A DNA stretch of 64,000 bases from a bacterium (GTDB lineage Bacteria; Patescibacteriota; Dojkabacteria; B142; OLB20). The stretch is from NCBI GenBank assembly GCA_021463645.1, contig JAJTYI010000009.1:93343-157342 (forward strand), given 5' to 3'. The notes under the pieces are model-generated. The model did no database searches. It was not told the DNA's origin and saw nothing but the letters and a program-made list of their open reading frames with translations. Within the stretch, counting starts at the first letter, position 1, and each line of letters opens with the position of its first letter. The translations under genes were made by a program, and so were the position numbers. This document shows positions 1 to 64,000 of the stretch, piece after piece.

Positions 1-681
1 TTCTCTAAAACAAAAGAATCAAAGGTGAGGGGATATACACCAGGACGATTTAGCTTTAATGTTAGGGGTGGTAGATGCGAAACATGTAAGGGGGATGGAC
101 TGATTAAAATTGAAATGCAATTTCTTGCTGATGTCTATGTGGAATGTGAACAATGTCATGGGAAAAGATACAACAGAGAAACATTACAAATAGACTTCAA
201 AGGTAAAAATATTTCTGAAGTCTTGGATATGAGTGTGGAAGAAGCCTTGGAATTCTTCACCAATATCCCTGCAATCAAAAACAAATTGATTACCTTGCAA
301 AAAGTTGGACTGGATTATATTCGACTTGGTCAGAGTGCAACTACATTATCTGGAGGTGAGGCACAAAGGATCAAACTTGCGACGGAGTTAAGTAAACGTA
401 GCACAGGAAAAACATTCTACACATTGGATGAACCTACTACAGGGTTACATTTCGAAGATTTAAAAAAATTATTAATAGTCCTTCATTCATTAGTTTTGAA
501 AGGAAATACAGTATTAGTTGTAGAACACAATCTAGATCTGATCAAAACTGCTGATTGGATAATCGATTTGGGTCCTGAAGGAGGAAATGGGGGGGGGGAG
601 ATTATTGCTGAGGGCACTCCATTAGAAGTCAGTAAATTTGACAAAAGTTACACAGGACATTGGCTGGCTAAAATCCTATAA
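1..681 (+). CDS. uvrA: Excinuclease ABC subunit A, C-terminal part (5' end lies outside the window)
   Basis: Frame 1 is open from base 1. Contains the zinc-finger CETCKGDG...[13 protein letters not shown] signature LSGGEAQR and Walker [13 protein letters not shown] of the UvrA C-terminal ATPase module. Stop TAA at 679-681. Confidence 0.93.
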
Positions 682-915
682 AGCGCAACTAGTTTTTGGA
701 TAATACCTTTGTGCGAATCCAATACCTAGACCTCCCCAGTCTACAATACTCAGTTTTCCATCACTATTAATATCTCTACCACCACAAGGTCCATAATCCA
801 CATCCTTGTCTGTACAAGTATTTTTGCCTCTACCATATGCTTTAGCGAATTCAGCTAAATCAGTACTCGTGAAAACACCATCATCATTAATATCTGATTT
901 ACCACAAATATTTCC
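676..915 (-). repeat. Dockerin-like C-terminal cassette, copy 1 (~240 nt)
   Basis: Shares nucleotide runs with the other copies, e.g. gcgcaactagtttttggataata is identical at 683-705 and 7176-7198. Confidence 0.85.
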
Positions 916-1101
916 TTCAACAGGAGGTGTAGGAGTTCGCAATGGTGTCGGAGTATTTGAAACATCTGGTGGTGTGGGTGTTCTAGTAGGAGATGGTGTT
1001 ATAGACGTTCCTATTGTTGGAGTTATACTCGGAGTGGGTGTAGCAACATCTGTAGGTGTTCTATCATCAACTTGTGTTCCTTTAATTAAAATTGCATACA
1101 A
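676..1101 (-). CDS. Pro/Thr linker plus dockerin-like C-terminal module with no signal peptide; probably the detached 3' part of the beta-helix gene 1146..2672
   Basis: The ORF starts at TTG, and its frame is open upstream to 1170. It encodes ...ANIDLGAYNFNQ..., then a PT-rich linker, then the module [13 protein letters not shown]...[11 protein letters not shown]...KTSCAL shared with four downstream genes. Confidence 0.6.
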
Positions 1102-1145
1102 GTCAGGAAAATTCTTACCCTGATTAAAGTTATACGCACCAAGAT

Positions 1146-2672
1146 CTATATTTGCACTCGTTCGGCATTGTTATAAAAATCCAGATCTTGAAATCCCCTG
1201 GTACCTTCTATTTTCCTACCAGAACCAACTGCAGCTGGAAAAGAGTTTATATAAAAATCATTGGGCAGCATAGTTGCGGGATCTAGAATTTGATTAGTTC
1301 CTAGAATTGTCTTCGGAGCAAAATTGGCAACTTTTATTCCATTAGAACTGGAATTATTATTGGTAGAAGTAATATTATTTTCTAAAGTAACTCCTGAGTC
1401 TGAAACAGCTCCGCCAGAAAAACCTTGTCCGTTAACTATATGAATGAGGTTGTTAGCAATTATTATATTTTTTAAATTTCCCGTTCCTTTTGAAACTGTG
1501 ATACCTAGCGCACCGACTCCTCGAACATTGATTATAGTATTGTTTACTACTCGCACATCAATCAAATTGGCTGAGTATTGAGCAGATACAGTTATACCTT
1601 TCGAGCAACCTACAACTACATTATTAGAGACTATGCTACCATAGCCTTCACCCGCCTTAGAAGTAACACCCTCCTCATTTCTAACAACAATGGCAGAACC
1701 ATTACCCTCACTAGAAGGTAATCCACTTTCTTTTAACCAAGCCTCTTTTTCTCCAGTACAAAAAATAAAGTTCGAATCAATTGTAGAATTTATAGGTCCG
1801 TTGAGGTACAAAGCACCATGTGAATTTTCCCATACAAAATTATCTACCACGTCAAAATTTGCAGCACCCATATGAACGTCAAAGCCTTCACCATAGTTTC
1901 TGAAAACGAGAGAGTTTCTTAATGATCCACTTTTTAGTTCATTTATATGTGCACCACCCCCGCCCACAACTCCGTTTTCAGCTCTTCGTCTGATATTGTC
2001 ATAAAGGGCGATGTATTCAAAGTCATTTCTATAACCAGTATTATCTTGATCTGCTCCAGCTTGAAGCCCTGGAACCCAGTTGTGGTAAAGTCTGGCACCC
2101 TTTAACAAAATATTATTGTTGTTGTGTGAGACAAAACCCTTGCCTGATGATCCAGAGACATCGATACCTATGATGGTTACATAATTTGAATAGGAAATAC
2201 CAAATAATGCATCATTTACACATGAATGTTTACCAACTTGGTTTTTGCATGTCGGATCAGGCAGTTCATAGTTTTCACCACCTGTAAAATTTGGCAATCC
2301 ACCACCAGTGTAACCACCAATTTTAATGGGTGCATTGGCAGTACCATTTAGATCTCTAAGTTTTGTGACTTGTTTATAAAGTCCGCCTTTGATACAAATT
2401 GCATCTCCTGGCTTGGCCTTACCCGCGGCGACCCCTACAGTCTTTAAAGATTGTTCTTCCGATGCACCCGTATTTGAATCAGAGCCAGTTAATGACACAT
2501 ACATAGTGCATTCTTCTTTCGGGATTGAGAATATTTGGAATGTAGGATTAGCAACTGAGACAACGGCTTTATTATCAGTTGGACCCCATTCTCTATAAAC
2601 AAGAATACTTGTAACTACCAATAGAACTATCCCAGTAATAAATAATCCTGCCGATAATATTTCTTTTCTCAT
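1146..2672 (-). CDS. Membrane-anchored/secreted right-handed parallel beta-helix protein (DUF1565/pectate-lyase-like); apparently truncated by a frameshift
   Basis: N-terminal TM helix. Motif YVSLTGSDSNTG...KTVGVAAGKAKPGDAICIKGGLY typical of DUF1565 beta-helix proteins. Repeated NN(V/I)xxG/N turns (NNVVVGC, VNNTIIN, IANNLIH). It lacks the linker and C-terminal module that its paralogous neighbours have. Confidence 0.75.
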   Translation of the reverse strand: MRKEILSAGLFITGIVLLVVTSILVYREWGPTDNKAVVSVANPTFQIFSIPKEECTMYVSLTGSDSNTGASEEQSLKTVGVAAGKAKPGDAICIKGGLYKQVTKLRDLNGTANAPIKIGGYTGGGLPNFTGGENYELPDPTCKNQVGKHSCVNDALFGISYSNYVTIIGIDVSGSSGKGFVSHNNNNILLKGARLYHNWVPGLQAGADQDNTGYRNDFEYIALYDNIRRRAENGVVGGGGAHINELKSGSLRNSLVFRNYGEGFDVHMGAANFDVVDNFVWENSHGALYLNGPINSTIDSNFIFCTGEKEAWLKESGLPSSEGNGSAIVVRNEEGVTSKAGEGYGSIVSNNVVVGCSKGITVSAQYSANLIDVRVVNNTIINVRGVGALGITVSKGTGNLKNIIIANNLIHIVNGQGFSGGAVSDSGVTLENNITSTNNNSSSNGIKVANFAPKTILGTNQILDPATMLPNDFYINSFPAAVGSGRKIEGTRGFQDLDFYNNAERVQI

Positions 2673-2720
2673 TTTTTACTATTTCATTTTTTAATTACTC
2701 AATCTCTAAATTTCTTCTCT

Positions 2721-2960
2721 TTATAGAGCACAACTCGTCTTTGGATAATACCTCTGAGCAAAACCAACCCCTGCACCACCGAAGTCAGCAATATTAAGCT
2801 TACCATCTTTATTTACATCTCTTCCTCCACATTGACCGTAATCTACATCCTTATCTGCGCATGTATTCAATCCTCTTCCGTATGCACGAGCGAATTCTGC
2901 AAAATCTGCGATTGTAAATACACCATCATCATTTACATCCGATTTTCCACAATTATTTCC
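2721..2960 (-). repeat. Dockerin-like C-terminal cassette, copy 2
   Basis: Shares runs such as ctctgagcaaaaccaac and ttacatctcttcctccaca with copy 3. Confidence 0.85.
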
Positions 2961-5441
2961 ACTTATAGGTTGTGTTGGAGTAACACTTGGGAATTCTGAA
3001 GGATTTGATGTTCTAGTCGGAGTTGGAGTCAAAGATCCCTGAGGTGGCGTTGGAGTAAAAGTAATATCAACAGAGGTTGGTGTGACAGAATTTGTGACGG
3101 GAGGGGGTGGGGTAGTATCCATACTCCATATAGTGAAATCAACTTCTCCACGTTTAATAATTGAAACAGCCTGATCACTTCTAAATTTCGCAGTAATATT
3201 ACCATTAATTTCTTCTTCTATCATGTCTTTTACAGTTTGCGCACCAGTAGTTTTATTTGTCCATTTTATAAACTTGGAAACAGTGTTTAGTACTATAATA
3301 TTTTTGTTATCACGCAATGCCCATTCAACACTTCCTCCGGGGTTTAAAATGAATATATTTTCTGAATTTTTTACTAACAAGGAATTTCCATCCTCGGATT
3401 TGTGACTTCTTACTGAAACATTTTTTGCATTTCGAATCTCAGCCTGGAAACCCTCTCTTTTATCAATAGCATCTCCGTGACCATCTTCTGGATTAATACC
3501 ATAGAGAGTCAGAGGTTGAGTAGTACCGTTCACTAAGAACCCTCTAAATTTTTCATGATATTTAGAACAACCTCCACCTCCTGATGTAGTACCCCATACA
3601 CGTCCACCACCATTTCCCGTAAAATGATAATCATTTCTCTCGTTTCCGTATTGTAGGTCAGCTGTTCTGCACTTAGATGGTCCCATAGCTCCGAACGTGT
3701 CTGTATGTGCAAAATAGATTATGGAATTTTTCCCTGCTTCCCAATGTATTGCGTCAAAATAGTTATTTCCTTTGCTAGCATCGATAATTATTTCAATATT
3801 AGCCATAGCAGTTGTAGCATTTGCATCATTAACAGTGCGAAGTGCATCAACTCTTTTACCAGGTTTCCATAGTGGATGTACTCTTATCTTTGAAAAATTT
3901 GGAACCACTCCGATTAAATGAGTATCGCTGCCTAGTGTTATGGTGTTTTTAATTGGGTATACGCCACTAGGAACGAATACATACTTAATTGATTTATCAG
4001 CAAATAATTGATTTAACTTTTCAGAATAATCCGGAGCTGAGTCGGGAAGGGGATTGCTCAAAGGTGTTATTCCCCTGTCAACGACATTAACTACACCACT
4101 ACCAGGTGTTTTACTTCTAGAGAGAAGTACATCAGCACTGGGAACTCTACCGTCTTCAATTCCATGCCTCATTCTGATTTTATATGCGTCTGGAGCATTT
4201 ACACTTAGAGAGATTGAAGAGGTATCTTCAAAATAGTCGCTCTGTGTTGTTACTCCTTCGACTAATTTAACTCCAACATTTGGCATAGTATTTGCAAAGA
4301 TATTAACCCTAGCCCAACCTGCAGAGCTCCCTTTATGAGTTTTGTCTTCTGTTTGAATTATATTTTCTGCATTTTTTACAGATACATTTTGGATTGCAAT
4401 TTGCCTACCTTGTAAAGTACTTATGGCAGGTTTATTTGAATTATTCCTTATCTCTATTGTTCCATCCGAAAGCGTATAAGAACCCATATGATATGTTCCA
4501 CTATCATTATAGTTAACACCTTCGGCTTCACCAATGACTGGAGCAGAATCTTTAATAATTTCAAATCCATTTAGTGAGACCGCTGGTCCGCGATGACTTG
4601 TAAAAGCTAAAACTTGCTGATTTTTTAAGACAACATTTGTATAAGCACCCCAACCACCATAACTACCATAAACTCCATACTTGCCTCCGATTATTGTAAT
4701 ATCTTGATTGGTCGAATTAGTCCCGATTGATCCATAAATACCTGCAAATGAGTCAACAGATTCAATAACAATATTACTTAGCGCATTTCTTTGATTTCCT
4801 GTCATTCTGATACCAATTGCATCAGGATTATTCGCCTCCATTACAAATTTTAAATTTTGTATAGAGTTCCCGATTAGCATAGCTGTGTTACCGTTGGTTT
4901 TATTTACGTCAGCTAGCTGATCATTGTAAGGTGGGTCACATTGGGTTTTTCCTACGTCTGCTTTTTCCACGAAATCACAAGCCCACATATGAATCATCGC
5001 TTCCTTATCAGTTCCATTGTGTGTTCTATCGTTGTTGGCATTGTTGTCATTGATAGATCCTGATTTGAGTTTAATTGTAGGAAGCTCACTTGCGGAGGTA
5101 GATCCCATCAAATGGAAAGAGCCACCAACTTCACCAGCTCTATCTTTTAAAGCAACAAGAGTATCTGAGATTAGATAAGTGCCTGGGGGAAAATATGTTA
5201 CAGCATCTTTACGATAAGCATCATCAATAGCATTTTGAATCGCGATAGTGGAATCCTTAACACCTGTTTTATCTGCACCATAAGTTGTTACGTCAAATAA
5301 TCCTATATTTTTAAGTTCTACAGGAGTTACAGTAGCTGCACTTTGATCATCTGGAGCTAAATTTTGTTTAAAAACTATATAAACAACTACGAAAATTGTT
5401 ATGAGTAATAAAAACGATAGGATCGTAAAAATTTTTTTCAT
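2721..5441 (-). CDS. Anchored/secreted GH55-like (pectate_lyase_3, double beta-helix) protein with PT linker and dockerin-like C-terminal module
   Basis: N-terminal TM helix. Two copies of the pectate_lyase_3 entry motif (DVTTYGADKTGVKDSTIAIQNAIDDA... and VVNVVDRGITP...KYVFVPSGVYPIKNTITL). PT linker and C-terminal NNCGKSDVNDDG...GGRDVNKDGKL...KTSCAL. Confidence 0.75.
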   Translation of the reverse strand: MKKIFTILSFLLLITIFVVVYIVFKQNLAPDDQSAATVTPVELKNIGLFDVTTYGADKTGVKDSTIAIQNAIDDAYRKDAVTYFPPGTYLISDTLVALKDRAGEVGGSFHLMGSTSASELPTIKLKSGSINDNNANNDRTHNGTDKEAMIHMWACDFVEKADVGKTQCDPPYNDQLADVNKTNGNTAMLIGNSIQNLKFVMEANNPDAIGIRMTGNQRNALSNIVIESVDSFAGIYGSIGTNSTNQDITIIGGKYGVYGSYGGWGAYTNVVLKNQQVLAFTSHRGPAVSLNGFEIIKDSAPVIGEAEGVNYNDSGTYHMGSYTLSDGTIEIRNNSNKPAISTLQGRQIAIQNVSVKNAENIIQTEDKTHKGSSAGWARVNIFANTMPNVGVKLVEGVTTQSDYFEDTSSISLSVNAPDAYKIRMRHGIEDGRVPSADVLLSRSKTPGSGVVNVVDRGITPLSNPLPDSAPDYSEKLNQLFADKSIKYVFVPSGVYPIKNTITLGSDTHLIGVVPNFSKIRVHPLWKPGKRVDALRTVNDANATTAMANIEIIIDASKGNNYFDAIHWEAGKNSIIYFAHTDTFGAMGPSKCRTADLQYGNERNDYHFTGNGGGRVWGTTSGGGGCSKYHEKFRGFLVNGTTQPLTLYGINPEDGHGDAIDKREGFQAEIRNAKNVSVRSHKSEDGNSLLVKNSENIFILNPGGSVEWALRDNKNIIVLNTVSKFIKWTNKTTGAQTVKDMIEEEINGNITAKFRSDQAVSIIKRGEVDFTIWSMDTTPPPPVTNSVTPTSVDITFTPTPPQGSLTPTPTRTSNPSEFPSVTPTQPISGNNCGKSDVNDDGVFTIADFAEFARAYGRGLNTCADKDVDYGQCGGRDVNKDGKLNIADFGGAGVGFAQRYYPKTSCAL

Positions 5442-5487
5442 TACTATTATTGGAATTTAATAAAATGTAACTATACGATAACGAATT

Positions 5488-5730
5488 TTAATTTATTGCA
5501 CAACTTGTTTTAGGGAAGTATCTCTGAGCAAAACCAACTCCAGCCGCTCCAAAGTCTGCAATATTAAGTTTGCCATCCTTAGTTACATCTCTTCCTCCAC
5601 AAGGGCCGTAATCGACATCTTTGTCTGCACAAGTATTTGTTCCCCTTCCGTAAGCTCTAGCAAATTCAGCAAAGTCTGCAATTGTGAAAACACCATCGTC
5701 ATTTATATCAGCTTTTCCGCAAATATTTCC
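5488..5730 (-). repeat. Dockerin-like C-terminal cassette, copy 3
   Basis: Nucleotide and protein similarity to copies 1, 2, 4 and 5. Confidence 0.85.
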
Positions 5731-7152
5731 AGTTGGGTTAGATGGAGTAGGGGATGGTGTTAGGGATAAATCAATTGAAGGTGTGATCATAATACTCGGA
5801 GTAACTGGCGGTTGTGTAATATTCGTGCTCGGAGTTACTGTCGGAAGTATTGTATTAGAAGGTGTTACAGTTGTTGGTAGTGAAGGTGTACCAGATGTTT
5901 GACTATTACTAAATTCGGTAACACCTTTAGTTACAACTATTTCCTTGTATGAACCATTTACTTTTGTTTTAACTACTTCAAAATCCTTTGAATCAAGAAA
6001 ACCAAGAGTATATGAGTTATTTACCCCTGATAAAAAGCGTGTGTTTTTTGAACGTCCAAAACCGAAAACGGTCATGGTATCCATATCAACATAACCATCT
6101 ATGAATTGGTCATCCTGATGATGTGCTAGGAATAACGACCTATTTAAGGTACCATCTGAGACGTAAATCCATTCTTCTCCAGCTATATCTGTAGTCCACT
6201 CTTGCGAAGCGAAGATTGATGTTCCATCTGACTTAGTAAGTATATCTTTATCTAACTCAAGTGTTCCTCCGGGAGTACCTTCGTATAAAAACCAATAATT
6301 CTTAGTGGACGGTGCTTTTGATACCCTCATATTTGCATACTCTGGATATATATCCCAAATAACTTCCCATTCAGTTCCGACAAAACTTCTAAACGAAGTT
6401 CTTATTGGACCTGAATTCAATATTTCTGTCTGAACGGTGTCACGTCCTGGATGGAAATATCCTCCATCGTTTGGATGAACCATGTTAGGTACGCCGCGGA
6501 AATCCCCATTAGCTCCAGTGCTCTTATTCCAACTTATCCAGTCCTTGCTATCTTTATCAATTAATGTTGCAAAACCACCACCTGTTTTATGGTAATAGTA
6601 TTCCCCATTTGAAGTTTCAATTTTTATGCTCGCATATTCTTTATGAGTAACGTTATCTGTCGTTTTAACGAGTTGGGGAATATTGGCAGATGGGATAGAT
6701 TTGTTTTCGAAGTCAAAATAAAGTTGATAATTTCTTTTTATATTTTTTTGGGTCTCTCCTTGTAATATCCATATAAGTTCTCCTGTCGCATTTGTCAAAG
6801 GATTGAAATTACTAGTTTTTTCAAATTGGAAAGGGACTTCCGCATTAACTACTTCTCCAGCTGAATTGATTTCAACAATCCGGAAAGAATCGGTGTCCAC
6901 ACTCCCTGATTTACTTATTGAGTTAAGAGCAGTTGTAAGGTTAATTGTTACCGCGACTGGTTTATTCGTTCTCGTAAAGTTACCAGAATCGACTTCAAAT
7001 GCAACCCTATAACTCCAACCGTTGTTCCACCACTGTGTTGCTGCTTTGTTATCAATGGGGGCAAGGTTATCTTGAATGTAATATGTTACAAATCCTACTA
7101 CCGAGAGGAAGATCAATAGCATAAACAATAAGATTGGTAATGCTTGTTTCAT
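5488..7152 (-). CDS. Anchored/secreted protein of unknown function with PT linker and dockerin-like C-terminal module
   Basis: N-terminal TM helix. The W..GWSYR beta-sandwich-like start (WWNNGWSYRVAFEVD) resembles secreted carbohydrate-active proteins, but only weakly. PT/S linker and C-terminal GNICGKADINDDG...GGRDVTKDGKL...KTSCAIN. Confidence 0.7.
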   Translation of the reverse strand: MKQALPILLFMLLIFLSVVGFVTYYIQDNLAPIDNKAATQWWNNGWSYRVAFEVDSGNFTRTNKPVAVTINLTTALNSISKSGSVDTDSFRIVEINSAGEVVNAEVPFQFEKTSNFNPLTNATGELIWILQGETQKNIKRNYQLYFDFENKSIPSANIPQLVKTTDNVTHKEYASIKIETSNGEYYYHKTGGGFATLIDKDSKDWISWNKSTGANGDFRGVPNMVHPNDGGYFHPGRDTVQTEILNSGPIRTSFRSFVGTEWEVIWDIYPEYANMRVSKAPSTKNYWFLYEGTPGGTLELDKDILTKSDGTSIFASQEWTTDIAGEEWIYVSDGTLNRSLFLAHHQDDQFIDGYVDMDTMTVFGFGRSKNTRFLSGVNNSYTLGFLDSKDFEVVKTKVNGSYKEIVVTKGVTEFSNSQTSGTPSLPTTVTPSNTILPTVTPSTNITQPPVTPSIMITPSIDLSLTPSPTPSNPTGNICGKADINDDGVFTIADFAEFARAYGRGTNTCADKDVDYGPCGGRDVTKDGKLNIADFGAAGVGFAQRYFPKTSCAIN

Positions 7153-7168
7153 TTTCTATACAATTAAT

Positions 7169-7408
7169 TTATAGTGCGCAACTAGTTTTTGGATAATAAC
7201 GCTGAGCAAAACCAATTCCCTGGGCTCCGAAATCAGCTATATTTAATTTACCATCTCTTGTAACATCTCTTCCACCACAAGGACCATAGTCGACATCCTT
7301 ATCAGCACAAGTATTGGTTCCTCTACCATATGTTTTTGCAAATTCGGAGAAGTCAAATATTGTAAACTGACCATTATTATCTACATCCGCTTTGCCACAT
7401 ATATTACC
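7169..7408 (-). repeat. Dockerin-like C-terminal cassette, copy 4
   Basis: Nucleotide and protein similarity to the other copies. Confidence 0.85.
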
Positions 7409-9901
7409 TGTAATTATTGTAGGTGTTGCACTTGGTGATACAGTTCCACTTACCGGTGGATCTGATGGTGTTATTGTAGGAGTAGATACGATAGGGGTAG
7501 GAGTGTTTGTCGCTTGAGTTACAGGTGTATTACTAGGGTATGTCGAATCTGAGCCATTTACAAAAAGCCACGCTTTTCTATTAAACCAACCAATGGAAAT
7601 GATATCCAAATCACCATCATCATCAATATCTACGAGTTGAGTTCCCACATGGTGATCAATAATATTTTTTGATTGACTATCAACTATGTGTTCAGTCCAG
7701 TTATTTGATTGATCTGACTTTGTTTTGTCTTTATTCTCAAGAATAATAACTCGATTATTTGTTGCTCCTTTATGTTCTCCTAAAACGATATCAAAATCCC
7801 CGTCATTATCAATATCTCCTGAATCCATACTAAAACCCTCTCCACTTATAGAGTAAATAATTGTTCTAGTCCATGTCTGATTGGGATTATTTTCTAGACC
7901 ACCTGGGTTTTTGTAATAAATAATTTCATTACCATTCTCTAAAGAGACAACCGCATCTAGTAAATTCCCTCCTCTGAAATTCTTTAGCACAACCCGATCT
8001 GGAATCCCAGCAGTTAGTCCAGCTAAATTATTATCAACAACATGTTGAGTTAATGAATTTATAGCTCCGTTATTTCTTATCCACTTAGTACCTTGGAAAA
8101 TATCATCATCTCCATCTCCATCGATATCTCCTATAGCTAGTCCTTCGTTTTGACTTTTGATTCCAGTTGGTGTTGTCAATGACCAATTAGTTGATTCGCC
8201 TGATACTTTTAAAAATTGCATATCATGAGTAGCAGGTTTATGCCAAGAAAGAGCTAAATAATTATCAGAACCAATTTGAATCTCTTTAACTCCTTGTGGG
8301 AAATCACCTACAGTAGGGCTTTGAATATTATTCATTAAAGTGAAACTGTTGTTCTCTGATTTTGCCCAGACTAGATCTCTTGAGTTGTGTCTATTTGCAT
8401 CTGTACTTGAAGCAGAAGCACGACTACCGATTAGATCTAGCTTATTGTCACCCCCAAAATTGCCTGCATAGAAAAAGTTGTCAAACCCATTTGTGATTTC
8501 ATTTTTTGTCCAATTTCCAGTAAAAGTAGTTGGCTGTTTCCACCATGAATCCCCTGTGACTATATCTTTTTTTGAATCTCCATCCACATTAACTGCAGTA
8601 ACAGCAAGGATATTTCTATCTGTAACCTCACCAACCAATTTCCTTTCCCAGCTATCTAAACCTCCTCCTCCAACTACAGGCGTTGATGTAGGAGCCGATG
8701 CCCCACCTTCTTGTAATAACACTGCAATATTAGGTGTTTCGAAATTATATGGTTTTGCAAGAATATCAAAATCACCATCTCCATCTAAATCTGCCATTTT
8801 ACCTTCATGCACATCAAGACCACTTTTTACTACGGTAGTTGTCATATTTCCATTCCCATCCCCATACAATATCCTTACTTTAGATTCAGGATTGGCACCA
8901 GCAAGTCTCATCTCAGCTGAGAAAAGATCCATATTCCCATCTTTGTTCACATCCAATATCTGTAACGAATGACCATTTTTTACATCGAAGAGTTTTGTCT
9001 TGACCCATGTCGAGCCATTCCATTGATATTTATCAGCTGTTCCCGTAGTATCTCCAGCACTGAAAACGACTTCAGGTCTCTCCCCCTTTTTTAATTGACC
9101 AACAGCAACTCTCGTAAAATCACGTGTTTCGTCAATTATATTTTTCTGATAGTTTGTTCCACTTGTATGCTTGAACCATAGACCAGCTCCTACAATATCT
9201 AACTTTCCATCTAAATCAATATCAGCAATAGCAAGACCTTCATGCTTATCTGTACTATTAAAAATCTTGGTTATTGTCCATTCTGTAGATGATTTCGGAT
9301 CCGAAGGTATTTCAGCAACAAATAAACCCGGTGCCGTACCTTTTTGATTCCAAAATACTAATTCAGTTTTTCCGTCACCATCTACATCCCCAAATGCCTG
9401 ATCATGGTGTTTGTTCGAACCAGTTGTTTTAATCGTATATCTATTCCACTTTGTATTTTCCGCATAATTTGGATATGGATTTTCCCACCAATAGATTTTA
9501 TTACTAGAGTTATCACCTGCAAAAGACACATCTAAATCTCCATCATTATCGATATCAAAGAAATCTCCTCCTGCCTCTATTGGCAAATTCTCAGAATCTA
9601 TAACAAATTGTTGCCAACCACTTTGTGTTCTTTGATACCAAACTACCGAATTTGCGGCATCTCTAGAAGCTATCACAAAATCATTTATACCATCTTTATT
9701 AATATCTAATATCAAGCTTGCAGTTTGTTGTTGTGATCCTTTTGGAACAGGCAATTGCCCCGCTTTACTTGATAACATAGTCCAACTTACTTCTGCTTTG
9801 TTGTCTTGAGGGCTAAGGTCTCTTGAGTAATAAAAGATGCTAAAACCGAAGAGAATTAATAATATGATTACTAAAATTATTAATTTGACTTGTTTTTTCA
9901 T
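7169..9901 (-). CDS. Anchored/secreted FG-GAP/VCBS-repeat (beta-propeller) protein with PT linker and dockerin-like C-terminal module
   Basis: Many Ca-binding FG-GAP-type loops (DINKDGINDF, DIDNDGDLDV, DVDGDGKTELVF, DIDLDGKLDIV, DLDGDGDFDIL, DIDGDGDDDIF, DIDDDGDLDII). I prefer the ATG at 9901 (MKKQVKLIILV...) over the TTG at 9922 used by the ORF track. C-terminal GNICGKADVDNNG...GGRDVTRDGKL...KTSCAL. Confidence 0.8.
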   Translation of the reverse strand: MKKQVKLIILVIILLILFGFSIFYYSRDLSPQDNKAEVSWTMLSSKAGQLPVPKGSQQQTASLILDINKDGINDFVIASRDAANSVVWYQRTQSGWQQFVIDSENLPIEAGGDFFDIDNDGDLDVSFAGDNSSNKIYWWENPYPNYAENTKWNRYTIKTTGSNKHHDQAFGDVDGDGKTELVFWNQKGTAPGLFVAEIPSDPKSSTEWTITKIFNSTDKHEGLAIADIDLDGKLDIVGAGLWFKHTSGTNYQKNIIDETRDFTRVAVGQLKKGERPEVVFSAGDTTGTADKYQWNGSTWVKTKLFDVKNGHSLQILDVNKDGNMDLFSAEMRLAGANPESKVRILYGDGNGNMTTTVVKSGLDVHEGKMADLDGDGDFDILAKPYNFETPNIAVLLQEGGASAPTSTPVVGGGGLDSWERKLVGEVTDRNILAVTAVNVDGDSKKDIVTGDSWWKQPTTFTGNWTKNEITNGFDNFFYAGNFGGDNKLDLIGSRASASSTDANRHNSRDLVWAKSENNSFTLMNNIQSPTVGDFPQGVKEIQIGSDNYLALSWHKPATHDMQFLKVSGESTNWSLTTPTGIKSQNEGLAIGDIDGDGDDDIFQGTKWIRNNGAINSLTQHVVDNNLAGLTAGIPDRVVLKNFRGGNLLDAVVSLENGNEIIYYKNPGGLENNPNQTWTRTIIYSISGEGFSMDSGDIDNDGDFDIVLGEHKGATNNRVIILENKDKTKSDQSNNWTEHIVDSQSKNIIDHHVGTQLVDIDDDGDLDIISIGWFNRKAWLFVNGSDSTYPSNTPVTQATNTPTPIVSTPTITPSDPPVSGTVSPSATPTIITGNICGKADVDNNGQFTIFDFSEFAKTYGRGTNTCADKDVDYGPCGGRDVTRDGKLNIADFGAQGIGFAQRYYPKTSCAL

Positions 9902-9930
9902 AAGGCAATAATTATCAAACAAAAATTAAT

Positions 9931-10170
9931 CTACAAACTACAGCTTTCTCGGGGATAATATCTTTGAGCAAATCCTATATTGAGAGCACCGAAGTCGACA
10001 ATGTTTAGTTTGCCATCTTTATTGACATCTCGTCCACCACATACTCCATAATCAACAAGCATATCATCACAAAATAGAGTACCGCGACCATAAATTTGGG
10101 CGAATTCTGCGAAGTCTGCAATAGTGAATACACCATCATCATTTACGTCTGCTTTTCCACATGCAACTCC
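9931..10170 (-). repeat. Dockerin-like C-terminal cassette, copy 5 (most divergent)
   Basis: Protein-level conservation of all four Cys and both DxNxDG loops. Confidence 0.8.
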
Positions 10171-11817
10171 AGTTCCTATAGAAGGAACAGGTGTAGATGT
10201 CTGTGTTACTGGTACACCCGTAATAGTTGGGGTAGGTGAAAAAATTGGTGTGACCGTAGCAGTAGGGGATGGTCCTGCTGTTGGAGTGTTAATAATTTCG
10301 GTTGGTGTATTTGTAAAAGTAGGGGTGGGAGTTGCGCTTGGGCTTCCATTTGGTGTTGGAGTTGGACTAGACACAACACCTGGAGTAGGTGTGAAAGTCG
10401 GAGGAAATGTACCAGTCCTAATTATTAAAGCAGGTCCAGGCCACATAACTTCTGCAGCATGATCCTCGGTATCAGCCTTTATCCATACTTTCCCATCAGT
10501 TGCCCCATTTCCTGCCATAAGCGCTGTTTTTGGTACATTATAGTAACTCTGGTGAAAACCGTGATTAACTGCATTGAATTTAGTTGTATAATTGTTATAA
10601 CCCCAATCATATTCTTTTCCGTTCCACGTTCTCCAAAACATTGCAGAATCTGTTATTGAAGTAATATCAAAACCAGCAGGTATTCGCACCCTCACTACGT
10701 CAACAATATTGTTCTTACGAGAGCCAAATCTGGGTGGAACATTTTGAGCATGAAATATCTTTACAGAAGCACCAATCCTATTCAAGGACAAATTGGTTTT
10801 AGGTTGAGTGATATATGTAAGTCCATTAGAACTTTTTATCCTTGCAAATACTTTTATTACACCAGATGCCTGGTCAGGTACATACCTAGTATCCCAATTT
10901 AATGCAAAATCTCCAGGTCCATTTGATGTACCAATGTGATTTGAAATCTCGAAACTTTTTCCTGTTTGAATTTGTTTTGGAGAAAAATAACCTTCATGCC
11001 AATCACTTGTATAACCATCGCCATCCTCATCAACACCTTCATAGTAACCAATATAATCAACCTTTGTTGGACTTATAGAAGTCCCAGATTCAAAACTAAC
11101 CTTTACTTCTGGGTTTTCTCCAAAGCTAGATGGTATGACGACTGAACCCTTTGCTACTTCTCTAGTATTATCTTTGTAATAAATTCTAACTAATACGGAT
11201 GTCCAGCCCCATTGTCCCCAACCTGATGGTGAAGTATGTCCAGTAGTTCCTTCTATAGTGTTTGAGCCTGTGGTAAGGTCTGATTTGTTGATCACTATGC
11301 GTGGATTATCATGATGATAGTAATCATGTGTTTCAGTACTTGGGAGAGTAGGGACATCAGGGATGTTATACCAAGAATTTCCATTTATCCTGAACTTTTC
11401 ATCTTTCGTACCCTTATGTCCACCCCATCTATCGATTATTACCTCAATTTTCTCCACGTCATCATTTAAATCTTCTTGACTTATAGTAAAGGGTTCTTGA
11501 TCGTATATTAAAGAACTAAAAGGGAGGATAGGGTTAGGTAGAAATGCCTTTGCTTCTTCTCTTCCTGCATTTGGATTAGTGACTCTCCAAGGTTTATTTG
11601 CATCAGGCCATTTTAGTTTAATCTCTTTGTACACTGCTCCGAAAGGAGGGTCTTGAGAGGCTGGTGCAACAACCGCAGCAGAAACATCTTCTGGTTCTGA
11701 TGACTCAGGTACTCGCATATAAGTAAAAAGCAGTAAGGAGGAAAGTGATAACAAAAGCACGCCTCCATAAAGCATGGATTTTGCCACTAAGAGTTCATTT
11801 ATATTTTTCATATTCAT
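9931..11817 (-). CDS. Anchored/secreted protein of unknown function with PT linker and dockerin-like C-terminal module
   Basis: N-terminal hydrophobic anchor, ~420-aa unassigned ectodomain, long PT linker, and C-terminal VACGKADVNDDG...GGRDVNKDGKL...RESCSL. Confidence 0.7.
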   Translation of the reverse strand: MNMKNINELLVAKSMLYGGVLLLSLSSLLLFTYMRVPESSEPEDVSAAVVAPASQDPPFGAVYKEIKLKWPDANKPWRVTNPNAGREEAKAFLPNPILPFSSLIYDQEPFTISQEDLNDDVEKIEVIIDRWGGHKGTKDEKFRINGNSWYNIPDVPTLPSTETHDYYHHDNPRIVINKSDLTTGSNTIEGTTGHTSPSGWGQWGWTSVLVRIYYKDNTREVAKGSVVIPSSFGENPEVKVSFESGTSISPTKVDYIGYYEGVDEDGDGYTSDWHEGYFSPKQIQTGKSFEISNHIGTSNGPGDFALNWDTRYVPDQASGVIKVFARIKSSNGLTYITQPKTNLSLNRIGASVKIFHAQNVPPRFGSRKNNIVDVVRVRIPAGFDITSITDSAMFWRTWNGKEYDWGYNNYTTKFNAVNHGFHQSYYNVPKTALMAGNGATDGKVWIKADTEDHAAEVMWPGPALIIRTGTFPPTFTPTPGVVSSPTPTPNGSPSATPTPTFTNTPTEIINTPTAGPSPTATVTPIFSPTPTITGVPVTQTSTPVPSIGTGVACGKADVNDDGVFTIADFAEFAQIYGRGTLFCDDMLVDYGVCGGRDVNKDGKLNIVDFGALNIGFAQRYYPRESCSL

Positions 11818-11891
11818 TTAATTTGAATATTACAATATAGCAATTCAAAAGGAATGAGGCAAAAATACAGAGGGATTAAACAGCTAAATAT

Positions 11892-12767
11892 TTACAGGCT
11901 ATTTATATACTCTTTCAAACTACTCAGAAATTTTTGGTCTTTTGATGCGAGAAGGAGATTTGCTTTTAGCCACCCCTCCACGAAACCACCATCAAGATAT
12001 TCTCCAGTGGTACTATAAACCGTTACAAGGGATTTTTTAGCGAGATTAGTTAAAGTGTCAGTAATCAATAATTCTTTATGTATGGGATTCAATTCTTGAT
12101 TTTCCAAATCATCAAATATTTTCGGTGTAAATATATATTTACTAATATTACATAGATCAGATGGCTCTTCTCCTGGCTCTGGTTTTTCAATTATATTTGT
12201 CAGGTAGTTGTAGTTATTCTCATTTCTTATCTCAGCAACACCATACTTAACCAATAGCTCTTTTGGCCTTTTTACAAATGATGCCAAAGCACTTCCTTTT
12301 GATTGAACAAAGTAATCAATCATTTTCTTTGTTTCAGAGGAGCCATCTCTATTGTAAATAAAGTCATCTCCCATCAGCATTACAAAAGCATCATCTTCAT
12401 CAACATAGGGTCTTGCAAGTTTTAATGGAGTAGCAGTTCCATAAGGATCTTTGGCGGTTTGATTAACAAAAGTGAATTTTGCTTTTGTGTGAAGAATGGA
12501 CAGCTTATCGTACTTTTCCATCTTACCCATTCTTTCGAGGTATTCTTTCACTTCCATTGATTCACTATAGTAGTGTCTTAGCTGTCTGTCTGAATCTTTT
12601 ACGATAAAAATGATTTCCTCAATTCCCGCTTCAATACAGTCATCCACAACATAATCGATCAATGGCTTATTTAATATAGGAATCATTTCCTTCTGAATTG
12701 TTTTTGTTAAGGGAAAGAATCTAGTTCCATAACCTGCCGCTGTTATTACTGCTTTTTTTATTATCAT
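11892..12767 (-). CDS. galU: GalU-family sugar-1-phosphate uridylyltransferase (UTP--glucose-1-phosphate uridylyltransferase-like)
   Basis: KAVITAAGYGTRFFPLTKTIQKEMIPILNKPLIDYVVDDCIEAGIEEIIFIV closely follows the GalU N-terminal consensus (AGxGTRxLPxTKxxPKEMLP). Confidence 0.8.
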   Translation of the reverse strand: MIIKKAVITAAGYGTRFFPLTKTIQKEMIPILNKPLIDYVVDDCIEAGIEEIIFIVKDSDRQLRHYYSESMEVKEYLERMGKMEKYDKLSILHTKAKFTFVNQTAKDPYGTATPLKLARPYVDEDDAFVMLMGDDFIYNRDGSSETKKMIDYFVQSKGSALASFVKRPKELLVKYGVAEIRNENNYNYLTNIIEKPEPGEEPSDLCNISKYIFTPKIFDDLENQELNPIHKELLITDTLTNLAKKSLVTVYSTTGEYLDGGFVEGWLKANLLLASKDQKFLSSLKEYINSL

Positions 12768-12770
12768 AAT

Positions 12771-13472
12771 TTAACCAAATAACTTACTTTTATTATGTAA
12801 TTCTCCTTCAAATTTATTATCTGTTGTAATAATTTCTGTTTTTACTTTTACAAATTTATGAGCAGGAATATATCCACTAATAGTAATTCCTGTACTAATA
12901 AAGGTTTTCATTCCTACCACAGTCCCAGGACTTAACATAACATCACCACCTACTCGTGCTTCTTCTCCAATGATTGCACCAAGTTTGTCCATTCCAGTTT
13001 CAACTTCACCTTTTTCGAAATTCCAGGTGATTGGTTGTTGATCAAATCGTCTATTAGCAGTTTCGGAATGCCCTCCAATTCTGGCCTTAACTCCCATTAT
13101 ACTATCCGCGACTAAATTATGATTTGCGGTTTTTGAACCTGCCATCATTAAACTGTTTTTTACTTCAGAAGCATGTCCAATTACACAATTGTCAGAAATT
13201 ACTGACCCTGGGCGAATATGAACCCCTGGACCAATTTCCACATTATCACCAATATACACTGGTCCTTCAATAAAAGTGAAAGGCCCTATTTGACAGTTAC
13301 TTCCAATATGGACTTTTCCGGTTATTACAATATTTTCAAGTTTTTGTTTATTGTCTGATAAATTTTCGTTCAAGATGTTCTTTAAATCTCGGTTAAGCAT
13401 ATACCAATCAGTCTTATCAAAATAGATTTTAAGGAATTCAACGGTTTCTATTTTATTAAAAATTTGATCCAT
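12771..13472 (-). CDS. Left-handed beta-helix (hexapeptide-repeat) acyltransferase, GlmU C-terminal-domain-like
   Basis: Consecutive hexapeptide turns (IGSNCQIGPFTFIEGPVYIGDNVEIGPGVHIRPGSVISDNCVIG). Lies between glmM and the uridylyltransferase gene. Confidence 0.7.
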   Translation of the reverse strand: MDQIFNKIETVEFLKIYFDKTDWYMLNRDLKNILNENLSDNKQKLENIVITGKVHIGSNCQIGPFTFIEGPVYIGDNVEIGPGVHIRPGSVISDNCVIGHASEVKNSLMMAGSKTANHNLVADSIMGVKARIGGHSETANRRFDQQPITWNFEKGEVETGMDKLGAIIGEEARVGGDVMLSPGTVVGMKTFISTGITISGYIPAHKFVKVKTEIITTDNKFEGELHNKSKLFG

Positions 13473-13474
13473 AA

Positions 13475-14839
13475 TTATTGAGATAATAGTTTTTTAGATA
13501 AAGATGATAAATCTGAACCTGCCTGATCAATTAACTCTTTATTTTCAGCTTCAATCATAATTCTTAGCAGATTTTCTGTTCCAGAAAATCTAGAGTAAAT
13601 TCTCCCTCTTCCGGCAAAACTACTTTCCCATTTTTTGACTGCATCTTGGAACTCATCTAATTCTTCTAATGGTACTTTTTTAGCTATTTCTACATTGAAA
13701 ACTCTTTGAGGATACTTCTCGAAGACATATGCTAGCTCAGATAAAGATTTCTTTTTCTCAATCAAAATTCTCATTACAAGCAATGATGCAAGAGTACCAT
13801 CACCAACCTCACTATAATCTGTGAAAAGAAAATGTCCGGTCTGTTCTCCTCCGAAATTCAGTCCTAATTCCTCACATTTCCATGCAACTGCTCTGTCACC
13901 GTTTGGTACTTTGACGATTTCGATGCCATTTTCAACCAAATGGTTTATTAAAGCTTGGTTACTATATTCAGTAACAACAATAGTATTTTTAGCTAATTCC
14001 CCAGTTTCTTTTAGATATTTTGCCACCATTGCCATTATGTAGTCGCCATCAATTACGTTTCCTTTCTCATCAACCATAATGACCCTATCCCCATCACCAT
14101 CTAGTGCAATTCCTAAGTCTGCTTTCTCATTTAATACAATGTCTTTCAAATTTTCTGGATGTAACGCACCACAATCTTTATTAATATTGTAACCATCAGG
14201 ATCTATTCCAACTTCAATTACTTTTGCTCCTAGTTCTCTGAATACAGTAGGTGAGACTTTGTAGGTAGCACCATTTGCACAATCTACCACTACCTTAAAA
14301 CCTTTTAGTGACATATTTCCTGGGATTGATTTTATAAATTCAATATATCTTCCAGAGACATCCTCAATCCTTTTCGCACGGCCAATTTCATCAGAACCAT
14401 CAAAAGGAAAGTTAAAAAACAAATCTTCTATTTCTAGCTCTTCTTCATCGGTAAATTTCCTTCCATTTGAATGGAATACTTTGATTCCATTATCATGATA
14501 TGGGTTGTGCGAAGCTGTAATCATCACGCCCATGTCTAATGCAAAACTCTGGACAAGATGAGAAATAGCAGGTGTAGGGGCAGGGCCAATTGTCATAACA
14601 TCAACCCCTCGACTAAGAAATCCAGCAGTAAGTGCCTGCTCTATCATGTATCCTGATCTTCTAGTATCTTTCCCAATTATTACCTTATATGCTCTATTTG
14701 GGTTCTTCTCTGTAGTTTTCTTTGTGTATTCAGCCAATGCTTTTCCGAAATTCAAAACAGTTTCTACATCGAGAGGGTAATAATTCGCTTTCCCTCTAAC
14801 ACCATCCGTTTCTCGAAATATTTTTTTCTCTTTTGGCAT
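13475..14839 (-). CDS. glmM: Phosphoglucosamine mutase
   Basis: Active-site loop ITASHNPYHDNGIKVF, metal-binding LDGDGDRV and GEQTGH motifs of the alpha-D-phosphohexomutase family. Operon context with glmS. Confidence 0.88.
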   Translation of the reverse strand: MPKEKKIFRETDGVRGKANYYPLDVETVLNFGKALAEYTKKTTEKNPNRAYKVIIGKDTRRSGYMIEQALTAGFLSRGVDVMTIGPAPTPAISHLVQSFALDMGVMITASHNPYHDNGIKVFHSNGRKFTDEEELEIEDLFFNFPFDGSDEIGRAKRIEDVSGRYIEFIKSIPGNMSLKGFKVVVDCANGATYKVSPTVFRELGAKVIEVGIDPDGYNINKDCGALHPENLKDIVLNEKADLGIALDGDGDRVIMVDEKGNVIDGDYIMAMVAKYLKETGELAKNTIVVTEYSNQALINHLVENGIEIVKVPNGDRAVAWKCEELGLNFGGEQTGHFLFTDYSEVGDGTLASLLVMRILIEKKKSLSELAYVFEKYPQRVFNVEIAKKVPLEELDEFQDAVKKWESSFAGRGRIYSRFSGTENLLRIMIEAENKELIDQAGSDLSSLSKKLLSQ

Positions 14840-14877
14840 TAATCAAACAATAATAAATAATGGATTTAATGATAATA

Positions 14878-16662
14878 CTACTTTACCGTAACACTCTTGG
14901 CAAGATTTCTAGGTTTATCGGGATCATTTCCCAATTCCAATGCCATGAAATATGATATTAACTGAAAAGGTATGACATTTGTCAATGCATCAATTCCTTC
15001 AGATTGAACTGTTGGAATGAAATCATCGAATAAATCGTTGTTTGATTGTCCTACACCAATCACCCAAGCACCTCTCGCTTTTACTTGTGCAGAGGCAGAT
15101 AACATATTTTCTAAATCTTCATCATCCGAACTGATAACAAAAACAGGTGTTCCCTTGTCTACCAAAGCTATTACCCCATGCTTTAATTCTCCGCCAGCAA
15201 ATCCTTCGAAATGTTTATACGTAATTTCCTTAACTTTCAAGGCTGCTTCAAGTGCAATATTAAAATTTTGTCCTCTACCAAGTACGAAGAAATGTTCTTT
15301 TTCAATCAATTTCTTTGAAAGTTTCTTAATCTGTGTAAATAACTCATCAGTGAAATATCCCTCTAAATTATTTGCAGAGTTATGGATTTTCTTTTGCATT
15401 TCGGAATGCTGACTTATGATACTTCCCGCTAGTAGTAATCCCCATGCTTGTTTCGCTGTGAAAGCTTTTGTTGAAGCAACACAAATTTCAGGTCCGGATC
15501 GGCAATAGTATGACAAATCAGACATTCGGCTGGTAGTTGATCCGACCATATTCACTAGACTTGCGATTTTAGAACCTTTCGATTTTGCTAACTCTAATGC
15601 TTCAATTGTATCTGCTGTTTCTCCACTTTGGCTGAACGCTATAACTAAATCGTCTTTAGTGAAAAGATTCTTGTAACTATCCATTTCATAGGCTTTTAGT
15701 TCAATTGCCCTAATACCAGCAATTTTCCTCAAGAAGAATGCTGTTTGACTAGCTGCAAAATATGCAGTACCAGCACCTACTGTATATACAGTTTTTGACT
15801 TTTTAATCTGATTCACCAATGGAAGAAGTTCTTCCGCTGAATATACACTTGCCTCTTTGATTGTATGTTTCTGTTCAACAATTTCTTTTATCATATAATG
15901 GTCAAAACCTTCTTTTGAGATCTCTGTTTGCTTTTCATCAAGAGTTCGTATCTTAAAGTCAATTTCTTCAGAAGTTTCAACATTAAACAACTTAATTTTA
16001 CCTTCTTTGTATTCAATCATCTCCCTATCATTGATGAATATTGCCTTGTTGGTTTTGTCCAAGAAGGATAGGGTATCGGAGGCAAAGAAGAATTCATCAT
16101 CTCCTACACCGACAACCAACGGTGATCCATTTCTGACTGCGACGATTCGTTGATCAACCGTGGAAAGTGCAATGATTGTATTTCTTCCTTTTAATTCAAG
16201 AAAACTTTGTCGAACAGCCTCTTTAAATTTCTTGGTAGTTTTAAGCTTTTCTTCAATTAAATGCACAATTATTTCAGTATCAGTCTCGGTTTCAAATTTA
16301 TAGCCAAGCTTTTTCAGATCTTCTTTTAATTCTTGATAATTTTCTACAATTCCATTCTGCGCTAACACAAAGCTTTTATCGCTTGCATAATGAGGGTGAG
16401 CATTAACATAATTCACACCACCATGTGTCGCCCATCTAGTATGGCCTACACCAATATTTGATTCTGGTAAATCTTTTATTTCCTCTAAATCTCCAATAGC
16501 ACCAACCTTTTTTAAAACATCAATTTTACTACTATTAAGTTTATCTTTCGTCACCACAGCAACTCCCCAGGAATCATAACCTCTATACTCCAACCTTTTT
16601 AGTCCTGAAACTATCATATTACCGGCATTTCTTTTGCCTACATATCCAAAAATACCACACAT
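14878..16662 (-). CDS. glmS: Glutamine--fructose-6-phosphate aminotransferase (isomerizing)
   Basis: N-terminal nucleophile MCGIFGY, two SIS domains, C-terminal ...NLAKSVTVK. Confidence 0.95.
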   Translation of the reverse strand: MCGIFGYVGKRNAGNMIVSGLKRLEYRGYDSWGVAVVTKDKLNSSKIDVLKKVGAIGDLEEIKDLPESNIGVGHTRWATHGGVNYVNAHPHYASDKSFVLAQNGIVENYQELKEDLKKLGYKFETETDTEIIVHLIEEKLKTTKKFKEAVRQSFLELKGRNTIIALSTVDQRIVAVRNGSPLVVGVGDDEFFFASDTLSFLDKTNKAIFINDREMIEYKEGKIKLFNVETSEEIDFKIRTLDEKQTEISKEGFDHYMIKEIVEQKHTIKEASVYSAEELLPLVNQIKKSKTVYTVGAGTAYFAASQTAFFLRKIAGIRAIELKAYEMDSYKNLFTKDDLVIAFSQSGETADTIEALELAKSKGSKIASLVNMVGSTTSRMSDLSYYCRSGPEICVASTKAFTAKQAWGLLLAGSIISQHSEMQKKIHNSANNLEGYFTDELFTQIKKLSKKLIEKEHFFVLGRGQNFNIALEAALKVKEITYKHFEGFAGGELKHGVIALVDKGTPVFVISSDDEDLENMLSASAQVKARGAWVIGVGQSNNDLFDDFIPTVQSEGIDALTNVIPFQLISYFMALELGNDPDKPRNLAKSVTVK

Positions 16663-16699
16663 ATTTGTATTACTAAAAAATTATAAAATGTCGGAGATA

Positions 16700-16860
16700 A
16701 TAGACTTGTAAGCTTTTTTCGATAAACCGATTATCTTGTTACTTACTCAAGGTTGTCTTACGACCTGACAGCACCCGCTGATTTTATCCAAAATGGAAAT
16801 ATTCGATAACTGTCTCCTCGTATCACTCTCTCACATAGTGAGGGAGTGACCATACGCTAT
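16700..16860 (-). ncRNA. glmS ribozyme: glmS ribozyme/riboswitch in the glmS 5' leader
   Basis: The minus strand reads ATA^GCG, then a P1 hairpin (TCACTCCCTCAC/GTGAGAGAGTGA), then the core ACGAGGAGACAGTTATCGAATATTT...ATCAGCGGGTGCTGTCAGGTCGTAAGAC...CCTTGAGTAAGTAACAAG. This matches the conserved A^GCG cleavage site and the GACGAGG, GUUxAUCGAA, GGCGGAUGC and CGUAAG blocks. The GACAG/CTGTC pairing is present. Boundaries are approximate. Confidence 0.75.
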
Positions 16861-17023
16861 AAAAAATTATCAATAAAATCTTAAATACGATTATCTCACA
16901 GTGTTGAAACGTGATTCATTATATTAAATCACAAGTTATATCTTAATATAAAATATTTTGTATATGAAAATTTGCCTAATTCACCGATAGATTGTTATAA
17001 TCATACAGTTTTTCAACAATATT

Positions 17024-17296
17024 ATGGCAAATAGAGACGCACTTACAGGAAAAGGCTCAATGTTCGGAGGACACCGAAAGCACAGACGTGGTTCTTCTGG
17101 AGGAGGAGGAGCATGGTCTTTCCGTGCGCAAACAACCCTTAGACAATGGAAACCAAATCTACGAAAAGTTAGATTAGAGAATGTTATTACAGGTAAAATC
17201 GAAAACTTAAAAATTTCTATGAAAACCTACAAAAAGTTAAGACAGGGATCAGTCGTAGAAAACTACAAACTTTTCGAGAAAACTTCAGTCAAATAA
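17024..17296 (+). CDS. rpmB: 50S ribosomal protein L28 (with Gly-rich insertion)
   Basis: ALTGKG...GHRKH...WKPNLRKVRL...KISMKTYKKLR follows the bL28 pattern (TGK..xxGNxxSH...xxPNL...). Small basic protein. Confidence 0.65.
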   Translation: MANRDALTGKGSMFGGHRKHRRGSSGGGGAWSFRAQTTLRQWKPNLRKVRLENVITGKIENLKISMKTYKKLRQGSVVENYKLFEKTSVK

Positions 17297-17298
17297 TC

Positions 17299-18645
17299 TC
17301 AGTGAAGATATTTTGAAACATATTCCTGAATCGGGAATTTTTTCTCAATGCCATTTCTACTCATATACCGGACTACTCCAAAAACACTTCTTGGAAACCA
17401 AGGTCTATCATGCAAGCCACCGAGTGACCAAGCAATACCGACATAACCGTTCGGATCTCTACCATCAAGTTCATATTTATCGTTTAATTTGATTGCGACT
17501 TCTTGTGCTTCCTCGGGTGATTGTGTCCACTCAAGAATTTTTTTTGCCCAGTACATTCGAATATATCCATGCATTTTCCCGGTCGTAACCATTTCTATTT
17601 GTCCTGCGTTCCATACTTCATCATGAGTTTCAGCATTTTCGAATTGATCTAGTGAATAAAGAAATTCTCGTTTATCAAGTCTGTGTTCGTTTAATGTTTT
17701 TTGTGCCCAATTGGGAAATCCAGCAAAATTGTCGTAATTATCATTATAGTTACAATAATTATCAGCGAGTTCTTTTCTAATAATTAATTCTTCGAGAAAA
17801 ACTTCTGCATCTTCTTGTAAGGGTGAAGAATTTACTTCCAAGGCAATACGTTGCGAAGAAATCTGTCCAAAGTGTAAATATGGAGATAGATTTGATAGTG
17901 CATCCTTGGTCGGATCATTCTTCATATCGGAATAATATTTCAATTTATTTTCAATAAAATCCTCCATGTTAACCAGAGCATTTCTTTCACCTGACTTCAA
18001 CCAATTTACTTTTCCGACATTTCTATTTATTGATAAATCGTCTAAAAGTGATTCAGTAGAAAACCCATTTGAAAACTCAATAGAGTAGGGGTGCTTTGAA
18101 ATTTCTGGAAATTCTGTCAAGTAGTCCGCTAGTTTATTATTAATTTTCGGTCTAATAGTCCTCGCAGAATATTCTTGTTTGTCAGAAGTCACCCAAGCTG
18201 GAACGATATTATGTGAGTCAACTTGCCAAAGAGGAATTTTTATCTCTTTTAGAAGTTTCTCATGCCACTCTTTTGAAATCCTTAACGGAGAGAAGTCTGA
18301 TATGATGCTTCCAGCATTTATTTTAGTTACTAGCGATGGAATAACATCCTCAGGCTTTCCTTTCTTCAATATAAATGGAATATTAAATCTTTTTAATTCA
18401 ACAGAAACTTGCTCCAAACCGCTTAACATGAAATCGAATTGTCGAAGAGTTGCTCCTAGAAAATCGTCTTGTAAGCAAAACAATACGACCAATGGCTGCT
18501 TATGTTTTATTGCACTTGCTTGGGCTACTAATAAGCTCCAATTATCATGAACTCTTTGCTCTCTGGACATCCAATAAATAACTGGTCCATTGATGTAATC
18601 AACATCGTTAAGTTTTCGAATTCGTCTAGGATTAATCTCTTGCAT
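17299..18645 (-). CDS. phr: Deoxyribodipyrimidine photolyase, class II CPD type
   Basis: RIRKLNDVDYINGPVIYWMSREQRVHDNWSLLVAQ N-terminus, and the C-terminal FAD-binding region with MHGYIRMYWAKKILEW and DGRDPNGYVGIAWSLGGLHDRPW. Confidence 0.9.
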   Translation of the reverse strand: MQEINPRRIRKLNDVDYINGPVIYWMSREQRVHDNWSLLVAQASAIKHKQPLVVLFCLQDDFLGATLRQFDFMLSGLEQVSVELKRFNIPFILKKGKPEDVIPSLVTKINAGSIISDFSPLRISKEWHEKLLKEIKIPLWQVDSHNIVPAWVTSDKQEYSARTIRPKINNKLADYLTEFPEISKHPYSIEFSNGFSTESLLDDLSINRNVGKVNWLKSGERNALVNMEDFIENKLKYYSDMKNDPTKDALSNLSPYLHFGQISSQRIALEVNSSPLQEDAEVFLEELIIRKELADNYCNYNDNYDNFAGFPNWAQKTLNEHRLDKREFLYSLDQFENAETHDEVWNAGQIEMVTTGKMHGYIRMYWAKKILEWTQSPEEAQEVAIKLNDKYELDGRDPNGYVGIAWSLGGLHDRPWFPRSVFGVVRYMSRNGIEKKFPIQEYVSKYLH

Positions 18646-19207
18646 TAAGTTTATTTAATTTTGTTACCTCAATATAAGTAAAAAATTTCATTAATGCACC
18701 GAGAACCAAACCACTTTCAATTTTTCTGGAATTGATCATTTCTTTAATTTCTTCAAAAGGAACTTTTTTTATTTCTTTGATTGCTTCGTCTCCTTCACCA
18801 TTTGGTTCGAATGTACCTATTTTAAGATTAGTAGCAATATAAACATGATTATATGTAGTCTCAATCGCCGGGGCGAAGTAAAATTTACCCAAGTCAATCC
18901 ACTGTTCCGCTATAATTTTTCCTTCATTAAATAATTCTTCTTTTGCAACCTTTAATGAATCTTCTCCTTCATGGAGACCTCCTGTGAATAAATTCCATAT
19001 CCATTTATCTATTGGATATTTAAATTCTCTAATGAAATAAATTGAATTGTCTTCATAAGCAAGGACCACTATTCCTGGGATAGCTTCTAGATATGCATAT
19101 TCGCCCTTAACTCCATTTGGATGGATGACTTCATTCTTGATTAACTTCATCCACTTATTCTTAAAAACTTCTTCAGTACTTAATGTTTTCCAAGGGGATT
19201 TACTCAT
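18632..19207 (-). CDS. Nudix hydrolase (ADP-ribose pyrophosphatase-like)
   Basis: Nudix-box-like GGLHEGEDSLKVAKEELFNEGKI; size and layout of the NudF family. Confidence 0.65.
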   Translation of the reverse strand: MSKSPWKTLSTEEVFKNKWMKLIKNEVIHPNGVKGEYAYLEAIPGIVVLAYEDNSIYFIREFKYPIDKWIWNLFTGGLHEGEDSLKVAKEELFNEGKIIAEQWIDLGKFYFAPAIETTYNHVYIATNLKIGTFEPNGEGDEAIKEIKKVPFEEIKEMINSRKIESGLVLGALMKFFTYIEVTKLNKLNARD

Positions 19208-19676
19208 TATTTTGATGCTCCTTTAAGAATTTTATTACTTCTGCAGTATGTCCATTTACACTTACTTTCGGCCACGCTTTAATAATTTTCCCGTTTTCAT
19301 CAATTACGAAAGTAGCTCTTGTCATTCCAAATCCAATCTTTCCAAATATTGATTTCTTCCCCCATGCACCGAATGCCTCGCTCAATGTATGATCGCTATC
19401 GCTCCACAAATCAAATGGTAATTCATGTTTGTCAGCGAATTTCGTGTGAGATTCTATACTGTCTGCACTAACTCCAATAATTTTCGCTCCTAGTTTTTCG
19501 ATTTCAGGATTAAAATCACGAAAATCACACGCTTCTTGTGTGCAACCAGGGGTATTATCTTTTGGATAGAAATACAACACTATTTTCTGTCCTAGAAAAT
19601 CTTGTAATTTAGTGGGGTTTCCATTTGCATCTAATACTTCATGATCTAAGGGCGCCATTTCACCTACTTTTAGCAT
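19200..19676 (-). CDS. bcp: Thioredoxin-dependent peroxiredoxin Bcp
   Basis: YFYPKDNTPGCTQEACDFRD peroxidatic-Cys motif; AhpC/TSA fold length. Confidence 0.9.
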   Translation of the reverse strand: MLKVGEMAPLDHEVLDANGNPTKLQDFLGQKIVLYFYPKDNTPGCTQEACDFRDFNPEIEKLGAKIIGVSADSIESHTKFADKHELPFDLWSDSDHTLSEAFGAWGKKSIFGKIGFGMTRATFVIDENGKIIKAWPKVSVNGHTAEVIKFLKEHQNNE

Positions 19677-19693
19677 TCTAATTACTTAAAAAA

Positions 19694-20152
19694 TTAATTA
19701 GTTATCTGTTCAGCTACTTTTTTGAGTTCCTCATCTGATGCTCTTTTTGCACTATGGGAAGAGAGGTATCCAGGATAAGTTTCATAATAGTCATCAATAT
19801 CCGATTCTATATTTTTCCATTCATCAAGTTTAGTTCCATGCATGGGGAATAACTTGGCATGTATATGATTTACACCGAATCCCTCAAAAATTAATCCGGT
19901 TCTGCCTACATCCTCAAGTTTTTCATCTAAGAGTTTGGCTACTTTTTGACTAGCTTCCATTAACTCTTCGAGAACATCTTCAGGAATCTCAGCGAAGTAA
20001 CTATCGTAATGTTGCTTTGGGATAACTAGTGAAGCACCTTTTGTGTTTGGAAATATATTTAGAAATGCCATAAAGTCATCATCCTCCCAAATCTTATAAC
20101 TGGGAGCTTCGCCTTTGGCAATTTGGCAAAAAATACAATCAGGCAGATGCAT
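19694..20152 (-). CDS. HIT-family nucleotide hydrolase/transferase
   Basis: CIFCQIAKGE N-terminus and the histidine-triad region VNHIHAKLFP, a variant in which the third His position is Lys. Confidence 0.75.
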   Translation of the reverse strand: MHLPDCIFCQIAKGEAPSYKIWEDDDFMAFLNIFPNTKGASLVIPKQHYDSYFAEIPEDVLEELMEASQKVAKLLDEKLEDVGRTGLIFEGFGVNHIHAKLFPMHGTKLDEWKNIESDIDDYYETYPGYLSSHSAKRASDEELKKVAEQITN

Positions 20153-20168
20153 ATTTATTTTTTAATAA

Positions 20169-20537
20169 TTATTTTTTCTTCTTTTTTTTGTCCTTTTTAG
20201 CTTTTTCTTCTTTTCTGACTTCTTCCTTCAAAGCCGCTTCTTTTTTCTTATCAAGTTTATCAAGACCTAATTTCTTTACACCAAAATAAACAATTGCTGC
20301 TAATACTATGAAATCAATCAAATGTGCAACAAAACTACCAACACGTATTTCAGCATCGAGGATTGTGAAAGATAGGGTAGTCAAACCCTGCGCCTTGCCA
20401 AGCAGGATACCTAAGAATGGATTAACGATATCTTGAACAAGAGAGGTAACTAACTGAGTTACAGCAGTACCTAGAATGATACCTACTGCGAGTCCAACAA
20501 CTCCCTGCTCACGAATGAAGTTCATAAAACTTTTCAT
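20169..20537 (-). CDS. mscL: Large-conductance mechanosensitive channel
   Basis: FIREQGVVGLAVGIILGTA... N-terminus, two TM helices, Lys-rich C-terminal tail. Confidence 0.85.
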   Translation of the reverse strand: MKSFMNFIREQGVVGLAVGIILGTAVTQLVTSLVQDIVNPFLGILLGKAQGLTTLSFTILDAEIRVGSFVAHLIDFIVLAAIVYFGVKKLGLDKLDKKKEAALKEEVRKEEKAKKDKKKKKK

Positions 20538-20755
20538 GAAAAAATATTAAGAAATAATTAATGAATAATACCATAGACAAGCTGATTATTTGAAAAAATA
20601 TTAATAGGATGAACCTCGTTAACATGAGATAGTGTCAAATATTTACAGAACTGATATAATGTAGAAGTTAGTTTATTCTGCTTAGTTATTTAGGTTTCCC
20701 CAAGATTTCTAATCCAGTCTAAATTAAGTTTATTTTTTTATTTTTTATTCCTCAA

Positions 20756-21025
20756 ATGGAAAAAAACAAACTTTTCGTAGGCAATGTAGCTTACGCAACA
20801 ACAATCGAGACATTAGTCGCGTTGTTTTCAGAGTATGGTGAAGTAACCGAATCATACAAACCACAAGCAAAAGGTTTCGCATTTATCACATTCAAAAATG
20901 AAGAAGATGCTGCCAAAGCAATGGAAGCTCTTAATGGTAAAGAAGTTGACGGAAGAGAAATCTTCGTTAATGTAGCTAGACCTAGAGAAGAAAGACCAAG
21001 ACGAGATTTTGGAGACAGAAACTAA
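20756..21025 (+). CDS. RRM-domain RNA-binding protein
   Basis: RNP2 KLFVGNV and RNP1 KGFAFITF motifs. Confidence 0.85.
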   Translation: MEKNKLFVGNVAYATTIETLVALFSEYGEVTESYKPQAKGFAFITFKNEEDAAKAMEALNGKEVDGREIFVNVARPREERPRRDFGDRN

Positions 21026-21044
21026 GTCCTTTCTAAATAATCAA

Positions 21045-21073
21045 AAAGACCTTCATTACGAAGGTCTTTTTTT
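21045..21073. terminator. Bidirectional intrinsic terminator between convergent genes
   Basis: Hairpin GACCTTC-attac-GAAGGTC, flanked by an A-run on the left and a T-run on the right. Confidence 0.7.
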
Positions 21074-22934
21074 ATTTCAAGCGGACTTTTACTCTAAGTG
21101 AATTTATAATTACTATAAAATCGATAACCTCTTGAAGGAGTGCGCCAATTGCAGGTACAAAAAGTCCAAAGGCACCGAAGAACATTAATATTGTGCTTAG
21201 GCCCATTCCTATAAAAATTCCCTGTTTAGCAATTTCCAATACTTTTTGGCTTAAAGAATACGTGTAAGATACGCGATCAAAATTACCAGATGTGATAACA
21301 ATATCACCTGCATCAGTTGTTGCATTTGTTCCCAAAACTCCGAAAGCAATTCCAACGTCTGCTTTCGCGAGAGCAGGGGAGTCATTGATTCCATCTCCAA
21401 TCATTACAACAGGATCTTTAGAATTCTTCTTTAATTCTTCAATTTTCTTCATCTTCTCTTCAGGAGAAATTTCTGCAATATAATCCGGTATTGAAAATTT
21501 CTCAGAATACTCCTTTGCTATTGATTCCTTATCACCTGTGAGCATAACCAATTTTTTAATCCCTAAATCCCTTAATATCTTAATTTCTTTAAGTATGTTT
21601 TTCCTGGGTTTATCACTCAATTTAAAACTGGCCAATATTTCTTGCTTTTTGACATCGGCTAAATAGACCAAAATATTACCTTCTGAGGTGGCTTGTGAAT
21701 TAGCTCTTTTAAATTCCTCTGCGTATTCTTTATCAAAATCATTCAGAACATAGTTTTGTTTTCCAAGTTTGTAAAATTCACCATCAACTATTCCAGAAAT
21801 ACCTTTCCCAAAGCTTTCTTTTAAATTCTGTGGACTTACAAGATTTATCTTTTTACTTTTTGCATAGTCTAGGAATCCCTTTGATAATACATGTTCAGAA
21901 TACTGTTCTAATGAAGCAGATATTTTAATAAGTTCTTCGTTGTTGTGACTCTTTGAATAATTATGGATATTAATAATTTGAGGTCTTCCTTCCGTCAATG
22001 TTCCGGTTTTGTCGAATACAAAAGTTTTACTCCTAGCAAGTTGTTCAATAGTTGCACCCGATTTAATAATGACACCTTTTCCAGCACCTTTACTCACGCC
22101 AGAAGCGAACGCAATCGGAGTCGCAAGAATTAAGGGACAAGGAGTTGCAACTACCAGTACGGTTAGAGCTCTTACCGGATCATTTGAGATGAACCATGCC
22201 AATCCTGCGAGCGTAAACGCAAGTAATGTAAACCAAACACTATATCTGTCCGCTAGCCGAACGAATGGAGCACGATCTTTCTCCGCTTGTTCGACCAGTT
22301 TAACAATTTGTTGATATTTACTATTCTGGGAACTCTTCATAACTTTAACTACCACTGCCGACTCTTTGTTGACCACTCCACTGTATACCCAATCGTGTAT
22401 TGTTTTCTCAACAGGAATTGCTTCTCCCGTAATAGTTGACTCATCAAAACTCGAAACGCCTTCTAGAATTATTCCGTCAACAGGAACAATTTCACCTGGC
22501 TTAACAATTACTTCGTCATCAATTTTAACTTTTTCGATGTCAATTCTATCGATAACTCCATTTTTCCTAATTTGTGCAAATCTTGGAGCAAGTGACAAGA
22601 GGTTGTGAAGTTCTTTCTTCGACCTTCTCATAGCATAACTCTCTAAATACTCTCCACCAGATAACATCAAGAGAATCACCGCACCAGCCAAATATTCTCC
22701 TAACAAAAGACTTCCTGTGATGCTAACGAGAGCAATTAAATCGACACCAAATCTTTTATTCAGAATAGAGGAAAAAATATCAACCGTAAGTGGAACGAGA
22801 CCCAATATGATAGACAGTTTCAAGATTGTGTCCGAATTAATTGGGAGAGGAACTATAAATCCAAGCAACCAATAAAATAGAGCCAAAATGGTTGTGAAGG
22901 GGATAACCGTTTTTATTATTTCAATTGTTTTCAT
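21072..22934 (-). CDS. P1B-type heavy-metal-translocating ATPase without an N-terminal metal-binding domain
   Basis: DKTGTLT phosphorylation site, SEHVL (SEHPL-like), GDGINDSPAL hinge, and TM motif VVATPCPLILATP, which is TPC where Cu/Zn pumps have CPC. Confidence 0.85.
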   Translation of the reverse strand: MKTIEIIKTVIPFTTILALFYWLLGFIVPLPINSDTILKLSIILGLVPLTVDIFSSILNKRFGVDLIALVSITGSLLLGEYLAGAVILLMLSGGEYLESYAMRRSKKELHNLLSLAPRFAQIRKNGVIDRIDIEKVKIDDEVIVKPGEIVPVDGIILEGVSSFDESTITGEAIPVEKTIHDWVYSGVVNKESAVVVKVMKSSQNSKYQQIVKLVEQAEKDRAPFVRLADRYSVWFTLLAFTLAGLAWFISNDPVRALTVLVVATPCPLILATPIAFASGVSKGAGKGVIIKSGATIEQLARSKTFVFDKTGTLTEGRPQIINIHNYSKSHNNEELIKISASLEQYSEHVLSKGFLDYAKSKKINLVSPQNLKESFGKGISGIVDGEFYKLGKQNYVLNDFDKEYAEEFKRANSQATSEGNILVYLADVKKQEILASFKLSDKPRKNILKEIKILRDLGIKKLVMLTGDKESIAKEYSEKFSIPDYIAEISPEEKMKKIEELKKNSKDPVVMIGDGINDSPALAKADVGIAFGVLGTNATTDAGDIVITSGNFDRVSYTYSLSQKVLEIAKQGIFIGMGLSTILMFFGAFGLFVPAIGALLQEVIDFIVIINSLRVKVRLK

Positions 22935-23009
22935 ACAAAAGATTATAAAAGTGATATTAGTAATTCTATTATTGAATTATAGCCACAACCACAAATTAAT
23001 GACATCTCT

Positions 23010-23990
23010 TCATATTATGTAATTAAATACAAAACCCAAAACCATAATACCTATTATAGTAATCCCAAAGAATACAAGTAATAGTCGCCAGTTCATAATT
23101 TTCTTCAGGATTAGTGCCTGAGGGATTGATAAAGTTACGGTTGAAGTCATGAATGAAAATACAGAGCCTAAAGGCACACCTTTATTCACTAAAACTTCCA
23201 TTATTGGAATGATACTCATCGAGTTGGCATAAAGAGGTACACCTAGGAGCGTAGCAAATGGTATAACCCACCATGAATCAATGCTTAAGTATTTATTCAC
23301 TAAATTCTCTGGAACAAAGCCGTGAATAATCGCACCTATGGCAACTCCTAAGATTACGTAAGGAAAAATGCTTTTTGTGATTGAGAATCCATCAACCCAA
23401 AAATATTTTAATAATTTTTTGAATGGTACTCGCTGACTTTTATTATTCTCTTTGATTTTATTTGAAGTTTTGAACTTTAGTAAATCTTTATTTATAAACC
23501 TTTGCATATTTAGTTTTTGTATTAATAGACCTCCTGCGATACTAATAATAATCCCCATCATGTTGTAAATAAGGGTGGTTTCCAATCCGAAAATTGCAGG
23601 GAAGACAAATAGCGAGGCTTCGTTAATTAATGGGGAAGCAATTAAAAATGTGAACGTTACTCCAAGAGGAATTCCTGCACCAACAAATCCCAAAAATAAC
23701 GGTATTGAAGAACAAGAACAAAATGGTGTAATCATTCCAAGTACAGCGGCTAAAATATAATCAATCCCATACCATCGTCTTTTCGTAAGTACATCTTTAA
23801 TCCTTTCAACAGGTAAGAAATATCTGGTTACTGCCATGAGAAAACTGATTAACGTAATCAGAAAAAGGATTTTTAGTGAATCATATATAAAAAACTCTAA
23901 AGCGTGTCCGAAATATGAACTGTCCGATATGTTTAAAAGCCCATACGTGAAAAATTTTGCGAAATATTCTAGAGGATAGAAGAGATTCAT
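23010..23990 (-). CDS. Predicted permease (ArsP/DUF318 family)
   Basis: Polytopic membrane protein with the ITPFCSCSSIPLF motif characteristic of this family. Follows a small thioredoxin-like gene and arsR. Confidence 0.7.
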   Translation of the reverse strand: MNLFYPLEYFAKFFTYGLLNISDSSYFGHALEFFIYDSLKILFLITLISFLMAVTRYFLPVERIKDVLTKRRWYGIDYILAAVLGMITPFCSCSSIPLFLGFVGAGIPLGVTFTFLIASPLINEASLFVFPAIFGLETTLIYNMMGIIISIAGGLLIQKLNMQRFINKDLLKFKTSNKIKENNKSQRVPFKKLLKYFWVDGFSITKSIFPYVILGVAIGAIIHGFVPENLVNKYLSIDSWWVIPFATLLGVPLYANSMSIIPIMEVLVNKGVPLGSVFSFMTSTVTLSIPQALILKKIMNWRLLLVFFGITIIGIMVLGFVFNYII

Positions 23991-24229
23991 TTGCTTTGAC
24001 TCAAAATTAAGTCTTTGATTTTTTCAATATTGTTTGTGCTTCCCTCCATTACTGCTTGGCCATCTATCGCGAGCACAGGAGAAGTCATAATTCCCATCTC
24101 AATGATTTTGGAAATGTCGGTGATATATTCCACTTCGTCATCCATACTCAATTCTGCCATTGCCCTTTGTGTTAGCTCAAATAAATTCTTGCATGTTTTA
24201 CAACCGGAACCTAAAACTTGAATTTGCAT
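23987..24229 (-). CDS. Thioredoxin-fold redox-active disulfide protein 2-like
   Basis: 80 aa with a GCKTCK CxxC motif near the N-terminus. Commonly partnered with ArsP-type permeases. Confidence 0.7.
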   Translation of the reverse strand: MQIQVLGSGCKTCKNLFELTQRAMAELSMDDEVEYITDISKIIEMGIMTSPVLAIDGQAVMEGSTNNIEKIKDLILSQSK

Positions 24230-24246
24230 ATCAGATATTTAATAAA

Positions 24247-24537
24247 TTAATTTATATTTAATAGATTTAAATATTCTCTAAGTAAATTTTTGTATTTCCC
24301 GTTGATTACATAAAAAATACGGTTGCCATCTCTCTCAACTTTTAAAAGTTCAACACTAGCTAATTTCTTCAAATGAAAAGATAATAGGTTTCTTGAAATT
24401 CCAAAGTTCCTTGCGAGGTCGCAAACACATATTTTGTCATTACTTAACACTTCGAGGATTCTAGTACGAAGGGGATCACCGAGAGCTTTTATTAGTTCAT
24501 CAATGTTGCTGGTGTTTGATTTTTGTGATTGGGTCAA
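24247..24537 (-). CDS. arsR: ArsR/SmtB-family transcriptional regulator
   Basis: LGDPLRTRILEVL...ICVCDLARNFGISRNLLSFHLKKL wHTH with the CVC metal(loid)-sensing motif. Only a TTG start is available. Confidence 0.85.
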   Translation of the reverse strand: MTQSQKSNTSNIDELIKALGDPLRTRILEVLSNDKICVCDLARNFGISRNLLSFHLKKLASVELLKVERDGNRIFYVINGKYKNLLREYLNLLNIN

Positions 24538-24540
24538 ATC

Positions 24541-24568
24541 AACTATGTAAATATTTACTTACATAGTT
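24541..24568 (-). promoter_or_regulatory. Putative ArsR operator (10-bp perfect inverted repeat, 8-bp spacer)
   Basis: AACTATGTAA-atatttac-TTACATAGTT, immediately upstream of the arsR start. Confidence 0.45.
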
Positions 24569-24586
24569 TAACACTTGAATAAGGAT

Positions 24587-24967
24587 TTACAAGTTTTCTT
24601 TCAAAAATTTATCTAATGCAGATAAATTCTTTAATGTATCGTCATAATAGTATGACACAATTTCTAGGGTCCGAGCACTTTCAACCGCTTCAGGTGTATG
24701 TTCAAAATATACGCAATCTTCAGGTTTTAGATTTTTATCTTTTAATAGTTTTTCGAAAAATGCGGGATCAGTTTTATCAGGTTTGTGTTTTAACGAATAC
24801 AGTTCATAAGGAAGATTTACTAAACCAAGCATTTTGATTTCTTCATCATTTGCATTAGTAAGAATAATTTTGGGATTGGGATATTTTTCTAGGAGTTGAT
24901 ACATTTCATCAAAAACCTTACTATCAAATACGAATGTTTTATATGCATCTACGAGGATTGTTTTCAT
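24587..24967 (-). CDS. HAD-superfamily hydrolase-like protein
   Basis: ILVDAYKTF (DxxxT motif I-like), ILTNAN (motif II), K...D later. Assignment is weak. Confidence 0.45.
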   Translation of the reverse strand: MKTILVDAYKTFVFDSKVFDEMYQLLEKYPNPKIILTNANDEEIKMLGLVNLPYELYSLKHKPDKTDPAFFEKLLKDKNLKPEDCVYFEHTPEAVESARTLEIVSYYYDDTLKNLSALDKFLKENL

Positions 24968-24968
24968 A

Positions 24969-25694
24969 TTAAATTTTGTTTAATTTATTTAAATATTTTA
25001 GCCACACTACATCGTTTTCTAATTTTTCAATATTTGTAAGAGTAAACTTTTTTATTATTAAATCTTTCTGAATATCTCCCTCGAATAATGATGGAGCATC
25101 AGTTCGATTAACTACTAATGGCAATAACAATAGGCTAATCTGATCAATCAAATTTTCATTCATAATAGAACCATTTAAAATACCTCCACCTTCTAAAAGA
25201 ATCCTATCAATTCCAAATTTCGATTTTATCTTTTTAAAAACAATACGAAAATCAATATCTTCCTCTCCTCCAAAAATATATGAAATATTTTTGTCTTGGA
25301 GATAGGATAAATATTCCTTGGGAGTATTTATAGTCACTATCACAACTAAATTGAGGTTTTCTTTGATATTGGAAAACCTAATTGTGTTATCTTTCCATCG
25401 TAGAACACCCTTCGTATCTGTGGTAAATACATTATAATCGTTAGGAATAGAAACGATATAATCTTTATCATCAATTCTACTGCGGATTTTAGGTAGTTCA
25501 ATTGTAAGATTGTCTGCAAATGCTTGCATAGTCACCCTCCCGATTATCCAAGACTTTGCGTTTAGTTTGTCTTCAATTTTTGTATACAAACTAAAATAGT
25601 CATCTAATATATTCTCGCCAGTACCGCTAGTGATTTTGCCATCAAGGGTAGTCATCATGTGACATATTATTTGTGGAAGTTCTGTTTTCGACAT
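24969..25694 (-). CDS. RibD C-terminal domain / dihydrofolate-reductase-like reductase
   Basis: MMTTLDGKITSG... and LLEGGGILNGSIMNENLIDQISLLLLPLV match the RibD_C family pattern. Confidence 0.7.
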   Translation of the reverse strand: MSKTELPQIICHMMTTLDGKITSGTGENILDDYFSLYTKIEDKLNAKSWIIGRVTMQAFADNLTIELPKIRSRIDDKDYIVSIPNDYNVFTTDTKGVLRWKDNTIRFSNIKENLNLVVIVTINTPKEYLSYLQDKNISYIFGGEEDIDFRIVFKKIKSKFGIDRILLEGGGILNGSIMNENLIDQISLLLLPLVVNRTDAPSLFEGDIQKDLIIKKFTLTNIEKLENDVVWLKYLNKLNKI

Positions 25695-25710
25695 TTTATA
25701 ATTAACAAAG

Positions 25711-25774
25711 TTCGGGGACTAGCCTGCCTGTCGGCAGACAGGGGCTCTTTATCCCAGTTTGTGAGGGTCGCCGA
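25711..25774 (-). other. Aberrant tRNA-Gln-like element lacking a T arm (tRNA-derived pseudogene or tRNA-like RNA)
   Basis: Its 5' AATGTTCGGCGA parallels AATGATCGGGGA of the intact tRNA, and its 3' CTAGTCCCCGAA is identical to the intact tRNA 3' end. The interior is GC-rich hairpins (CCTGTC-TGCC-GACAGG). Confidence 0.35.
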
Positions 25775-25867
25775 ACATTACTGCTGATTTATCCCTCCCT
25801 CTATCAGAGGGAGGGAGAACCTAAAAGACAAACTTAAATATTTTAAATTCTCGCATGATTAACAGAC

Positions 25868-25938
25868 TTCGGGGACTAGGGCTCGAACCTAGATTGACGG
25901 CTTCAAAGGCCGATGTCCTACCATTAGACGATCCCCGA
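25868..25938 (-). tRNA. tRNA-Gln: tRNA-Gln (anticodon UUG)
   Basis: A 71-nt cloverleaf folded by hand: acceptor TCGGGGA/TCCCCGA with U1-A72; D arm GTCT-AATGGTA-GGAC; anticodon arm TCGGC-CTTTGAA-GCCGT; T arm CTAGG-TTCGAGC-CCTAG; discriminator A. No encoded CCA. Confidence 0.9.
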
Positions 25939-26006
25939 TCATTTATTACTAATATTATTTATTCAATTATTAATTTCTTAGCTCCCATATAACTCTCTTC
26001 GTTCGT

Positions 26007-26105
26007 TTACGGGACTAATCCCGCAAAACGGGACAAGTTCGTCTATGACTTCTGATTCACTGCGTTTTCAGAAGTCAAGTCCTCATTGAGCTAGACGATC
26101 CCCGA
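26007..26105 (-). other. Aberrant tRNA-Gln(CUG)-like element with a ~17-nt insertion that extends the anticodon stem, and a degenerate T arm
   Basis: The first 14 nt (TCGGGGATCGTCTA) are identical to the intact tRNA. It contains a TTCTGAA loop (CUG anticodon), but TTGACTTCTGA/TCAGAAGTCAT forms an 11-bp hairpin (26045-26078). The 3' end TTAGTCCCGTAAA is a degenerate copy of CTAGTCCCCGAAG. Confidence 0.35.
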
Positions 26106-26147
26106 ATATTCTTAACTGGGAAATTATATCTTATTGAAATGAAACTA

Positions 26148-27197
26148 TCAATTCACTGTCGGGGAATCACCAGAAAGTTGTGGTGGTTTGTTATCACCCA
26201 ACATAGAATTTGTTCGGTCGGAAGGTAATGCAGAAAAACTACCGTTTTCTGCTGATGTGGTCTCTGATGGATATACATTTATCGATCTTTGGTCAACATA
26301 ATTAGGTTGTTCGGTTGTCGGTGGTGTTTGATATGCAGGGGATTGTCCAATATTAAAATGGAAGTTTTGTCCCTGAGGTTGAGTAGTATATGTAGGTGGC
26401 ACGGATTGGTAGCTTGGTTGATTAGATGCAGAAGTATTTGGATTTTGATAGTTACCATTTACACCTTCTTGATAACCTGTTGATGGCTGTGTGTTATAAC
26501 CTCCTCCTGCTGATGGAGGAGGAACTGGTTCTGCTAACTTCTGTTCTTTTGCAGGTAAATTTGATTCAGGTTTTTTCACGGGTGTGGGTGTTGCAAGAGT
26601 TGCTTTTTTCAGAGTAGAAATCAAGATATCGCTTAAAACATCGAAAATTATAACCACAACAATCGCAATAAGTGTAGATATTTCCAGTAGGAAAGTTGCA
26701 TCAGCACCAAATTCATAAGTCGGCAATAGACCTGTGAATGGTTTATAGACAATACTTGAAGCACTATAGATAAATTGCACAAAATCAGCTGTTTCTGATG
26801 CACCTGTTAATTTCAAGATGAATCTGAACCCAAGGAAAAATTCAATCACTTTAAAAATCACATCCAAAACTTCTTTTACACGATTTATAGTGCTGGTAGC
26901 ACTAATAGAAGTTAAAGATTTTGAGAGTATCCCTGCTAGGAGCGTATAAACAATAACCGCTACAACCGAGTGTGTTTCAAATATCAAGTTGCTTGCGTCA
27001 GGAGCAATAACAGGGTAAATTCCTTCGAAGACTCCTACAAAATACGAAGATAAGTCATACCAGAAGACTGCGAATTGCGAGACTTCGTTTGCACCAAGTA
27101 ACTTGAGTAAAATGCGTACAATTATTATGGCAACAATCACACTTAACGTGATATAAACTCCCACTTTTAGTTTTACTTTTATTGATTCTAAATTCAT
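26148..27197 (-). CDS. Membrane protein with two YggT-like repeats and a Q/N/P/Y/S-rich low-complexity tail
   Basis: Internal duplication (RILLKLLGANEVSQFAVFWYDLSSYFVGVFEGIYP and RFILKLTGASETADFVQFIYSASSIVYKPFTGLLP). The C-terminal ~145 aa are compositionally biased. Confidence 0.55.
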   Translation of the reverse strand: MNLESIKVKLKVGVYITLSVIVAIIIVRILLKLLGANEVSQFAVFWYDLSSYFVGVFEGIYPVIAPDASNLIFETHSVVAVIVYTLLAGILSKSLTSISATSTINRVKEVLDVIFKVIEFFLGFRFILKLTGASETADFVQFIYSASSIVYKPFTGLLPTYEFGADATFLLEISTLIAIVVVIIFDVLSDILISTLKKATLATPTPVKKPESNLPAKEQKLAEPVPPPSAGGGYNTQPSTGYQEGVNGNYQNPNTSASNQPSYQSVPPTYTTQPQGQNFHFNIGQSPAYQTPPTTEQPNYVDQRSINVYPSETTSAENGSFSALPSDRTNSMLGDNKPPQLSGDSPTVN

Positions 27198-27261
27198 CTA
27201 ATATAAATTAATATAATTCTGAACAACTTGCAATATTTAATAAATTTAATGTAATATCTTT

Positions 27262-27408
27262 TTAAGTGAATCAGAGTAGTGAAAACTGATAAAATTTTTG
27301 GCAAAAACTAAATATTCTTCACAAGTTGTCCTGTATAGCAGGGAACACGGGTGGAACCGCTTTTTTATAAAGTCCCGAACTCAGTTTTTGAGTAAGGACT
27401 TTTTTTAT
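27262..27408 (+). promoter_or_regulatory. T-box: Glycine-specific T-box riboswitch leader (GGC specifier) with intrinsic terminator
   Basis: Stem I base GTGAA (27266-70) pairs with TTCAC (27318-22) and encloses the hairpin TCAG-AGTAGTGAAAA-CTGA. The specifier-loop GGC at 27300-02 is followed by A. Stem III is TCCTG-tatag-CAGGGA. T-box sequence AACACGGGTGGAACCGC ends at 27360. Terminator AAAGTCC...GGACTTT plus a T-run spans 27369-27408. A possible promoter is TTGCAA (27228) -18- TAATAT (27252). Confidence 0.72.
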
Positions 27409-27424
27409 TTTTTAATAATTTTAA

Positions 27425-28831
27425 ATGAACGATGACAATAAATTAGAGAAAGTTGTGGCTATGTCGAAAAGACGTGGATTTATCTTTCCATCTTCTGAAA
27501 TCTACGGAGGACTTGCTAATACATATGATTTCGGACCATATGGGACGATGTTGAAAGAGAACATAAGGCAACTATGGATAAAGAAATTTGTAAACGAAAA
27601 TGACAATATTCATCAAATAGATTCTAGTGTAATAATCAACCCGGCAGTTTGGGAAGCTAGTGGACACGTTTCAAACTTCGCTGATGTTATGGTAGAGGAT
27701 ATCGAAAATAAAAAAAGATATAGGGCAGACCATATAATTGAAGATTATTACGAAAAAAAGGGGGAAGAAATAAAAGTTGATGGAAAATCAGCAGAGGAAC
27801 TTGATGAGATAATAAAATCACAAGAAATCAAAAGCCCAGACGGCAACAAATTCACAGACGCAAAGAAATACAACACACTATTTGAAACAGAGATTGGAAT
27901 AATTTCGGGTTCGAAAAACAAAGCGTACTTGAGAGGTGAAATTGCACAAGGAATTTTTATGAACTACAAAAACATTATTGATTCAATACATCCTAAACTT
28001 CCTTTTGGTATAGCTCAGACTGGTAAAGCATTTCGTAATGAAATAACAGCAGGGAAGTTTACATTTAGAACTCTTGAATTTGATTTGATGGAATTCGAGT
28101 ATTTCTTTGACAATAACAAAGAGGATTGGAATGAATTGTTTGAATATTGGAAGACTCAGGTTGAAGAATTTGCTATAAGCATCGGGATAAACACGGATAG
28201 TTTCAGATGGAGAGCTCATGAAGAATTCGAATTATCACATTATTCATCGAGAACGGAGGATTTGGAATATATATTCCCATGGGGACCCAAAGAATTGTTT
28301 GCTATTGCATACAGAACTGATTTTGATTTAAAAAATCACCAAGAAAAATCCGGAAAAAGTTTAGAATATGTGTATCCTGATGGATCGAAAATTATTCCAC
28401 ACGTAATTGAGCCAACGTTTGGTTTATCACGAGCAATCACGGTTGTCTTGATGAATGCATATCACGAAGAAGAGATTCAAGGAGAAAATGGATTAACTGG
28501 AAAAAGTAGGGTAGTACTGAAATTAGCTAAGAATTTAGCACCAATCAAACTTTCAATTTTCCCTCTTCAAAAGGACGAGAAAATACAATCCATAGCAAAA
28601 GATATTTATAATAATATTAGAGAGAAATTCTCTGCAGAATACCAAGATTCTGGTAATATTGGGAAAATGTATCGAAAGCAAGATGAGATTGGAACTCCTT
28701 ATTGCGTTACTGTAGACTATGAGACAATCGAAGATAAAAAAGTAACAGTCAGAGACAGAGACACGATGAAACAAGAGAGAGTGGAAATCGATAAACTTGA
28801 AGATTACATAACAAAAGGTTTAACGCAATAA
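27425..28831 (+). CDS. glyQS: Glycine--tRNA ligase (dimeric class II GlyQS type)
   Basis: RRGFIFPSSEIYGGLANTYDFGPYGTMLKENI N-terminus, class II motifs (FRNEITAGKFTFRTLEF, EPTFGLSR), and a C-terminal anticodon-binding domain. Confidence 0.93.
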   Translation: MNDDNKLEKVVAMSKRRGFIFPSSEIYGGLANTYDFGPYGTMLKENIRQLWIKKFVNENDNIHQIDSSVIINPAVWEASGHVSNFADVMVEDIENKKRYRADHIIEDYYEKKGEEIKVDGKSAEELDEIIKSQEIKSPDGNKFTDAKKYNTLFETEIGIISGSKNKAYLRGEIAQGIFMNYKNIIDSIHPKLPFGIAQTGKAFRNEITAGKFTFRTLEFDLMEFEYFFDNNKEDWNELFEYWKTQVEEFAISIGINTDSFRWRAHEEFELSHYSSRTEDLEYIFPWGPKELFAIAYRTDFDLKNHQEKSGKSLEYVYPDGSKIIPHVIEPTFGLSRAITVVLMNAYHEEEIQGENGLTGKSRVVLKLAKNLAPIKLSIFPLQKDEKIQSIAKDIYNNIREKFSAEYQDSGNIGKMYRKQDEIGTPYCVTVDYETIEDKKVTVRDRDTMKQERVEIDKLEDYITKGLTQ

Positions 28832-28839
28832 TTAAACAA

Positions 28840-28865
28840 AAGACCCGCGCGAAGCGCGGGTCTTA
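28840..28865. terminator. Intrinsic terminator hairpin between convergent glyQS and htrA
   Basis: GC-rich stem AGACCCGCGC-gaa-GCGCGGGTCT in an AT-rich context. Confidence 0.7.
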
Positions 28866-28883
28866 ACTTTAAATGGACCTCAA

Positions 28884-30143
28884 TTAATTGAATTCGTTCC
28901 TATCTGCTATAGTGACTTTGATTGTCTCACTTTCTCCATCACGTATTACAACAATATCGACTTCCTCTCCAATTTTCGACCTCTGTATCAGATTTAATAG
29001 TGATTCGTCCTCTAAATCTTTGCCAGCAAATTGCACTATAACATCACCTTCAACAATTCCAGCAGTTGCTGCAGGACTATTTTCTACTACATTCATCACA
29101 ATTGCACCAACTACTCCTTCGTTTTTGTAGAACACTAATCTTCTTTGATATTCAACCCCGAGGAAAGGTAATCTAAAATCACCAAATTCGTTCAACTCTT
29201 GAATTCTTTGTTTTACAAGATTGATAGGAAGTGCGAAAGAAAGGTTATCAGCTCCACTAATTGTCGCAAAATTAACTCCAACAACTTCACCATTGGAGTT
29301 GAGTAGAGGACCTCCTGAATTACCTGGATTGATTGCAGCATCGGTTTGTATTACATCAAAATGAGTACGAGATGAAAATCTGTAGTAATCATCAGATAAT
29401 TCAACTTCTCTATTTAGCGCGCTAATTGAGCCTACAGTAACTGTATTTGATAACGAACCAAGAGGATTTCCAATTGCTATTGCAGTCTGACCAACTTTTA
29501 TATTTGTAGAATCACCTAATGGGAGGACCTTTAAATCCGTTTTGGGTAATTTTAATAATGCAATATCATTTACTTCATCTCTATAAATCTTCTCGACTTG
29601 TATTGGATCGCTTTCTTCTCCAACGACAACGAAGAAGTCTGTTGCATCACCACCGGAAACAACATGTTGATTAGTGACAACAAGACCATTGCTCGAAACT
29701 ACAAATCCGCTCCCAATAATCTGATCAGCAGCATTCGTCCCTCCTGCAATTCCAATCCCAACAACAGAGTCAGAGCTCTCAGCTACAACTTTGGTAACTA
29801 CGCTCTCTAAATCAGTAACCATTATATTTTGATCGTCCTTCTCCTCGTACGAATAGTCTTCGTTTCCATCTACAACTGAAGTTTTACCATCGCAAGAGAA
29901 TCTATCCCATAGTACTGATTCTTCTTGTACTGTAGAGCATAACCAAGTATTCATATAACCACCCAACCAGAGAAAACCGATTAAGGATGCAAGTATGCCA
30001 ATACTAAGGAAAAACAGAATGAGTTTGATTAAAAGTTTTTTAAAGCTGGATTTATGTTTTACTTCTACCGAAGGTGTTTCTTCACTTATCGAGGAATTAG
30101 TTTGAGTGACTTCATCTTGGAACTCTATATCTTTTTTATCCAT
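28884..30143 (-). CDS. htrA: HtrA/DegP-family serine protease with PDZ domain, N-terminal membrane anchor
   Basis: Catalytic triad context VVTNQHVV, NDIALLKL, GNSGGPLLNSNGEVVGVN. C-terminal PDZ (VVENSPAATAGIVEGDVIVQFAG). Confidence 0.9.
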   Translation of the reverse strand: MDKKDIEFQDEVTQTNSSISEETPSVEVKHKSSFKKLLIKLILFFLSIGILASLIGFLWLGGYMNTWLCSTVQEESVLWDRFSCDGKTSVVDGNEDYSYEEKDDQNIMVTDLESVVTKVVAESSDSVVGIGIAGGTNAADQIIGSGFVVSSNGLVVTNQHVVSGGDATDFFVVVGEESDPIQVEKIYRDEVNDIALLKLPKTDLKVLPLGDSTNIKVGQTAIAIGNPLGSLSNTVTVGSISALNREVELSDDYYRFSSRTHFDVIQTDAAINPGNSGGPLLNSNGEVVGVNFATISGADNLSFALPINLVKQRIQELNEFGDFRLPFLGVEYQRRLVFYKNEGVVGAIVMNVVENSPAATAGIVEGDVIVQFAGKDLEDESLLNLIQRSKIGEEVDIVVIRDGESETIKVTIADRNEFN

Positions 30144-30224
30144 ATGATAATAATCTAATAAATTAGTGGAAATATTCTAGCACAAAAATTATGAACTTTT
30201 TGTGAAGTGGAGATTCAATAATAA

Positions 30225-31916
30225 CTATATTTTGGAAGGAGAATTTTTTCTCTTTCTTAGATATACTAACCCAGTCAACGTAATTATTACAGGGATACTA
30301 GCAGAGTTTACAGCCTTATAGATGTTTTTGTCTTCGTTATCAAGTGCCTCAAGTGGTCTCGTAGTAACACCTTTTGCACGTATTGAACTTAAGTCATTTG
30401 AATTTGCCATCCAATCAACAAGGTTCAAAAATAATACAGGATTCTGTTCGTTTGCATTAATAAAACTATCACTCACAAAGTCTGAATCCCCGAAAACAAC
30501 TAACCTTATGTTCTCGGCAGAATCAATTCTTTCATTTTCGTCTGTTCTTTCATCACTTTTACCGGTATCTGCCAAAGTAGGTATATCTTTATCCTTGTAT
30601 GCAGAATCAATTTTACCCTCTACAAGGTATGAAATTGTGTATTTTTTCTGATCTGAAGGGGAAAATTCCTTAAAGTCAATATTAATAACTTCTCCAGATT
30701 CTTCCCATGCTAGATTTGTTGTTGTGATTAGCTCGGTGTAATCCAAGCCATCTTTTTCATTTTTTGTAAGGGGGTTAGTCCAAAGGAAAGTACTCGCTTG
30801 AAGCGTATTTAGTGGAGGAATCTCTCTATTTATTCCCTCGTCTGTAGCCAATACCCAGTATGGATAGGCTATCTGATCAAACCCATTAATAATTGGAGTA
30901 AATGACTCATCGAGTAAGACTTTTGTTTCTACTGTTATTCCATAATTTTCCAAGAATGTATTTAGATTACTTTCTGTCTTTGTCAGAACCGGTGAGTTTG
31001 CACCCAGTTTCAATAGATCTTCAAGTACAAGAAGATTTCCACCATTCATAAGATATTGGTCTAGTTCGAATTTATCTCTATCATCAAGAGGTGCACTTGG
31101 TGCAACAACTACAACAACTGGAAATTCATCTACATTTATTGGTTTTCCACTTGAGAGATCGATTTCCTCAACTCCGTATTGTCTCCCTAATACTTCTTCT
31201 ATGGTAGTTAAACTACTTAATATTGATTGTGACTGTGCTGGTATTCCTGTCTCAGACTCTTCACTCTCAGGACTAGGAAATTTTGAGTAAAAGCCAATTT
31301 TCTTCTTGTCGTCAGATGCAGTGAGCTTTAATATTCTTGAAGTCGTTTCATACTCTAAATTATCTACAGAGGCAACCACTGGAATCACCTCTGTTACGTC
31401 ATCTTTAACGAAAGCTACACCTAGGAAACCCTGTGCAACTGAAAATTTGTCTTGTCCGTATTCACTGAATTGTATTTGTCGAATACCTTTGGTTTGTGCA
31501 CTTGTCTCAAAATCACTTGCTTGAGGATCTTTTATATCTAAGACTACTTTTCCATTTGAAGTTTTTGCGTACTCCTCGAGTAAATCAAGAACATTTTGTT
31601 TTGCTTCTGCAAGGTTGGGAGGAATATTATCCGAAAAATAGACTTCGATTATCACATTTTCTTCAAGTTCACTTATTATATCTTTTGTTGTTTGGCTTAT
31701 TGAGAAGTTTTGTGAGTCAGTAGTGTCTATTCTTACAAAATATTGAAGAGACAGGTAATTTATAAGAATCAGAACAATAACTGTAAGTATTAATATCGCT
31801 TTGTTACTCTTAAAATTATTCAGAATAGAACTGATATTTATTTTCTTAAATGTTTTTAATAATGACTTAACATTAGGTACTTCAATTTTTTTTATTTTTG
31901 GAATAGTAATCTTCAT
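30225..31916 (-). CDS. GldG-like ABC-transporter auxiliary component (ABC_transp_aux family)
   Basis: N- and C-terminal TM anchors, a large extracytoplasmic domain, and translational coupling to an ABC-2 permease and ATPase. Confidence 0.65.
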   Translation of the reverse strand: MKITIPKIKKIEVPNVKSLLKTFKKINISSILNNFKSNKAILILTVIVLILINYLSLQYFVRIDTTDSQNFSISQTTKDIISELEENVIIEVYFSDNIPPNLAEAKQNVLDLLEEYAKTSNGKVVLDIKDPQASDFETSAQTKGIRQIQFSEYGQDKFSVAQGFLGVAFVKDDVTEVIPVVASVDNLEYETTSRILKLTASDDKKKIGFYSKFPSPESEESETGIPAQSQSILSSLTTIEEVLGRQYGVEEIDLSSGKPINVDEFPVVVVVAPSAPLDDRDKFELDQYLMNGGNLLVLEDLLKLGANSPVLTKTESNLNTFLENYGITVETKVLLDESFTPIINGFDQIAYPYWVLATDEGINREIPPLNTLQASTFLWTNPLTKNEKDGLDYTELITTTNLAWEESGEVINIDFKEFSPSDQKKYTISYLVEGKIDSAYKDKDIPTLADTGKSDERTDENERIDSAENIRLVVFGDSDFVSDSFINANEQNPVLFLNLVDWMANSNDLSSIRAKGVTTRPLEALDNEDKNIYKAVNSASIPVIITLTGLVYLRKRKNSPSKI

Positions 31917-32635
31917 TTACCTTTATTTTGAATTTTATTAAAACTAAAAAGCGTAACCATAAAAGTGAGAATCATCACCGAAATGTAATAGAGAACATCT
32001 CTCGAGTCTAAAACACCGCGCGCAATAGATCTGAAATGTGCTCCGAGCCCAATGAACTCCATAATTTGATGATATCTTGCAGGAATAACCTTTAGAACAT
32101 CTTCCTCTCCAACTAAATATAAAATTGCAAGTAAAAACGAAGATATGATAAATGCGATAATCTGGTTTTTGCTATTAACTGATATTGCCAAACCAATGAT
32201 AATGTAAACTGAAGCAACAAGTAACAATCCAAGATATGCCGTCGCTGTTTGCCCGATATCAGGATTTCCCAGATAATTGACTGTGATAAACGCTGGAAGA
32301 GTAGTTAGAAGCATAAAAAATGCAATTACAAGATTACTAAAGAATTTCCCAAAAATTATCTGTAATTTTGTAACAGGTAGAGTCATTAAAACTTCAAGTG
32401 TGCCATTTTTGAGCTCTTCTGCAAAACTTCTCATCGTAAGTGCAGGAATGATTATAATCCAAATCAATGGAATGAATTCGAAAAGTTTTCTAAGATTCGC
32501 TTGATTGTCAACAAATACGTTTCTACTAAAATAAACACCAATCATTAATGCAAACACTCCAATCACAATGTAAGCGACTGGACTTGAAAAATATTCTCTT
32601 AACTCTTTTTTTGTAATATTAAATGTTTGTTTCAC
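31913..32635 (-). CDS. ABC-2 type transporter permease (GldF-like)
   Basis: Six-TM protein overlapping both neighbours by 4 nt. Confidence 0.7.
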   Translation of the reverse strand: MKQTFNITKKELREYFSSPVAYIVIGVFALMIGVYFSRNVFVDNQANLRKLFEFIPLIWIIIIPALTMRSFAEELKNGTLEVLMTLPVTKLQIIFGKFFSNLVIAFFMLLTTLPAFITVNYLGNPDIGQTATAYLGLLLVASVYIIIGLAISVNSKNQIIAFIISSFLLAILYLVGEEDVLKVIPARYHQIMEFIGLGAHFRSIARGVLDSRDVLYYISVMILTFMVTLFSFNKIQNKGK

Positions 32636-33546
32636 TTTGTAAGTTGTTTAAATAGATTTTCTAAATTATTACTTTCAGTATTTAACCTCCTGAGTATCCA
32701 TTTCGATTTTACTGCTGTCTTATAGATGTCAATTGATGCAGTTTCCGGATCCGTTGATATAACTTCGTAAGTATTAAATGTTTTTGACTTTGAGGATAGC
32801 TCTATACTCATAATCGATTTATTTCCAACCAATTTCTCTCTAAAACTATTCAAATTAGCATCGGATTCTACAATAATTCGTGTCCCTTTTATGTGTTTTT
32901 TACTAATTTCTGATGCTTTTCCACTTGCAACTATTTCTCCTTTATTGATAATAATCAATTCATCAGCTATTGACTCAACTTCTGATAATACATGGGAACT
33001 AAATAAAACAGTCTTTTCTTTTCCAACATTTTTAATTAGTTCTAGAATTTCAGACTTTTGATTCGGATCAAGACCTGTAGAAGGTTCGTCTAGAATTAGA
33101 TATTCAGGGCTTCCAATTAAAGCTTTAGCTAAACCTACTCTCTGTTTATAACCTTTTGATAGTTCATTAATTTCTTTTTTGAGAACTGATGTAAGACCAC
33201 ACTCTACGGCAAGTTTTTTTAAATCATCTTTATCACTATTTTTTACATTATTAATCATCAAAAGAAATTCGTCTACGCGCATATTGTCGTATAGGGGATT
33301 GTTCTCTGGGAGATAGCCAATTTTTGAGGAAATATCAATTTTATTCTCTAATAAATCTTTACCTTCGTATGAGACGGTACCTGAATCAGCATATAAATAA
33401 CCTGTCATTATTCTCATTGCAGTAGTTTTACCAGCACCATTAGGACCTAGAAATCCATAAATAATACCGGGCTTTAGAGAAAAACTAACATCCTGCAATG
33501 CGATTGTATCACCATATTTTTTGCTTACAGATTCTACTTTAATCAT
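32632..33546 (-). CDS. ABC transporter ATP-binding protein (GldA/CcmA-like)
   Basis: Walker A GPNGAGKTT, signature LSKGYKQR, Walker B LILDEPSTGLD. Confidence 0.9.
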   Translation of the reverse strand: MIKVESVSKKYGDTIALQDVSFSLKPGIIYGFLGPNGAGKTTAMRIMTGYLYADSGTVSYEGKDLLENKIDISSKIGYLPENNPLYDNMRVDEFLLMINNVKNSDKDDLKKLAVECGLTSVLKKEINELSKGYKQRVGLAKALIGSPEYLILDEPSTGLDPNQKSEILELIKNVGKEKTVLFSSHVLSEVESIADELIIINKGEIVASGKASEISKKHIKGTRIIVESDANLNSFREKLVGNKSIMSIELSSKSKTFNTYEVISTDPETASIDIYKTAVKSKWILRRLNTESNNLENLFKQLTK

Positions 33547-33685
33547 TTACAGTGGAGTAAAACATTTGACTAGAAATGAATTATAACCATACTCAGATTT
33601 CTATTGCAAGAATTTCATCTATATTCCCATCAATTAGTTTATCTAAAGAGCATTTCCGGGACAAATATTAATTTCAGTTATTTGC

Positions 33686-33726
33686 TTGACAGTTTTAGTT
33701 TGCAGGTATAATATATGAACGTTCAT
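33686..33726 (+). promoter_or_regulatory. Promoter (TTGACA / TATAAT-TAATAT) overlapping a 12-bp palindromic ArsR/SmtB-type operator
   Basis: TTGACA at 33686-91, TATAAT at 33707-12 (15-nt spacer) or TAATAT at 33709-14 (17-nt spacer). The perfect palindrome ATGAACGTTCAT at 33715-26 lies 10 nt before the regulator ATG. Confidence 0.55.
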
Positions 33727-33736
33727 TCATATATCT

Positions 33737-34042
33737 ATGTCGGAAATAATTTTAAAAAAAACCAGTATTTTGAAAATACTTGCAGATCCGTCAAGATATA
33801 AAATATTAGAGCTACTGATTAATTCAAACGGCAAACTTTGTGTCGGAGATATAGCAGAACAGTCAAAAAATTCACCATCTGCAGTATCACATCAATTAGC
33901 AAAGCTTGAATCAGCTGGGTTGATTAGTCCTTCAAGAAATGGACAACAAATATGCTACCGTTTAGAAAGTAACGAACAAGTAGATATTGTTTTAAAAATT
34001 ATGAAAACCTTAAGTACAAAAAATTTATATTCAATTAATTAA
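33737..34042 (+). CDS. ArsR/SmtB-family transcriptional regulator
   Basis: ILADPSRYKILELL...LCVGDIAEQSKNSPSAVSHQLAKLESAGLI wHTH. Confidence 0.85.
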   Translation: MSEIILKKTSILKILADPSRYKILELLINSNGKLCVGDIAEQSKNSPSAVSHQLAKLESAGLISPSRNGQQICYRLESNEQVDIVLKIMKTLSTKNLYSIN

Positions 34043-34066
34043 TTTATTATTTTATAAGGAGTAATT

Positions 34067-34384
34067 ATGAACGTAACAGATCAAAATTATAAAGAAGAAG
34101 TATTAGACTTCGATGGGGTGGTATTAGTTGATTTCTGGGCTCCGTGGTGTGGACCTTGCAGAATTCAAGGACCTATTGTCGAAGACTTAGCGGAAAAGAT
34201 GAAATCTAACCCAAAGGTGAAGATTGCTAAACTCGACACGGACCAAAATCCAAATGTATCTATGGCAAATCAAATCTTTAGTATTCCTACACTTATCATC
34301 TATAAAAACGGTGAGGTAGCAGATAAATTAGTTGGTTTGAGAAGCCCAGAAGAATTAGAGCAAAAGATTAAAGAACTGCTATAA
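34067..34384 (+). CDS. trxA: Thioredoxin
   Basis: WAPWCGPCR active site; 105 aa. Confidence 0.93.
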   Translation: MNVTDQNYKEEVLDFDGVVLVDFWAPWCGPCRIQGPIVEDLAEKMKSNPKVKIAKLDTDQNPNVSMANQIFSIPTLIIYKNGEVADKLVGLRSPEELEQKIKELL

Positions 34385-34405
34385 TAATGCAGTTATATCT
34401 AAAAA

Positions 34406-35734
34406 ATGAGTCAATCGAATAATTATCAACCAAGAACACTTCAAGGTTTCAACGACTACTTTGCAAACGATGTCCGAATTAGAGAATATACCAAGAATCT
34501 ATTTCGGACATCTTTTCAAAAATATGGGTTTGAACCATTAGAAACGCCTGCCCTTGAGTTTAGTGAGCTTATGCTCGGTCAAAGTGGAGAAGAAGCGGAG
34601 AAACAATATTATCGCTTCAGAGACAACGGAGATAGAGATGTAATGCTCAAATTTGAAGTGATGATTTCGATGTGTCGTGCAATTGCTCAGTCTTATAACG
34701 AGATTGTTTTTCCTTACAAGAGATATCAAATCCAAAATGTATGGAGAGCCGAGAAAGTCCAAAAGGGAAGATACCGTGAGTTCACTCAAATGGATGCTGA
34801 TATTCTCGGAACAGAATCAATGTTAGCTGATGCAGAAATCATCCAGATGGGAATTGAAGTAATCAAAATGCTAGGTTTTGAAGATTTTTCGGCCCGTATT
34901 AGCAACAGAAAATTTTTAGAAGGATTAGCTCAGTATTACAAAATCGATAAATCTAAATACTACGGCTTTTTTATGACAATTGATAAACTCGAGAAAGTTG
35001 GAAAAGATGCGGTGATTGCGGAACTCGTGGAAAGAAGAGATATAGAAACTCAAATTGCAAATGACAGTATTAACACATTAGTAAAAGGTAGTGAAATCAA
35101 TGATTTTAAAGAAACAATTAGATTCTTTGAGAGTACATTAGGACAAACCGAAATTGGTGAAGAAGCACTAAGTGAGATATCTCAAATAATAGATTATCTT
35201 TTCTCAGTAGGCATTGATAGCAAATATTATAAATTTGATCCTACTATTGCTAGAGGATTAGCGTCATACACTGGACCGGTATGGGAATTCACTGTTTACG
35301 ATGGAGGGGTAGGCTCCATTGCAGGAGGAGGTAGGTACGATAAAGCTATCGAAAAATATATTGGTAAAAATATTCCTGCAACTGGAATTTCATTTGGTCT
35401 AGAACGTATTTCGGACATTATTAAGTCTAGAAATATGTATAATCCTCAAAATGACTTAAAAGTATTAGTGACTGTTTTTTCCGAAGATGTAAAAAGCAAA
35501 TCAATTGAAGTAGCGAATGAATTAAGAAACAAGGATATTCCAACAATGCTTTATCCAGAGATTGCGAAATTAGAAAAACAATTTAAATATGCTGACAGGA
35601 AAAACATTCCCTATGTGATAGTAATAGGTCCTGATGAATTATCCTCTAACACAGTTCAACTAAAAGACATGTTAAACAGAACTCAAAATCAGATGGATTT
35701 AGAAAATTTATACAAGACAGTAAGCTCTAACTAG
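34406..35734 (+). CDS. hisS: Histidine--tRNA ligase
   Basis: Class II motifs (RYREFTQMDADILG, GGGRYD, ATGISFGLERI) plus a C-terminal anticodon-binding domain, so HisS rather than HisZ. Confidence 0.88.
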   Translation: MSQSNNYQPRTLQGFNDYFANDVRIREYTKNLFRTSFQKYGFEPLETPALEFSELMLGQSGEEAEKQYYRFRDNGDRDVMLKFEVMISMCRAIAQSYNEIVFPYKRYQIQNVWRAEKVQKGRYREFTQMDADILGTESMLADAEIIQMGIEVIKMLGFEDFSARISNRKFLEGLAQYYKIDKSKYYGFFMTIDKLEKVGKDAVIAELVERRDIETQIANDSINTLVKGSEINDFKETIRFFESTLGQTEIGEEALSEISQIIDYLFSVGIDSKYYKFDPTIARGLASYTGPVWEFTVYDGGVGSIAGGGRYDKAIEKYIGKNIPATGISFGLERISDIIKSRNMYNPQNDLKVLVTVFSEDVKSKSIEVANELRNKDIPTMLYPEIAKLEKQFKYADRKNIPYVIVIGPDELSSNTVQLKDMLNRTQNQMDLENLYKTVSSN

Positions 35735-36599
35735 AATGTTCTTTAAGAAATATTCTAGGAATCCGTTTTTTGGGTAGATATGTTTTTAATGTATATGAAA
35801 GCAATTCTATAAACCCAGGATCTACCTTTTTCGAATATACAATAAACGGATCTTTCCGAATTACTCTTAGTTTCCATTTATCAAGTCTAGTAGCATACTG
35901 TATAGGTCTTCTGTATCTTCTTGGAATAAATTTATATCCTTTTTCACCAATACCAACCCATTCTTCGAATCTATCAAATTGTAAATTCATGAAGTTTTTA
36001 AAGTCTTCTGGCTGTTTGATTATGATTTCATAATCTAGACTTTCTAAATTGAATTTTCGCAAATCTGATTTTGGAAAATACTGCCTCCCTAATTGTAAAT
36101 CCTCGTTTATATCACGTATGAAGTTTATCCATTGTGCTGATCTACCTAGATATTTCGCTGTCTTATATGCATCTGCTGGTAAATCGAGTACTTTGCACAT
36201 AAATAATCCAATTACTTCTGCCACTCCATATGAATATTCTAAAGTATCCTCTAGTGTATTATAAGTTTTACCACTTTGGTCCATCAACATACTTTCAAAC
36301 AATGCTTCAACCCATTCATCCTTAATCCCTTTCTCCTTTTTAATTCGGACAAATTCCTGAATAAGCTTAACATCTGAATGCTTGGTTTCTAATATTTTAT
36401 AATATTCCGCACGTATTTCATCAAAACTTAACTCTGTTTTTTCAGGTTCGTCAATTGAGTCATCAACAAATCTACAAAAGTTGTAAACTGCAGTAACATC
36501 TTCACGAATTTGAGATGGGAATCCAATTGCACTAAAAAAATATCTTTTACTTCCTTTATAAAATCGAGTGAAAAATTGTATCTTTTCTATTATTTTCAT
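35727..36599 (-). CDS. crtB: Phytoene/dehydrosqualene synthase family protein
   Basis: Asp-rich motifs CRFVDDSIDE and RDINEDLQLGRQYFP of the squalene/phytoene synthase family. Confidence 0.85.
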   Translation of the reverse strand: MKIIEKIQFFTRFYKGSKRYFFSAIGFPSQIREDVTAVYNFCRFVDDSIDEPEKTELSFDEIRAEYYKILETKHSDVKLIQEFVRIKKEKGIKDEWVEALFESMLMDQSGKTYNTLEDTLEYSYGVAEVIGLFMCKVLDLPADAYKTAKYLGRSAQWINFIRDINEDLQLGRQYFPKSDLRKFNLESLDYEIIIKQPEDFKNFMNLQFDRFEEWVGIGEKGYKFIPRRYRRPIQYATRLDKWKLRVIRKDPFIVYSKKVDPGFIELLSYTLKTYLPKKRIPRIFLKEHSS

Positions 36600-38080
36600 T
36601 AAATTGGATGATCCTTCATAATTAATTTTTCAGTCGTTTCAGCTGTTAGTAATACTCCAGGTACTCCCGCTCCAGGATGTGTGCTGGCACCAACCAAGTA
36701 GAGATTTTCAACATCTTCACTTCTGTTATGAGGTCGGAAGTTGGCACTTTGGAATAATGTTGGTTGCACTCCCCAAGCACTTCCTAGGTAATTATTTCTT
36801 TCTGAAAGAAAATCCATCGGTGTGAATACTTCCAGAAAATCAATATTTTTCTGTAAATCTTTCATGCCAAAGTCATTCTCCAAAAAGTTGAGTACTCTTC
36901 TTGTAAACCTATCTTTCTCAACTTTCCAGTCAACATCAGCTTTGAGATTTGGAGTAGGAATCAAAACATACATTGATTCACAACCTTCAGGAGCCATTGA
37001 ACTATCGGTTTTAGTTGGAACATGTAGATACATCGAAAAATCATCCGCCAGTATTTTATTTTCAAAAATATCATCAATTAGTCCTTTGTATCTTTCGGAT
37101 AAAATCAAAGTATGATGCATCAATTCTGGATATTGTTTTTTTGTACCAATGTAGGCAAGATAACAACTCATAGAATATTTCATCTTATTTACATTATCTT
37201 TCTTCCATTTAGTGAGTTTATCTTGTTCAATTAAATCTTTGTACGTGTGAGCGAAGTGAGTATTTGAAACAACTAGGTCAAATTTTTCTTCACCATTTTT
37301 TGTTTTAACACCAACAGCTTTTCCATCCTCTATAATAATTCTATGGACTTCAGTTGAAGTCTTCACGATTCCTCCATGCTTTTTGAAAACTTTCTCTAGT
37401 GCCTCAATCAAAGAATACATTCCGCCTTCTGTAAACCAAACTCCTCCGACTTTCTCAAGATATGGAATCATCAGGTATAAAGAAGGAGAGTTAAAAGGAC
37501 TACCTCCAATAAACAATGGATGGAAAGAAAAGATGAATCTGCTCCTGAAATCCTTGAAGAAAAATTTGACGTTAGTATAGCAAGATAACATTGATTTTGT
37601 GCTGATTATTTTGGGCGCCGCCTTGAAAAAGTCCTTCATTGATAAAAATGGTTGTGAGCCCATCCTGTCCGAAATAACTATTTTGTATAATTTAGAAGAA
37701 TATTCCATAAACTTATCATATGCTTTCGCATCATCTTTATTGAATTTTGCTAATTGACTTTTCATCGCATCGCTATCACCGTTGTAATCTATGAATGTTT
37801 TATCGTGAAAATAGATTCGATAATATGGATCTAGTGGAATGTACTCTAGATATTTTTCTCTTTCTTCACCAGTCGATTTAAAAACATCATCGATTATTTC
37901 GGTAGCCGTAATTAAGGAAGGCCCCATATCAAAAGTATATCCATCTTTCTTAAGCTGGTAAGCGTGACCTCCCACTTTTTCTTGTTTCTCGTAGATTGTT
38001 ACTTTGTAGCCACGACCTTGTAATCGCACAGCTAAGGCTAATCCACCAAATCCCGAACCAATTATTGCTACTGTTTTCAT
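36599..38080 (-). CDS. crtI: Phytoene desaturase (CrtI family)
   Basis: N-terminal FAD fold VAIIGSGFGGLALAVRL...YEKQEKVGGHAY, and C-terminal LYLVGASTHPGAGVPGVL. Confidence 0.88.
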   Translation of the reverse strand: MKTVAIIGSGFGGLALAVRLQGRGYKVTIYEKQEKVGGHAYQLKKDGYTFDMGPSLITATEIIDDVFKSTGEEREKYLEYIPLDPYYRIYFHDKTFIDYNGDSDAMKSQLAKFNKDDAKAYDKFMEYSSKLYKIVISDRMGSQPFLSMKDFFKAAPKIISTKSMLSCYTNVKFFFKDFRSRFIFSFHPLFIGGSPFNSPSLYLMIPYLEKVGGVWFTEGGMYSLIEALEKVFKKHGGIVKTSTEVHRIIIEDGKAVGVKTKNGEEKFDLVVSNTHFAHTYKDLIEQDKLTKWKKDNVNKMKYSMSCYLAYIGTKKQYPELMHHTLILSERYKGLIDDIFENKILADDFSMYLHVPTKTDSSMAPEGCESMYVLIPTPNLKADVDWKVEKDRFTRRVLNFLENDFGMKDLQKNIDFLEVFTPMDFLSERNNYLGSAWGVQPTLFQSANFRPHNRSEDVENLYLVGASTHPGAGVPGVLLTAETTEKLIMKDHPI

Positions 38081-38084
38081 TTTA

Positions 38085-38810
38085 TTATTGAACTAGATTA
38101 TATTTTTTGAATAAAACAACAAATATTAAAATACTTATAATTACCGGGATATACATACCAAGCTTAATACTCAGAAAAGTCCAAAGTAGTAGATTTCCTA
38201 AGTAAATCATAATTAGATATTTGTTTTCTAGTGTTCGTTTTCCAAGAAAGAAAAATACAACTAATGAAGAGACAATGGCAGAAAAAATCCAACCCATAAA
38301 ATTTAAGAATGGCACATCGTAATACATTCCAGGTTTTTCCCAAATCCAGAATCCTAATCCAGTTGCAACAGGATCAAAAACTAAATCCAAAAGAAGAAGT
38401 AATATTACTGTGTAAATAATCTTATATATCCTATTTTTTGTGATGAATTCACTTAATGAGTATGCACTAATCACAAGAGACGGCCAAATTAAAAAAACTG
38501 TATATGGAACAATATCTGCTATCTTATAACCCATCAAGTCCGAATAACTAAATCGCGAGTATGGAAATCCAGTTTTAATACTAAGAGTTTCAATAAGTAA
38601 TCCGTAAATTCCTACTATCATGAAAACAGTTACCGCTGTTCTTAGGTTAGAAGATTTGTATAAGATGTAAAATCCTATACATCCTAATGCTAGTAAAATA
38701 ATTTGTAACATTAGCGGAAATAGGGCGAAGTCCTTGGTAAGATAAATCAAAGGAGCACTTATTACGTTTACAATTAAAACAGCCTTAATTTCATTTAGAG
38801 AAACTTTCAT
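38085..38810 (-). CDS. cruF: Polytopic membrane protein, putative carotenoid hydratase (CruF/Caroten_synth-like)
   Basis: ~7 TM helices and the size of the family. The position between a UbiA-type elongase gene and crtI mirrors crtD-lyeJ-cruF clusters. The assignment is mainly contextual. Confidence 0.5.
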   Translation of the reverse strand: MKVSLNEIKAVLIVNVISAPLIYLTKDFALFPLMLQIILLALGCIGFYILYKSSNLRTAVTVFMIVGIYGLLIETLSIKTGFPYSRFSYSDLMGYKIADIVPYTVFLIWPSLVISAYSLSEFITKNRIYKIIYTVILLLLLDLVFDPVATGLGFWIWEKPGMYYDVPFLNFMGWIFSAIVSSLVVFFFLGKRTLENKYLIMIYLGNLLLWTFLSIKLGMYIPVIISILIFVVLFKKYNLVQ

Positions 38811-39664
38811 TTATAGAGATTGATTACAAATATAATTGAAAATATAAAGCCTACAATAAAATTTATATAAGGGAAAAACCAATATGTTTTATTAATATCA
38901 AATTTCTTGAGATTTAAATTTAACAAAGGGAGAGCAGGGTAAACAAGTAAGATTAATGTGAAAGGAAACAAATACCCTGTATTTAAAATCCATAGAAATG
39001 CTACTAACCATAAAATATTACAAACTACGAGTGAAACATTTTTCCCTAAAAGAATTGCAGTGGTTTTAAGTCCTGCCTTCTTGTCTGCTTCGATGTCGGG
39101 GATTGCAGAATATAGGTGCATGGCGACTGGAAAGATAAACAATATTGGGAGAATTTGTAAATTTGGAAGGGTAGGGGTATTAATCAAAAAACCAATAATT
39201 CCAGGGAATGCATAGAAAATATTACTCAGTGAATCGATAAACGGTCTTTTCTTGAATCTTGCAGGTGGAAGACTATATGATCCACCTAATATCATAAAGA
39301 GAATCAACCATATTGAGATTTGCGGAATAGCATACGAGATTAATAAGGATAGAATAACAACTACAATTACTCCGTATAAAAGATACTTCTTATGTGATGC
39401 TTCTAATAAATTTTCTTGCATACCTTTTTTAGGATTAAACTTATCAGTATCTTCATCAGCTAAATCGTTTACTCCATATACAAATAGGTTGGCAGGAAAA
39501 ATAAAAAACAATAGGAGAATAATAAATCTCCAATCTAGTAATGCTGTTGGATCTGGTTCTTGTAGTCCTGCAAAGAATCCAAATAAAAATGTCCCAAATA
39601 AATACGACCAAAATTTCGGTCTAGAAGTTTTATAAAAAAATCTGATTAAGTTATTTTTTCTCAT
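38807..39664 (-). CDS. lyeJ: UbiA-family prenyltransferase, lycopene elongase (LyeJ/CrtEb)-like
   Basis: N-terminal TSRPKFWSY, Asp-rich motifs NDLADEDTDKFNPKK and IPDIEADKKAGLKT, ~8 TM helices. Flanked by carotenoid genes. Confidence 0.65.
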   Translation of the reverse strand: MRKNNLIRFFYKTSRPKFWSYLFGTFLFGFFAGLQEPDPTALLDWRFIILLLFFIFPANLFVYGVNDLADEDTDKFNPKKGMQENLLEASHKKYLLYGVIVVVILSLLISYAIPQISIWLILFMILGGSYSLPPARFKKRPFIDSLSNIFYAFPGIIGFLINTPTLPNLQILPILFIFPVAMHLYSAIPDIEADKKAGLKTTAILLGKNVSLVVCNILWLVAFLWILNTGYLFPFTLILLVYPALPLLNLNLKKFDINKTYWFFPYINFIVGFIFSIIFVINLYK

Positions 39665-41150
39665 TTAATTCGTCGGAAATTTTATCAGATAAAATTCGTG
39701 CTGAAGCAACACAAGCGGATAAACCAGAGCCTGGATGAACATATTGACCTGTATAGTATAGATTATCCAACTTCTTGCTTTTATAACCCACTCTTAAGAA
39801 TCCTGTTTGTTTGAGATTGTTTGCTAAACCAAGAGCAGTACCTTTATAAGCATGGAAATCCTGTTTAAAATCGTTAACAGTAAAAATCTTTTTGTAGATT
39901 ATGTCATATTTAATTTCTTCCCCGATTACACCTTCAAAGTGCCTAATAATTTTATCGAAATATGTAATTCTCAAATTGTCATTATCCTCTACACCAGCGG
40001 GGATAGGAACTGTAAAGAATAAGTTTTCACTATTTGAAGGTGCGACAGTAGGGTCAGTTTTGCTCGGAGCACATACATAATATGCTGGCTTCTGTGGCCA
40101 AATATTAGTATCACTGAATCCTTTGAAATGCTCCTTCCAATCTCTATCTAGAAACAAATTGTGGTGTTGAAGATTTTTCAGTTTTTTATTAACACCTAAA
40201 TATACTATAAATGCTGAAGCACCAATTTTCTTGCTTGACCAGTATTTTTCATCGTATGTTTGATATTTTTTATCCAGAATTTCAAGTTCTGTGTGAGCAT
40301 AGTCTCCATTCATAACAACTAAATCTGTAGATTCCTTTTGTCCGCCACTACTTATAACCGAAGTAATATTTTTGTCCGAATAATTGAACCCAGATACGTC
40401 AAAATTAAATTTATACTCTACTCCTAATTTCTTGCTCAATTTATAGATAGACGTGAAGAGCTTTCCTATACCACCTTTGGGGTAATACACTCCTTTCTTG
40501 TAATCAGCATATGACATCATTGCGTATAACCCAGGAGCATCCTCAGGATGCGAACCAAGTAAAGCCACGCCATATTGAATAATTCTTTTTAATTCCTCAG
40601 TTTTAAAATATCTTGAGCAGAGCTTCTCATAGTTAGAGAACAAATCACTTGCTGAAATCCCTTTGAATTCCTTTAACAGGGATCTGTCCATCAGAACTTT
40701 GCGTGAGGTCAAGTCTTTATAGAAAAGTTTTCCGACAAGTACTTTATATAATTTCTCTGATTTTTCTAGATACTTTCTAAAATTCTCTCCAGAACCAGGC
40801 TCAATGTCCTCAAATATTTTTATATTTTCTTCGATATCTGTACTTATATCTACAACTTTACCTTTTGGTAAAAAAACTCTGTATGATGGGTCCAGCTTCA
40901 CAAGTTCTAGATAATCATTGATATCTGCATCGAAGAGTTTAAAGAAATCGTCAAAAACCTCAGGTAATAAATACCAAGATGGTCCCATATCAAAGATGAA
41001 GTCATTAGCTTTTAAGACTCTTCCTCTTCCACCATAAATTGAATTTTTCTCAACAACCGTTACGTCATATTTGTCTTTTGCTAGCAAACAAGCGATGGAC
41101 ATGCCTGAAATGCCTGCACCGACGACAATAGCTTTTTGTTTCTTTTTCAA
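39651..41150 (-). CDS. crtD: CrtI-family carotenoid desaturase (CrtD-like 3,4-desaturase)
   Basis: FAD fold AIVVGAGISGMSIACLLAK...VVEKNSIYGGRG and C-terminal LYYTGQYVHPGSGLSA. Second CrtI paralog in the cluster. Confidence 0.75.
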   Translation of the reverse strand: MKKKQKAIVVGAGISGMSIACLLAKDKYDVTVVEKNSIYGGRGRVLKANDFIFDMGPSWYLLPEVFDDFFKLFDADINDYLELVKLDPSYRVFLPKGKVVDISTDIEENIKIFEDIEPGSGENFRKYLEKSEKLYKVLVGKLFYKDLTSRKVLMDRSLLKEFKGISASDLFSNYEKLCSRYFKTEELKRIIQYGVALLGSHPEDAPGLYAMMSYADYKKGVYYPKGGIGKLFTSIYKLSKKLGVEYKFNFDVSGFNYSDKNITSVISSGGQKESTDLVVMNGDYAHTELEILDKKYQTYDEKYWSSKKIGASAFIVYLGVNKKLKNLQHHNLFLDRDWKEHFKGFSDTNIWPQKPAYYVCAPSKTDPTVAPSNSENLFFTVPIPAGVEDNDNLRITYFDKIIRHFEGVIGEEIKYDIIYKKIFTVNDFKQDFHAYKGTALGLANNLKQTGFLRVGYKSKKLDNLYYTGQYVHPGSGLSACVASARILSDKISDELNEKK

Positions 41151-41200
41151 TACGTGATAAAATAATCCAATAGAGTATTTTAACTGTTTTAGATATTATA

Positions 41201-42901
41201 GTGAAGACAAATTACGAAGAAGTGAGAAAGGAAAACACCCCCCCACATGTAAAATTATGCACACTCTCAGGAAATAGCGAAGTAGGTAGAAATTGTTCTT
41301 TCATTGAAGATCGACAAAATATAATCGTGATTGATGCGGGGTTGTCGTTCCCCGAACAAGAGCTTTTTGGAATTGATTACCTAATCCCAAATCTCGAATA
41401 TTTGAGTAAAAACAAACACAAAGTTCGAGCTATTTTCATAACCCACGGACACTTAGACCACATCGGAGCATTACCATTCATATTACCTCTTTTGGGATAC
41501 CCCAAAGTCTATGCTGGTAGTTTTGCAAGTGAATTAATCAAACAAAAACTTAAAGAATACAAAATACTTGATAAAACGAGACTTATAGTAGTCAAAAGAA
41601 ATACCGAAATTCAAATTGGAAGGATGAAGGTGACCTTCATCGGTGTTACCCATAGTATTCCTCATGCATTCTCGATTTTTGTCGAAACATTAGCAGGAAA
41701 TATTTTTTTCTCAGGAGACTTTAAGATTGACGAAACCCCAGCTAATGAGCAACAAACAGATTATCAAAAACTTAGAAGTCTACAAGGCAGGATAGACCTA
41801 GCTCTAATAGAAAGTACAAATTCTAGTTCGGCTGGCAAATCCACTTCAGAGACAGAGGTATCAGAAACCATCGAAGAATTACTTCGTAGTGCATCTGGGC
41901 GAGTAATCGTTGCTTCATTTGCATCTCAAGTCTCTAGGTTGTATGTAGTTAGCAAAACAGCCTCTAAGCTCGATAAGAAAGTATTACTTTTGGGCAGAAG
42001 CTTGAAAGATGCATTCAGAATAGCGAAAGAGCTTAAGTATATTGACCTTCCAGAATCATTATTTATCACTCATAATGACCTGAGTAAATATCCTGACAAT
42101 AAGATTGTGATTCTGTGCACTGGTAGTCAGGGGGAGCAATTCGGTGCTTTAAGTCTATTATCAAAAGGTGAGAATCGGTTTGTGAAAATCAAAGCTGGTG
42201 ATAGAGTCATTTTATCTTCTTCTGAAATCCCTGGAAACGAATATAAAATAGGTCGAATGACTGACAGACTTGTTAAATTGGGTGTCGAGTTGATTACTAA
42301 TAAATTAGATACTGTTCATGCCACTGGTCATGGACTACAAGAAGATGTAAAAACAATGTTTGAGATGATTAGACCAAAAAATATCATGCCTATACACGGG
42401 ACATTAACAATGCGCTACTTCAATAAACGTAACTTTATTGGATGGGGTATGAAAAGTGATTCTATCCACCTCACAGATGATGGACAAGTATGGGAAGTAA
42501 GTAAAAACCTCATAAGACGAGGAAAAGCAATACAATCAAAGCCAGTAATGATTGATGCAATGGGTATTAGTGATTTAGGCGAAGTAGTACTTAGAGATAG
42601 GGAAGTTCTGGCAGAATATGGAATGATTTGTATGGTTATAAACCTGAGCCATAAAACTAAAAAAATAATTGGAAGGATTAGATTCGCCTCGCGAGGCTTC
42701 ATTTATATGAACAAGTCTGAGGAGCTCTTAAAGGAAATTGAAAATGAAATTTATTCAGTTCATAATGGATGGTTGGAAGATTCTAGAAAGAACAATAAAC
42801 TAGAAATTAACAAATTCAAAGAAGCACTGTCAAAACACATCTCAAAATTCCTTTACAAGAAGACCAAACGTGAACCGTTAATTATGATAGTCATAATTTA
42901 A
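41201..42901 (+). CDS. rnj: Ribonuclease J
   Basis: Metallo-beta-lactamase motif ITHGHLDHIGALPF, beta-CASP region, C-terminal domain. GTG start. Confidence 0.88.
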   Translation: MKTNYEEVRKENTPPHVKLCTLSGNSEVGRNCSFIEDRQNIIVIDAGLSFPEQELFGIDYLIPNLEYLSKNKHKVRAIFITHGHLDHIGALPFILPLLGYPKVYAGSFASELIKQKLKEYKILDKTRLIVVKRNTEIQIGRMKVTFIGVTHSIPHAFSIFVETLAGNIFFSGDFKIDETPANEQQTDYQKLRSLQGRIDLALIESTNSSSAGKSTSETEVSETIEELLRSASGRVIVASFASQVSRLYVVSKTASKLDKKVLLLGRSLKDAFRIAKELKYIDLPESLFITHNDLSKYPDNKIVILCTGSQGEQFGALSLLSKGENRFVKIKAGDRVILSSSEIPGNEYKIGRMTDRLVKLGVELITNKLDTVHATGHGLQEDVKTMFEMIRPKNIMPIHGTLTMRYFNKRNFIGWGMKSDSIHLTDDGQVWEVSKNLIRRGKAIQSKPVMIDAMGISDLGEVVLRDREVLAEYGMICMVINLSHKTKKIIGRIRFASRGFIYMNKSEELLKEIENEIYSVHNGWLEDSRKNNKLEINKFKEALSKHISKFLYKKTKREPLIMIVII

Positions 42902-43510
42902 TCAGTGACCGCCTAGAAAGCACTTTGACGTATCATGTCTCTTTGCTGTGCAATAATATCTCCCATAAAGAACCAGACTTTGACTTAGAAATCCCCACTT
43001 ATCTCTAGGGAATAATTCCATCAAGTCTTTTTCGATTTTGTCAGGGTTAGAATTATTAGTTAATCCCAATAATCTGGATATTCTAATCACGTGTGTATCA
43101 ACTGCTATCCCTTCATTTTTACCAAAAGCATTATATAGGACTACATTTGCAGTTTTTCTTGCTACTCCAGGGAGTTTTATTAATTCTCGCATTTCATCTG
43201 GTACTTTCCCATCAAATTCTTCAACAATTTTTTTAGCCGTAGCAATTATTTTCTTTGTTTTTTGGTTATAAAAACCTGTAGAAAATATAATCTTAGCAAC
43301 TTCATCTTGACTTGCTTCACTCATCTCTCTGGGGGTAGGGAAGCGTCCAAATAGAACAGGTGTGACTTTATTAACTCTAGCGTCTGTACATTGTGCAGAT
43401 AGAATTGTCGCTACTAATAATTGGAAGGGATCTTTGAAATCAAGCTCAGACTTTGCATCAGGAAATTTTTCCTCTAACTTATCCAATACGCCGTTAATAT
43501 TAATCACCAT
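42902..43510 (-). CDS. nth: Endonuclease III-like HhH-GPD DNA glycosylase, lacking the complete Fe-S cluster loop
   Basis: DPFQLLVATILSAQCTDARVNKVT and the HhH LPGVARKTANVV...DTHV match Nth. The C-terminus ends YYCTAKRHDTSKCFLGGH with only 2 of the 4 cluster Cys. Confidence 0.8.
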   Translation of the reverse strand: MVININGVLDKLEEKFPDAKSELDFKDPFQLLVATILSAQCTDARVNKVTPVLFGRFPTPREMSEASQDEVAKIIFSTGFYNQKTKKIIATAKKIVEEFDGKVPDEMRELIKLPGVARKTANVVLYNAFGKNEGIAVDTHVIRISRLLGLTNNSNPDKIEKDLMELFPRDKWGFLSQSLVLYGRYYCTAKRHDTSKCFLGGH

Positions 43511-46500
43511 ATCTGATAGTAATGGAGTTTAGTGCAGGCGATTGTAATTGATCTGATTCTATCAACAACCTGTATTGTATAAATTGTTTCCCTTGAATTA
43601 CTTTAGGTAATACGTAACCTTCGTTTGTACCGCTAAGAGTAAAGAACGTTCCTCTGGTGCCATCTGGACCATACCATTCTTCGTTTGAGAGGTTGCTAGA
43701 ACTACCCGATCTAATCTGAATCTTTATTTCACCACCATTTTTAGCTTCATCCCATACGATTGAATGATAATATTTTACAGGAGTTCCCATATCTTTTACT
43801 TCTGATAAATATTCCCCATATTTAGCATAACCACTAGGTAATGCTTCACCTTGCATCAAGGTAAGTTCTTCATTTGTGGAATCGGAAGTGATATAGACAT
43901 ACTCAGAACCTACACCGTTCTTCGCGATTTTAATGTCAGTGGCTTTAATATTAGTTCCAATACTATATGAACACTGGAGTCCATCAATAATATTGTATAC
44001 ATGATATTGATTAGTCGCAGAATATCCGGCAGTAGCGAAGTTATTATTATCTAATCCAACTATTCCTAATGGCGACATATTCACAGAATTAATACCAGTA
44101 ACGAGATCAAGTGAATTATCTATTAAAATATCAAATGAGTAGATGTCTGGGATATGTTCTGTTCCATCAGCGGCGACATAAAACCTTGGAAGTATACTTG
44201 TTGTCGTATCCAAATCTAATCCTTTTCCACTTACTACTCCATCAAAACCAGTTAATCCAAATTCTGAGGTGCTAAGTAGAGTAGTACATGCAAGCTGACC
44301 GCATTCAGTTGCTGTTGCACTAATATATTTATGTCCTGGTGGAAGCGTTAAACCAGTAATTACTTTAGGTGTGATACTGAAATTGTATGTCGGACTTCCT
44401 GCTCTACTGATTTCAGTGTGGATATGATTTGCACCTTCTCCAAAACCTGTATCATCACTGGAGGCGCTCGAGTAGAAATCTAGTCGATAATACTTCCCAC
44501 TTTCACTCTGGAAACCTCCATAAACTGATAATGTTGTCCCCACATATGTCGCTTTCGTCAACACAGGGAAATTCTGTAAATTATTTGGACCATCTCCTGC
44601 TAATGTCGAATCAGTATCACCTTTATCATTGAAACTCACTTTGTCACCAGTTGATGTTCTAAGATTGATTCCCATACCGGTGTTGTCATAAATACTATTT
44701 TCAATAATCGTATTATTTTCTGAGCTATTATTACCGACAATTGAGATTCCATCACTAGCATTGTTTCTAATAGTATTTTCTCGAATAAGTGAATTTTTTG
44801 TTCCAGAAAGATAAACGCCATAACTTGAATTTCTTGCAATTATGTTTCCGTCTGCAGGGTTTGTTCCTCCTATGACATTGTTCGTTGCAACTGGAGAGAT
44901 AAATTGTATTCCATATTTATTACCTAGATTGGCATCAGATGAATTCGTACCGATGTAATTGGATTTTATGGAGATTCCTGAGATTGGTGAACCATATCCA
45001 TAAATTCCAGCACCTCTAACTGCTCCAATTATTATGTTGTTCGTTACAGTTGCAGTTGAGAAGGTGGACCCATTACTTGAGAATAATACTACTCCATAAG
45101 TAGAATCCATTAACTTTGCATTTCCAGCTCTATTGATTCCGATGTAGTTATTATCGACTGTAATTCCTGAAATTGCACCAGTCGTAGTACTTAAGGAATA
45201 AATTCCAGAATTCACAGCAACAATCTGATTATAAGATATGTTGAGATTTGAAACCTTAGTAACTTTAATTCCATCGTAATTAGTAACTTGATTTGCGCCA
45301 GTTTTATCCACCCCGATGTAATTAGCCTCAATGACATTGTCATTGCTTCCTGATGTACCTGCGATGTAGTTTATACCACTCGCACCATTACCTGATATTA
45401 CATTACATACACCTGTACAACTGGCAGGCAGACTATTTAAATCTGCATCTCCAATTTCTATGCTTGTTGAATTATCAATTTCAATACCTGCTGTCGTGTT
45501 TCCTCGTGAATACTCACCAGCCTTATTGGTACCAATATAATTTCCTTGAACTACGTTGGTATTCGAAGATTTGATTTGTAAACCAATATAATTACCACTT
45601 ATGATATTACCTTGACCTGCGGCAGAACCTCCGATAGTATTTCCAGTCGAAGTTGATTCTAAAGTAATACCGCTTTCACTATTGCCCACGATGGTAACAC
45701 CATCTTGAGCAAGTCCGATTATATTACATTGAACAGTTCCTCCTGTGCTTGATGTGTAGTTAATCCCCCTAGAGAATCCATGAATCACTAGACCTTTTAC
45801 TATGCCTCCTGTGGTACTGGAGAAAGACAGTCCTGGACTACTAAGGTTAGCACCTGCTAACACGACTCTTAAATCTTTTGTTGTGCAGTCTGAACCAGTT
45901 TGAGTTGTTCCATCAATCTGGAGTGAGTTTGTTATCGTAGGAAGAGCACTCGATAGACTGATGGTATGTGGTCCGGTCCCAGGAATATTAAAGATAATCT
46001 TGTCAGCATTGGTAGTAGAATTTGCTTCTTGTATCGCTGCCCTCAAAGTACATTTACCTGAAGCCGTATAACAATCTAAATCTCCGATATCAGCATCACT
46101 TTCATCTAGTGTTGAATTTACTACATATCTTCTTGCGTCAGGGTCCCCAAAAATTGTAAAATCATCAATCGCACCCATCGCAGGCTCAGTACCAGTATTA
46201 TGTAGATTTCCAATATAAAGAGTAGGGTTGCCAACCATATCACTAAATACAGTTCCTGTTTTTGTTGGTGTAGGTCTTTCGTTGTCCAAAAATAATTTCA
46301 AGTCATCAGGAGTACTTTTTGTTCTATCCCATTCAGCTCTAATCTTTGTCCAGTTTCCCAATTTCCAATATGATGACCAGTTTGCATATGGAATTTGAAT
46401 GCTCTTAGTCGAGGTGGCATGAGTATACTCTAACCAAAGAGGACTTGATCCACTTTGTTTATAAAGTCTGAATTGATTTGAGTCATCAACTCTAACATTG

Positions 46501-49500
46501 AATAAAGTAACATTCTGTGCGACTGACGAAGAAACATCAGGTTTATAATAAAATTCTATAGCTCCCATGTCTTTTTTGAAACTAACTGGGGGTGTTGAGT
46601 AGGGGATAGCCCCAACCGCTGCATATTCTGAACTTGCATCTATTTTCACACTATCTCCAGTAACTCCAGATACAAATGTCAAGTTTTGAGCAGTGACACC
46701 TTTCCCCACAACCGGAGTGGTTAATGCAGCAACATCATTCATTGTTGAGTACCATATAGGATCAGCGGAAGTCCTAGAAACGGGAGTTGGAGATGGAGTA
46801 GGTGTCAAACCTGCCCCGATACCCCAAATCTGAAATTCACTAATATTTCCTCTTGCTATAGCTGCGGCATTCGGGTAATAGTCCGAACTACCAATTGTTA
46901 ACATGATAGCATTTTCGAAATTGTAAGGATTCATAACTTGAACAGTAGTTTTCGTTGGTTCTACTGTTTCCCAACTAGTACCATTATGATAAGTAATAAA
47001 TAACTTAAGTTTTTCTGCTTCCGTGGGAGCGTAATAATCCCATTCAGCTGAAAATTTCATCCATTTATCAATAGTCCAGTAACTGCTATAATTTGTAGCT
47101 GAAATTCGAGTTCTTCTGTTATCGATGACACCAGTTCCACTACTATTACATTGTCCACCAGTACCAATACAACTGGCATCATAACTGAATTCTAAAATAT
47201 TATTATTTGCATTATTCTTTTTTACTAAACTTATGTTATCTGTCGATCTGGTCCTAAGTTTAAATAATGTCATATCATTATTTCTTGTATATGCAACCGC
47301 TGGTTTATACCAAAATTCGGCTCTACCTTGAAATTTGTCATAATCTTGCCCTTGGATATCTATTAGTATATTCGACTGGCTAGCATTAAAAACAGCTGCC
47401 GATCTAGCTTCTGGAAGTCCATCGGTTGCAAAAGTTACATTGTATACTGAAGTTGGTGTAGTGCCTATTACAGGTTGCCAAGCAGCTGTAGGATTTGATA
47501 ACGTCGAATACCATAATATGCTCATAGCAGGTACCGGAGTTGGGGTTGGACTAAGTGCAAGTACAGTTGGGGTAGGCATATTGACAGAGTAACCATATAT
47601 TCTAAAATCATCTATGCGACCTCTTGCAAATGAGTTGAGATAAGTAGGATCCCCAGCTATGTATAATGTAGAAACATCTGTGATTGGAGTAGCAACCGTG
47701 TTTAAATGTGTATGTTCAGGTTCTATAAGTGGTCCATTATTTGTACTCATAAATAGCCGTAGTTCATTATCTTGATCAAGTGCAGTATTATAATAGATAT
47801 CGAAAAAAATCCATTCTCCACCACTCCATGAAAACGCAGTGCTTGGAATTGTCATTAAATTATAATTAGTAGCACCGTGTGCAGTTGCATAATAATGCAA
47901 TTCTAGATTTAAACCTTTTTTCTTAAAAGTGATTCTATTTGTTGAATTCGAATATAATTGAAAATAGTTTCCGTTTTCATTATCTGTTGAAGCAAACTCC
48001 GGATTGAAATGAAAGCTTACTCTGCCACTAGTTTCATTAACCTCTGCATCAGAAACATTTGAAATGATTCTACTACCTGTACTTTTCCAATTGAACTTTA
48101 CAGCCTTATTGCTTGCGCCACCTGGCGAATATGGGGAACCAGCAAGAAAAACATAGCTTCCCGAAATTGTCCCTGCTGTACCTCTCACGGGATTTTGTAT
48201 TGCAGAAACACTATCGATTGTTGAGTACCATATAGGCGTAGGAGTTGCTGTAGGCGCTACACTCGGTGTAGGCGTAATTGTTGGTGTCAAAGTCGGAGAT
48301 GGTGTTGGCGTAATTGTAGGAGTTGGAATCACGGTTGTAGTGAACATTCTGTATTCATCAATACTACCCAATGCACTATAATCTCCATTTTCTGTTCTAT
48401 TTCCTACATATACTCGAAGAGGATTTGGCTCGGATGTAATATTATCTCCAAGAATTTTGAATTCTTGATTTGTATGAGTTGGTTGAACTCCATTTATATA
48501 AATTTTTAGCTGTTCTGCCAAACTCAACGATGGATTGTCGTTCCAGGTTATCCTAAAGAACATCCATTCTCCATCATTCCAATAAGAATCATAATTTGCT
48601 AGGGCTATAGTTTCTTCTCCACCACAAGATGTTTGACAATGGTAAGAAAAAGCGAGAGCATTGCCGTTGGCATTATCTCTTTTATATAGTCGAATCTCTT
48701 CGTTATCATTTTGCCTAATGCTGAATAGATTTATTTCTGCATTATGGTTTGCCTCGTATATCGGCCTATAATAGAATTCAACCGCACCTTCATTTAAAGA
48801 ATAGTGAATTCCTTGAGTTCCTTCGATGTAAAGACTTTTACCTGCACCATCAAAATAAAGAGCACTTTCATATTCTGCAGGACCATCTATAAATGAAGCT
48901 CCCGAGAATACCCCAGGAACATCCCCAATAGCAGGTGTAGTAACTGCTTCCATACTATCAAAAGTTGAATACCAACTAGCTTGTCCTGAATTCTGCCGAA
49001 AAACTGGTGTGGGAGCAGGAGTTCCAACTGGTGTTGCTTGAGGCTGTGCTACATCATGGTAAATCGTGAAGTCGTCTATCCTTCCGTTTGCTTCATTAGT
49101 ACCAGTAGGTGATGAATTTCCTATATAGATAAATGTAGGATTTAAGATAGAAGAAGGGTTAATTGAAGACGAATTTCGAGTCATTGGCAACTCGACTTCA
49201 TCAACAAGGATTAGAAGTTGTTCGTTGATCGGAGCATAAGCATTCCAATGAATAGTGAAATTGACCCAATCATCAGCCGCAAATGCGTAATCAGCTCCTG
49301 AAATTAAAACCTCTGCATCACCACAATATGCACATTTATATAGTAAAGATAAACTGTCATTGGCATCATTGAGCTTTTTAAATTCAATTTTGTTGTTTGC
49401 ATCACCAAATATACTAAAAAAAGTCATTTCCTTATTTGTCGTATGCGCCTCCAGTGGAGAATACATAAATTCTATAGTACCTTTATCTAATTTAACGTCT

Positions 49501-50459
49501 TCCCCCACAACGGGATTAGAAATCCTAACCACTTCATTATCAGCATTAAAGCGAGCGGAAATTATATCGTAAGAATAATCTTCGTCTACAACAATATTCT
49601 GCGTAACATAATCTACTCCGTTTAATGCTTCGCCTGCAGAACCGGATACTGGATTACTTATATCTGAAGCATTGTCCATTGTTGAATACCAACCAATTGC
49701 CCCAAATCCAAATGCTTCAGTTTCTTCATTTACTTGATTGAAAAAGATGTTCTGACTAAAGAGAACACTTAAAGTAAGTAAAGTTGTCATAACTATACCT
49801 ATAGAGCCTGCAATAGCAGTAGGATAGTGTTTTCTCCTAAGTAAAGTTAAATTTCTCCTTTCTTGTTTTACATTTGAATCAATAACACGTTTATTAAATA
49901 CATAATTTATTAATAGTAAAAAGGAGAGTAATAGTTCTTTAAACCCAATAACAAACAAATTTATCAGTTTCGAGAGGAGTTCATTCTTCTCAAACCTTTG
50001 CTTTACGACATCAAGATCATTCGCTGATTTAATAATCCAAGTTGTTAGTTTTGGGTATTTATAATTAACTTTATTCTCAATTTTTAAAACATCTGATAAT
50101 TCTTTGACTAAGCTCTTAACAAAGTTCTTGGAGGACTTATTTAACACTGAAAAATTATCGGGTACCCTAATTTTTTGCGATTTTTCAACTAGTACAAAAA
50201 CTTTAACTTTACTTGTATGGAATTTCTTATTAGTCAAAAGGAAGTATAGTAGTTCATTCCCGCTATATTTGGGAAGGGTAGTGTCTACTATAATGATTTC
50301 TGGATGTGTGACATAAACAAAACCTAATCCTTCAATACCATTCTGAGAAGTGTATAAATCGAATTTAACGTTATTATTTTTTGCAAGATTGTCTAAAACA
50401 ATTTTTAGTGTCTCTCGAATTGCGAAGTTATTGTCTATTAATACTATATTCTTTTCCAT
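43500..50459 (-). CDS. Giant (2319 aa) receiver-like domain / 2xTM / 5x LamG-like repeats / CSLREA right-handed beta-helix surface protein; last gene of the pilus operon
   Basis: aa 4-~120 are CheY-like (IIIVDTTLPKYSGNELL). TM helices sit near aa 163-188 and 214-238. Five ~200-aa repeats each start xxWYST(M/F/I/L) and end G(R/S/A)IDDF(T/R)I(Y/F), separated by PT linkers. The CSLREA-type motif GKCTLRAAIQEAN is at nt 46032-46055. There are many NxIGxN/G beta-helix turns, and GPNNLQNFPVL. The start abuts the stop of the upstream pilin gene. Confidence 0.85.
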   Translation of the reverse strand: MEKNIVLIDNNFAIRETLKIVLDNLAKNNNVKFDLYTSQNGIEGLGFVYVTHPEIIIVDTTLPKYSGNELLYFLLTNKKFHTSKVKVFVLVEKSQKIRVPDNFSVLNKSSKNFVKSLVKELSDVLKIENKVNYKYPKLTTWIIKSANDLDVVKQRFEKNELLSKLINLFVIGFKELLLSFLLLINYVFNKRVIDSNVKQERRNLTLLRRKHYPTAIAGSIGIVMTTLLTLSVLFSQNIFFNQVNEETEAFGFGAIGWYSTMDNASDISNPVSGSAGEALNGVDYVTQNIVVDEDYSYDIISARFNADNEVVRISNPVVGEDVKLDKGTIEFMYSPLEAHTTNKEMTFFSIFGDANNKIEFKKLNDANDSLSLLYKCAYCGDAEVLISGADYAFAADDWVNFTIHWNAYAPINEQLLILVDEVELPMTRNSSSINPSSILNPTFIYIGNSSPTGTNEANGRIDDFTIYHDVAQPQATPVGTPAPTPVFRQNSGQASWYSTFDSMEAVTTPAIGDVPGVFSGASFIDGPAEYESALYFDGAGKSLYIEGTQGIHYSLNEGAVEFYYRPIYEANHNAEINLFSIRQNDNEEIRLYKRDNANGNALAFSYHCQTSCGGEETIALANYDSYWNDGEWMFFRITWNDNPSLSLAEQLKIYINGVQPTHTNQEFKILGDNITSEPNPLRVYVGNRTENGDYSALGSIDEYRMFTTTVIPTPTITPTPSPTLTPTITPTPSVAPTATPTPIWYSTIDSVSAIQNPVRGTAGTISGSYVFLAGSPYSPGGASNKAVKFNWKSTGSRIISNVSDAEVNETSGRVSFHFNPEFASTDNENGNYFQLYSNSTNRITFKKKGLNLELHYYATAHGATNYNLMTIPSTAFSWSGGEWIFFDIYYNTALDQDNELRLFMSTNNGPLIEPEHTHLNTVATPITDVSTLYIAGDPTYLNSFARGRIDDFRIYGYSVNMPTPTVLALSPTPTPVPAMSILWYSTLSNPTAAWQPVIGTTPTSVYNVTFATDGLPEARSAAVFNASQSNILIDIQGQDYDKFQGRAEFWYKPAVAYTRNNDMTLFKLRTRSTDNISLVKKNNANNNILEFSYDASCIGTGGQCNSSGTGVIDNRRTRISATNYSSYWTIDKWMKFSAEWDYYAPTEAEKLKLFITYHNGTSWETVEPTKTTVQVMNPYNFENAIMLTIGSSDYYPNAAAIARGNISEFQIWGIGAGLTPTPSPTPVSRTSADPIWYSTMNDVAALTTPVVGKGVTAQNLTFVSGVTGDSVKIDASSEYAAVGAIPYSTPPVSFKKDMGAIEFYYKPDVSSSVAQNVTLFNVRVDDSNQFRLYKQSGSSPLWLEYTHATSTKSIQIPYANWSSYWKLGNWTKIRAEWDRTKSTPDDLKLFLDNERPTPTKTGTVFSDMVGNPTLYIGNLHNTGTEPAMGAIDDFTIFGDPDARRYVVNSTLDESDADIGDLDCYTASGKCTLRAAIQEANSTTNADKIIFNIPGTGPHTISLSSALPTITNSLQIDGTTQTGSDCTTKDLRVVLAGANLSSPGLSFSSTTGGIVKGLVIHGFSRGINYTSSTGGTVQCNIIGLAQDGVTIVGNSESGITLESTSTGNTIGGSAAGQGNIISGNYIGLQIKSSNTNVVQGNYIGTNKAGEYSRGNTTAGIEIDNSTSIEIGDADLNSLPASCTGVCNVISGNGASGINYIAGTSGSNDNVIEANYIGVDKTGANQVTNYDGIKVTKVSNLNISYNQIVAVNSGIYSLSTTTGAISGITVDNNYIGINRAGNAKLMDSTYGVVLFSSNGSTFSTATVTNNIIIGAVRGAGIYGYGSPISGISIKSNYIGTNSSDANLGNKYGIQFISPVATNNVIGGTNPADGNIIARNSSYGVYLSGTKNSLIRENTIRNNASDGISIVGNNSSENNTIIENSIYDNTGMGINLRTSTGDKVSFNDKGDTDSTLAGDGPNNLQNFPVLTKATYVGTTLSVYGGFQSESGKYYRLDFYSSASSDDTGFGEGANHIHTEISRAGSPTYNFSITPKVITGLTLPPGHKYISATATECGQLACTTLLSTSEFGLTGFDGVVSGKGLDLDTTTSILPRFYVAADGTEHIPDIYSFDILIDNSLDLVTGINSVNMSPLGIVGLDNNNFATAGYSATNQYHVYNIIDGLQCSYSIGTNIKATDIKIAKNGVGSEYVYITSDSTNEELTLMQGEALPSGYAKYGEYLSEVKDMGTPVKYYHSIVWDEAKNGGEIKIQIRSGSSSNLSNEEWYGPDGTRGTFFTLSGTNEGYVLPKVIQGKQFIQYRLLIESDQLQSPALNSITIRYGD
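46146..49697 (-). repeat. Five tandem LamG/ConA-like lectin domain repeats within the giant ORF
   Basis: Repeat starts at aa 257, 496, 744, 983 and 1236 (WYST motif), with conserved FYY(K/R)P, LF..R and IDDFxIY blocks. Confidence 0.8.
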
Positions 50460-53204
50460 TTACAAGAATGCTTCTAATAATAAATTATTCACCCTTGGTG
50501 TCGGAGTTATACCGTTTGTAACGTCCATCACACCGAAGTTACCATCTTCTCCTAGTCCCAATAGATAAAGCTGATTTGAATTTAGTTTCATATCAACTAT
50601 ATTTCTCAATTTCAGTCCACCAATTGTTGATAAGTTCTTAGCACTAACGTAAGTATTTGTAGTAGGATTGAATTGGATTACATAACTGTCTTGAATAGCA
50701 AAACCTCGAGTATCGTTTGCTATGACTACTCCCTGAGTATCATCATTTGAAGCCAAGCCGAAATTGATAATGTTATGTGTGTTTGTATCCAGATTGAAAA
50801 CAACTATATCTTTTGTTGGATTAGAGGTTGACATATACAGTCGATTATTATATTTGTAAATATCGTTCACTCTATATTTCGCATTACCTGCAATTAATGC
50901 TGGATCAGAGGCTTCACCGCCTGCTAAGGTGCTACCTCTCCATCCGTGTTTCCCCTGATAACTAAAATCATAAACTGTTTGATCGACAGAATTCACAACA
51001 TTCATCCTCCAATAACCAATTAAGCCAGCATCGTTTCGATTTATTTCTGTTTGATATGATTTAACTATCTCATTTTGAGATAACGCACGATTGTATATAC
51101 GAACATCATCCATGTCTATCACCGCACCGTTAGTTAATGCTGTGTTATTTCCAAAACGTAGTTGCTGAGTTGTTCCTGTAACTGGTGAGAGACTAGTATA
51201 AGTATCAGTTAAGGGGCTGGCTCCATTAATATACATAGTTCCAGTACCGCCTGATATGACAACCGCAATATGTCTCCAGTTAGAATCAGAAATTGTATTA
51301 TTGTCTTCAATAATTAGATTTTCCGAGCCGAAATGAGTAAATCTCAGTTTATTGGGTATTGTAAATGATAAAAACCAACCAGTAGTTGAACCGTTAGAAA
51401 AATCTAAAATTCTATCAAAAGAATCTTGAGATGTATCATTTGACCTGAACCAAGTCATTATAGTCATATCATTTTGTACATTCCATTTAGAACTATAGTC
51501 AACCGCAACCACATCCCCACCGTCAAATCTAAGCCCACCCGAGCTCGTATTGTTATCCCAACCGACTGTGTCGATTATTGATTCTGTCATGGAAGGAGGA
51601 AAAGCACCATTCGCGAATCTTTCTAAATAGAGGGCTCTTGAATGTTCACCCTCTGTAGTGTTGTGTTGAGCAACATAGATATTGTCAGAGGAAGGCCTGT
51701 ATAGACAATCTTCATGATTAATTACACTTTGCTGACCTGTTAAAATTGCGGATTTATTTGAAAGATAAGTGCTTAGTAATGTTATAGATGTTGGTGATAG
51801 AAGTCTATTATTTGACAAGTTAAGACCTGGAGTAGGAAGCCCATTGATATTACTTAAATTAGCTATATTTGTAGGAATATGACATGTAAGCGTATTATTA
51901 TTCAAATACAATATATTCAAAGCAGTTAATCGTCCTATAGATGGTGGAATTTGGCCATCTAACTGATTAGACGATAAATTTAAAGTTGTTAAAGCTGTGT
52001 TGTTTCCAATGGTCTTTGGAATTACTCCATCCAGTTGATTACTACTCAGATTCAATGTGGTTAAACTAGTCAACCGTCCAATTTGTGGTGGAATTGGCCC
52101 TGTAATAGAATTCCCAGACAGATTCAATGTTGTTAGGCTTGTTAGGTTTCCCAATTCTGTTGGCAATGTTCCAGTGAGATTGTTACCTATTAAACTTATA
52201 GATGTTATGTTTGTTCCTGAACACCCAACACCGTTCCAACCGGAACACGGATTGGCATTTGCTTTCCAACCAGTATTGTTTGTCCAAGAAGTTCCGTTTG
52301 TACTATCGAAAAGTCTTAACAGACTTTCACATTGTGTAATAGTAGTTCCCGTACCAGTACATATCGAAGGGTTGCTGTTGTTTATTACAGGCATTACTGG
52401 TGAAGCAGGGGCGGGCGCGTTTGTCGGTATAGGACCAGTCAGTGAAGGTTCATACATTTCATAATCAATAGCACCACTTGGAGCGCTATTTGTAGCAATA
52501 GCTTGTGTGCTTCCAGAACCTACTGGAAATAAATCGTAGGATTTTGTAGTTATATTATCTGTTATTACACACCAGTCAGAGTTCGCCATACTAGAGGAAG
52601 AAGTAATCTGTACACTATCATTTTCTACTTTTGTATTTGTGAGTACTGGAGGAGGATTAGAGAAAGTGTAATCATCATATTCTGTCCAACTAGTACTTGA
52701 CCAATTCGTCAAAAAATAGTTTTCTGTGAGTTGTTGGGTATTATTGAAAATATCTGTCCAAGATGCAACAACGATAACTTTGATTGTATCAGGGTCGTTT
52801 CCATCACTTGCGGGAACAAGCTCACCTGAATCTCGATCTGCTTTTTTGAAGTATACTTGATATGTCACTCCATTATTTACTTTTGTACCAAAATTTATTT
52901 GAATTTTATTATTGATGACATCAACAACTCTCGAATCTGAACCATCAGGATCTTGATCGAAGTATCTTATCATTTCTGACCATGAGGAACTTTTAATTGA
53001 ATATAAGCTATTTATGGTGTCTTTGATTACCAAGCCTGCTTCAAGTCTTGTTCTGTCGTTTTGTCTAGAACGAAATGCATCTATTGCCAAACCAAAATTT
53101 GCAGTTACTACAATACCGAAGATAGCCAAAGCAAGTAGTAATTCAACTAGGGAGAAACCTTTATATATTTTTTTGTTTATTTTAATTTTTAATTGATTAC
53201 CCAT
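50460..53204 (-). CDS. Large minor pilin: prepilin N-terminus + LRRNT/plant-type LRR domain + LamG domain + C-terminal beta-rich region
   Basis: Class III signal KKIYKG|FSLVELLLALAIFGIVV. LRR N-cap CESLLRLFDSTNGTSWTNNTGW...NPCSGWNGVGC followed by ~5 24-residue LxxLxLSxNxLxGxIPxxIGxLxx repeats (nt ~51795-52337). LamG with LRFDGGD...DDVRIYNRALSQNEI (nt ~51054-51572). Confidence 0.85.
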   Translation of the reverse strand: MGNQLKIKINKKIYKGFSLVELLLALAIFGIVVTANFGLAIDAFRSRQNDRTRLEAGLVIKDTINSLYSIKSSSWSEMIRYFDQDPDGSDSRVVDVINNKIQINFGTKVNNGVTYQVYFKKADRDSGELVPASDGNDPDTIKVIVVASWTDIFNNTQQLTENYFLTNWSSTSWTEYDDYTFSNPPPVLTNTKVENDSVQITSSSSMANSDWCVITDNITTKSYDLFPVGSGSTQAIATNSAPSGAIDYEMYEPSLTGPIPTNAPAPASPVMPVINNSNPSICTGTGTTITQCESLLRLFDSTNGTSWTNNTGWKANANPCSGWNGVGCSGTNITSISLIGNNLTGTLPTELGNLTSLTTLNLSGNSITGPIPPQIGRLTSLTTLNLSSNQLDGVIPKTIGNNTALTTLNLSSNQLDGQIPPSIGRLTALNILYLNNNTLTCHIPTNIANLSNINGLPTPGLNLSNNRLLSPTSITLLSTYLSNKSAILTGQQSVINHEDCLYRPSSDNIYVAQHNTTEGEHSRALYLERFANGAFPPSMTESIIDTVGWDNNTSSGGLRFDGGDVVAVDYSSKWNVQNDMTIMTWFRSNDTSQDSFDRILDFSNGSTTGWFLSFTIPNKLRFTHFGSENLIIEDNNTISDSNWRHIAVVISGGTGTMYINGASPLTDTYTSLSPVTGTTQQLRFGNNTALTNGAVIDMDDVRIYNRALSQNEIVKSYQTEINRNDAGLIGYWRMNVVNSVDQTVYDFSYQGKHGWRGSTLAGGEASDPALIAGNAKYRVNDIYKYNNRLYMSTSNPTKDIVVFNLDTNTHNIINFGLASNDDTQGVVIANDTRGFAIQDSYVIQFNPTTNTYVSAKNLSTIGGLKLRNIVDMKLNSNQLYLLGLGEDGNFGVMDVTNGITPTPRVNNLLLEAFL

Positions 53205-53581
53205 TCAGTTGCTGTAATATCTGCTATTGTCTTTTGAGTATTATAACTAGATGACCGATATTGACTTTCAACGTTTATAACCCGATTATTACCGCTAGTT
53301 TTTGCAACTGTTGCAGAACATTCACGTTCTGCGTCTATCACAACGGAGAAACTTTCTGTCGTAGTATTTGCATAGGCTGGGTTATTTCTACTAATTTTAT
53401 AGTATGCTTCTTCCAAACATGTAAAAGCGGTATTCTGAGCATAGATTTGATTTGTATAGCTTGTCGTGGAATTTGCAAAGTCCAACGCTTGGAAAATTAA
53501 AACAATTGCAGTGAAGACAAATAATGCCGAAAATACCAAAACAGTGGTTAATGCAACGTTCCCTCTAAGGTTTTCCATCAA
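53189..53581 (-). CDS. PilX-N-like pilus assembly/minor pilin protein
   Basis: N-terminus LRGNVALTTVLVFSALFVFTAIVL resembles the PilX N-terminal domain (RGxxLxxxLxxL). 4-nt overlap with the upstream pilin gene. Confidence 0.5.
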   Translation of the reverse strand: MMENLRGNVALTTVLVFSALFVFTAIVLIFQALDFANSTTSYTNQIYAQNTAFTCLEEAYYKISRNNPAYANTTTESFSVVIDAERECSATVAKTSGNNRVINVESQYRSSSYNTQKTIADITATEWVIN

Positions 53582-54081
53582 TCAAAAATATATGAATTTG
53601 TGAATTCGTTACTAATGGAGTTATCAGCTCTAGATCTGATTCCCACAGTAATCTCCACACCTATATTAGTATCGCTATTATCTAGAATTTCTTCAAGTAA
53701 AAATTTGGTAACTTCAACATCGTTCCTTGTGATTTGTTTGGTTATAGCACCATCGAAAAACTGTAGCCTTGCGTCACTTGTGGCAAAATCAGATACAGTA
53801 TAGTTAATATTAGTAGGACCTGTTAAATACAAGGCTCCATTATTATTATTAAAAATAGTTGATCCCCCAATAGACGTTGTTCTTTCAAAACTATCTTCAA
53901 AATGTTGTGATAATAAAATTATCGCTCGATCAATTTTTAATGCTTCTCCTGAAAGTTGGTTATTATCTTCAACAAAAAAGAAAAAATTAATCATAACAAC
54001 AAAAAACATCCCAAATATTGCAAGATACACGAGAACCTCAATTAACGTCATTCCTTTTAGTTTCTTTCTGTCGAAAATCAT
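53578..54081 (-). CDS. Minor (pseudo)pilin with prepilin-type N-terminal cleavage/methylation motif
   Basis: KKLKG|MTLIEVLVYLAIFGMFF. Confidence 0.8.
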   Translation of the reverse strand: MIFDRKKLKGMTLIEVLVYLAIFGMFFVVMINFFFFVEDNNQLSGEALKIDRAIILLSQHFEDSFERTTSIGGSTIFNNNNGALYLTGPTNINYTVSDFATSDARLQFFDGAITKQITRNDVEVTKFLLEEILDNSDTNIGVEITVGIRSRADNSISNEFTNSYIFD

Positions 54082-55226
54082 TAGTTTATATAATAATTAA
54101 TTAAACCTTCTGAGTTTATTTCTACAAAAACTACGGAACTTCCATTAACAATATTAAAAGAAGTCGTAGAATTTGGTTTGAAACTACCTTCATCAAAATT
54201 AATAATTTTTTTTGCTGGCGAAATCACATTGGATTTGACACCATTAGAAAAAGGAAAATCAGTTTTTGTAAATTTTCGTTGATTATAATTATACAAGTTG
54301 GTGACATCTGTTGATGTTAAGTTTAGGTTATAGATTCTAAGCTCATCGATATCACCAGACCAATTTCTGATATTACTTTGTGCACCACCAAAATTCAAGG
54401 AACCTATTCGAACGGGGAAAGTAGAGGTACCAGTTAAACCCCCTTTTGATGCTGAACCTACTTGGGCTCCATTTAAATAAAGATACATCATTGAACCATC
54501 CCAAGTCGCAACTGCATGGTACCATGTATTAATGGCTAATACCCCCGATGTTACACCTACATAACTTGCTCCTCCTAAATAGTATTCCAATCGGTCTGTA
54601 CTTGTGTTTAATCTCAAGATAAAAGTTGTCCCAGACGAATTTGCGGACTCTTTGGCCACTATGTACCTTAAGCTGTCCTCACCCCCAACAAGAGTGTTTG
54701 TGCGGAACCATACAGATACAGCCAAACTGTTCTCATTATTTAAATTACTAAGAGGTACAGTATCAACCTCAACACCATTGTTGTCTTGGAAAGCAATATA
54801 ATCTCCAATCCCATCAAATTTTGCACTATTACCGAATCCTTCACTAGAAAGTGTGGTGTCTAATTTAGGAGTACCATGGTTACCATTTCCTGAAGCATCA
54901 TATATTTCGTCGTTTACTCCATTCCATAAGTTCTCGTTAAACTTCCAATAACCTACTAATCCATCTGTAGCAAGATCCTCGTCAACCGAAGTAATGAGGG
55001 AGTAACCTGTTTCTCTCACCTCTACACTATAAGCCTTCCCATTCTTAAACGAATTTGCGTTCTGTTGGGCATTGAATATCGCACTACTAACTTCTGCGGC
55101 TGCATCATACGCCCTGTTGTCCGTGATTTGCCTAATACTATATGGAACGGCTAGAACAGATACAAAGCCTGTGATAGCTATCACTATCAGCATCTCAAGT
55201 AATGTAAAGCCTTTCATTGAAAGCAT
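54081..55226 (-). CDS. Minor pilin with C-terminal LamG (ConA-like lectin) domain
   Basis: MLSMKG|FTLLEMLIVIAITGFV prepilin motif. LamG_3 hallmarks GLVGYWKFNE, DASGNGNHGT, AKFDGIGDY, IDELRIYNLNLTSTDV. Confidence 0.85.
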   Translation of the reverse strand: MLSMKGFTLLEMLIVIAITGFVSVLAVPYSIRQITDNRAYDAAAEVSSAIFNAQQNANSFKNGKAYSVEVRETGYSLITSVDEDLATDGLVGYWKFNENLWNGVNDEIYDASGNGNHGTPKLDTTLSSEGFGNSAKFDGIGDYIAFQDNNGVEVDTVPLSNLNNENSLAVSVWFRTNTLVGGEDSLRYIVAKESANSSGTTFILRLNTSTDRLEYYLGGASYVGVTSGVLAINTWYHAVATWDGSMMYLYLNGAQVGSASKGGLTGTSTFPVRIGSLNFGGAQSNIRNWSGDIDELRIYNLNLTSTDVTNLYNYNQRKFTKTDFPFSNGVKSNVISPAKKIINFDEGSFKPNSTTSFNIVNGSSVVFVEINSEGLINYYIN

Positions 55227-56311
55227 TAAAGTTGGTTAATATTTCCTGTTAATTGATAAATTGGACCCACGATTGAAATTGCTAGAACTGCAACCATTAA
55301 TCCAATAAAAATCAATAATAAAGGTTCGATGATTGTACTCATATTATTTGTCATTTCTTCAACCTCTTCTGCATAGAAATCATACAAATATAGTAGGTTG
55401 TCTTCTAAAGTTGCTGTTTTTTCACCTACACTTATCATTTTTACATATAGTGGGGGGAACTGCTTCGGATATCTTCCCAAAACTTCAGCAACGTTCTTAC
55501 CTCTTTGCACTTCTTGTCTTAATGTTTCAAAGATTTGGGCATAAACTACATTACTTGTTGTTGTTGAAGTAATTTTCAATGCATCAGCCAAAGGGATACC
55601 ACTTTCTAGAAGAATTCCCAGGGTCCTGGAAAATGTAGCTAATATATTTTTCACTACTAACTCTTTAATTATTGGGATTTTCAACATCAACTTATCCTTG
55701 AAGTCTGTCCCTGTTTTTGTCTTGAAGAATCGATGACCAACATAAACTATCACAGCCAAAGCGATTGCCAAAAATATAATGTTTGTTCGTATAAAATTCG
55801 AAAAGTTCAATACGAACATTGTAAGGGCAGGGGGATCTTCAAACGCATTAAACAATCCTTCCATCTTAGGTAAGATGAAATAAATCACTCCTAACATTTC
55901 AAAAGATGTCAGGAGCAAGATGATGACTGGATAGACCATAGCACCTTTTACTTTTCTCAAGAGTTCGTAATTTTTCTTCAAGAAAACAGCTAAGAAATTT
56001 AGGTTTTTCTCGAGCGTTCCCCCTTGCTCTCCAACTTCAATAATCGAAATAATTACTTCAGAAAATATATTTGGATATTTCCTCATAGCTGAAGATGTAT
56101 TCTTACCGGTTCGAACATCTTTCAAGATTTCCCCATATGCTTCACGAAGTTTTGGATCTGGTGATTGCTGACTGATTACTTCGAGAGTATCTTCTAGTGA
56201 AAGTCCCGACTCTAACATTACCGCAAGATGCCTAATCGATAAAGCTAAATCGACCTGAGAAACTTTATGAAACAAATATATCGTCTTGTCGTTGGATAAT
56301 TTTATTTCCAT
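55226..56311 (-). CDS. pilC: Type IV pilus / type II secretion platform protein (PilC/GspF family)
   Basis: Two T2SSF repeats, three TM segments, C-terminal GPIYQL. Confidence 0.9.
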   Translation of the reverse strand: MEIKLSNDKTIYLFHKVSQVDLALSIRHLAVMLESGLSLEDTLEVISQQSPDPKLREAYGEILKDVRTGKNTSSAMRKYPNIFSEVIISIIEVGEQGGTLEKNLNFLAVFLKKNYELLRKVKGAMVYPVIILLLTSFEMLGVIYFILPKMEGLFNAFEDPPALTMFVLNFSNFIRTNIIFLAIALAVIVYVGHRFFKTKTGTDFKDKLMLKIPIIKELVVKNILATFSRTLGILLESGIPLADALKITSTTTSNVVYAQIFETLRQEVQRGKNVAEVLGRYPKQFPPLYVKMISVGEKTATLEDNLLYLYDFYAEEVEEMTNNMSTIIEPLLLIFIGLMVAVLAISIVGPIYQLTGNINQL

Positions 56312-56339
56312 TTAATTTTGATAATTTTAATTAACAAAT

Positions 56340-57848
56340 TTATTGCTTAAGTGCAGTGACTCTCATGATTTCTTCTAAACTCGTAACTCCTGTTTTGACT
56401 GCGTTTACTCCATCTTCAACAATTAACTTCATTCCATTTTCTCTCGCAACTTTGAACACGTCATCAATATTTTCTCTTTCAGAAATCATCCTTCGTATTT
56501 TCTCTGTCACCTCTAGAATTTCAAAGAGACCGAATCTTCCCTGGAAACCACTATCGCCACATGTTTCACAACCAGCCTCTTGATAAACAACATCTCCGAC
56601 TTTGAAATGCATTGCGATATCTTGCCTGATTTTGTTTATCCGTGTTAATTCTTCTTGATCGATGGTGTATTGTTTTTTACATTTTTCACACAATTTCCTA
56701 GCCAATCTCTGGGCAATAACAATATTTAGAGTTGAGGCAACAAGGAAAGGCTCAACATCCATATCAATCAACCTAGGAATTGTTGAAATTGAATCATTTG
56801 TATGCAAGGAGGACAAAACCAAGTGCCCCGTAAGAGCAGCATTGGTGGCTATATTTGCAGTTTCCGCGTCTCGAATCTCTCCAATCATTATAATATCTGG
56901 ATCTTGTCTCAAAATAGAACGAAGTCCCGAGGCAAAAGTCAGGTTAGCTTTATTATTTACTTGTATATGATTTACTCCATCAATACTATACTCCACAGGA
57001 TCCTCAACAGTTGTGATATTTACATCCCTTGAGTTTAATTTCTGCAAAATTGCATATAGACTGGTGGTTTTACCAGAACCAGTAGGACCGACTGCTAGAA
57101 TCATTCCGTAAGGACGCTTATAACTTTTCTCAACCACAAGTTGGTCAGCATCCGACATACCCAACGAACTAAAAGTGAAGGATTTACCTTCTTTGATTAA
57201 CAACCTCATTACTACTTTCTCCCCAGCGCTAGTAGGAAGAATGGAGATACGAGTATCGATTTTCTTATTTTCAATAATAAATCTGATTCTACCGTCCTGA
57301 GGCGCGAAATGCTCGTCAGTACGCATCTTCGCAGCGACTTTAATTCTGAACAATAAGGATTCTTGAATATCTTTGCCGACTTGTAATACATCTTTAAGCA
57401 AACCATCAATTCTAAATCTTACGACAACAACTTCTTCGTGTGGCTCAATATGAATATCAGATGTTTTAGCCTTTATGGCTTGCTTAACTATGTAATTGAT
57501 AAGTTCAACAATATTTAACTCGCTGCCATCTTTCGGTTTCTCGATAGTCTGTATCTTTTTCGCTGGTGGTTGGCTTTCAGGCCCAGGATCAGCATCTTTT
57601 TTTTGTTCAGATTGGTTTACATCTCCAGTCTGCGTTGATACTGCTGGATTTTGAGGTGCGACCGAACCCGGCGTTATCGGATTTGCAGGAGTCTGTGCAA
57701 CAGGATTCGTTGTTTGTGAAGGAGTAACAGAGTTATTTTGATTTTGAACTGTAGATGTGGGAGATGGAGTAGAGGACCCCATAGATGTGGGCACTTGGCC
57801 TGTAGTCGTGTTTACAGTCTGAGAATTTTGGGCAGTTGATCCGGACAT
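56340..57848 (-). CDS. pilB: Type IV pilus assembly ATPase (PilB/GspE family) with a ~100-aa low-complexity N-terminal extension
   Basis: Walker A GPTGSGKTT, Asp/His boxes, tetracysteine CEKCKK...CETCGDSG. The N-terminus is S/T/P/Q/N-rich. Confidence 0.92.
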   Translation of the reverse strand: MSGSTAQNSQTVNTTTGQVPTSMGSSTPSPTSTVQNQNNSVTPSQTTNPVAQTPANPITPGSVAPQNPAVSTQTGDVNQSEQKKDADPGPESQPPAKKIQTIEKPKDGSELNIVELINYIVKQAIKAKTSDIHIEPHEEVVVVRFRIDGLLKDVLQVGKDIQESLLFRIKVAAKMRTDEHFAPQDGRIRFIIENKKIDTRISILPTSAGEKVVMRLLIKEGKSFTFSSLGMSDADQLVVEKSYKRPYGMILAVGPTGSGKTTSLYAILQKLNSRDVNITTVEDPVEYSIDGVNHIQVNNKANLTFASGLRSILRQDPDIIMIGEIRDAETANIATNAALTGHLVLSSLHTNDSISTIPRLIDMDVEPFLVASTLNIVIAQRLARKLCEKCKKQYTIDQEELTRINKIRQDIAMHFKVGDVVYQEAGCETCGDSGFQGRFGLFEILEVTEKIRRMISERENIDDVFKVARENGMKLIVEDGVNAVKTGVTSLEEIMRVTALKQ

Positions 57849-57970
57849 TAAAAATAACTAATACTAACAAATATTAAACCAAAGTTTGGAGATGGTATCA
57901 AGTGAATACTTTAATCTTACGGAAAATTTATATTTCCCCTATACACCAAACCTTAGTTTCTTATACAAAA

Positions 57971-58381
57971 TTATCTCGTTAATGTTATCCTTTCTCCATC
58001 CAAATTTGGAGCATATATAGTCAACTGTCCTGCAGGAGAGTTGTAACAAATATTGTAATACGGGGAGTCTCCACCTTTTGGATCAGTTGGATATTCAGCC
58101 ATATATCCATTCTCTAATAACTTGGGAGCGATATCTAACGATGGAAAGGGTACGCCATTCGTAAAATCAGGCTTTCCGCCTGCGCATACAGGGAGGGGCA
58201 TTCCACCAGAATAGGTCAATGAATCCGATACACCCTCTTCTTGTATCATATACATATTAATTGAAGACATGATTTGAGACATTTCTGATGTCCTTTCGGA
58301 ATTTCTTGCCGCTTCAAAATTTGAAGAGGGGTTTAAAGTAAATACGAAGAAGGAAAAGATTAATGTTAATAGTCCAAACAT
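57971..58381 (-). CDS. Pilin paralog lacking the prepilin leader / G-FTLIE cleavage motif
   Basis: LNPSSNFEAARNSERTSEMSQIMSSINMYM aligns with LNPTASFAKARDSERQTEMAQIFTAINRYV of the major pilin, and YPTDPKGG aligns with MPTDPTAG. The N-terminus is just MFGLLTLIFSFFVFT, and no upstream in-frame extension supplies the motif. Confidence 0.65.
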   Translation of the reverse strand: MFGLLTLIFSFFVFTLNPSSNFEAARNSERTSEMSQIMSSINMYMIQEEGVSDSLTYSGGMPLPVCAGGKPDFTNGVPFPSLDIAPKLLENGYMAEYPTDPKGGDSPYYNICYNSPAGQLTIYAPNLDGERITLTR

Positions 58382-58430
58382 GCTGATAAATATTAATATA
58401 ATATAACTTATCGTTTTTATTAATTTAAAG

Positions 58431-58460
58431 CAAAAAAAGAGGAGCCGAAGCTCCTCTTTC
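58431..58460 (-). terminator. Intrinsic terminator after the major pilin gene
   Basis: On the minus strand: AGAGGAGC-ttcg-GCTCCTCT followed by a 7-nt U-run. Confidence 0.8.
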
Positions 58461-58476
58461 TAATTTTCACTTTTAG

Positions 58477-58920
58477 TTATCTAACCATCGATATTCTAGC
58501 AGTCGAAGTCTCCTTGGCAGGAGCAATAAGTCTCATTGGTCCTGCGGTTCCAGATACATAACAAACCTTATATTGTGCACCTGCTGTAGGATCTGTAGGC
58601 ATTGCCTGTAAGTATCCACCAGTTGTAAGGGTTGTTGCAAATGCTGCTGGGAAATCAGGATTTCCTGTCCATTCAGGAGCTGTTCCCAAACATACATCTA
58701 TTCCCGTGATTCCATCTGCTGAGTTACCATCCACTACATATCTGTTTATTGCTGTAAATATCTGAGCCATTTCTGTTTGTCTTTCTGAATCCCTCGCCTT
58801 TGCGAAACTGGCGGTTGGATTTAATGCAATAATCGTAACGGCTGCCAAAATAGCAATCAAACCGATTACAATCAAAATTTCAATTAATGTAAAACCTTTT
58901 AGGTCTGTAACTTTTCTCAT
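58477..58920 (-). CDS. pilA: Major type IV pilin
   Basis: MRKVTDLKG|FTLIEILIVIGLIAILAAV class III signal with Glu5. 147 aa with its own promoter and terminator. First gene of the cluster. Confidence 0.9.
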   Translation of the reverse strand: MRKVTDLKGFTLIEILIVIGLIAILAAVTIIALNPTASFAKARDSERQTEMAQIFTAINRYVVDGNSADGITGIDVCLGTAPEWTGNPDFPAAFATTLTTGGYLQAMPTDPTAGAQYKVCYVSGTAGPMRLIAPAKETSTARISMVR

Positions 58921-58962
58921 TTAAATAATAAATAAAAATTAAATAAAAACTTACTTAAGAAT

Positions 58963-58991
58963 ATGTTAGGAACATATCAATCACATGTCAA
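58963..58991 (-). promoter_or_regulatory. Putative sigma-70-type promoter of the major pilin gene
   Basis: On the minus strand, TTGACA (58991-58986), a 17-nt spacer, then TAACAT (58968-58963). Confidence 0.4.
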
Positions 58992-59058
58992 GGATTTTTT
59001 ATAATTTGTTAATTAATCATATCTATCTTAAAATCATAACTACATTTATTAATGCGCT

Positions 59059-60825
59059 ATGCCAAACATTTTAAAAATAATTAAACTCTCCAAACCCCTC
59101 CACGGTGTGATTCTTAGTATGTCTTTCCTAATTGTCTTTGGTGTATTTCTTGATTTACTCACACCTTTTGTCTCAAAGTTCATAATTGACGAAATTGTTT
59201 TGAAAATACAGGGCGAAGTAGCAGATACCGATAAAATTATCTTTTTGATTGTATTTGGTTTCGTACTTTCTCTCACGAAAAACGCATTAGACGCTTATAG
59301 TAGTAGAAAAGGTGATCACTTAGCCGGGGAACTTGAAAAATTCTTAACAAACAAATTCTATTATCAGATATTAACTTTGCCTCAAACATACTTTGATTCG
59401 GAATTGTCTGGGAAAATTATCAACCAACTAGGTAGGGGTATTAAGTCCATCAAAAATTTCTTTAACACAGCAACAAATTTCATAATTCCCTCGATTCTGC
59501 AAAGCATTTTTATAATAATCACTCTCGCTTATTATAGTGTTCCAATCGCTCTACTTACCGCAGGTATTTTCCCAATTTATCTTTACTTAACTTCCATATC
59601 AGCAAAGCGATGGGGTAAAGAAGAAGAGAAGAAAAATAAAATTGAAGATATCACTCGTGGAAGGATTCAGGAAGTAATCACAAATATAAAGGTTGTAAAA
59701 AGTTTTACCAATGAATTACCTGAATCTATTTTTGTTTCCGAGAAAATTAATAAAATTAATAAAATATATGCAAGACAAAGTAAGAATTATCACCTAATTG
59801 ATTTCGCTAGAAACTCGGGAGTGACATTTTTGATGATTGCTATATATTCAATAATCTTTTATATGACTTTTGAGGGTAGATTTAGCATCGGAGTAATGGT
59901 TTTGATTATCCAACTACTTGATCAAGCCAGAAGACCACTCTACGCAATGTCATATATCCTCACTCAAGTTCAAACCGCCGAAGCTGGCTCGAAAGAATTT
60001 ATAGAAATCCTAGATTTACCTCAAGGTGAGGAACTAAAATCAAAGTCATCATACCAAAAAGTAAAAAATCCTCAATTAACATTTGAAAATGTGAGTTTCC
60101 ACTACAAAGATTCGGAAGATGTCTTAAAATCCATTTCAGCCAAACTTGGTCCGGACGAGAAAGTCGCCTTAGTGGGACATAGTGGAGCAGGGAAATCGAC
60201 ACTTGTAAACTTAATATTACGTTTCTACGAACCTCAAAGCGGTGAAATCAAATTAAATGGAGAATTATACAATGAACTTGATCAGCAATTTATACGAAAT
60301 AATGTTGCTTTGGTATTTCAAGAAAACGAACTATTTTCGACAACCATTAAAGAAAATGTGGCATACGGAATAAAAGCAACTAATGAGGAAGTTACAAAAG
60401 CTCTGAAGCAGGCAAATGCTTGGGACTTTGTTGAGAAACTTCCGAAGAAACTTAATGCAGAAGTAGGGGAGAGAGGAGTGAAATTATCAGGAGGTCAGAA
60501 GCAGAGAATACAAATTGCACGCGCAATCCTCAAAAATGCGCCAATTTTGATTCTCGATGAAGCGACTAGTAATCTTGACTCAAAATCTGAAGAAGCCGTT
60601 CAAGATGCACTCGAATATTTAATGAAAGATAAACTCGTGATCATAATCGCTCACAGATTTTCTACAATTCAAAATGTAGACAAAATTATCGTTCTACACA
60701 AAGGTAAAATCGCCGATATGGGAACTCCTGGTGAGCTAGCAAGAAAGGATGGAGTCTATTCAGAATTATTACAATATCAAATCGAAGGGAATAAGAAGCT
60801 GTTAAAGAAATACGAGCTGTATTAA
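59059..60825 (+). CDS. ABC exporter, fused permease/ATPase (MsbA/multidrug type)
   Basis: Six-TM ABC_membrane domain, Walker A GHSGAGKST, signature LSGGQKQR, Walker B ILILDEATS. Confidence 0.9.
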   Translation: MPNILKIIKLSKPLHGVILSMSFLIVFGVFLDLLTPFVSKFIIDEIVLKIQGEVADTDKIIFLIVFGFVLSLTKNALDAYSSRKGDHLAGELEKFLTNKFYYQILTLPQTYFDSELSGKIINQLGRGIKSIKNFFNTATNFIIPSILQSIFIIITLAYYSVPIALLTAGIFPIYLYLTSISAKRWGKEEEKKNKIEDITRGRIQEVITNIKVVKSFTNELPESIFVSEKINKINKIYARQSKNYHLIDFARNSGVTFLMIAIYSIIFYMTFEGRFSIGVMVLIIQLLDQARRPLYAMSYILTQVQTAEAGSKEFIEILDLPQGEELKSKSSYQKVKNPQLTFENVSFHYKDSEDVLKSISAKLGPDEKVALVGHSGAGKSTLVNLILRFYEPQSGEIKLNGELYNELDQQFIRNNVALVFQENELFSTTIKENVAYGIKATNEEVTKALKQANAWDFVEKLPKKLNAEVGERGVKLSGGQKQRIQIARAILKNAPILILDEATSNLDSKSEEAVQDALEYLMKDKLVIIIAHRFSTIQNVDKIIVLHKGKIADMGTPGELARKDGVYSELLQYQIEGNKKLLKKYELY

Positions 60826-60829
60826 TTCC

Positions 60830-61003
60830 TTATATTTGCATGACCTGTTCCTGTGGATTCTTTAAGTACAATCCACTTCCTCCCAATCCGAATAATGGCA
60901 TGTTATGTACTACAGCACCAGTAGCTACTATGAGTTGCACTCTCATTCTTCGTTGTTCCGCAGTTTCGTGTTCCGGACTATCGACTTGTTGTAGATACTC
61001 CAT
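60830..61003 (-). CDS. Hypothetical small protein (57 aa), uncertain
   Basis: ATG at 61003 to TAA at 60830: MEYLQQVDSPEHETAEQRRMRVQLIVATGAVVHNMPLFGLGGSGLYLKNPQEQVMQI. Locally GC-richer than the surrounding spacer. No recognisable RBS or homology. Confidence 0.25.
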   Translation of the reverse strand: MEYLQQVDSPEHETAEQRRMRVQLIVATGAVVHNMPLFGLGGSGLYLKNPQEQVMQI

Positions 61004-61025
61004 AAGAAGAAATTAATAAATAAAA

Positions 61026-61043
61026 AAGAGCCCGTAGGCTCTT
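61026..61043. terminator. Stem-loop AAGAGCC-cgta-GGCTCTT (U-run only on the minus-strand side)
   Basis: 7-bp GC-rich hairpin preceded on the plus strand by an A-run. It could terminate the ABC exporter transcript, or act on the minus strand upstream of the small ORF. Confidence 0.4.
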
Positions 61044-61209
61044 GATTAAATGGTTATAGTAATTATGTCGCTTTTTTCTTCTATAAAGATATGGTTTCAA
61101 ATTATATTTCTCTATAGTTTCTATAAAAACGCAATTAAGTCCAAATAATCACACCAGAAAACACTTTTAATACTATTTTTGGTATCATTAGCTATATTAA
61201 TTTTCCGAA

Positions 61210-61896
61210 ATGAATTTAACCAACAAAACTATATTAATCACAGGTGGAAGTGAAGGACTAGGCTTTGCATTAGCCAAGGAATTACTATCTCAGAAATCAG
61301 AAGTAATAATCTGTGGTCGCAGTAGAGAGAAATTAAACGATGCTTCAAAAAAATTAAATTCTAATAAACTTCGCACCTTTGTTTGTGATGTCTCAGACTA
61401 TAACCAAGTTCAAATGATGGTTAAAAACATTACAAATTTAGATATTCTTATAAATAATGCTGGAATCTTTATGGAGTCACCAATCGAATCTAGCAACCCT
61501 TCTGAAATTTCGAATGTCATTAATGTCAATGTGAAAGGCGTCATCTACGTCACCAAAGCATGTATACCTTTATTAAAAAGACGGAAAGAAAGTTACCTCT
61601 TAAATATCTCGTCTACAAAAGGAATCGAAGGAGAAGAGAACCTAAGTGTTTATTCTGCTAGTAAGTTTGCAGTGCAAGGTTTTACAGAATCTCTTCAACT
61701 TGAGCTGAAAGAAACTAATATAAAAGTATTTGGATTTTACCCAGCGAGTATGGATACTACTTTTCATTTGAAAACAGGAGTCGTCAGGGACAGGTCAAAT
61801 TGGATGACAGTTGAGGAAGTTGCGGAAGTTATTGGCTTTGCTCTTAGTAGGCCTGACCCAATGATGTTTGATAAACTTGTTCTTAGAAATAAATGA
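61210..61896 (+). CDS. Short-chain dehydrogenase/reductase (SDR) family oxidoreductase
   Basis: TGGSEGLG cofactor motif, NNAG, and catalytic YSASKFAV. Confidence 0.88.
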   Translation: MNLTNKTILITGGSEGLGFALAKELLSQKSEVIICGRSREKLNDASKKLNSNKLRTFVCDVSDYNQVQMMVKNITNLDILINNAGIFMESPIESSNPSEISNVINVNVKGVIYVTKACIPLLKRRKESYLLNISSTKGIEGEENLSVYSASKFAVQGFTESLQLELKETNIKVFGFYPASMDTTFHLKTGVVRDRSNWMTVEEVAEVIGFALSRPDPMMFDKLVLRNK

Positions 61897-63233
61897 ACTT
61901 CAACGAAGTCGAAAAATATCTATATTCCAGAATCAAAGATAAAATTGATATCGGGTATAGTGCTGGCTTTAGTCTGGAACGTGTCAAATACACACTTGAA
62001 TTATTAGGTAATCCACAAGAGAAAATCAAAATCATCCATATTGCTGGAACATCTGGCAAAGGTTCAACTGCAAGTTTTATTAGCAAGCTTCTCACAGCAC
62101 ACGGATTTAAAACAGGTCTAACACTCTCACCTCATATACAAGATATTAGAGAAAGATTGCAAATCAATAACGAACTTATTGATAAGAATATCTTCGCGAA
62201 TAATTTCACCTTCTTGCTAACAACTTTTGATAATGTTGAAAAATCCAGCTATGGATCTTTAAGTTACTTCGAGACGATTATATGTCTCGCTTATTACACA
62301 TTTTGGAAAGAGAACGTTGATTATGCTGTTATTGAAACTGGGCTAGGTGGCACATATGATGCTACTAATTGCATTTCCAATCCAGGGAAAGTTTCTGTTA
62401 TTACTAAAATCGGATTTGATCATATGAAAATATTAGGGAATACTCTTTATGAAATAGCTCGGAATAAAGCCGGGATTATAGGAGAGAAACAACACGTCAT
62501 TTATCTTTCACAACTTCATACAAATAAAGTAATCAAAAACAAAATTGAAGAAATGCATTCCAGCGGAGAAGAGATAAAAATCGATGAGTTGATTAAAATA
62601 TACGAAGAAAAATTTGATTTCCACTCAAAAGATTTTGATATATCTGGAATTTCAATTAAAAATACTCCGGAGTATCAAATCGAGAATTTCGTACTCGCAG
62701 TTAAAACTATTAACTATTTATCTTATAGGGATAATTGGAAGACCAGAGAAGATATATTGAGAAAAACATTTGAAGACTTTAATTTCTCGGGTAGATTTGA
62801 GCTTATCGAGTCAGAAGGGGTGAAATATATTTTAGATGGTGCTCACAATAAACAGAAGATGGAAGCATTCGTTTCTAGTTTAAGTAAAAAATACCCTGCC
62901 ACAAAATTTACTATGATTATCGCTTTTAAAGCCGATAAAGATGTGGCTTCAATGTTGGAGATATTATTACCTTATCCTCAAGATATCTATATCACAAGTT
63001 TTAACACAGACAATCAAGATATTTCCCACAAATCTTTCCCTGCAAATGATATCAAGGTCCTGCTTCAATCTCGAAACTTTAGCGGAAATGTGAAATTCGA
63101 ACCAGGAATCAACAATATAATAAAAGAACTGAAATTAATATATTCCAACCCAAATATACCGATTGTAGTGACAGGCTCACTTTATCTAGTAAGTGAATTT
63201 AAGAAACACTTACTTAATAAACACCAGCAATGA
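61893..63233 (+). CDS. folC: Folylpolyglutamate synthase / dihydrofolate synthase (Mur ligase family)
   Basis: IIHIAGTSGKGSTASF P-loop, ETGLGGTYDATN, DGAHN. Confidence 0.85.
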   Translation: MNFNEVEKYLYSRIKDKIDIGYSAGFSLERVKYTLELLGNPQEKIKIIHIAGTSGKGSTASFISKLLTAHGFKTGLTLSPHIQDIRERLQINNELIDKNIFANNFTFLLTTFDNVEKSSYGSLSYFETIICLAYYTFWKENVDYAVIETGLGGTYDATNCISNPGKVSVITKIGFDHMKILGNTLYEIARNKAGIIGEKQHVIYLSQLHTNKVIKNKIEEMHSSGEEIKIDELIKIYEEKFDFHSKDFDISGISIKNTPEYQIENFVLAVKTINYLSYRDNWKTREDILRKTFEDFNFSGRFELIESEGVKYILDGAHNKQKMEAFVSSLSKKYPATKFTMIIAFKADKDVASMLEILLPYPQDIYITSFNTDNQDISHKSFPANDIKVLLQSRNFSGNVKFEPGINNIIKELKLIYSNPNIPIVVTGSLYLVSEFKKHLLNKHQQ

Positions 63234-63588
63234 GAAACTTGGCGTTATTCATCATAACTGCGTCACCAATAGTTTTCCCTATGAGTTCTATATAGTTTTT
63301 AGCATCGACAAAGAACACTTCGCCCACTTTAGTTGAGAGAAGTTGAACACGAGAACCAATGCTTACAATCATCTGTTTGTGCAGATTTCTATTTAGAAGT
63401 TGTTTTTGGACTTTAAGGAATGTGATGTTTTGTTTTTTCTTTGAAGCTTTAACTAAAAGTAATAAGTACTTTGAATTTTGAAGTGAGCGTTTTTCGATTT
63501 TCAGTTTTTTCTCAATAATTTTGAGTGAACTTGTTTCTGATTTAATAAGAGTATTAATTTCTTGCACAATCTTTCTTGTATAGGGCAT
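63214..63588 (-). CDS. Hypothetical protein (weak GreA/GreB C-terminal-domain-like)
   Basis: I prefer the ATG at 63588 (MPYTRK...) over the TTG at 63615. A coiled-coil-like N-half is followed by SIGSRVQLL...LIGKTIGDAV, reminiscent of the GreA C-terminal domain. The GDLSENAEY motif is absent. Confidence 0.35.
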   Translation of the reverse strand: MPYTRKIVQEINTLIKSETSSLKIIEKKLKIEKRSLQNSKYLLLLVKASKKKQNITFLKVQKQLLNRNLHKQMIVSIGSRVQLLSTKVGEVFFVDAKNYIELIGKTIGDAVMMNNAKFLIAGVY

Positions 63589-63707
63589 TTCTAAATAATT
63601 AAAAATTAGATACAAAATCTAAAACGATTTCGAGGATTTTGGTCACTTAAAATTTAAGTTATTTACAATTTCGTTTATAATTAAGTTATCACTAAACAAT
63701 TTCCGTA

Positions 63708-63863
63708 ATGAAGAAAAAAGAAAAGAATAAATTTAAAGGACCAATGATTGTTTTTGGAATATTTGTGTTTATATCTTTGTTTTGGGGTATAATTCAATTA
63801 ATCTCATTTGTGTTTCTATTGCGTGAGATTCCAGATCTTCTAGATTTATTTTTATTAAAATAG
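63708..63863 (+). CDS. Small (51 aa) single-TM protein upstream of a P-type ATPase
   Basis: MKKKEKNKFKGPMIVFGIFVFISLFWGIIQLISFVFLLREIPDLLDLFLLK. It ends 2 nt before the ATPase start. Confidence 0.4.
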   Translation: MKKKEKNKFKGPMIVFGIFVFISLFWGIIQLISFVFLLREIPDLLDLFLLK

Positions 63864-63865
63864 TT

Positions 63866-64000
63866 ATGGTCGATCACGGATTAACTGAAACACAAGCAAC
63901 AACACTGCTTGAAACACACGGTCCAAATGTCATCGAAGAAACAAAAGCAGTTAGTCCTATCAAAATATTCCTTGCACAGTTAACAAGCCCACTAATTTTT
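63866..64000 (+). CDS. Cation-transporting P-type ATPase, N-terminal fragment (continues beyond the window)
   Basis: MVDHGLTETQATTLLETHGPNVIEETKAVSPIKIFLAQLTSPLIF matches the Cation_ATPase_N pattern (GLTxxEAxxRLxxxGPNxLxxxK...F..QF..PLI). Confidence 0.75.
   Translation, partial: MVDHGLTETQATTLLETHGPNVIEETKAVSPIKIFLAQLTSPLIF

Follow-up and report, generated by a model that had tools for sequence, protein, structure and literature searches.

Modular pilins, in which a pilin module (IPR012902) is joined to at least one non-pilus domain, are widespread, and their commonest architecture is pilin-PF13385, found in 229 proteins (PMC8179133). In the same survey, pilin-BspA-LRR was counted in 18+6 proteins and pilin-IPR001611 in one, and the combination pilin-LRR-LamG is absent from its 2021 architecture table (PMC8179133). 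In Streptococcus sanguinis, PilB (pilin-vWA) and PilC (pilin-ConA-like lectin) each link the pilin module to a non-pilus adhesion module (PMC8179133; PMC9934059). Within the CPR (Patescibacteria), Nanosynbacter lyticus TM7x (Saccharibacteria) requires the minor pilin PilX2, which bears a C-terminal β-propeller, to bind its host efficiently, and lectin-like minor pilins are also reported in that study (PMC11623550). Our literature search found no LRR pilins in the CPR.

We analyzed a 64-kb stretch of DNA (64,000 nucleotides; hereafter, the window) that encodes a 914-amino-acid protein of an uncultured, ultra-small bacterium belonging to Ca. Dojkabacteria (CPR/Patescibacteria). The protein is probably a modular minor pilin in the type IV pilus of this organism, with pilus-tip adhesin as its predicted role. 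The modular minor pilin is a known kind of protein, and pilin-LamG is its commonest architecture. As in S. sanguinis, the pilin module is linked to adhesion modules, and the likeness extends to the N_methyl signal, the linker, the LamG/ConA-like lectin domain, and the position as a minor pilin in a pilus operon, with tip location expected. Whereas the S. sanguinis pilins each have one added module, the 914-aa protein, known from its sequence alone, has three (a PS-class LRR, a LamG domain, and a half-propeller) and belongs to a CPR bacterium. It resembles PilX2 in layout, as a minor pilin of a CPR bacterium with a β-propeller after the pilin module (645-aa relatives combine N_methyl and LVIVD) and as a candidate tip adhesin. 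Unlike in PilX2, the propeller is interrupted by the LRR-LamG segment and cut to about three blades, the rest being encoded by the next gene. The tie between a β-propeller and a minor-pilin tip complex also recalls the PilY1/PilC type IVa tip adhesins; here, the propeller is of the LVIVD type, and Pfam PilY1 (Neisseria_PilC) gave no match.

A conserved gene in a pilus operon

The gene lies on the minus strand, and translation of the same interval on the plus strand gave many stops.

50460..53204, minus strand: modular minor pilin gene (whole), 914 aa, ATG start, stop codon TAA at 50460-50462

The same architecture was present in 12 ortholog clusters at 36–100% identity, and a related locus, L003 from a Ca. 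Dojkabacteria MAG, was 74% identical. In an alignment of 11 orthologs, the prepilin motif and seven Cys residues were invariant, and the mean pairwise identity among orthologs was 0.42–0.75 over all domains. The GC content was flat along the gene, and the organism comes from wastewater-type metagenomes. Judging from these sequence comparisons, the gene is real and constrained. A sequence-only reading had placed a prepilin signal, an LRR, and a LamG domain in one protein; Pfam N_methyl, LRR families, and Laminin_G_3, together with TIGR02532, all matched, and both strings quoted in that reading were present (KG↓FSLVELLLALAIFG at residues 15-30 and CESLLRLFDSTNGTSWTNNTGWKANANPCSGWNGVGCSGTNITSISLIGNNLTGTLP at residues 292-348). 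The structure prediction that it had called for, made with AF2, was confident for the LRR (pLDDT 85-95) and the LamG domain (about 80), but poor for the whole protein (pLDDT 63, pTM 0.37), with values of 60-80 for the pilin module and <50 at residues 169-258, 496-563, and 735-777.

The operon encodes, in order, two pilins, PilB, PilC, three minor pilins, the 914-aa protein, and a 2319-aa membrane protein, so that, of the minor-pilin genes that immediately follow pilB and pilC, this one is the fourth. The operon was conserved in every related locus examined, and synteny is kept in six loci.

58477..58920, minus strand: candidate major pilin, 147 aa (N_methyl)
56340..57848, minus strand: PilB/GspE assembly ATPase (Pfam T2SSE, E 3e-126)
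55226..56311, minus strand: PilC/GspF platform protein (Pfam T2SSF, E 3e-58)
54081..55226, minus strand: minor pilin 1, 381 aa (N_methyl + Laminin_G_3, weak GspH/ComGD-like matches)
53578..54081, minus strand: minor pilin 2, 167 aa (N_methyl, weak GspI/ComGE-like matches)
53189..53581, minus strand: 130-aa protein (hydrophobic N-terminus, conserved in synteny)

The 914-aa protein is thus co-encoded, as a pilin should be, with an ATPase, a platform protein, and four other pilin-like genes. The matches on which GspH/I/J/K-type roles of the four minor pilins would be based are far below the family cutoffs. The 130-aa protein matched no family in profile searches and is presumed to be the fourth tip subunit. 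A tblastn search found no prepilin peptidase in the window, and processing must therefore rely on a gene elsewhere in the genome; in a related locus (L005, Dojkabacteria UBA2259), a PilD-like gene follows the operon. The window contained neither a second LRR gene nor a second pilin of the 645-aa type.

Prepilin signal and pilin module

The N-terminal part of the protein consists of the following segments.

53070..53204, minus strand: class III (prepilin) signal (Pfam N_methyl + TIGR02532)
52569..53069, minus strand: globular pilin module (residues 46-212), ending at the invariant DWC motif
52446..52568, minus strand: post-DWC segment (residues 213-253), colinear with the 645-aa family, immediately before the insertion point
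52362..52445, minus strand: Pro-rich linker (residues 254-281), read from the sequence and conserved in the alignment

The N-terminus, MGNQLKIKINKKIYKG↓FSLVELLLALAIFGIVV, has the features of a class III signal: a basic leader (residues 1-16) ending in Gly16, followed by a hydrophobic α1-N helix, with cleavage predicted after Gly16, which places Phe17 at +1 and Glu21 at +5. Pfam N_methyl matched residues 14-35 (E 1.5e-6, 28 bits, cutoff 21.2), TIGR02532 (IV_pilin_GFxxxE) scored 23.4 bits against a cutoff of 16.3, and KGFSLVELL did not vary among the 11 orthologs. With N_methyl, LRR, and Laminin_G_3 in one chain, the protein falls within the definition of a modular pilin. In the AF2 model of the pilin module (pLDDT 60-80), a helix at residues 19-70 was followed by β-strands at 92-166. 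This module is homologous to that of a widespread CPR family of approximately 645 amino acids that consists of a pilin (N_methyl), an LVIVD β-propeller, and a C-terminal domain (hhalign E 1e-37, probability 99.95%; BLASTP E 1e-18), and its profile retrieved 547 representatives at E<=1e-3 with variable C-terminal modules. The hhalign alignment to the 645-aa family reaches residue 235, and residues 213-253 are possibly a first propeller blade, an assignment that is inferred because the AF2 confidence there is low.

The LRR domain is of the PS class

The LRR domain comprises a cap at each end and five to six repeats.

52212..52361, minus strand: LRR N-cap (residues 282-331), LRRNT_2 in 10/11 orthologs, aligned to the MIK2/GSO1 caps
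51849..52211, minus strand: LRR1-5 (residues 332-452), 24-residue PS-class units LxxLxLxxNxLxGxIPxxIGxLxx
51690..51848, minus strand: partial sixth LRR and C-terminal cap (residues 453-505)

The PS-class consensus is LxxLxLxxNxLsGxIPxxLGxLxx, a 24-residue unit (PMC13618415). Four repeats at residues 333-428 are exactly 24 residues long and follow this consensus, the fifth is a variant (LTCHIP), and the sixth is partial. Pfam LRR_1, LRR_8, LRR_4, and LRR_14 matched over approximately residues 354-456 (E 2e-16 to 1e-8). The PS regular expression matched four times in each of eight orthologs, three times in each of two, and once in one, whereas the typical, SDS22-like, bacterial, and RI-like patterns had zero matches in the same 11 proteins; the repeats are thus of the 24-residue plant-specific class, as the sequence-only reading had it, and not of the 20-22-residue "bacterial" class. 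The N-cap contains the invariant Cys282, Cys292, Cys320, and Cys328 and the motif W..W...PC.W.GV.C. The profile check of this cap gave a divided answer, in that PF08263 (LRRNT_2) matched 10 of the 11 orthologs at E<=1 (best 6.2e-5) but not the window protein, either as the isolated cap (E<=10) or at full length (E<=1). The cap nevertheless aligned with those of MIK2 and GSO1 in phmmer, and PF08263 is precomputed in several close bacterial cap relatives (P0016, P0059, P0074, P0049, and P0092). Cys441 and Cys500 are also invariant in the ortholog alignment and may form a capping disulfide. In sister clusters, a further domain of approximately 190 amino acids lies inside the LRR cap. The concave face is bland and near consensus (LTTLNLSSN repeated), with no hint of a ligand. 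Recent repeat expansion was rejected: Tandem Repeats Finder detected no 72-bp periodicity in the LRR DNA, and the units are therefore old at the DNA level.

The fold also agrees with the plant receptor-kinase ectodomain pattern proposed from the sequence. Foldseek searches of the PDB placed OsSERK2, SERK1, BAK1, and MIK2 at the top (TMt 0.76-0.83, E about 1e-11), the best structural matches being the five-LRR SERK/BAK1 ectodomains; against plant LRR ectodomains, identity was 28-36% over about 160-210 aligned columns. The domain is like the plant SERK/BAK1 co-receptors and PGIP in its 24-residue PS repeat, its PC.W.GV.C N-cap, its size, and its shape. Unlike plant receptors, it has no kinase or plant transmembrane context, and the cap signature L(Y/F)xSTNGxxWTNxTGW is of bacterial type. 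Repeat class and cap are shared with bacterial PS-type LRR proteins, such as XopAE, XopAC, and XopL of Xanthomonas and many T9SS-sorted proteins of Bacteroidota; whereas these are exported by T3SS, T9SS, or Sec, the 914-aa protein carries a prepilin signal. Partial NCBIfam matches to XopAE (E 5e-14) and XopAC (E 7e-12) covered the LRR stretch only, and the scores for XopAE, XopAC, and XopL (52, 45, and 24 bits) were far below the cutoffs (600, 450, and 500), so that the protein falls outside the Xop families.

The LRR type is common in bacteria

Horizontal transfer of an LRR ectodomain from a plant to the bacterium, where it would imitate plant receptor kinases or act as their decoy, could account for the PS-class consensus, the LRRNT_2-like cap, the lead of SERK/BAK1 ectodomains in Foldseek (TMt about 0.8), and a PDB sequence search topped by GSO1, FLS2, MIK2, and PEPR1. 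Transfer of PS-LRRs between plants and bacteria has also been proposed in print (Miyashita et al. 2013). The PDB ranking is biased, however, because the PDB holds few bacterial PS-LRR structures, and a search of 5.8 billion proteins for relatives of the cap plus LRR, ranked by best HSP (approximately 228 proteins), gave a different picture. The closest relatives were non-plant proteins, mostly unnamed and metagenomic, at 140-155 bits and 45-51% identity with the cap aligned; the top 15 were all of this kind, and 18/18 plant proteins stood at ranks 189-227, with 69-97 bits and mostly without the cap. For the cap alone, the best plant match had an E value of 5.6e-7, compared with 1e-16 for non-plant proteins.

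The same cap with PS-type repeats is found in thousands of bacterial and metagenomic proteins, the named sources being Gemmatimonadota, Bacteroidales with T9SS domains, Desulfobacterales, Fidelibacterota, Actinomycetales, Acidobacteriota, and Anaerolineae. The earlier hint that the LRR type is foreign to bacteria or points to plants was thus not borne out; as these sequence comparisons indicate, the repeat type is common in bacteria and not borrowed from plants. On the basis of the nearest-neighbor ranking and the absence of any GC anomaly, we rejected a plant origin of the LRR. The wastewater-type source of the organism also speaks against transfer from plants, as does the growth of cultured CPR bacteria on other microbes (PMC11623550), and we regard such a transfer as highly improbable.

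LamG domain and a propeller split between two genes

The remainder of the protein and the abutting gene contain the following features.

51045..51521, minus strand: LamG / concanavalin-A-like lectin domain (residues 562-720), Laminin_G_3, AF2 β-sandwich
50493..50903, minus strand: approximately three blades of a β-propeller (residues 768-904); their homologs form the first half of the LVIVD propeller in the 645-aa family
50463..50492, minus strand: conserved C-terminal tail VNNLLLEAFL (residues 905-914)
43500..50459, minus strand: 2319-aa membrane-protein gene, abutting the pilin gene (TAA then ATG) in the same frame
43503..44228, minus strand: C-terminal 242 aa of the 2319-aa protein (residues 2078-2319), second propeller half and C-terminal domain of the 645-aa family

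Laminin_G_3 matched residues 562-713 (E 5.5e-21, 75.7 bits, cutoff 27.6) and was found in 11/11 orthologs (best E 2.8e-26). The C-terminal part of approximately 150 amino acids, which the sequence-only reading had not described, is half of a β-propeller. It is related to the 645-aa family (BLASTP E 9e-4; hhalign probability 97.8%, E 8e-13), and AF2 predicted four-stranded blades at residues 768-904. Among pilin orthologs down to 36% identity, the mean pairwise identity of the half-propeller was 0.52, and that of the tail was 0.75, equal to that of the pilin N-terminus.

The 914-aa protein does not contain the complete propeller and C-terminal domain in one polypeptide. Its residues 766-905 correspond only to family columns ~250-394, whereas residues 2078-2316 of the next gene's product account for columns 398-640 (BLASTP E 3e-15; hhalign E 8e-29 and 5e-32). 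[quoted passage not shown] L005 encodes a 646-aa relative. A paralogous relationship between the two C-termini was rejected (hhalign E 0.28), and they match different, adjacent parts of the family. These alignments show, for this clade, an LRR-LamG cassette of about 510 amino acids inserted early in the propeller region of an ancestor of the approximately 645-aa type, and a propeller now divided between the pilin, with the first half, and the 2319-aa protein, with the second half and the C-terminal domain. The sequences suggest that an older pilin gene broke into two halves, one of which is the 914-aa gene.

The 2319-aa protein consists of a REC-like N-terminus, a TM segment, five repeats of approximately 240 amino acids, a right-handed β-helix, the half-propeller, and the C-terminal domain, and it is conserved down to 48% identity (four loci). 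The match of its repeats to LamG was sub-threshold (E 0.024), and we therefore refer to them only as a LamG-like motif. The two ORFs share one frame with a single TAA between them in the window and, by coordinates, also in L001, L002, L033, and L034, whereas in L004 they overlap by 1 nt in different frames. This frame difference, together with the conserved cytoplasmic REC-like domain and TM segment with which the second ORF opens, favors translational coupling, and stop-codon readthrough joining the ORFs was rejected.

Propellers assembled from two polypeptides have a precedent in Seh1-Nup85 and Sec13-Nup145C; compared with these, assembly of the pilin propeller in trans is hypothetical. When a chimera of the two half-propellers was modeled with an alignment consisting of the chimera and intact homologs, Seh1 chains were among the Foldseek matches. 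The pilin blades (768-904, perhaps with 213-253) would combine with those of the 2319-aa protein (residues 2078-~2200), so that the products of two translationally coupled genes would rebuild one propeller. We consider this reconstitution rather unlikely, though conceivable.

Predicted function

By analogy with the modular pilins described above, the most likely function is that of a pilus-tip adhesin, likely one that grips a host cell. The prepilin peptidase would cut after Gly16, and the α1 helix would enter the filament core. The bulky 914-aa subunit and the three upstream minor pilins would prime assembly and end up at the pilus tip, a location suggested by size and analogy. There, the compact, Cys-capped PS-class LRR, which has 5-6 repeats and resembles a plant SERK ectodomain in size and shape, would bind protein or peptide ligands, and the LamG domain would bind glycans, on the envelope of a host microbe. 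Display on a pilus as a receptor had also been suggested in the sequence-only reading, and an adhesin on the pilus is the most plausible function.

A receptor or binding protein that is retained at the membrane, using the class III signal only to be exported and anchored and never joining an extended pilus, would follow the model of archaeal sugar-binding proteins with prepilin signals. The size of the subunit (914 aa) would suit such a protein, and its half-propeller complements the one in its membrane-anchored neighbor, a pairing that would be easier if both stayed at the membrane. However, the gene is one of a row of minor-pilin genes that begins immediately after pilB and pilC, Glu5 and Phe1 are conserved, and homologous CPR pilins with propellers are common. 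The analogous PilX2 of TM7x adds to pilus-mediated host binding (PMC11623550), and pili are known to present bulky modular pilins (PMC8179133), making membrane retention improbable. We see only a slim chance of a role in a pseudopilus of the type II secretion-like or competence (Com) kind, with the protein as its tip pseudopilin and with modules that recognize cargo or DNA-associated material rather than a host surface. CPR bacteria are presumed to rely on the uptake of DNA. The upstream minor pilins have weak GspH, GspI, ComGD, ComGE, and ComGF matches, and the operon has only one ATPase and no PilT; yet the LRR and LamG domains are ligand-binding adhesion modules and not DNA-binding ones, the window contains no secretin or T2SS-specific component, and T4P-2 pilin mutants of TM7x have no competence defect (PMC11623550).

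Implications for CPR host recognition

All CPR bacteria in culture are attached to other microbes, and for host recognition, the strongest candidates at present are pili and their minor pilins with lectin-like or propeller parts (PMC11623550). For the tip-adhesin reading, this locus provides a concrete and conserved example of a candidate host-recognition pilin in an uncultured lineage. A single pilin scaffold has gathered several adhesion modules by nested insertion, with LRR-LamG placed into the propeller region and, in sister clusters, another domain placed within the LRR cap. The domain also illustrates that a "plant-type" LRR in a bacterium need not signal plant ancestry. Finally, the two genes may represent a β-propeller that is naturally divided between a pilin and the giant membrane protein next to it. 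If the halves did rebuild one propeller, the pilin at the pilus tip would be physically coupled to a giant surface protein with a cytoplasmic receiver-like N-terminus, yielding a very large composite adhesin or, alternatively, connecting the pilus to an intracellular signaling domain.

Domain structure of the 914-aa pilin and its operon

The 914-aa protein is encoded by the ORF at 50460..53204 on the minus strand, and the plus strand over the same interval is closed to translation. The sequence strings quoted in the sequence-only reading were found in this minus-strand product, and its description as a protein with a prepilin signal, LRRs, and a LamG domain was borne out by database profiles: Pfam N_methyl at residues 14–35, several Pfam LRR families at approximately 354–456, Pfam Laminin_G_3 at 562–713 (E 5.5e-21), and the NCBIfam prepilin domain TIGR02532, which scored above its cutoff. 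The GC content of the gene is 35.6%, compared with 33–38% across the window. On the plus strand, a 135-aa ORF at 52057–52464 runs opposite the LRR-coding region; rather than a gene, it is almost certainly an artefact of the repeat-rich minus-strand sequence.

Full-length orthologues with identical Pfam content were found in metagenomes as 12 clusters with 36–100% identity. The prepilin motif KGFSLVELL is invariant in their alignment, as are seven cysteines (C212, C282, C292, C320, C328, C441, and C500). The sister orthologue clusters P0121, P0124, and P0127 (~1100 aa) contain an additional domain of ~190 aa that interrupts the LRR N-cap after WTNKTGW and before PCSWYGVTC, adding a second tier of domain insertion to the protein.

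The gene lies in a type IV pilus operon, listed here in gene order:

58477–58920, minus strand: pilin
57971–58381, minus strand: pilin-like ORF
56340–57848, minus strand: PilB ATPase
55226–56311, minus strand: PilC platform protein
54081–55226, minus strand: 381-aa minor pilin with its own LamG domain, after PilC
minus strand, after the 381-aa minor pilin: 167-aa minor pilin
minus strand, just before the 914-aa pilin gene: 130-aa protein with a hydrophobic N-terminus
50460–53204, minus strand: 914-aa pilin
43500–50459, minus strand: 2319-aa giant protein, last in the operon, with its ATG directly after the TAA stop of the 914-aa gene

The same gene order was found at five related loci (L001, L002, L004, L033, and L034). 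The nearest named genomes are Candidatus Dojkabacteria MAGs, one with 74% identity (L003) and one containing a more distant relative (UBA2259, L005), and one related contig came from a wastewater metagenome. No prepilin peptidase gene was found by tblastn within the 64-kb window (no match at E ≤ 10). In UBA2259, the minor pilin genes are immediately followed by a 206-aa multi-TM ORF with the appearance of a prepilin peptidase (L005:10165–10785, plus strand). The first minor pilin contains a LamG module in the window (54081–55226, minus strand), L001, L033, and L034 (375–381 aa). Because its counterpart in L002 (L002:8667–9125) is a plain 152-aa pilin without LamG, the clade has seen either a gain or a loss of this module. 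The 136-aa ORF at 57971–58381 (minus strand) is kept in synteny, and its globular part resembles that of the adjoining 147-aa pilin (NPSSNFEAARNSERTSEM vs NPTASFAKARDSERQTEM). It has no recognisable G|F..E prepilin motif and no N_methyl match, and may represent a pilin paralogue that has degenerated or is non-canonical.

Elsewhere in the window, a glmS ribozyme/riboswitch was identified at 16697–16869 on the minus strand (Rfam RF00234; 47.4 bits vs a gathering score of 37 bits), just upstream of the ORF at 14878–16662. A succession of large, probable surface proteins is encoded on the minus strand within 1146–11817:

508-aa β-helix/NosD-like protein
906-aa pectate-lyase-like protein
917-aa protein with FG-GAP repeats and an Ig domain
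two proteins of 554 and 628 aa with no family match

Class and origin of the LRR module

Residues 333–428 divide into four units of exactly 24 residues, each fitting the plant-specific (PS) consensus LxxLxLxxNxLxGxIPxxIGxLxx; a fifth unit has Cys instead of Gly (LTCHIP), and only part of a sixth is present. The typical, SDS22-like, bacterial, and RI-like LRR patterns matched none of the orthologues, so the proposal of a 24-residue repeat distinct from the bacterial class held. A phmmer search of PDB sequences placed plant receptor ectodomains at the top (GSO1, FLS2, MIK2, and PEPR1), with alignments reaching into the cap. The LRR region was modelled by AF2 with pLDDT 85–95, and its best Foldseek matches were the 5-LRR ectodomains of SERK/BAK1 (TMt 0.76–0.83). 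The proposed LRRNT-type cap fared less uniformly: the Pfam LRRNT_2 profile did not match the 914-aa protein itself, but at E ≤ 1 it matched 10 of the 11 orthologues, with a lowest E value of 6.2e-5. Given the repeat class and these orthologue matches, the alternative in which an ordinary bacterial LRR class is combined with a cap unsupported by profiles does not hold; the LRR is of the PS class and the cap is LRRNT_2-like. No DNA-level tandem repeat was seen among the LRR units, which are therefore old.

"Plant-type" names the class of the LRR, not its source. The whole-protein search returned 4622 matches, mostly to bacterial and metagenomic LRR proteins, with Gemmatimonadota, Bacteroidales/Prolixibacteraceae (with T9SS sorting domains), Desulfobacterales, and Fidelibacterota among the named sources; a search with the cap and LRR only added Actinomycetales, Acidobacteriota, and Anaerolineae. 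When the cap alone was compared by BLAST with the 228 retrieved non-family proteins, 172 hits reached E ≤ 1e-3. The best of these (48–52% identity) have the common signature (E)C(E)aL..LY.STNG..WTN.TGW....PC.W.GV.C, and no plant protein occurred among the best 45 of the 172. For the cap plus LRR, the top 15 HSPs were all non-plant and included the cap (140–155 bits, 44–51% identity), whereas the 18 plant proteins ranked 189–227 (69–97 bits), their alignments mostly beginning past the cap. Thus, the resemblance to plant receptor ectodomains stands for repeat class and fold but not for origin, the closest cap-and-LRR relatives being non-plant. PS-LRRs in bacteria were reportedly discussed by Miyashita et al. 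in 2013.

A modular pilin scaffold in CPR bacteria

The InterPro entry IPR026906 corresponds to the BspA-type LRR. Modular pilins, as defined by Raynaud et al., fell into 264 architectures in their survey. The commonest was pilin-PF13385 (LamG; 229 proteins); pilin-IPR026906 was represented by 18+6 proteins and pilin-IPR001611 (LRR) by a single one, and pilin-LRR-LamG is absent from their architecture table (PMC8179133). The 914-aa CPR protein belongs to this already known class of modular pilins, as a trimodular minor pilin.

When residues 1–276, the pilin module, were searched as a profile against 1.84 billion representatives, 547 proteins matched at E ≤ 1e-3, nine of them at or below 1e-30. 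Of these nine, the four scanned (953–1117 aa) and the 914-aa protein itself have LRR and LamG, three (P0122, P0123, and P0125) aligned across nearly their full length with 37–44% identity, and one is a 71-aa fragment. A large group consisted of 630–665-aa proteins with N_methyl and LVIVD β-propeller repeats, and other matches had GH115_C, or LamG past a full propeller. The scaffold is therefore a widespread CPR minor pilin whose C-terminal modules are exchangeable. Its experimentally studied analogue is PilX2 of TM7x, a minor pilin that bears a propeller and is needed to bind the host efficiently; lectin-like minor pilins and a reliance on host glycans were described in the same work (PMC11623550).

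Proposed insertion into, and apparent split of, an ancestral propeller

A 646-aa relative in UBA2259 (L005:7419–9359) aligned to the 914-aa pilin in two separate pieces, residues 10–201 to 16–212 (E 1e-18) and 265–386 to 777–893 (E 9e-4), and its C-terminus (510–644) aligned to residues 2187–2317 of the giant protein (E 3e-15). Three segments emerged when profiles were compared with an alignment of 30 members of the 645-aa family (CPR pilins with N_methyl, an LVIVD β-propeller, and a C-terminal domain):

columns 1–221: pilin residues 5–235, E 1e-37
columns ~250–394: pilin residues ~766–905, probability 97.8%, E 8e-13
columns 398–640: giant protein residues 2078–2316, E 8e-29 and 5e-32

No further matches to this family were found elsewhere in the window. 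A resemblance between the C-terminal pieces of the pilin and the giant protein was ruled out (E 0.28).

These alignments suggest that, in this clade, a cassette of ~510 aa (Pro linker, LRR, and LamG) was inserted near a DPP motif downstream of a DWC motif, and that the ancestral pilin–propeller gene was broken mid-propeller, with its second half and C-terminal domain now forming the end of the next gene. When pilin residues 745–907 were joined directly to giant protein residues 2079–2319, the chimera was colinear with intact members of the family apart from a gap of just 8 residues where the two parts meet. Its AF2 model, guided by intact homologues (mean pLDDT 74.5, with confidence falling at the junction), contained approximately six four-stranded blades, three per protein, followed by a C-terminal β-sandwich, and Foldseek matched it to 6–8-bladed propellers. 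The model shows predicted compatibility with a propeller fold, as distinct from association in trans. The propeller halves of both proteins are conserved, as are the last ten residues of the pilin (tail mean identity 0.75), which argues that both halves and the tail are probably still functional. Production of a joined protein by stop readthrough into the giant gene is unlikely to be required, because at L004 the ORFs share 1 nt and are read in different frames.

The N-terminus of the giant protein is REC-like and strongly conserved, with Asp9 and Asp59 within DTTLPKYSGNELL, a stretch whose sequence resembles a receiver phospho-acceptor region; Pfam Response_reg gave E 0.021, and a weak match was recorded on the L033 orthologue. 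A TM segment (~212–236) follows, then five repeats of ~240 aa (starting at 257, 496, 744, 983, and 1236), which begin with W[YF]ST, end with G.I(D/S)(D/E)(F/Y).(I/M)(F/Y/W), and are separated by Pro/Thr linkers, and a right-handed β-helix (~1765–1946). The joining of a receiver domain to a giant ectodomain is unusual.

Proposed function

The pilin would be cleaved after Gly16 and methylated at Phe17, its α1 would insert into the filament, and it may form a tip complex with the three minor pilins encoded upstream of it, which gave weak GspH/I- and ComGD/E-like matches. The Pro-rich linker would project the LRR and LamG domains toward protein and glycan ligands on the host envelope. The protein is quite likely a pilus-presented adhesin subunit, and a location strictly at the pilus tip is slightly favoured. 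For specialists, the surprising part is the nested-insertion history, together with the propeller apparently split with a giant REC-domain membrane protein.
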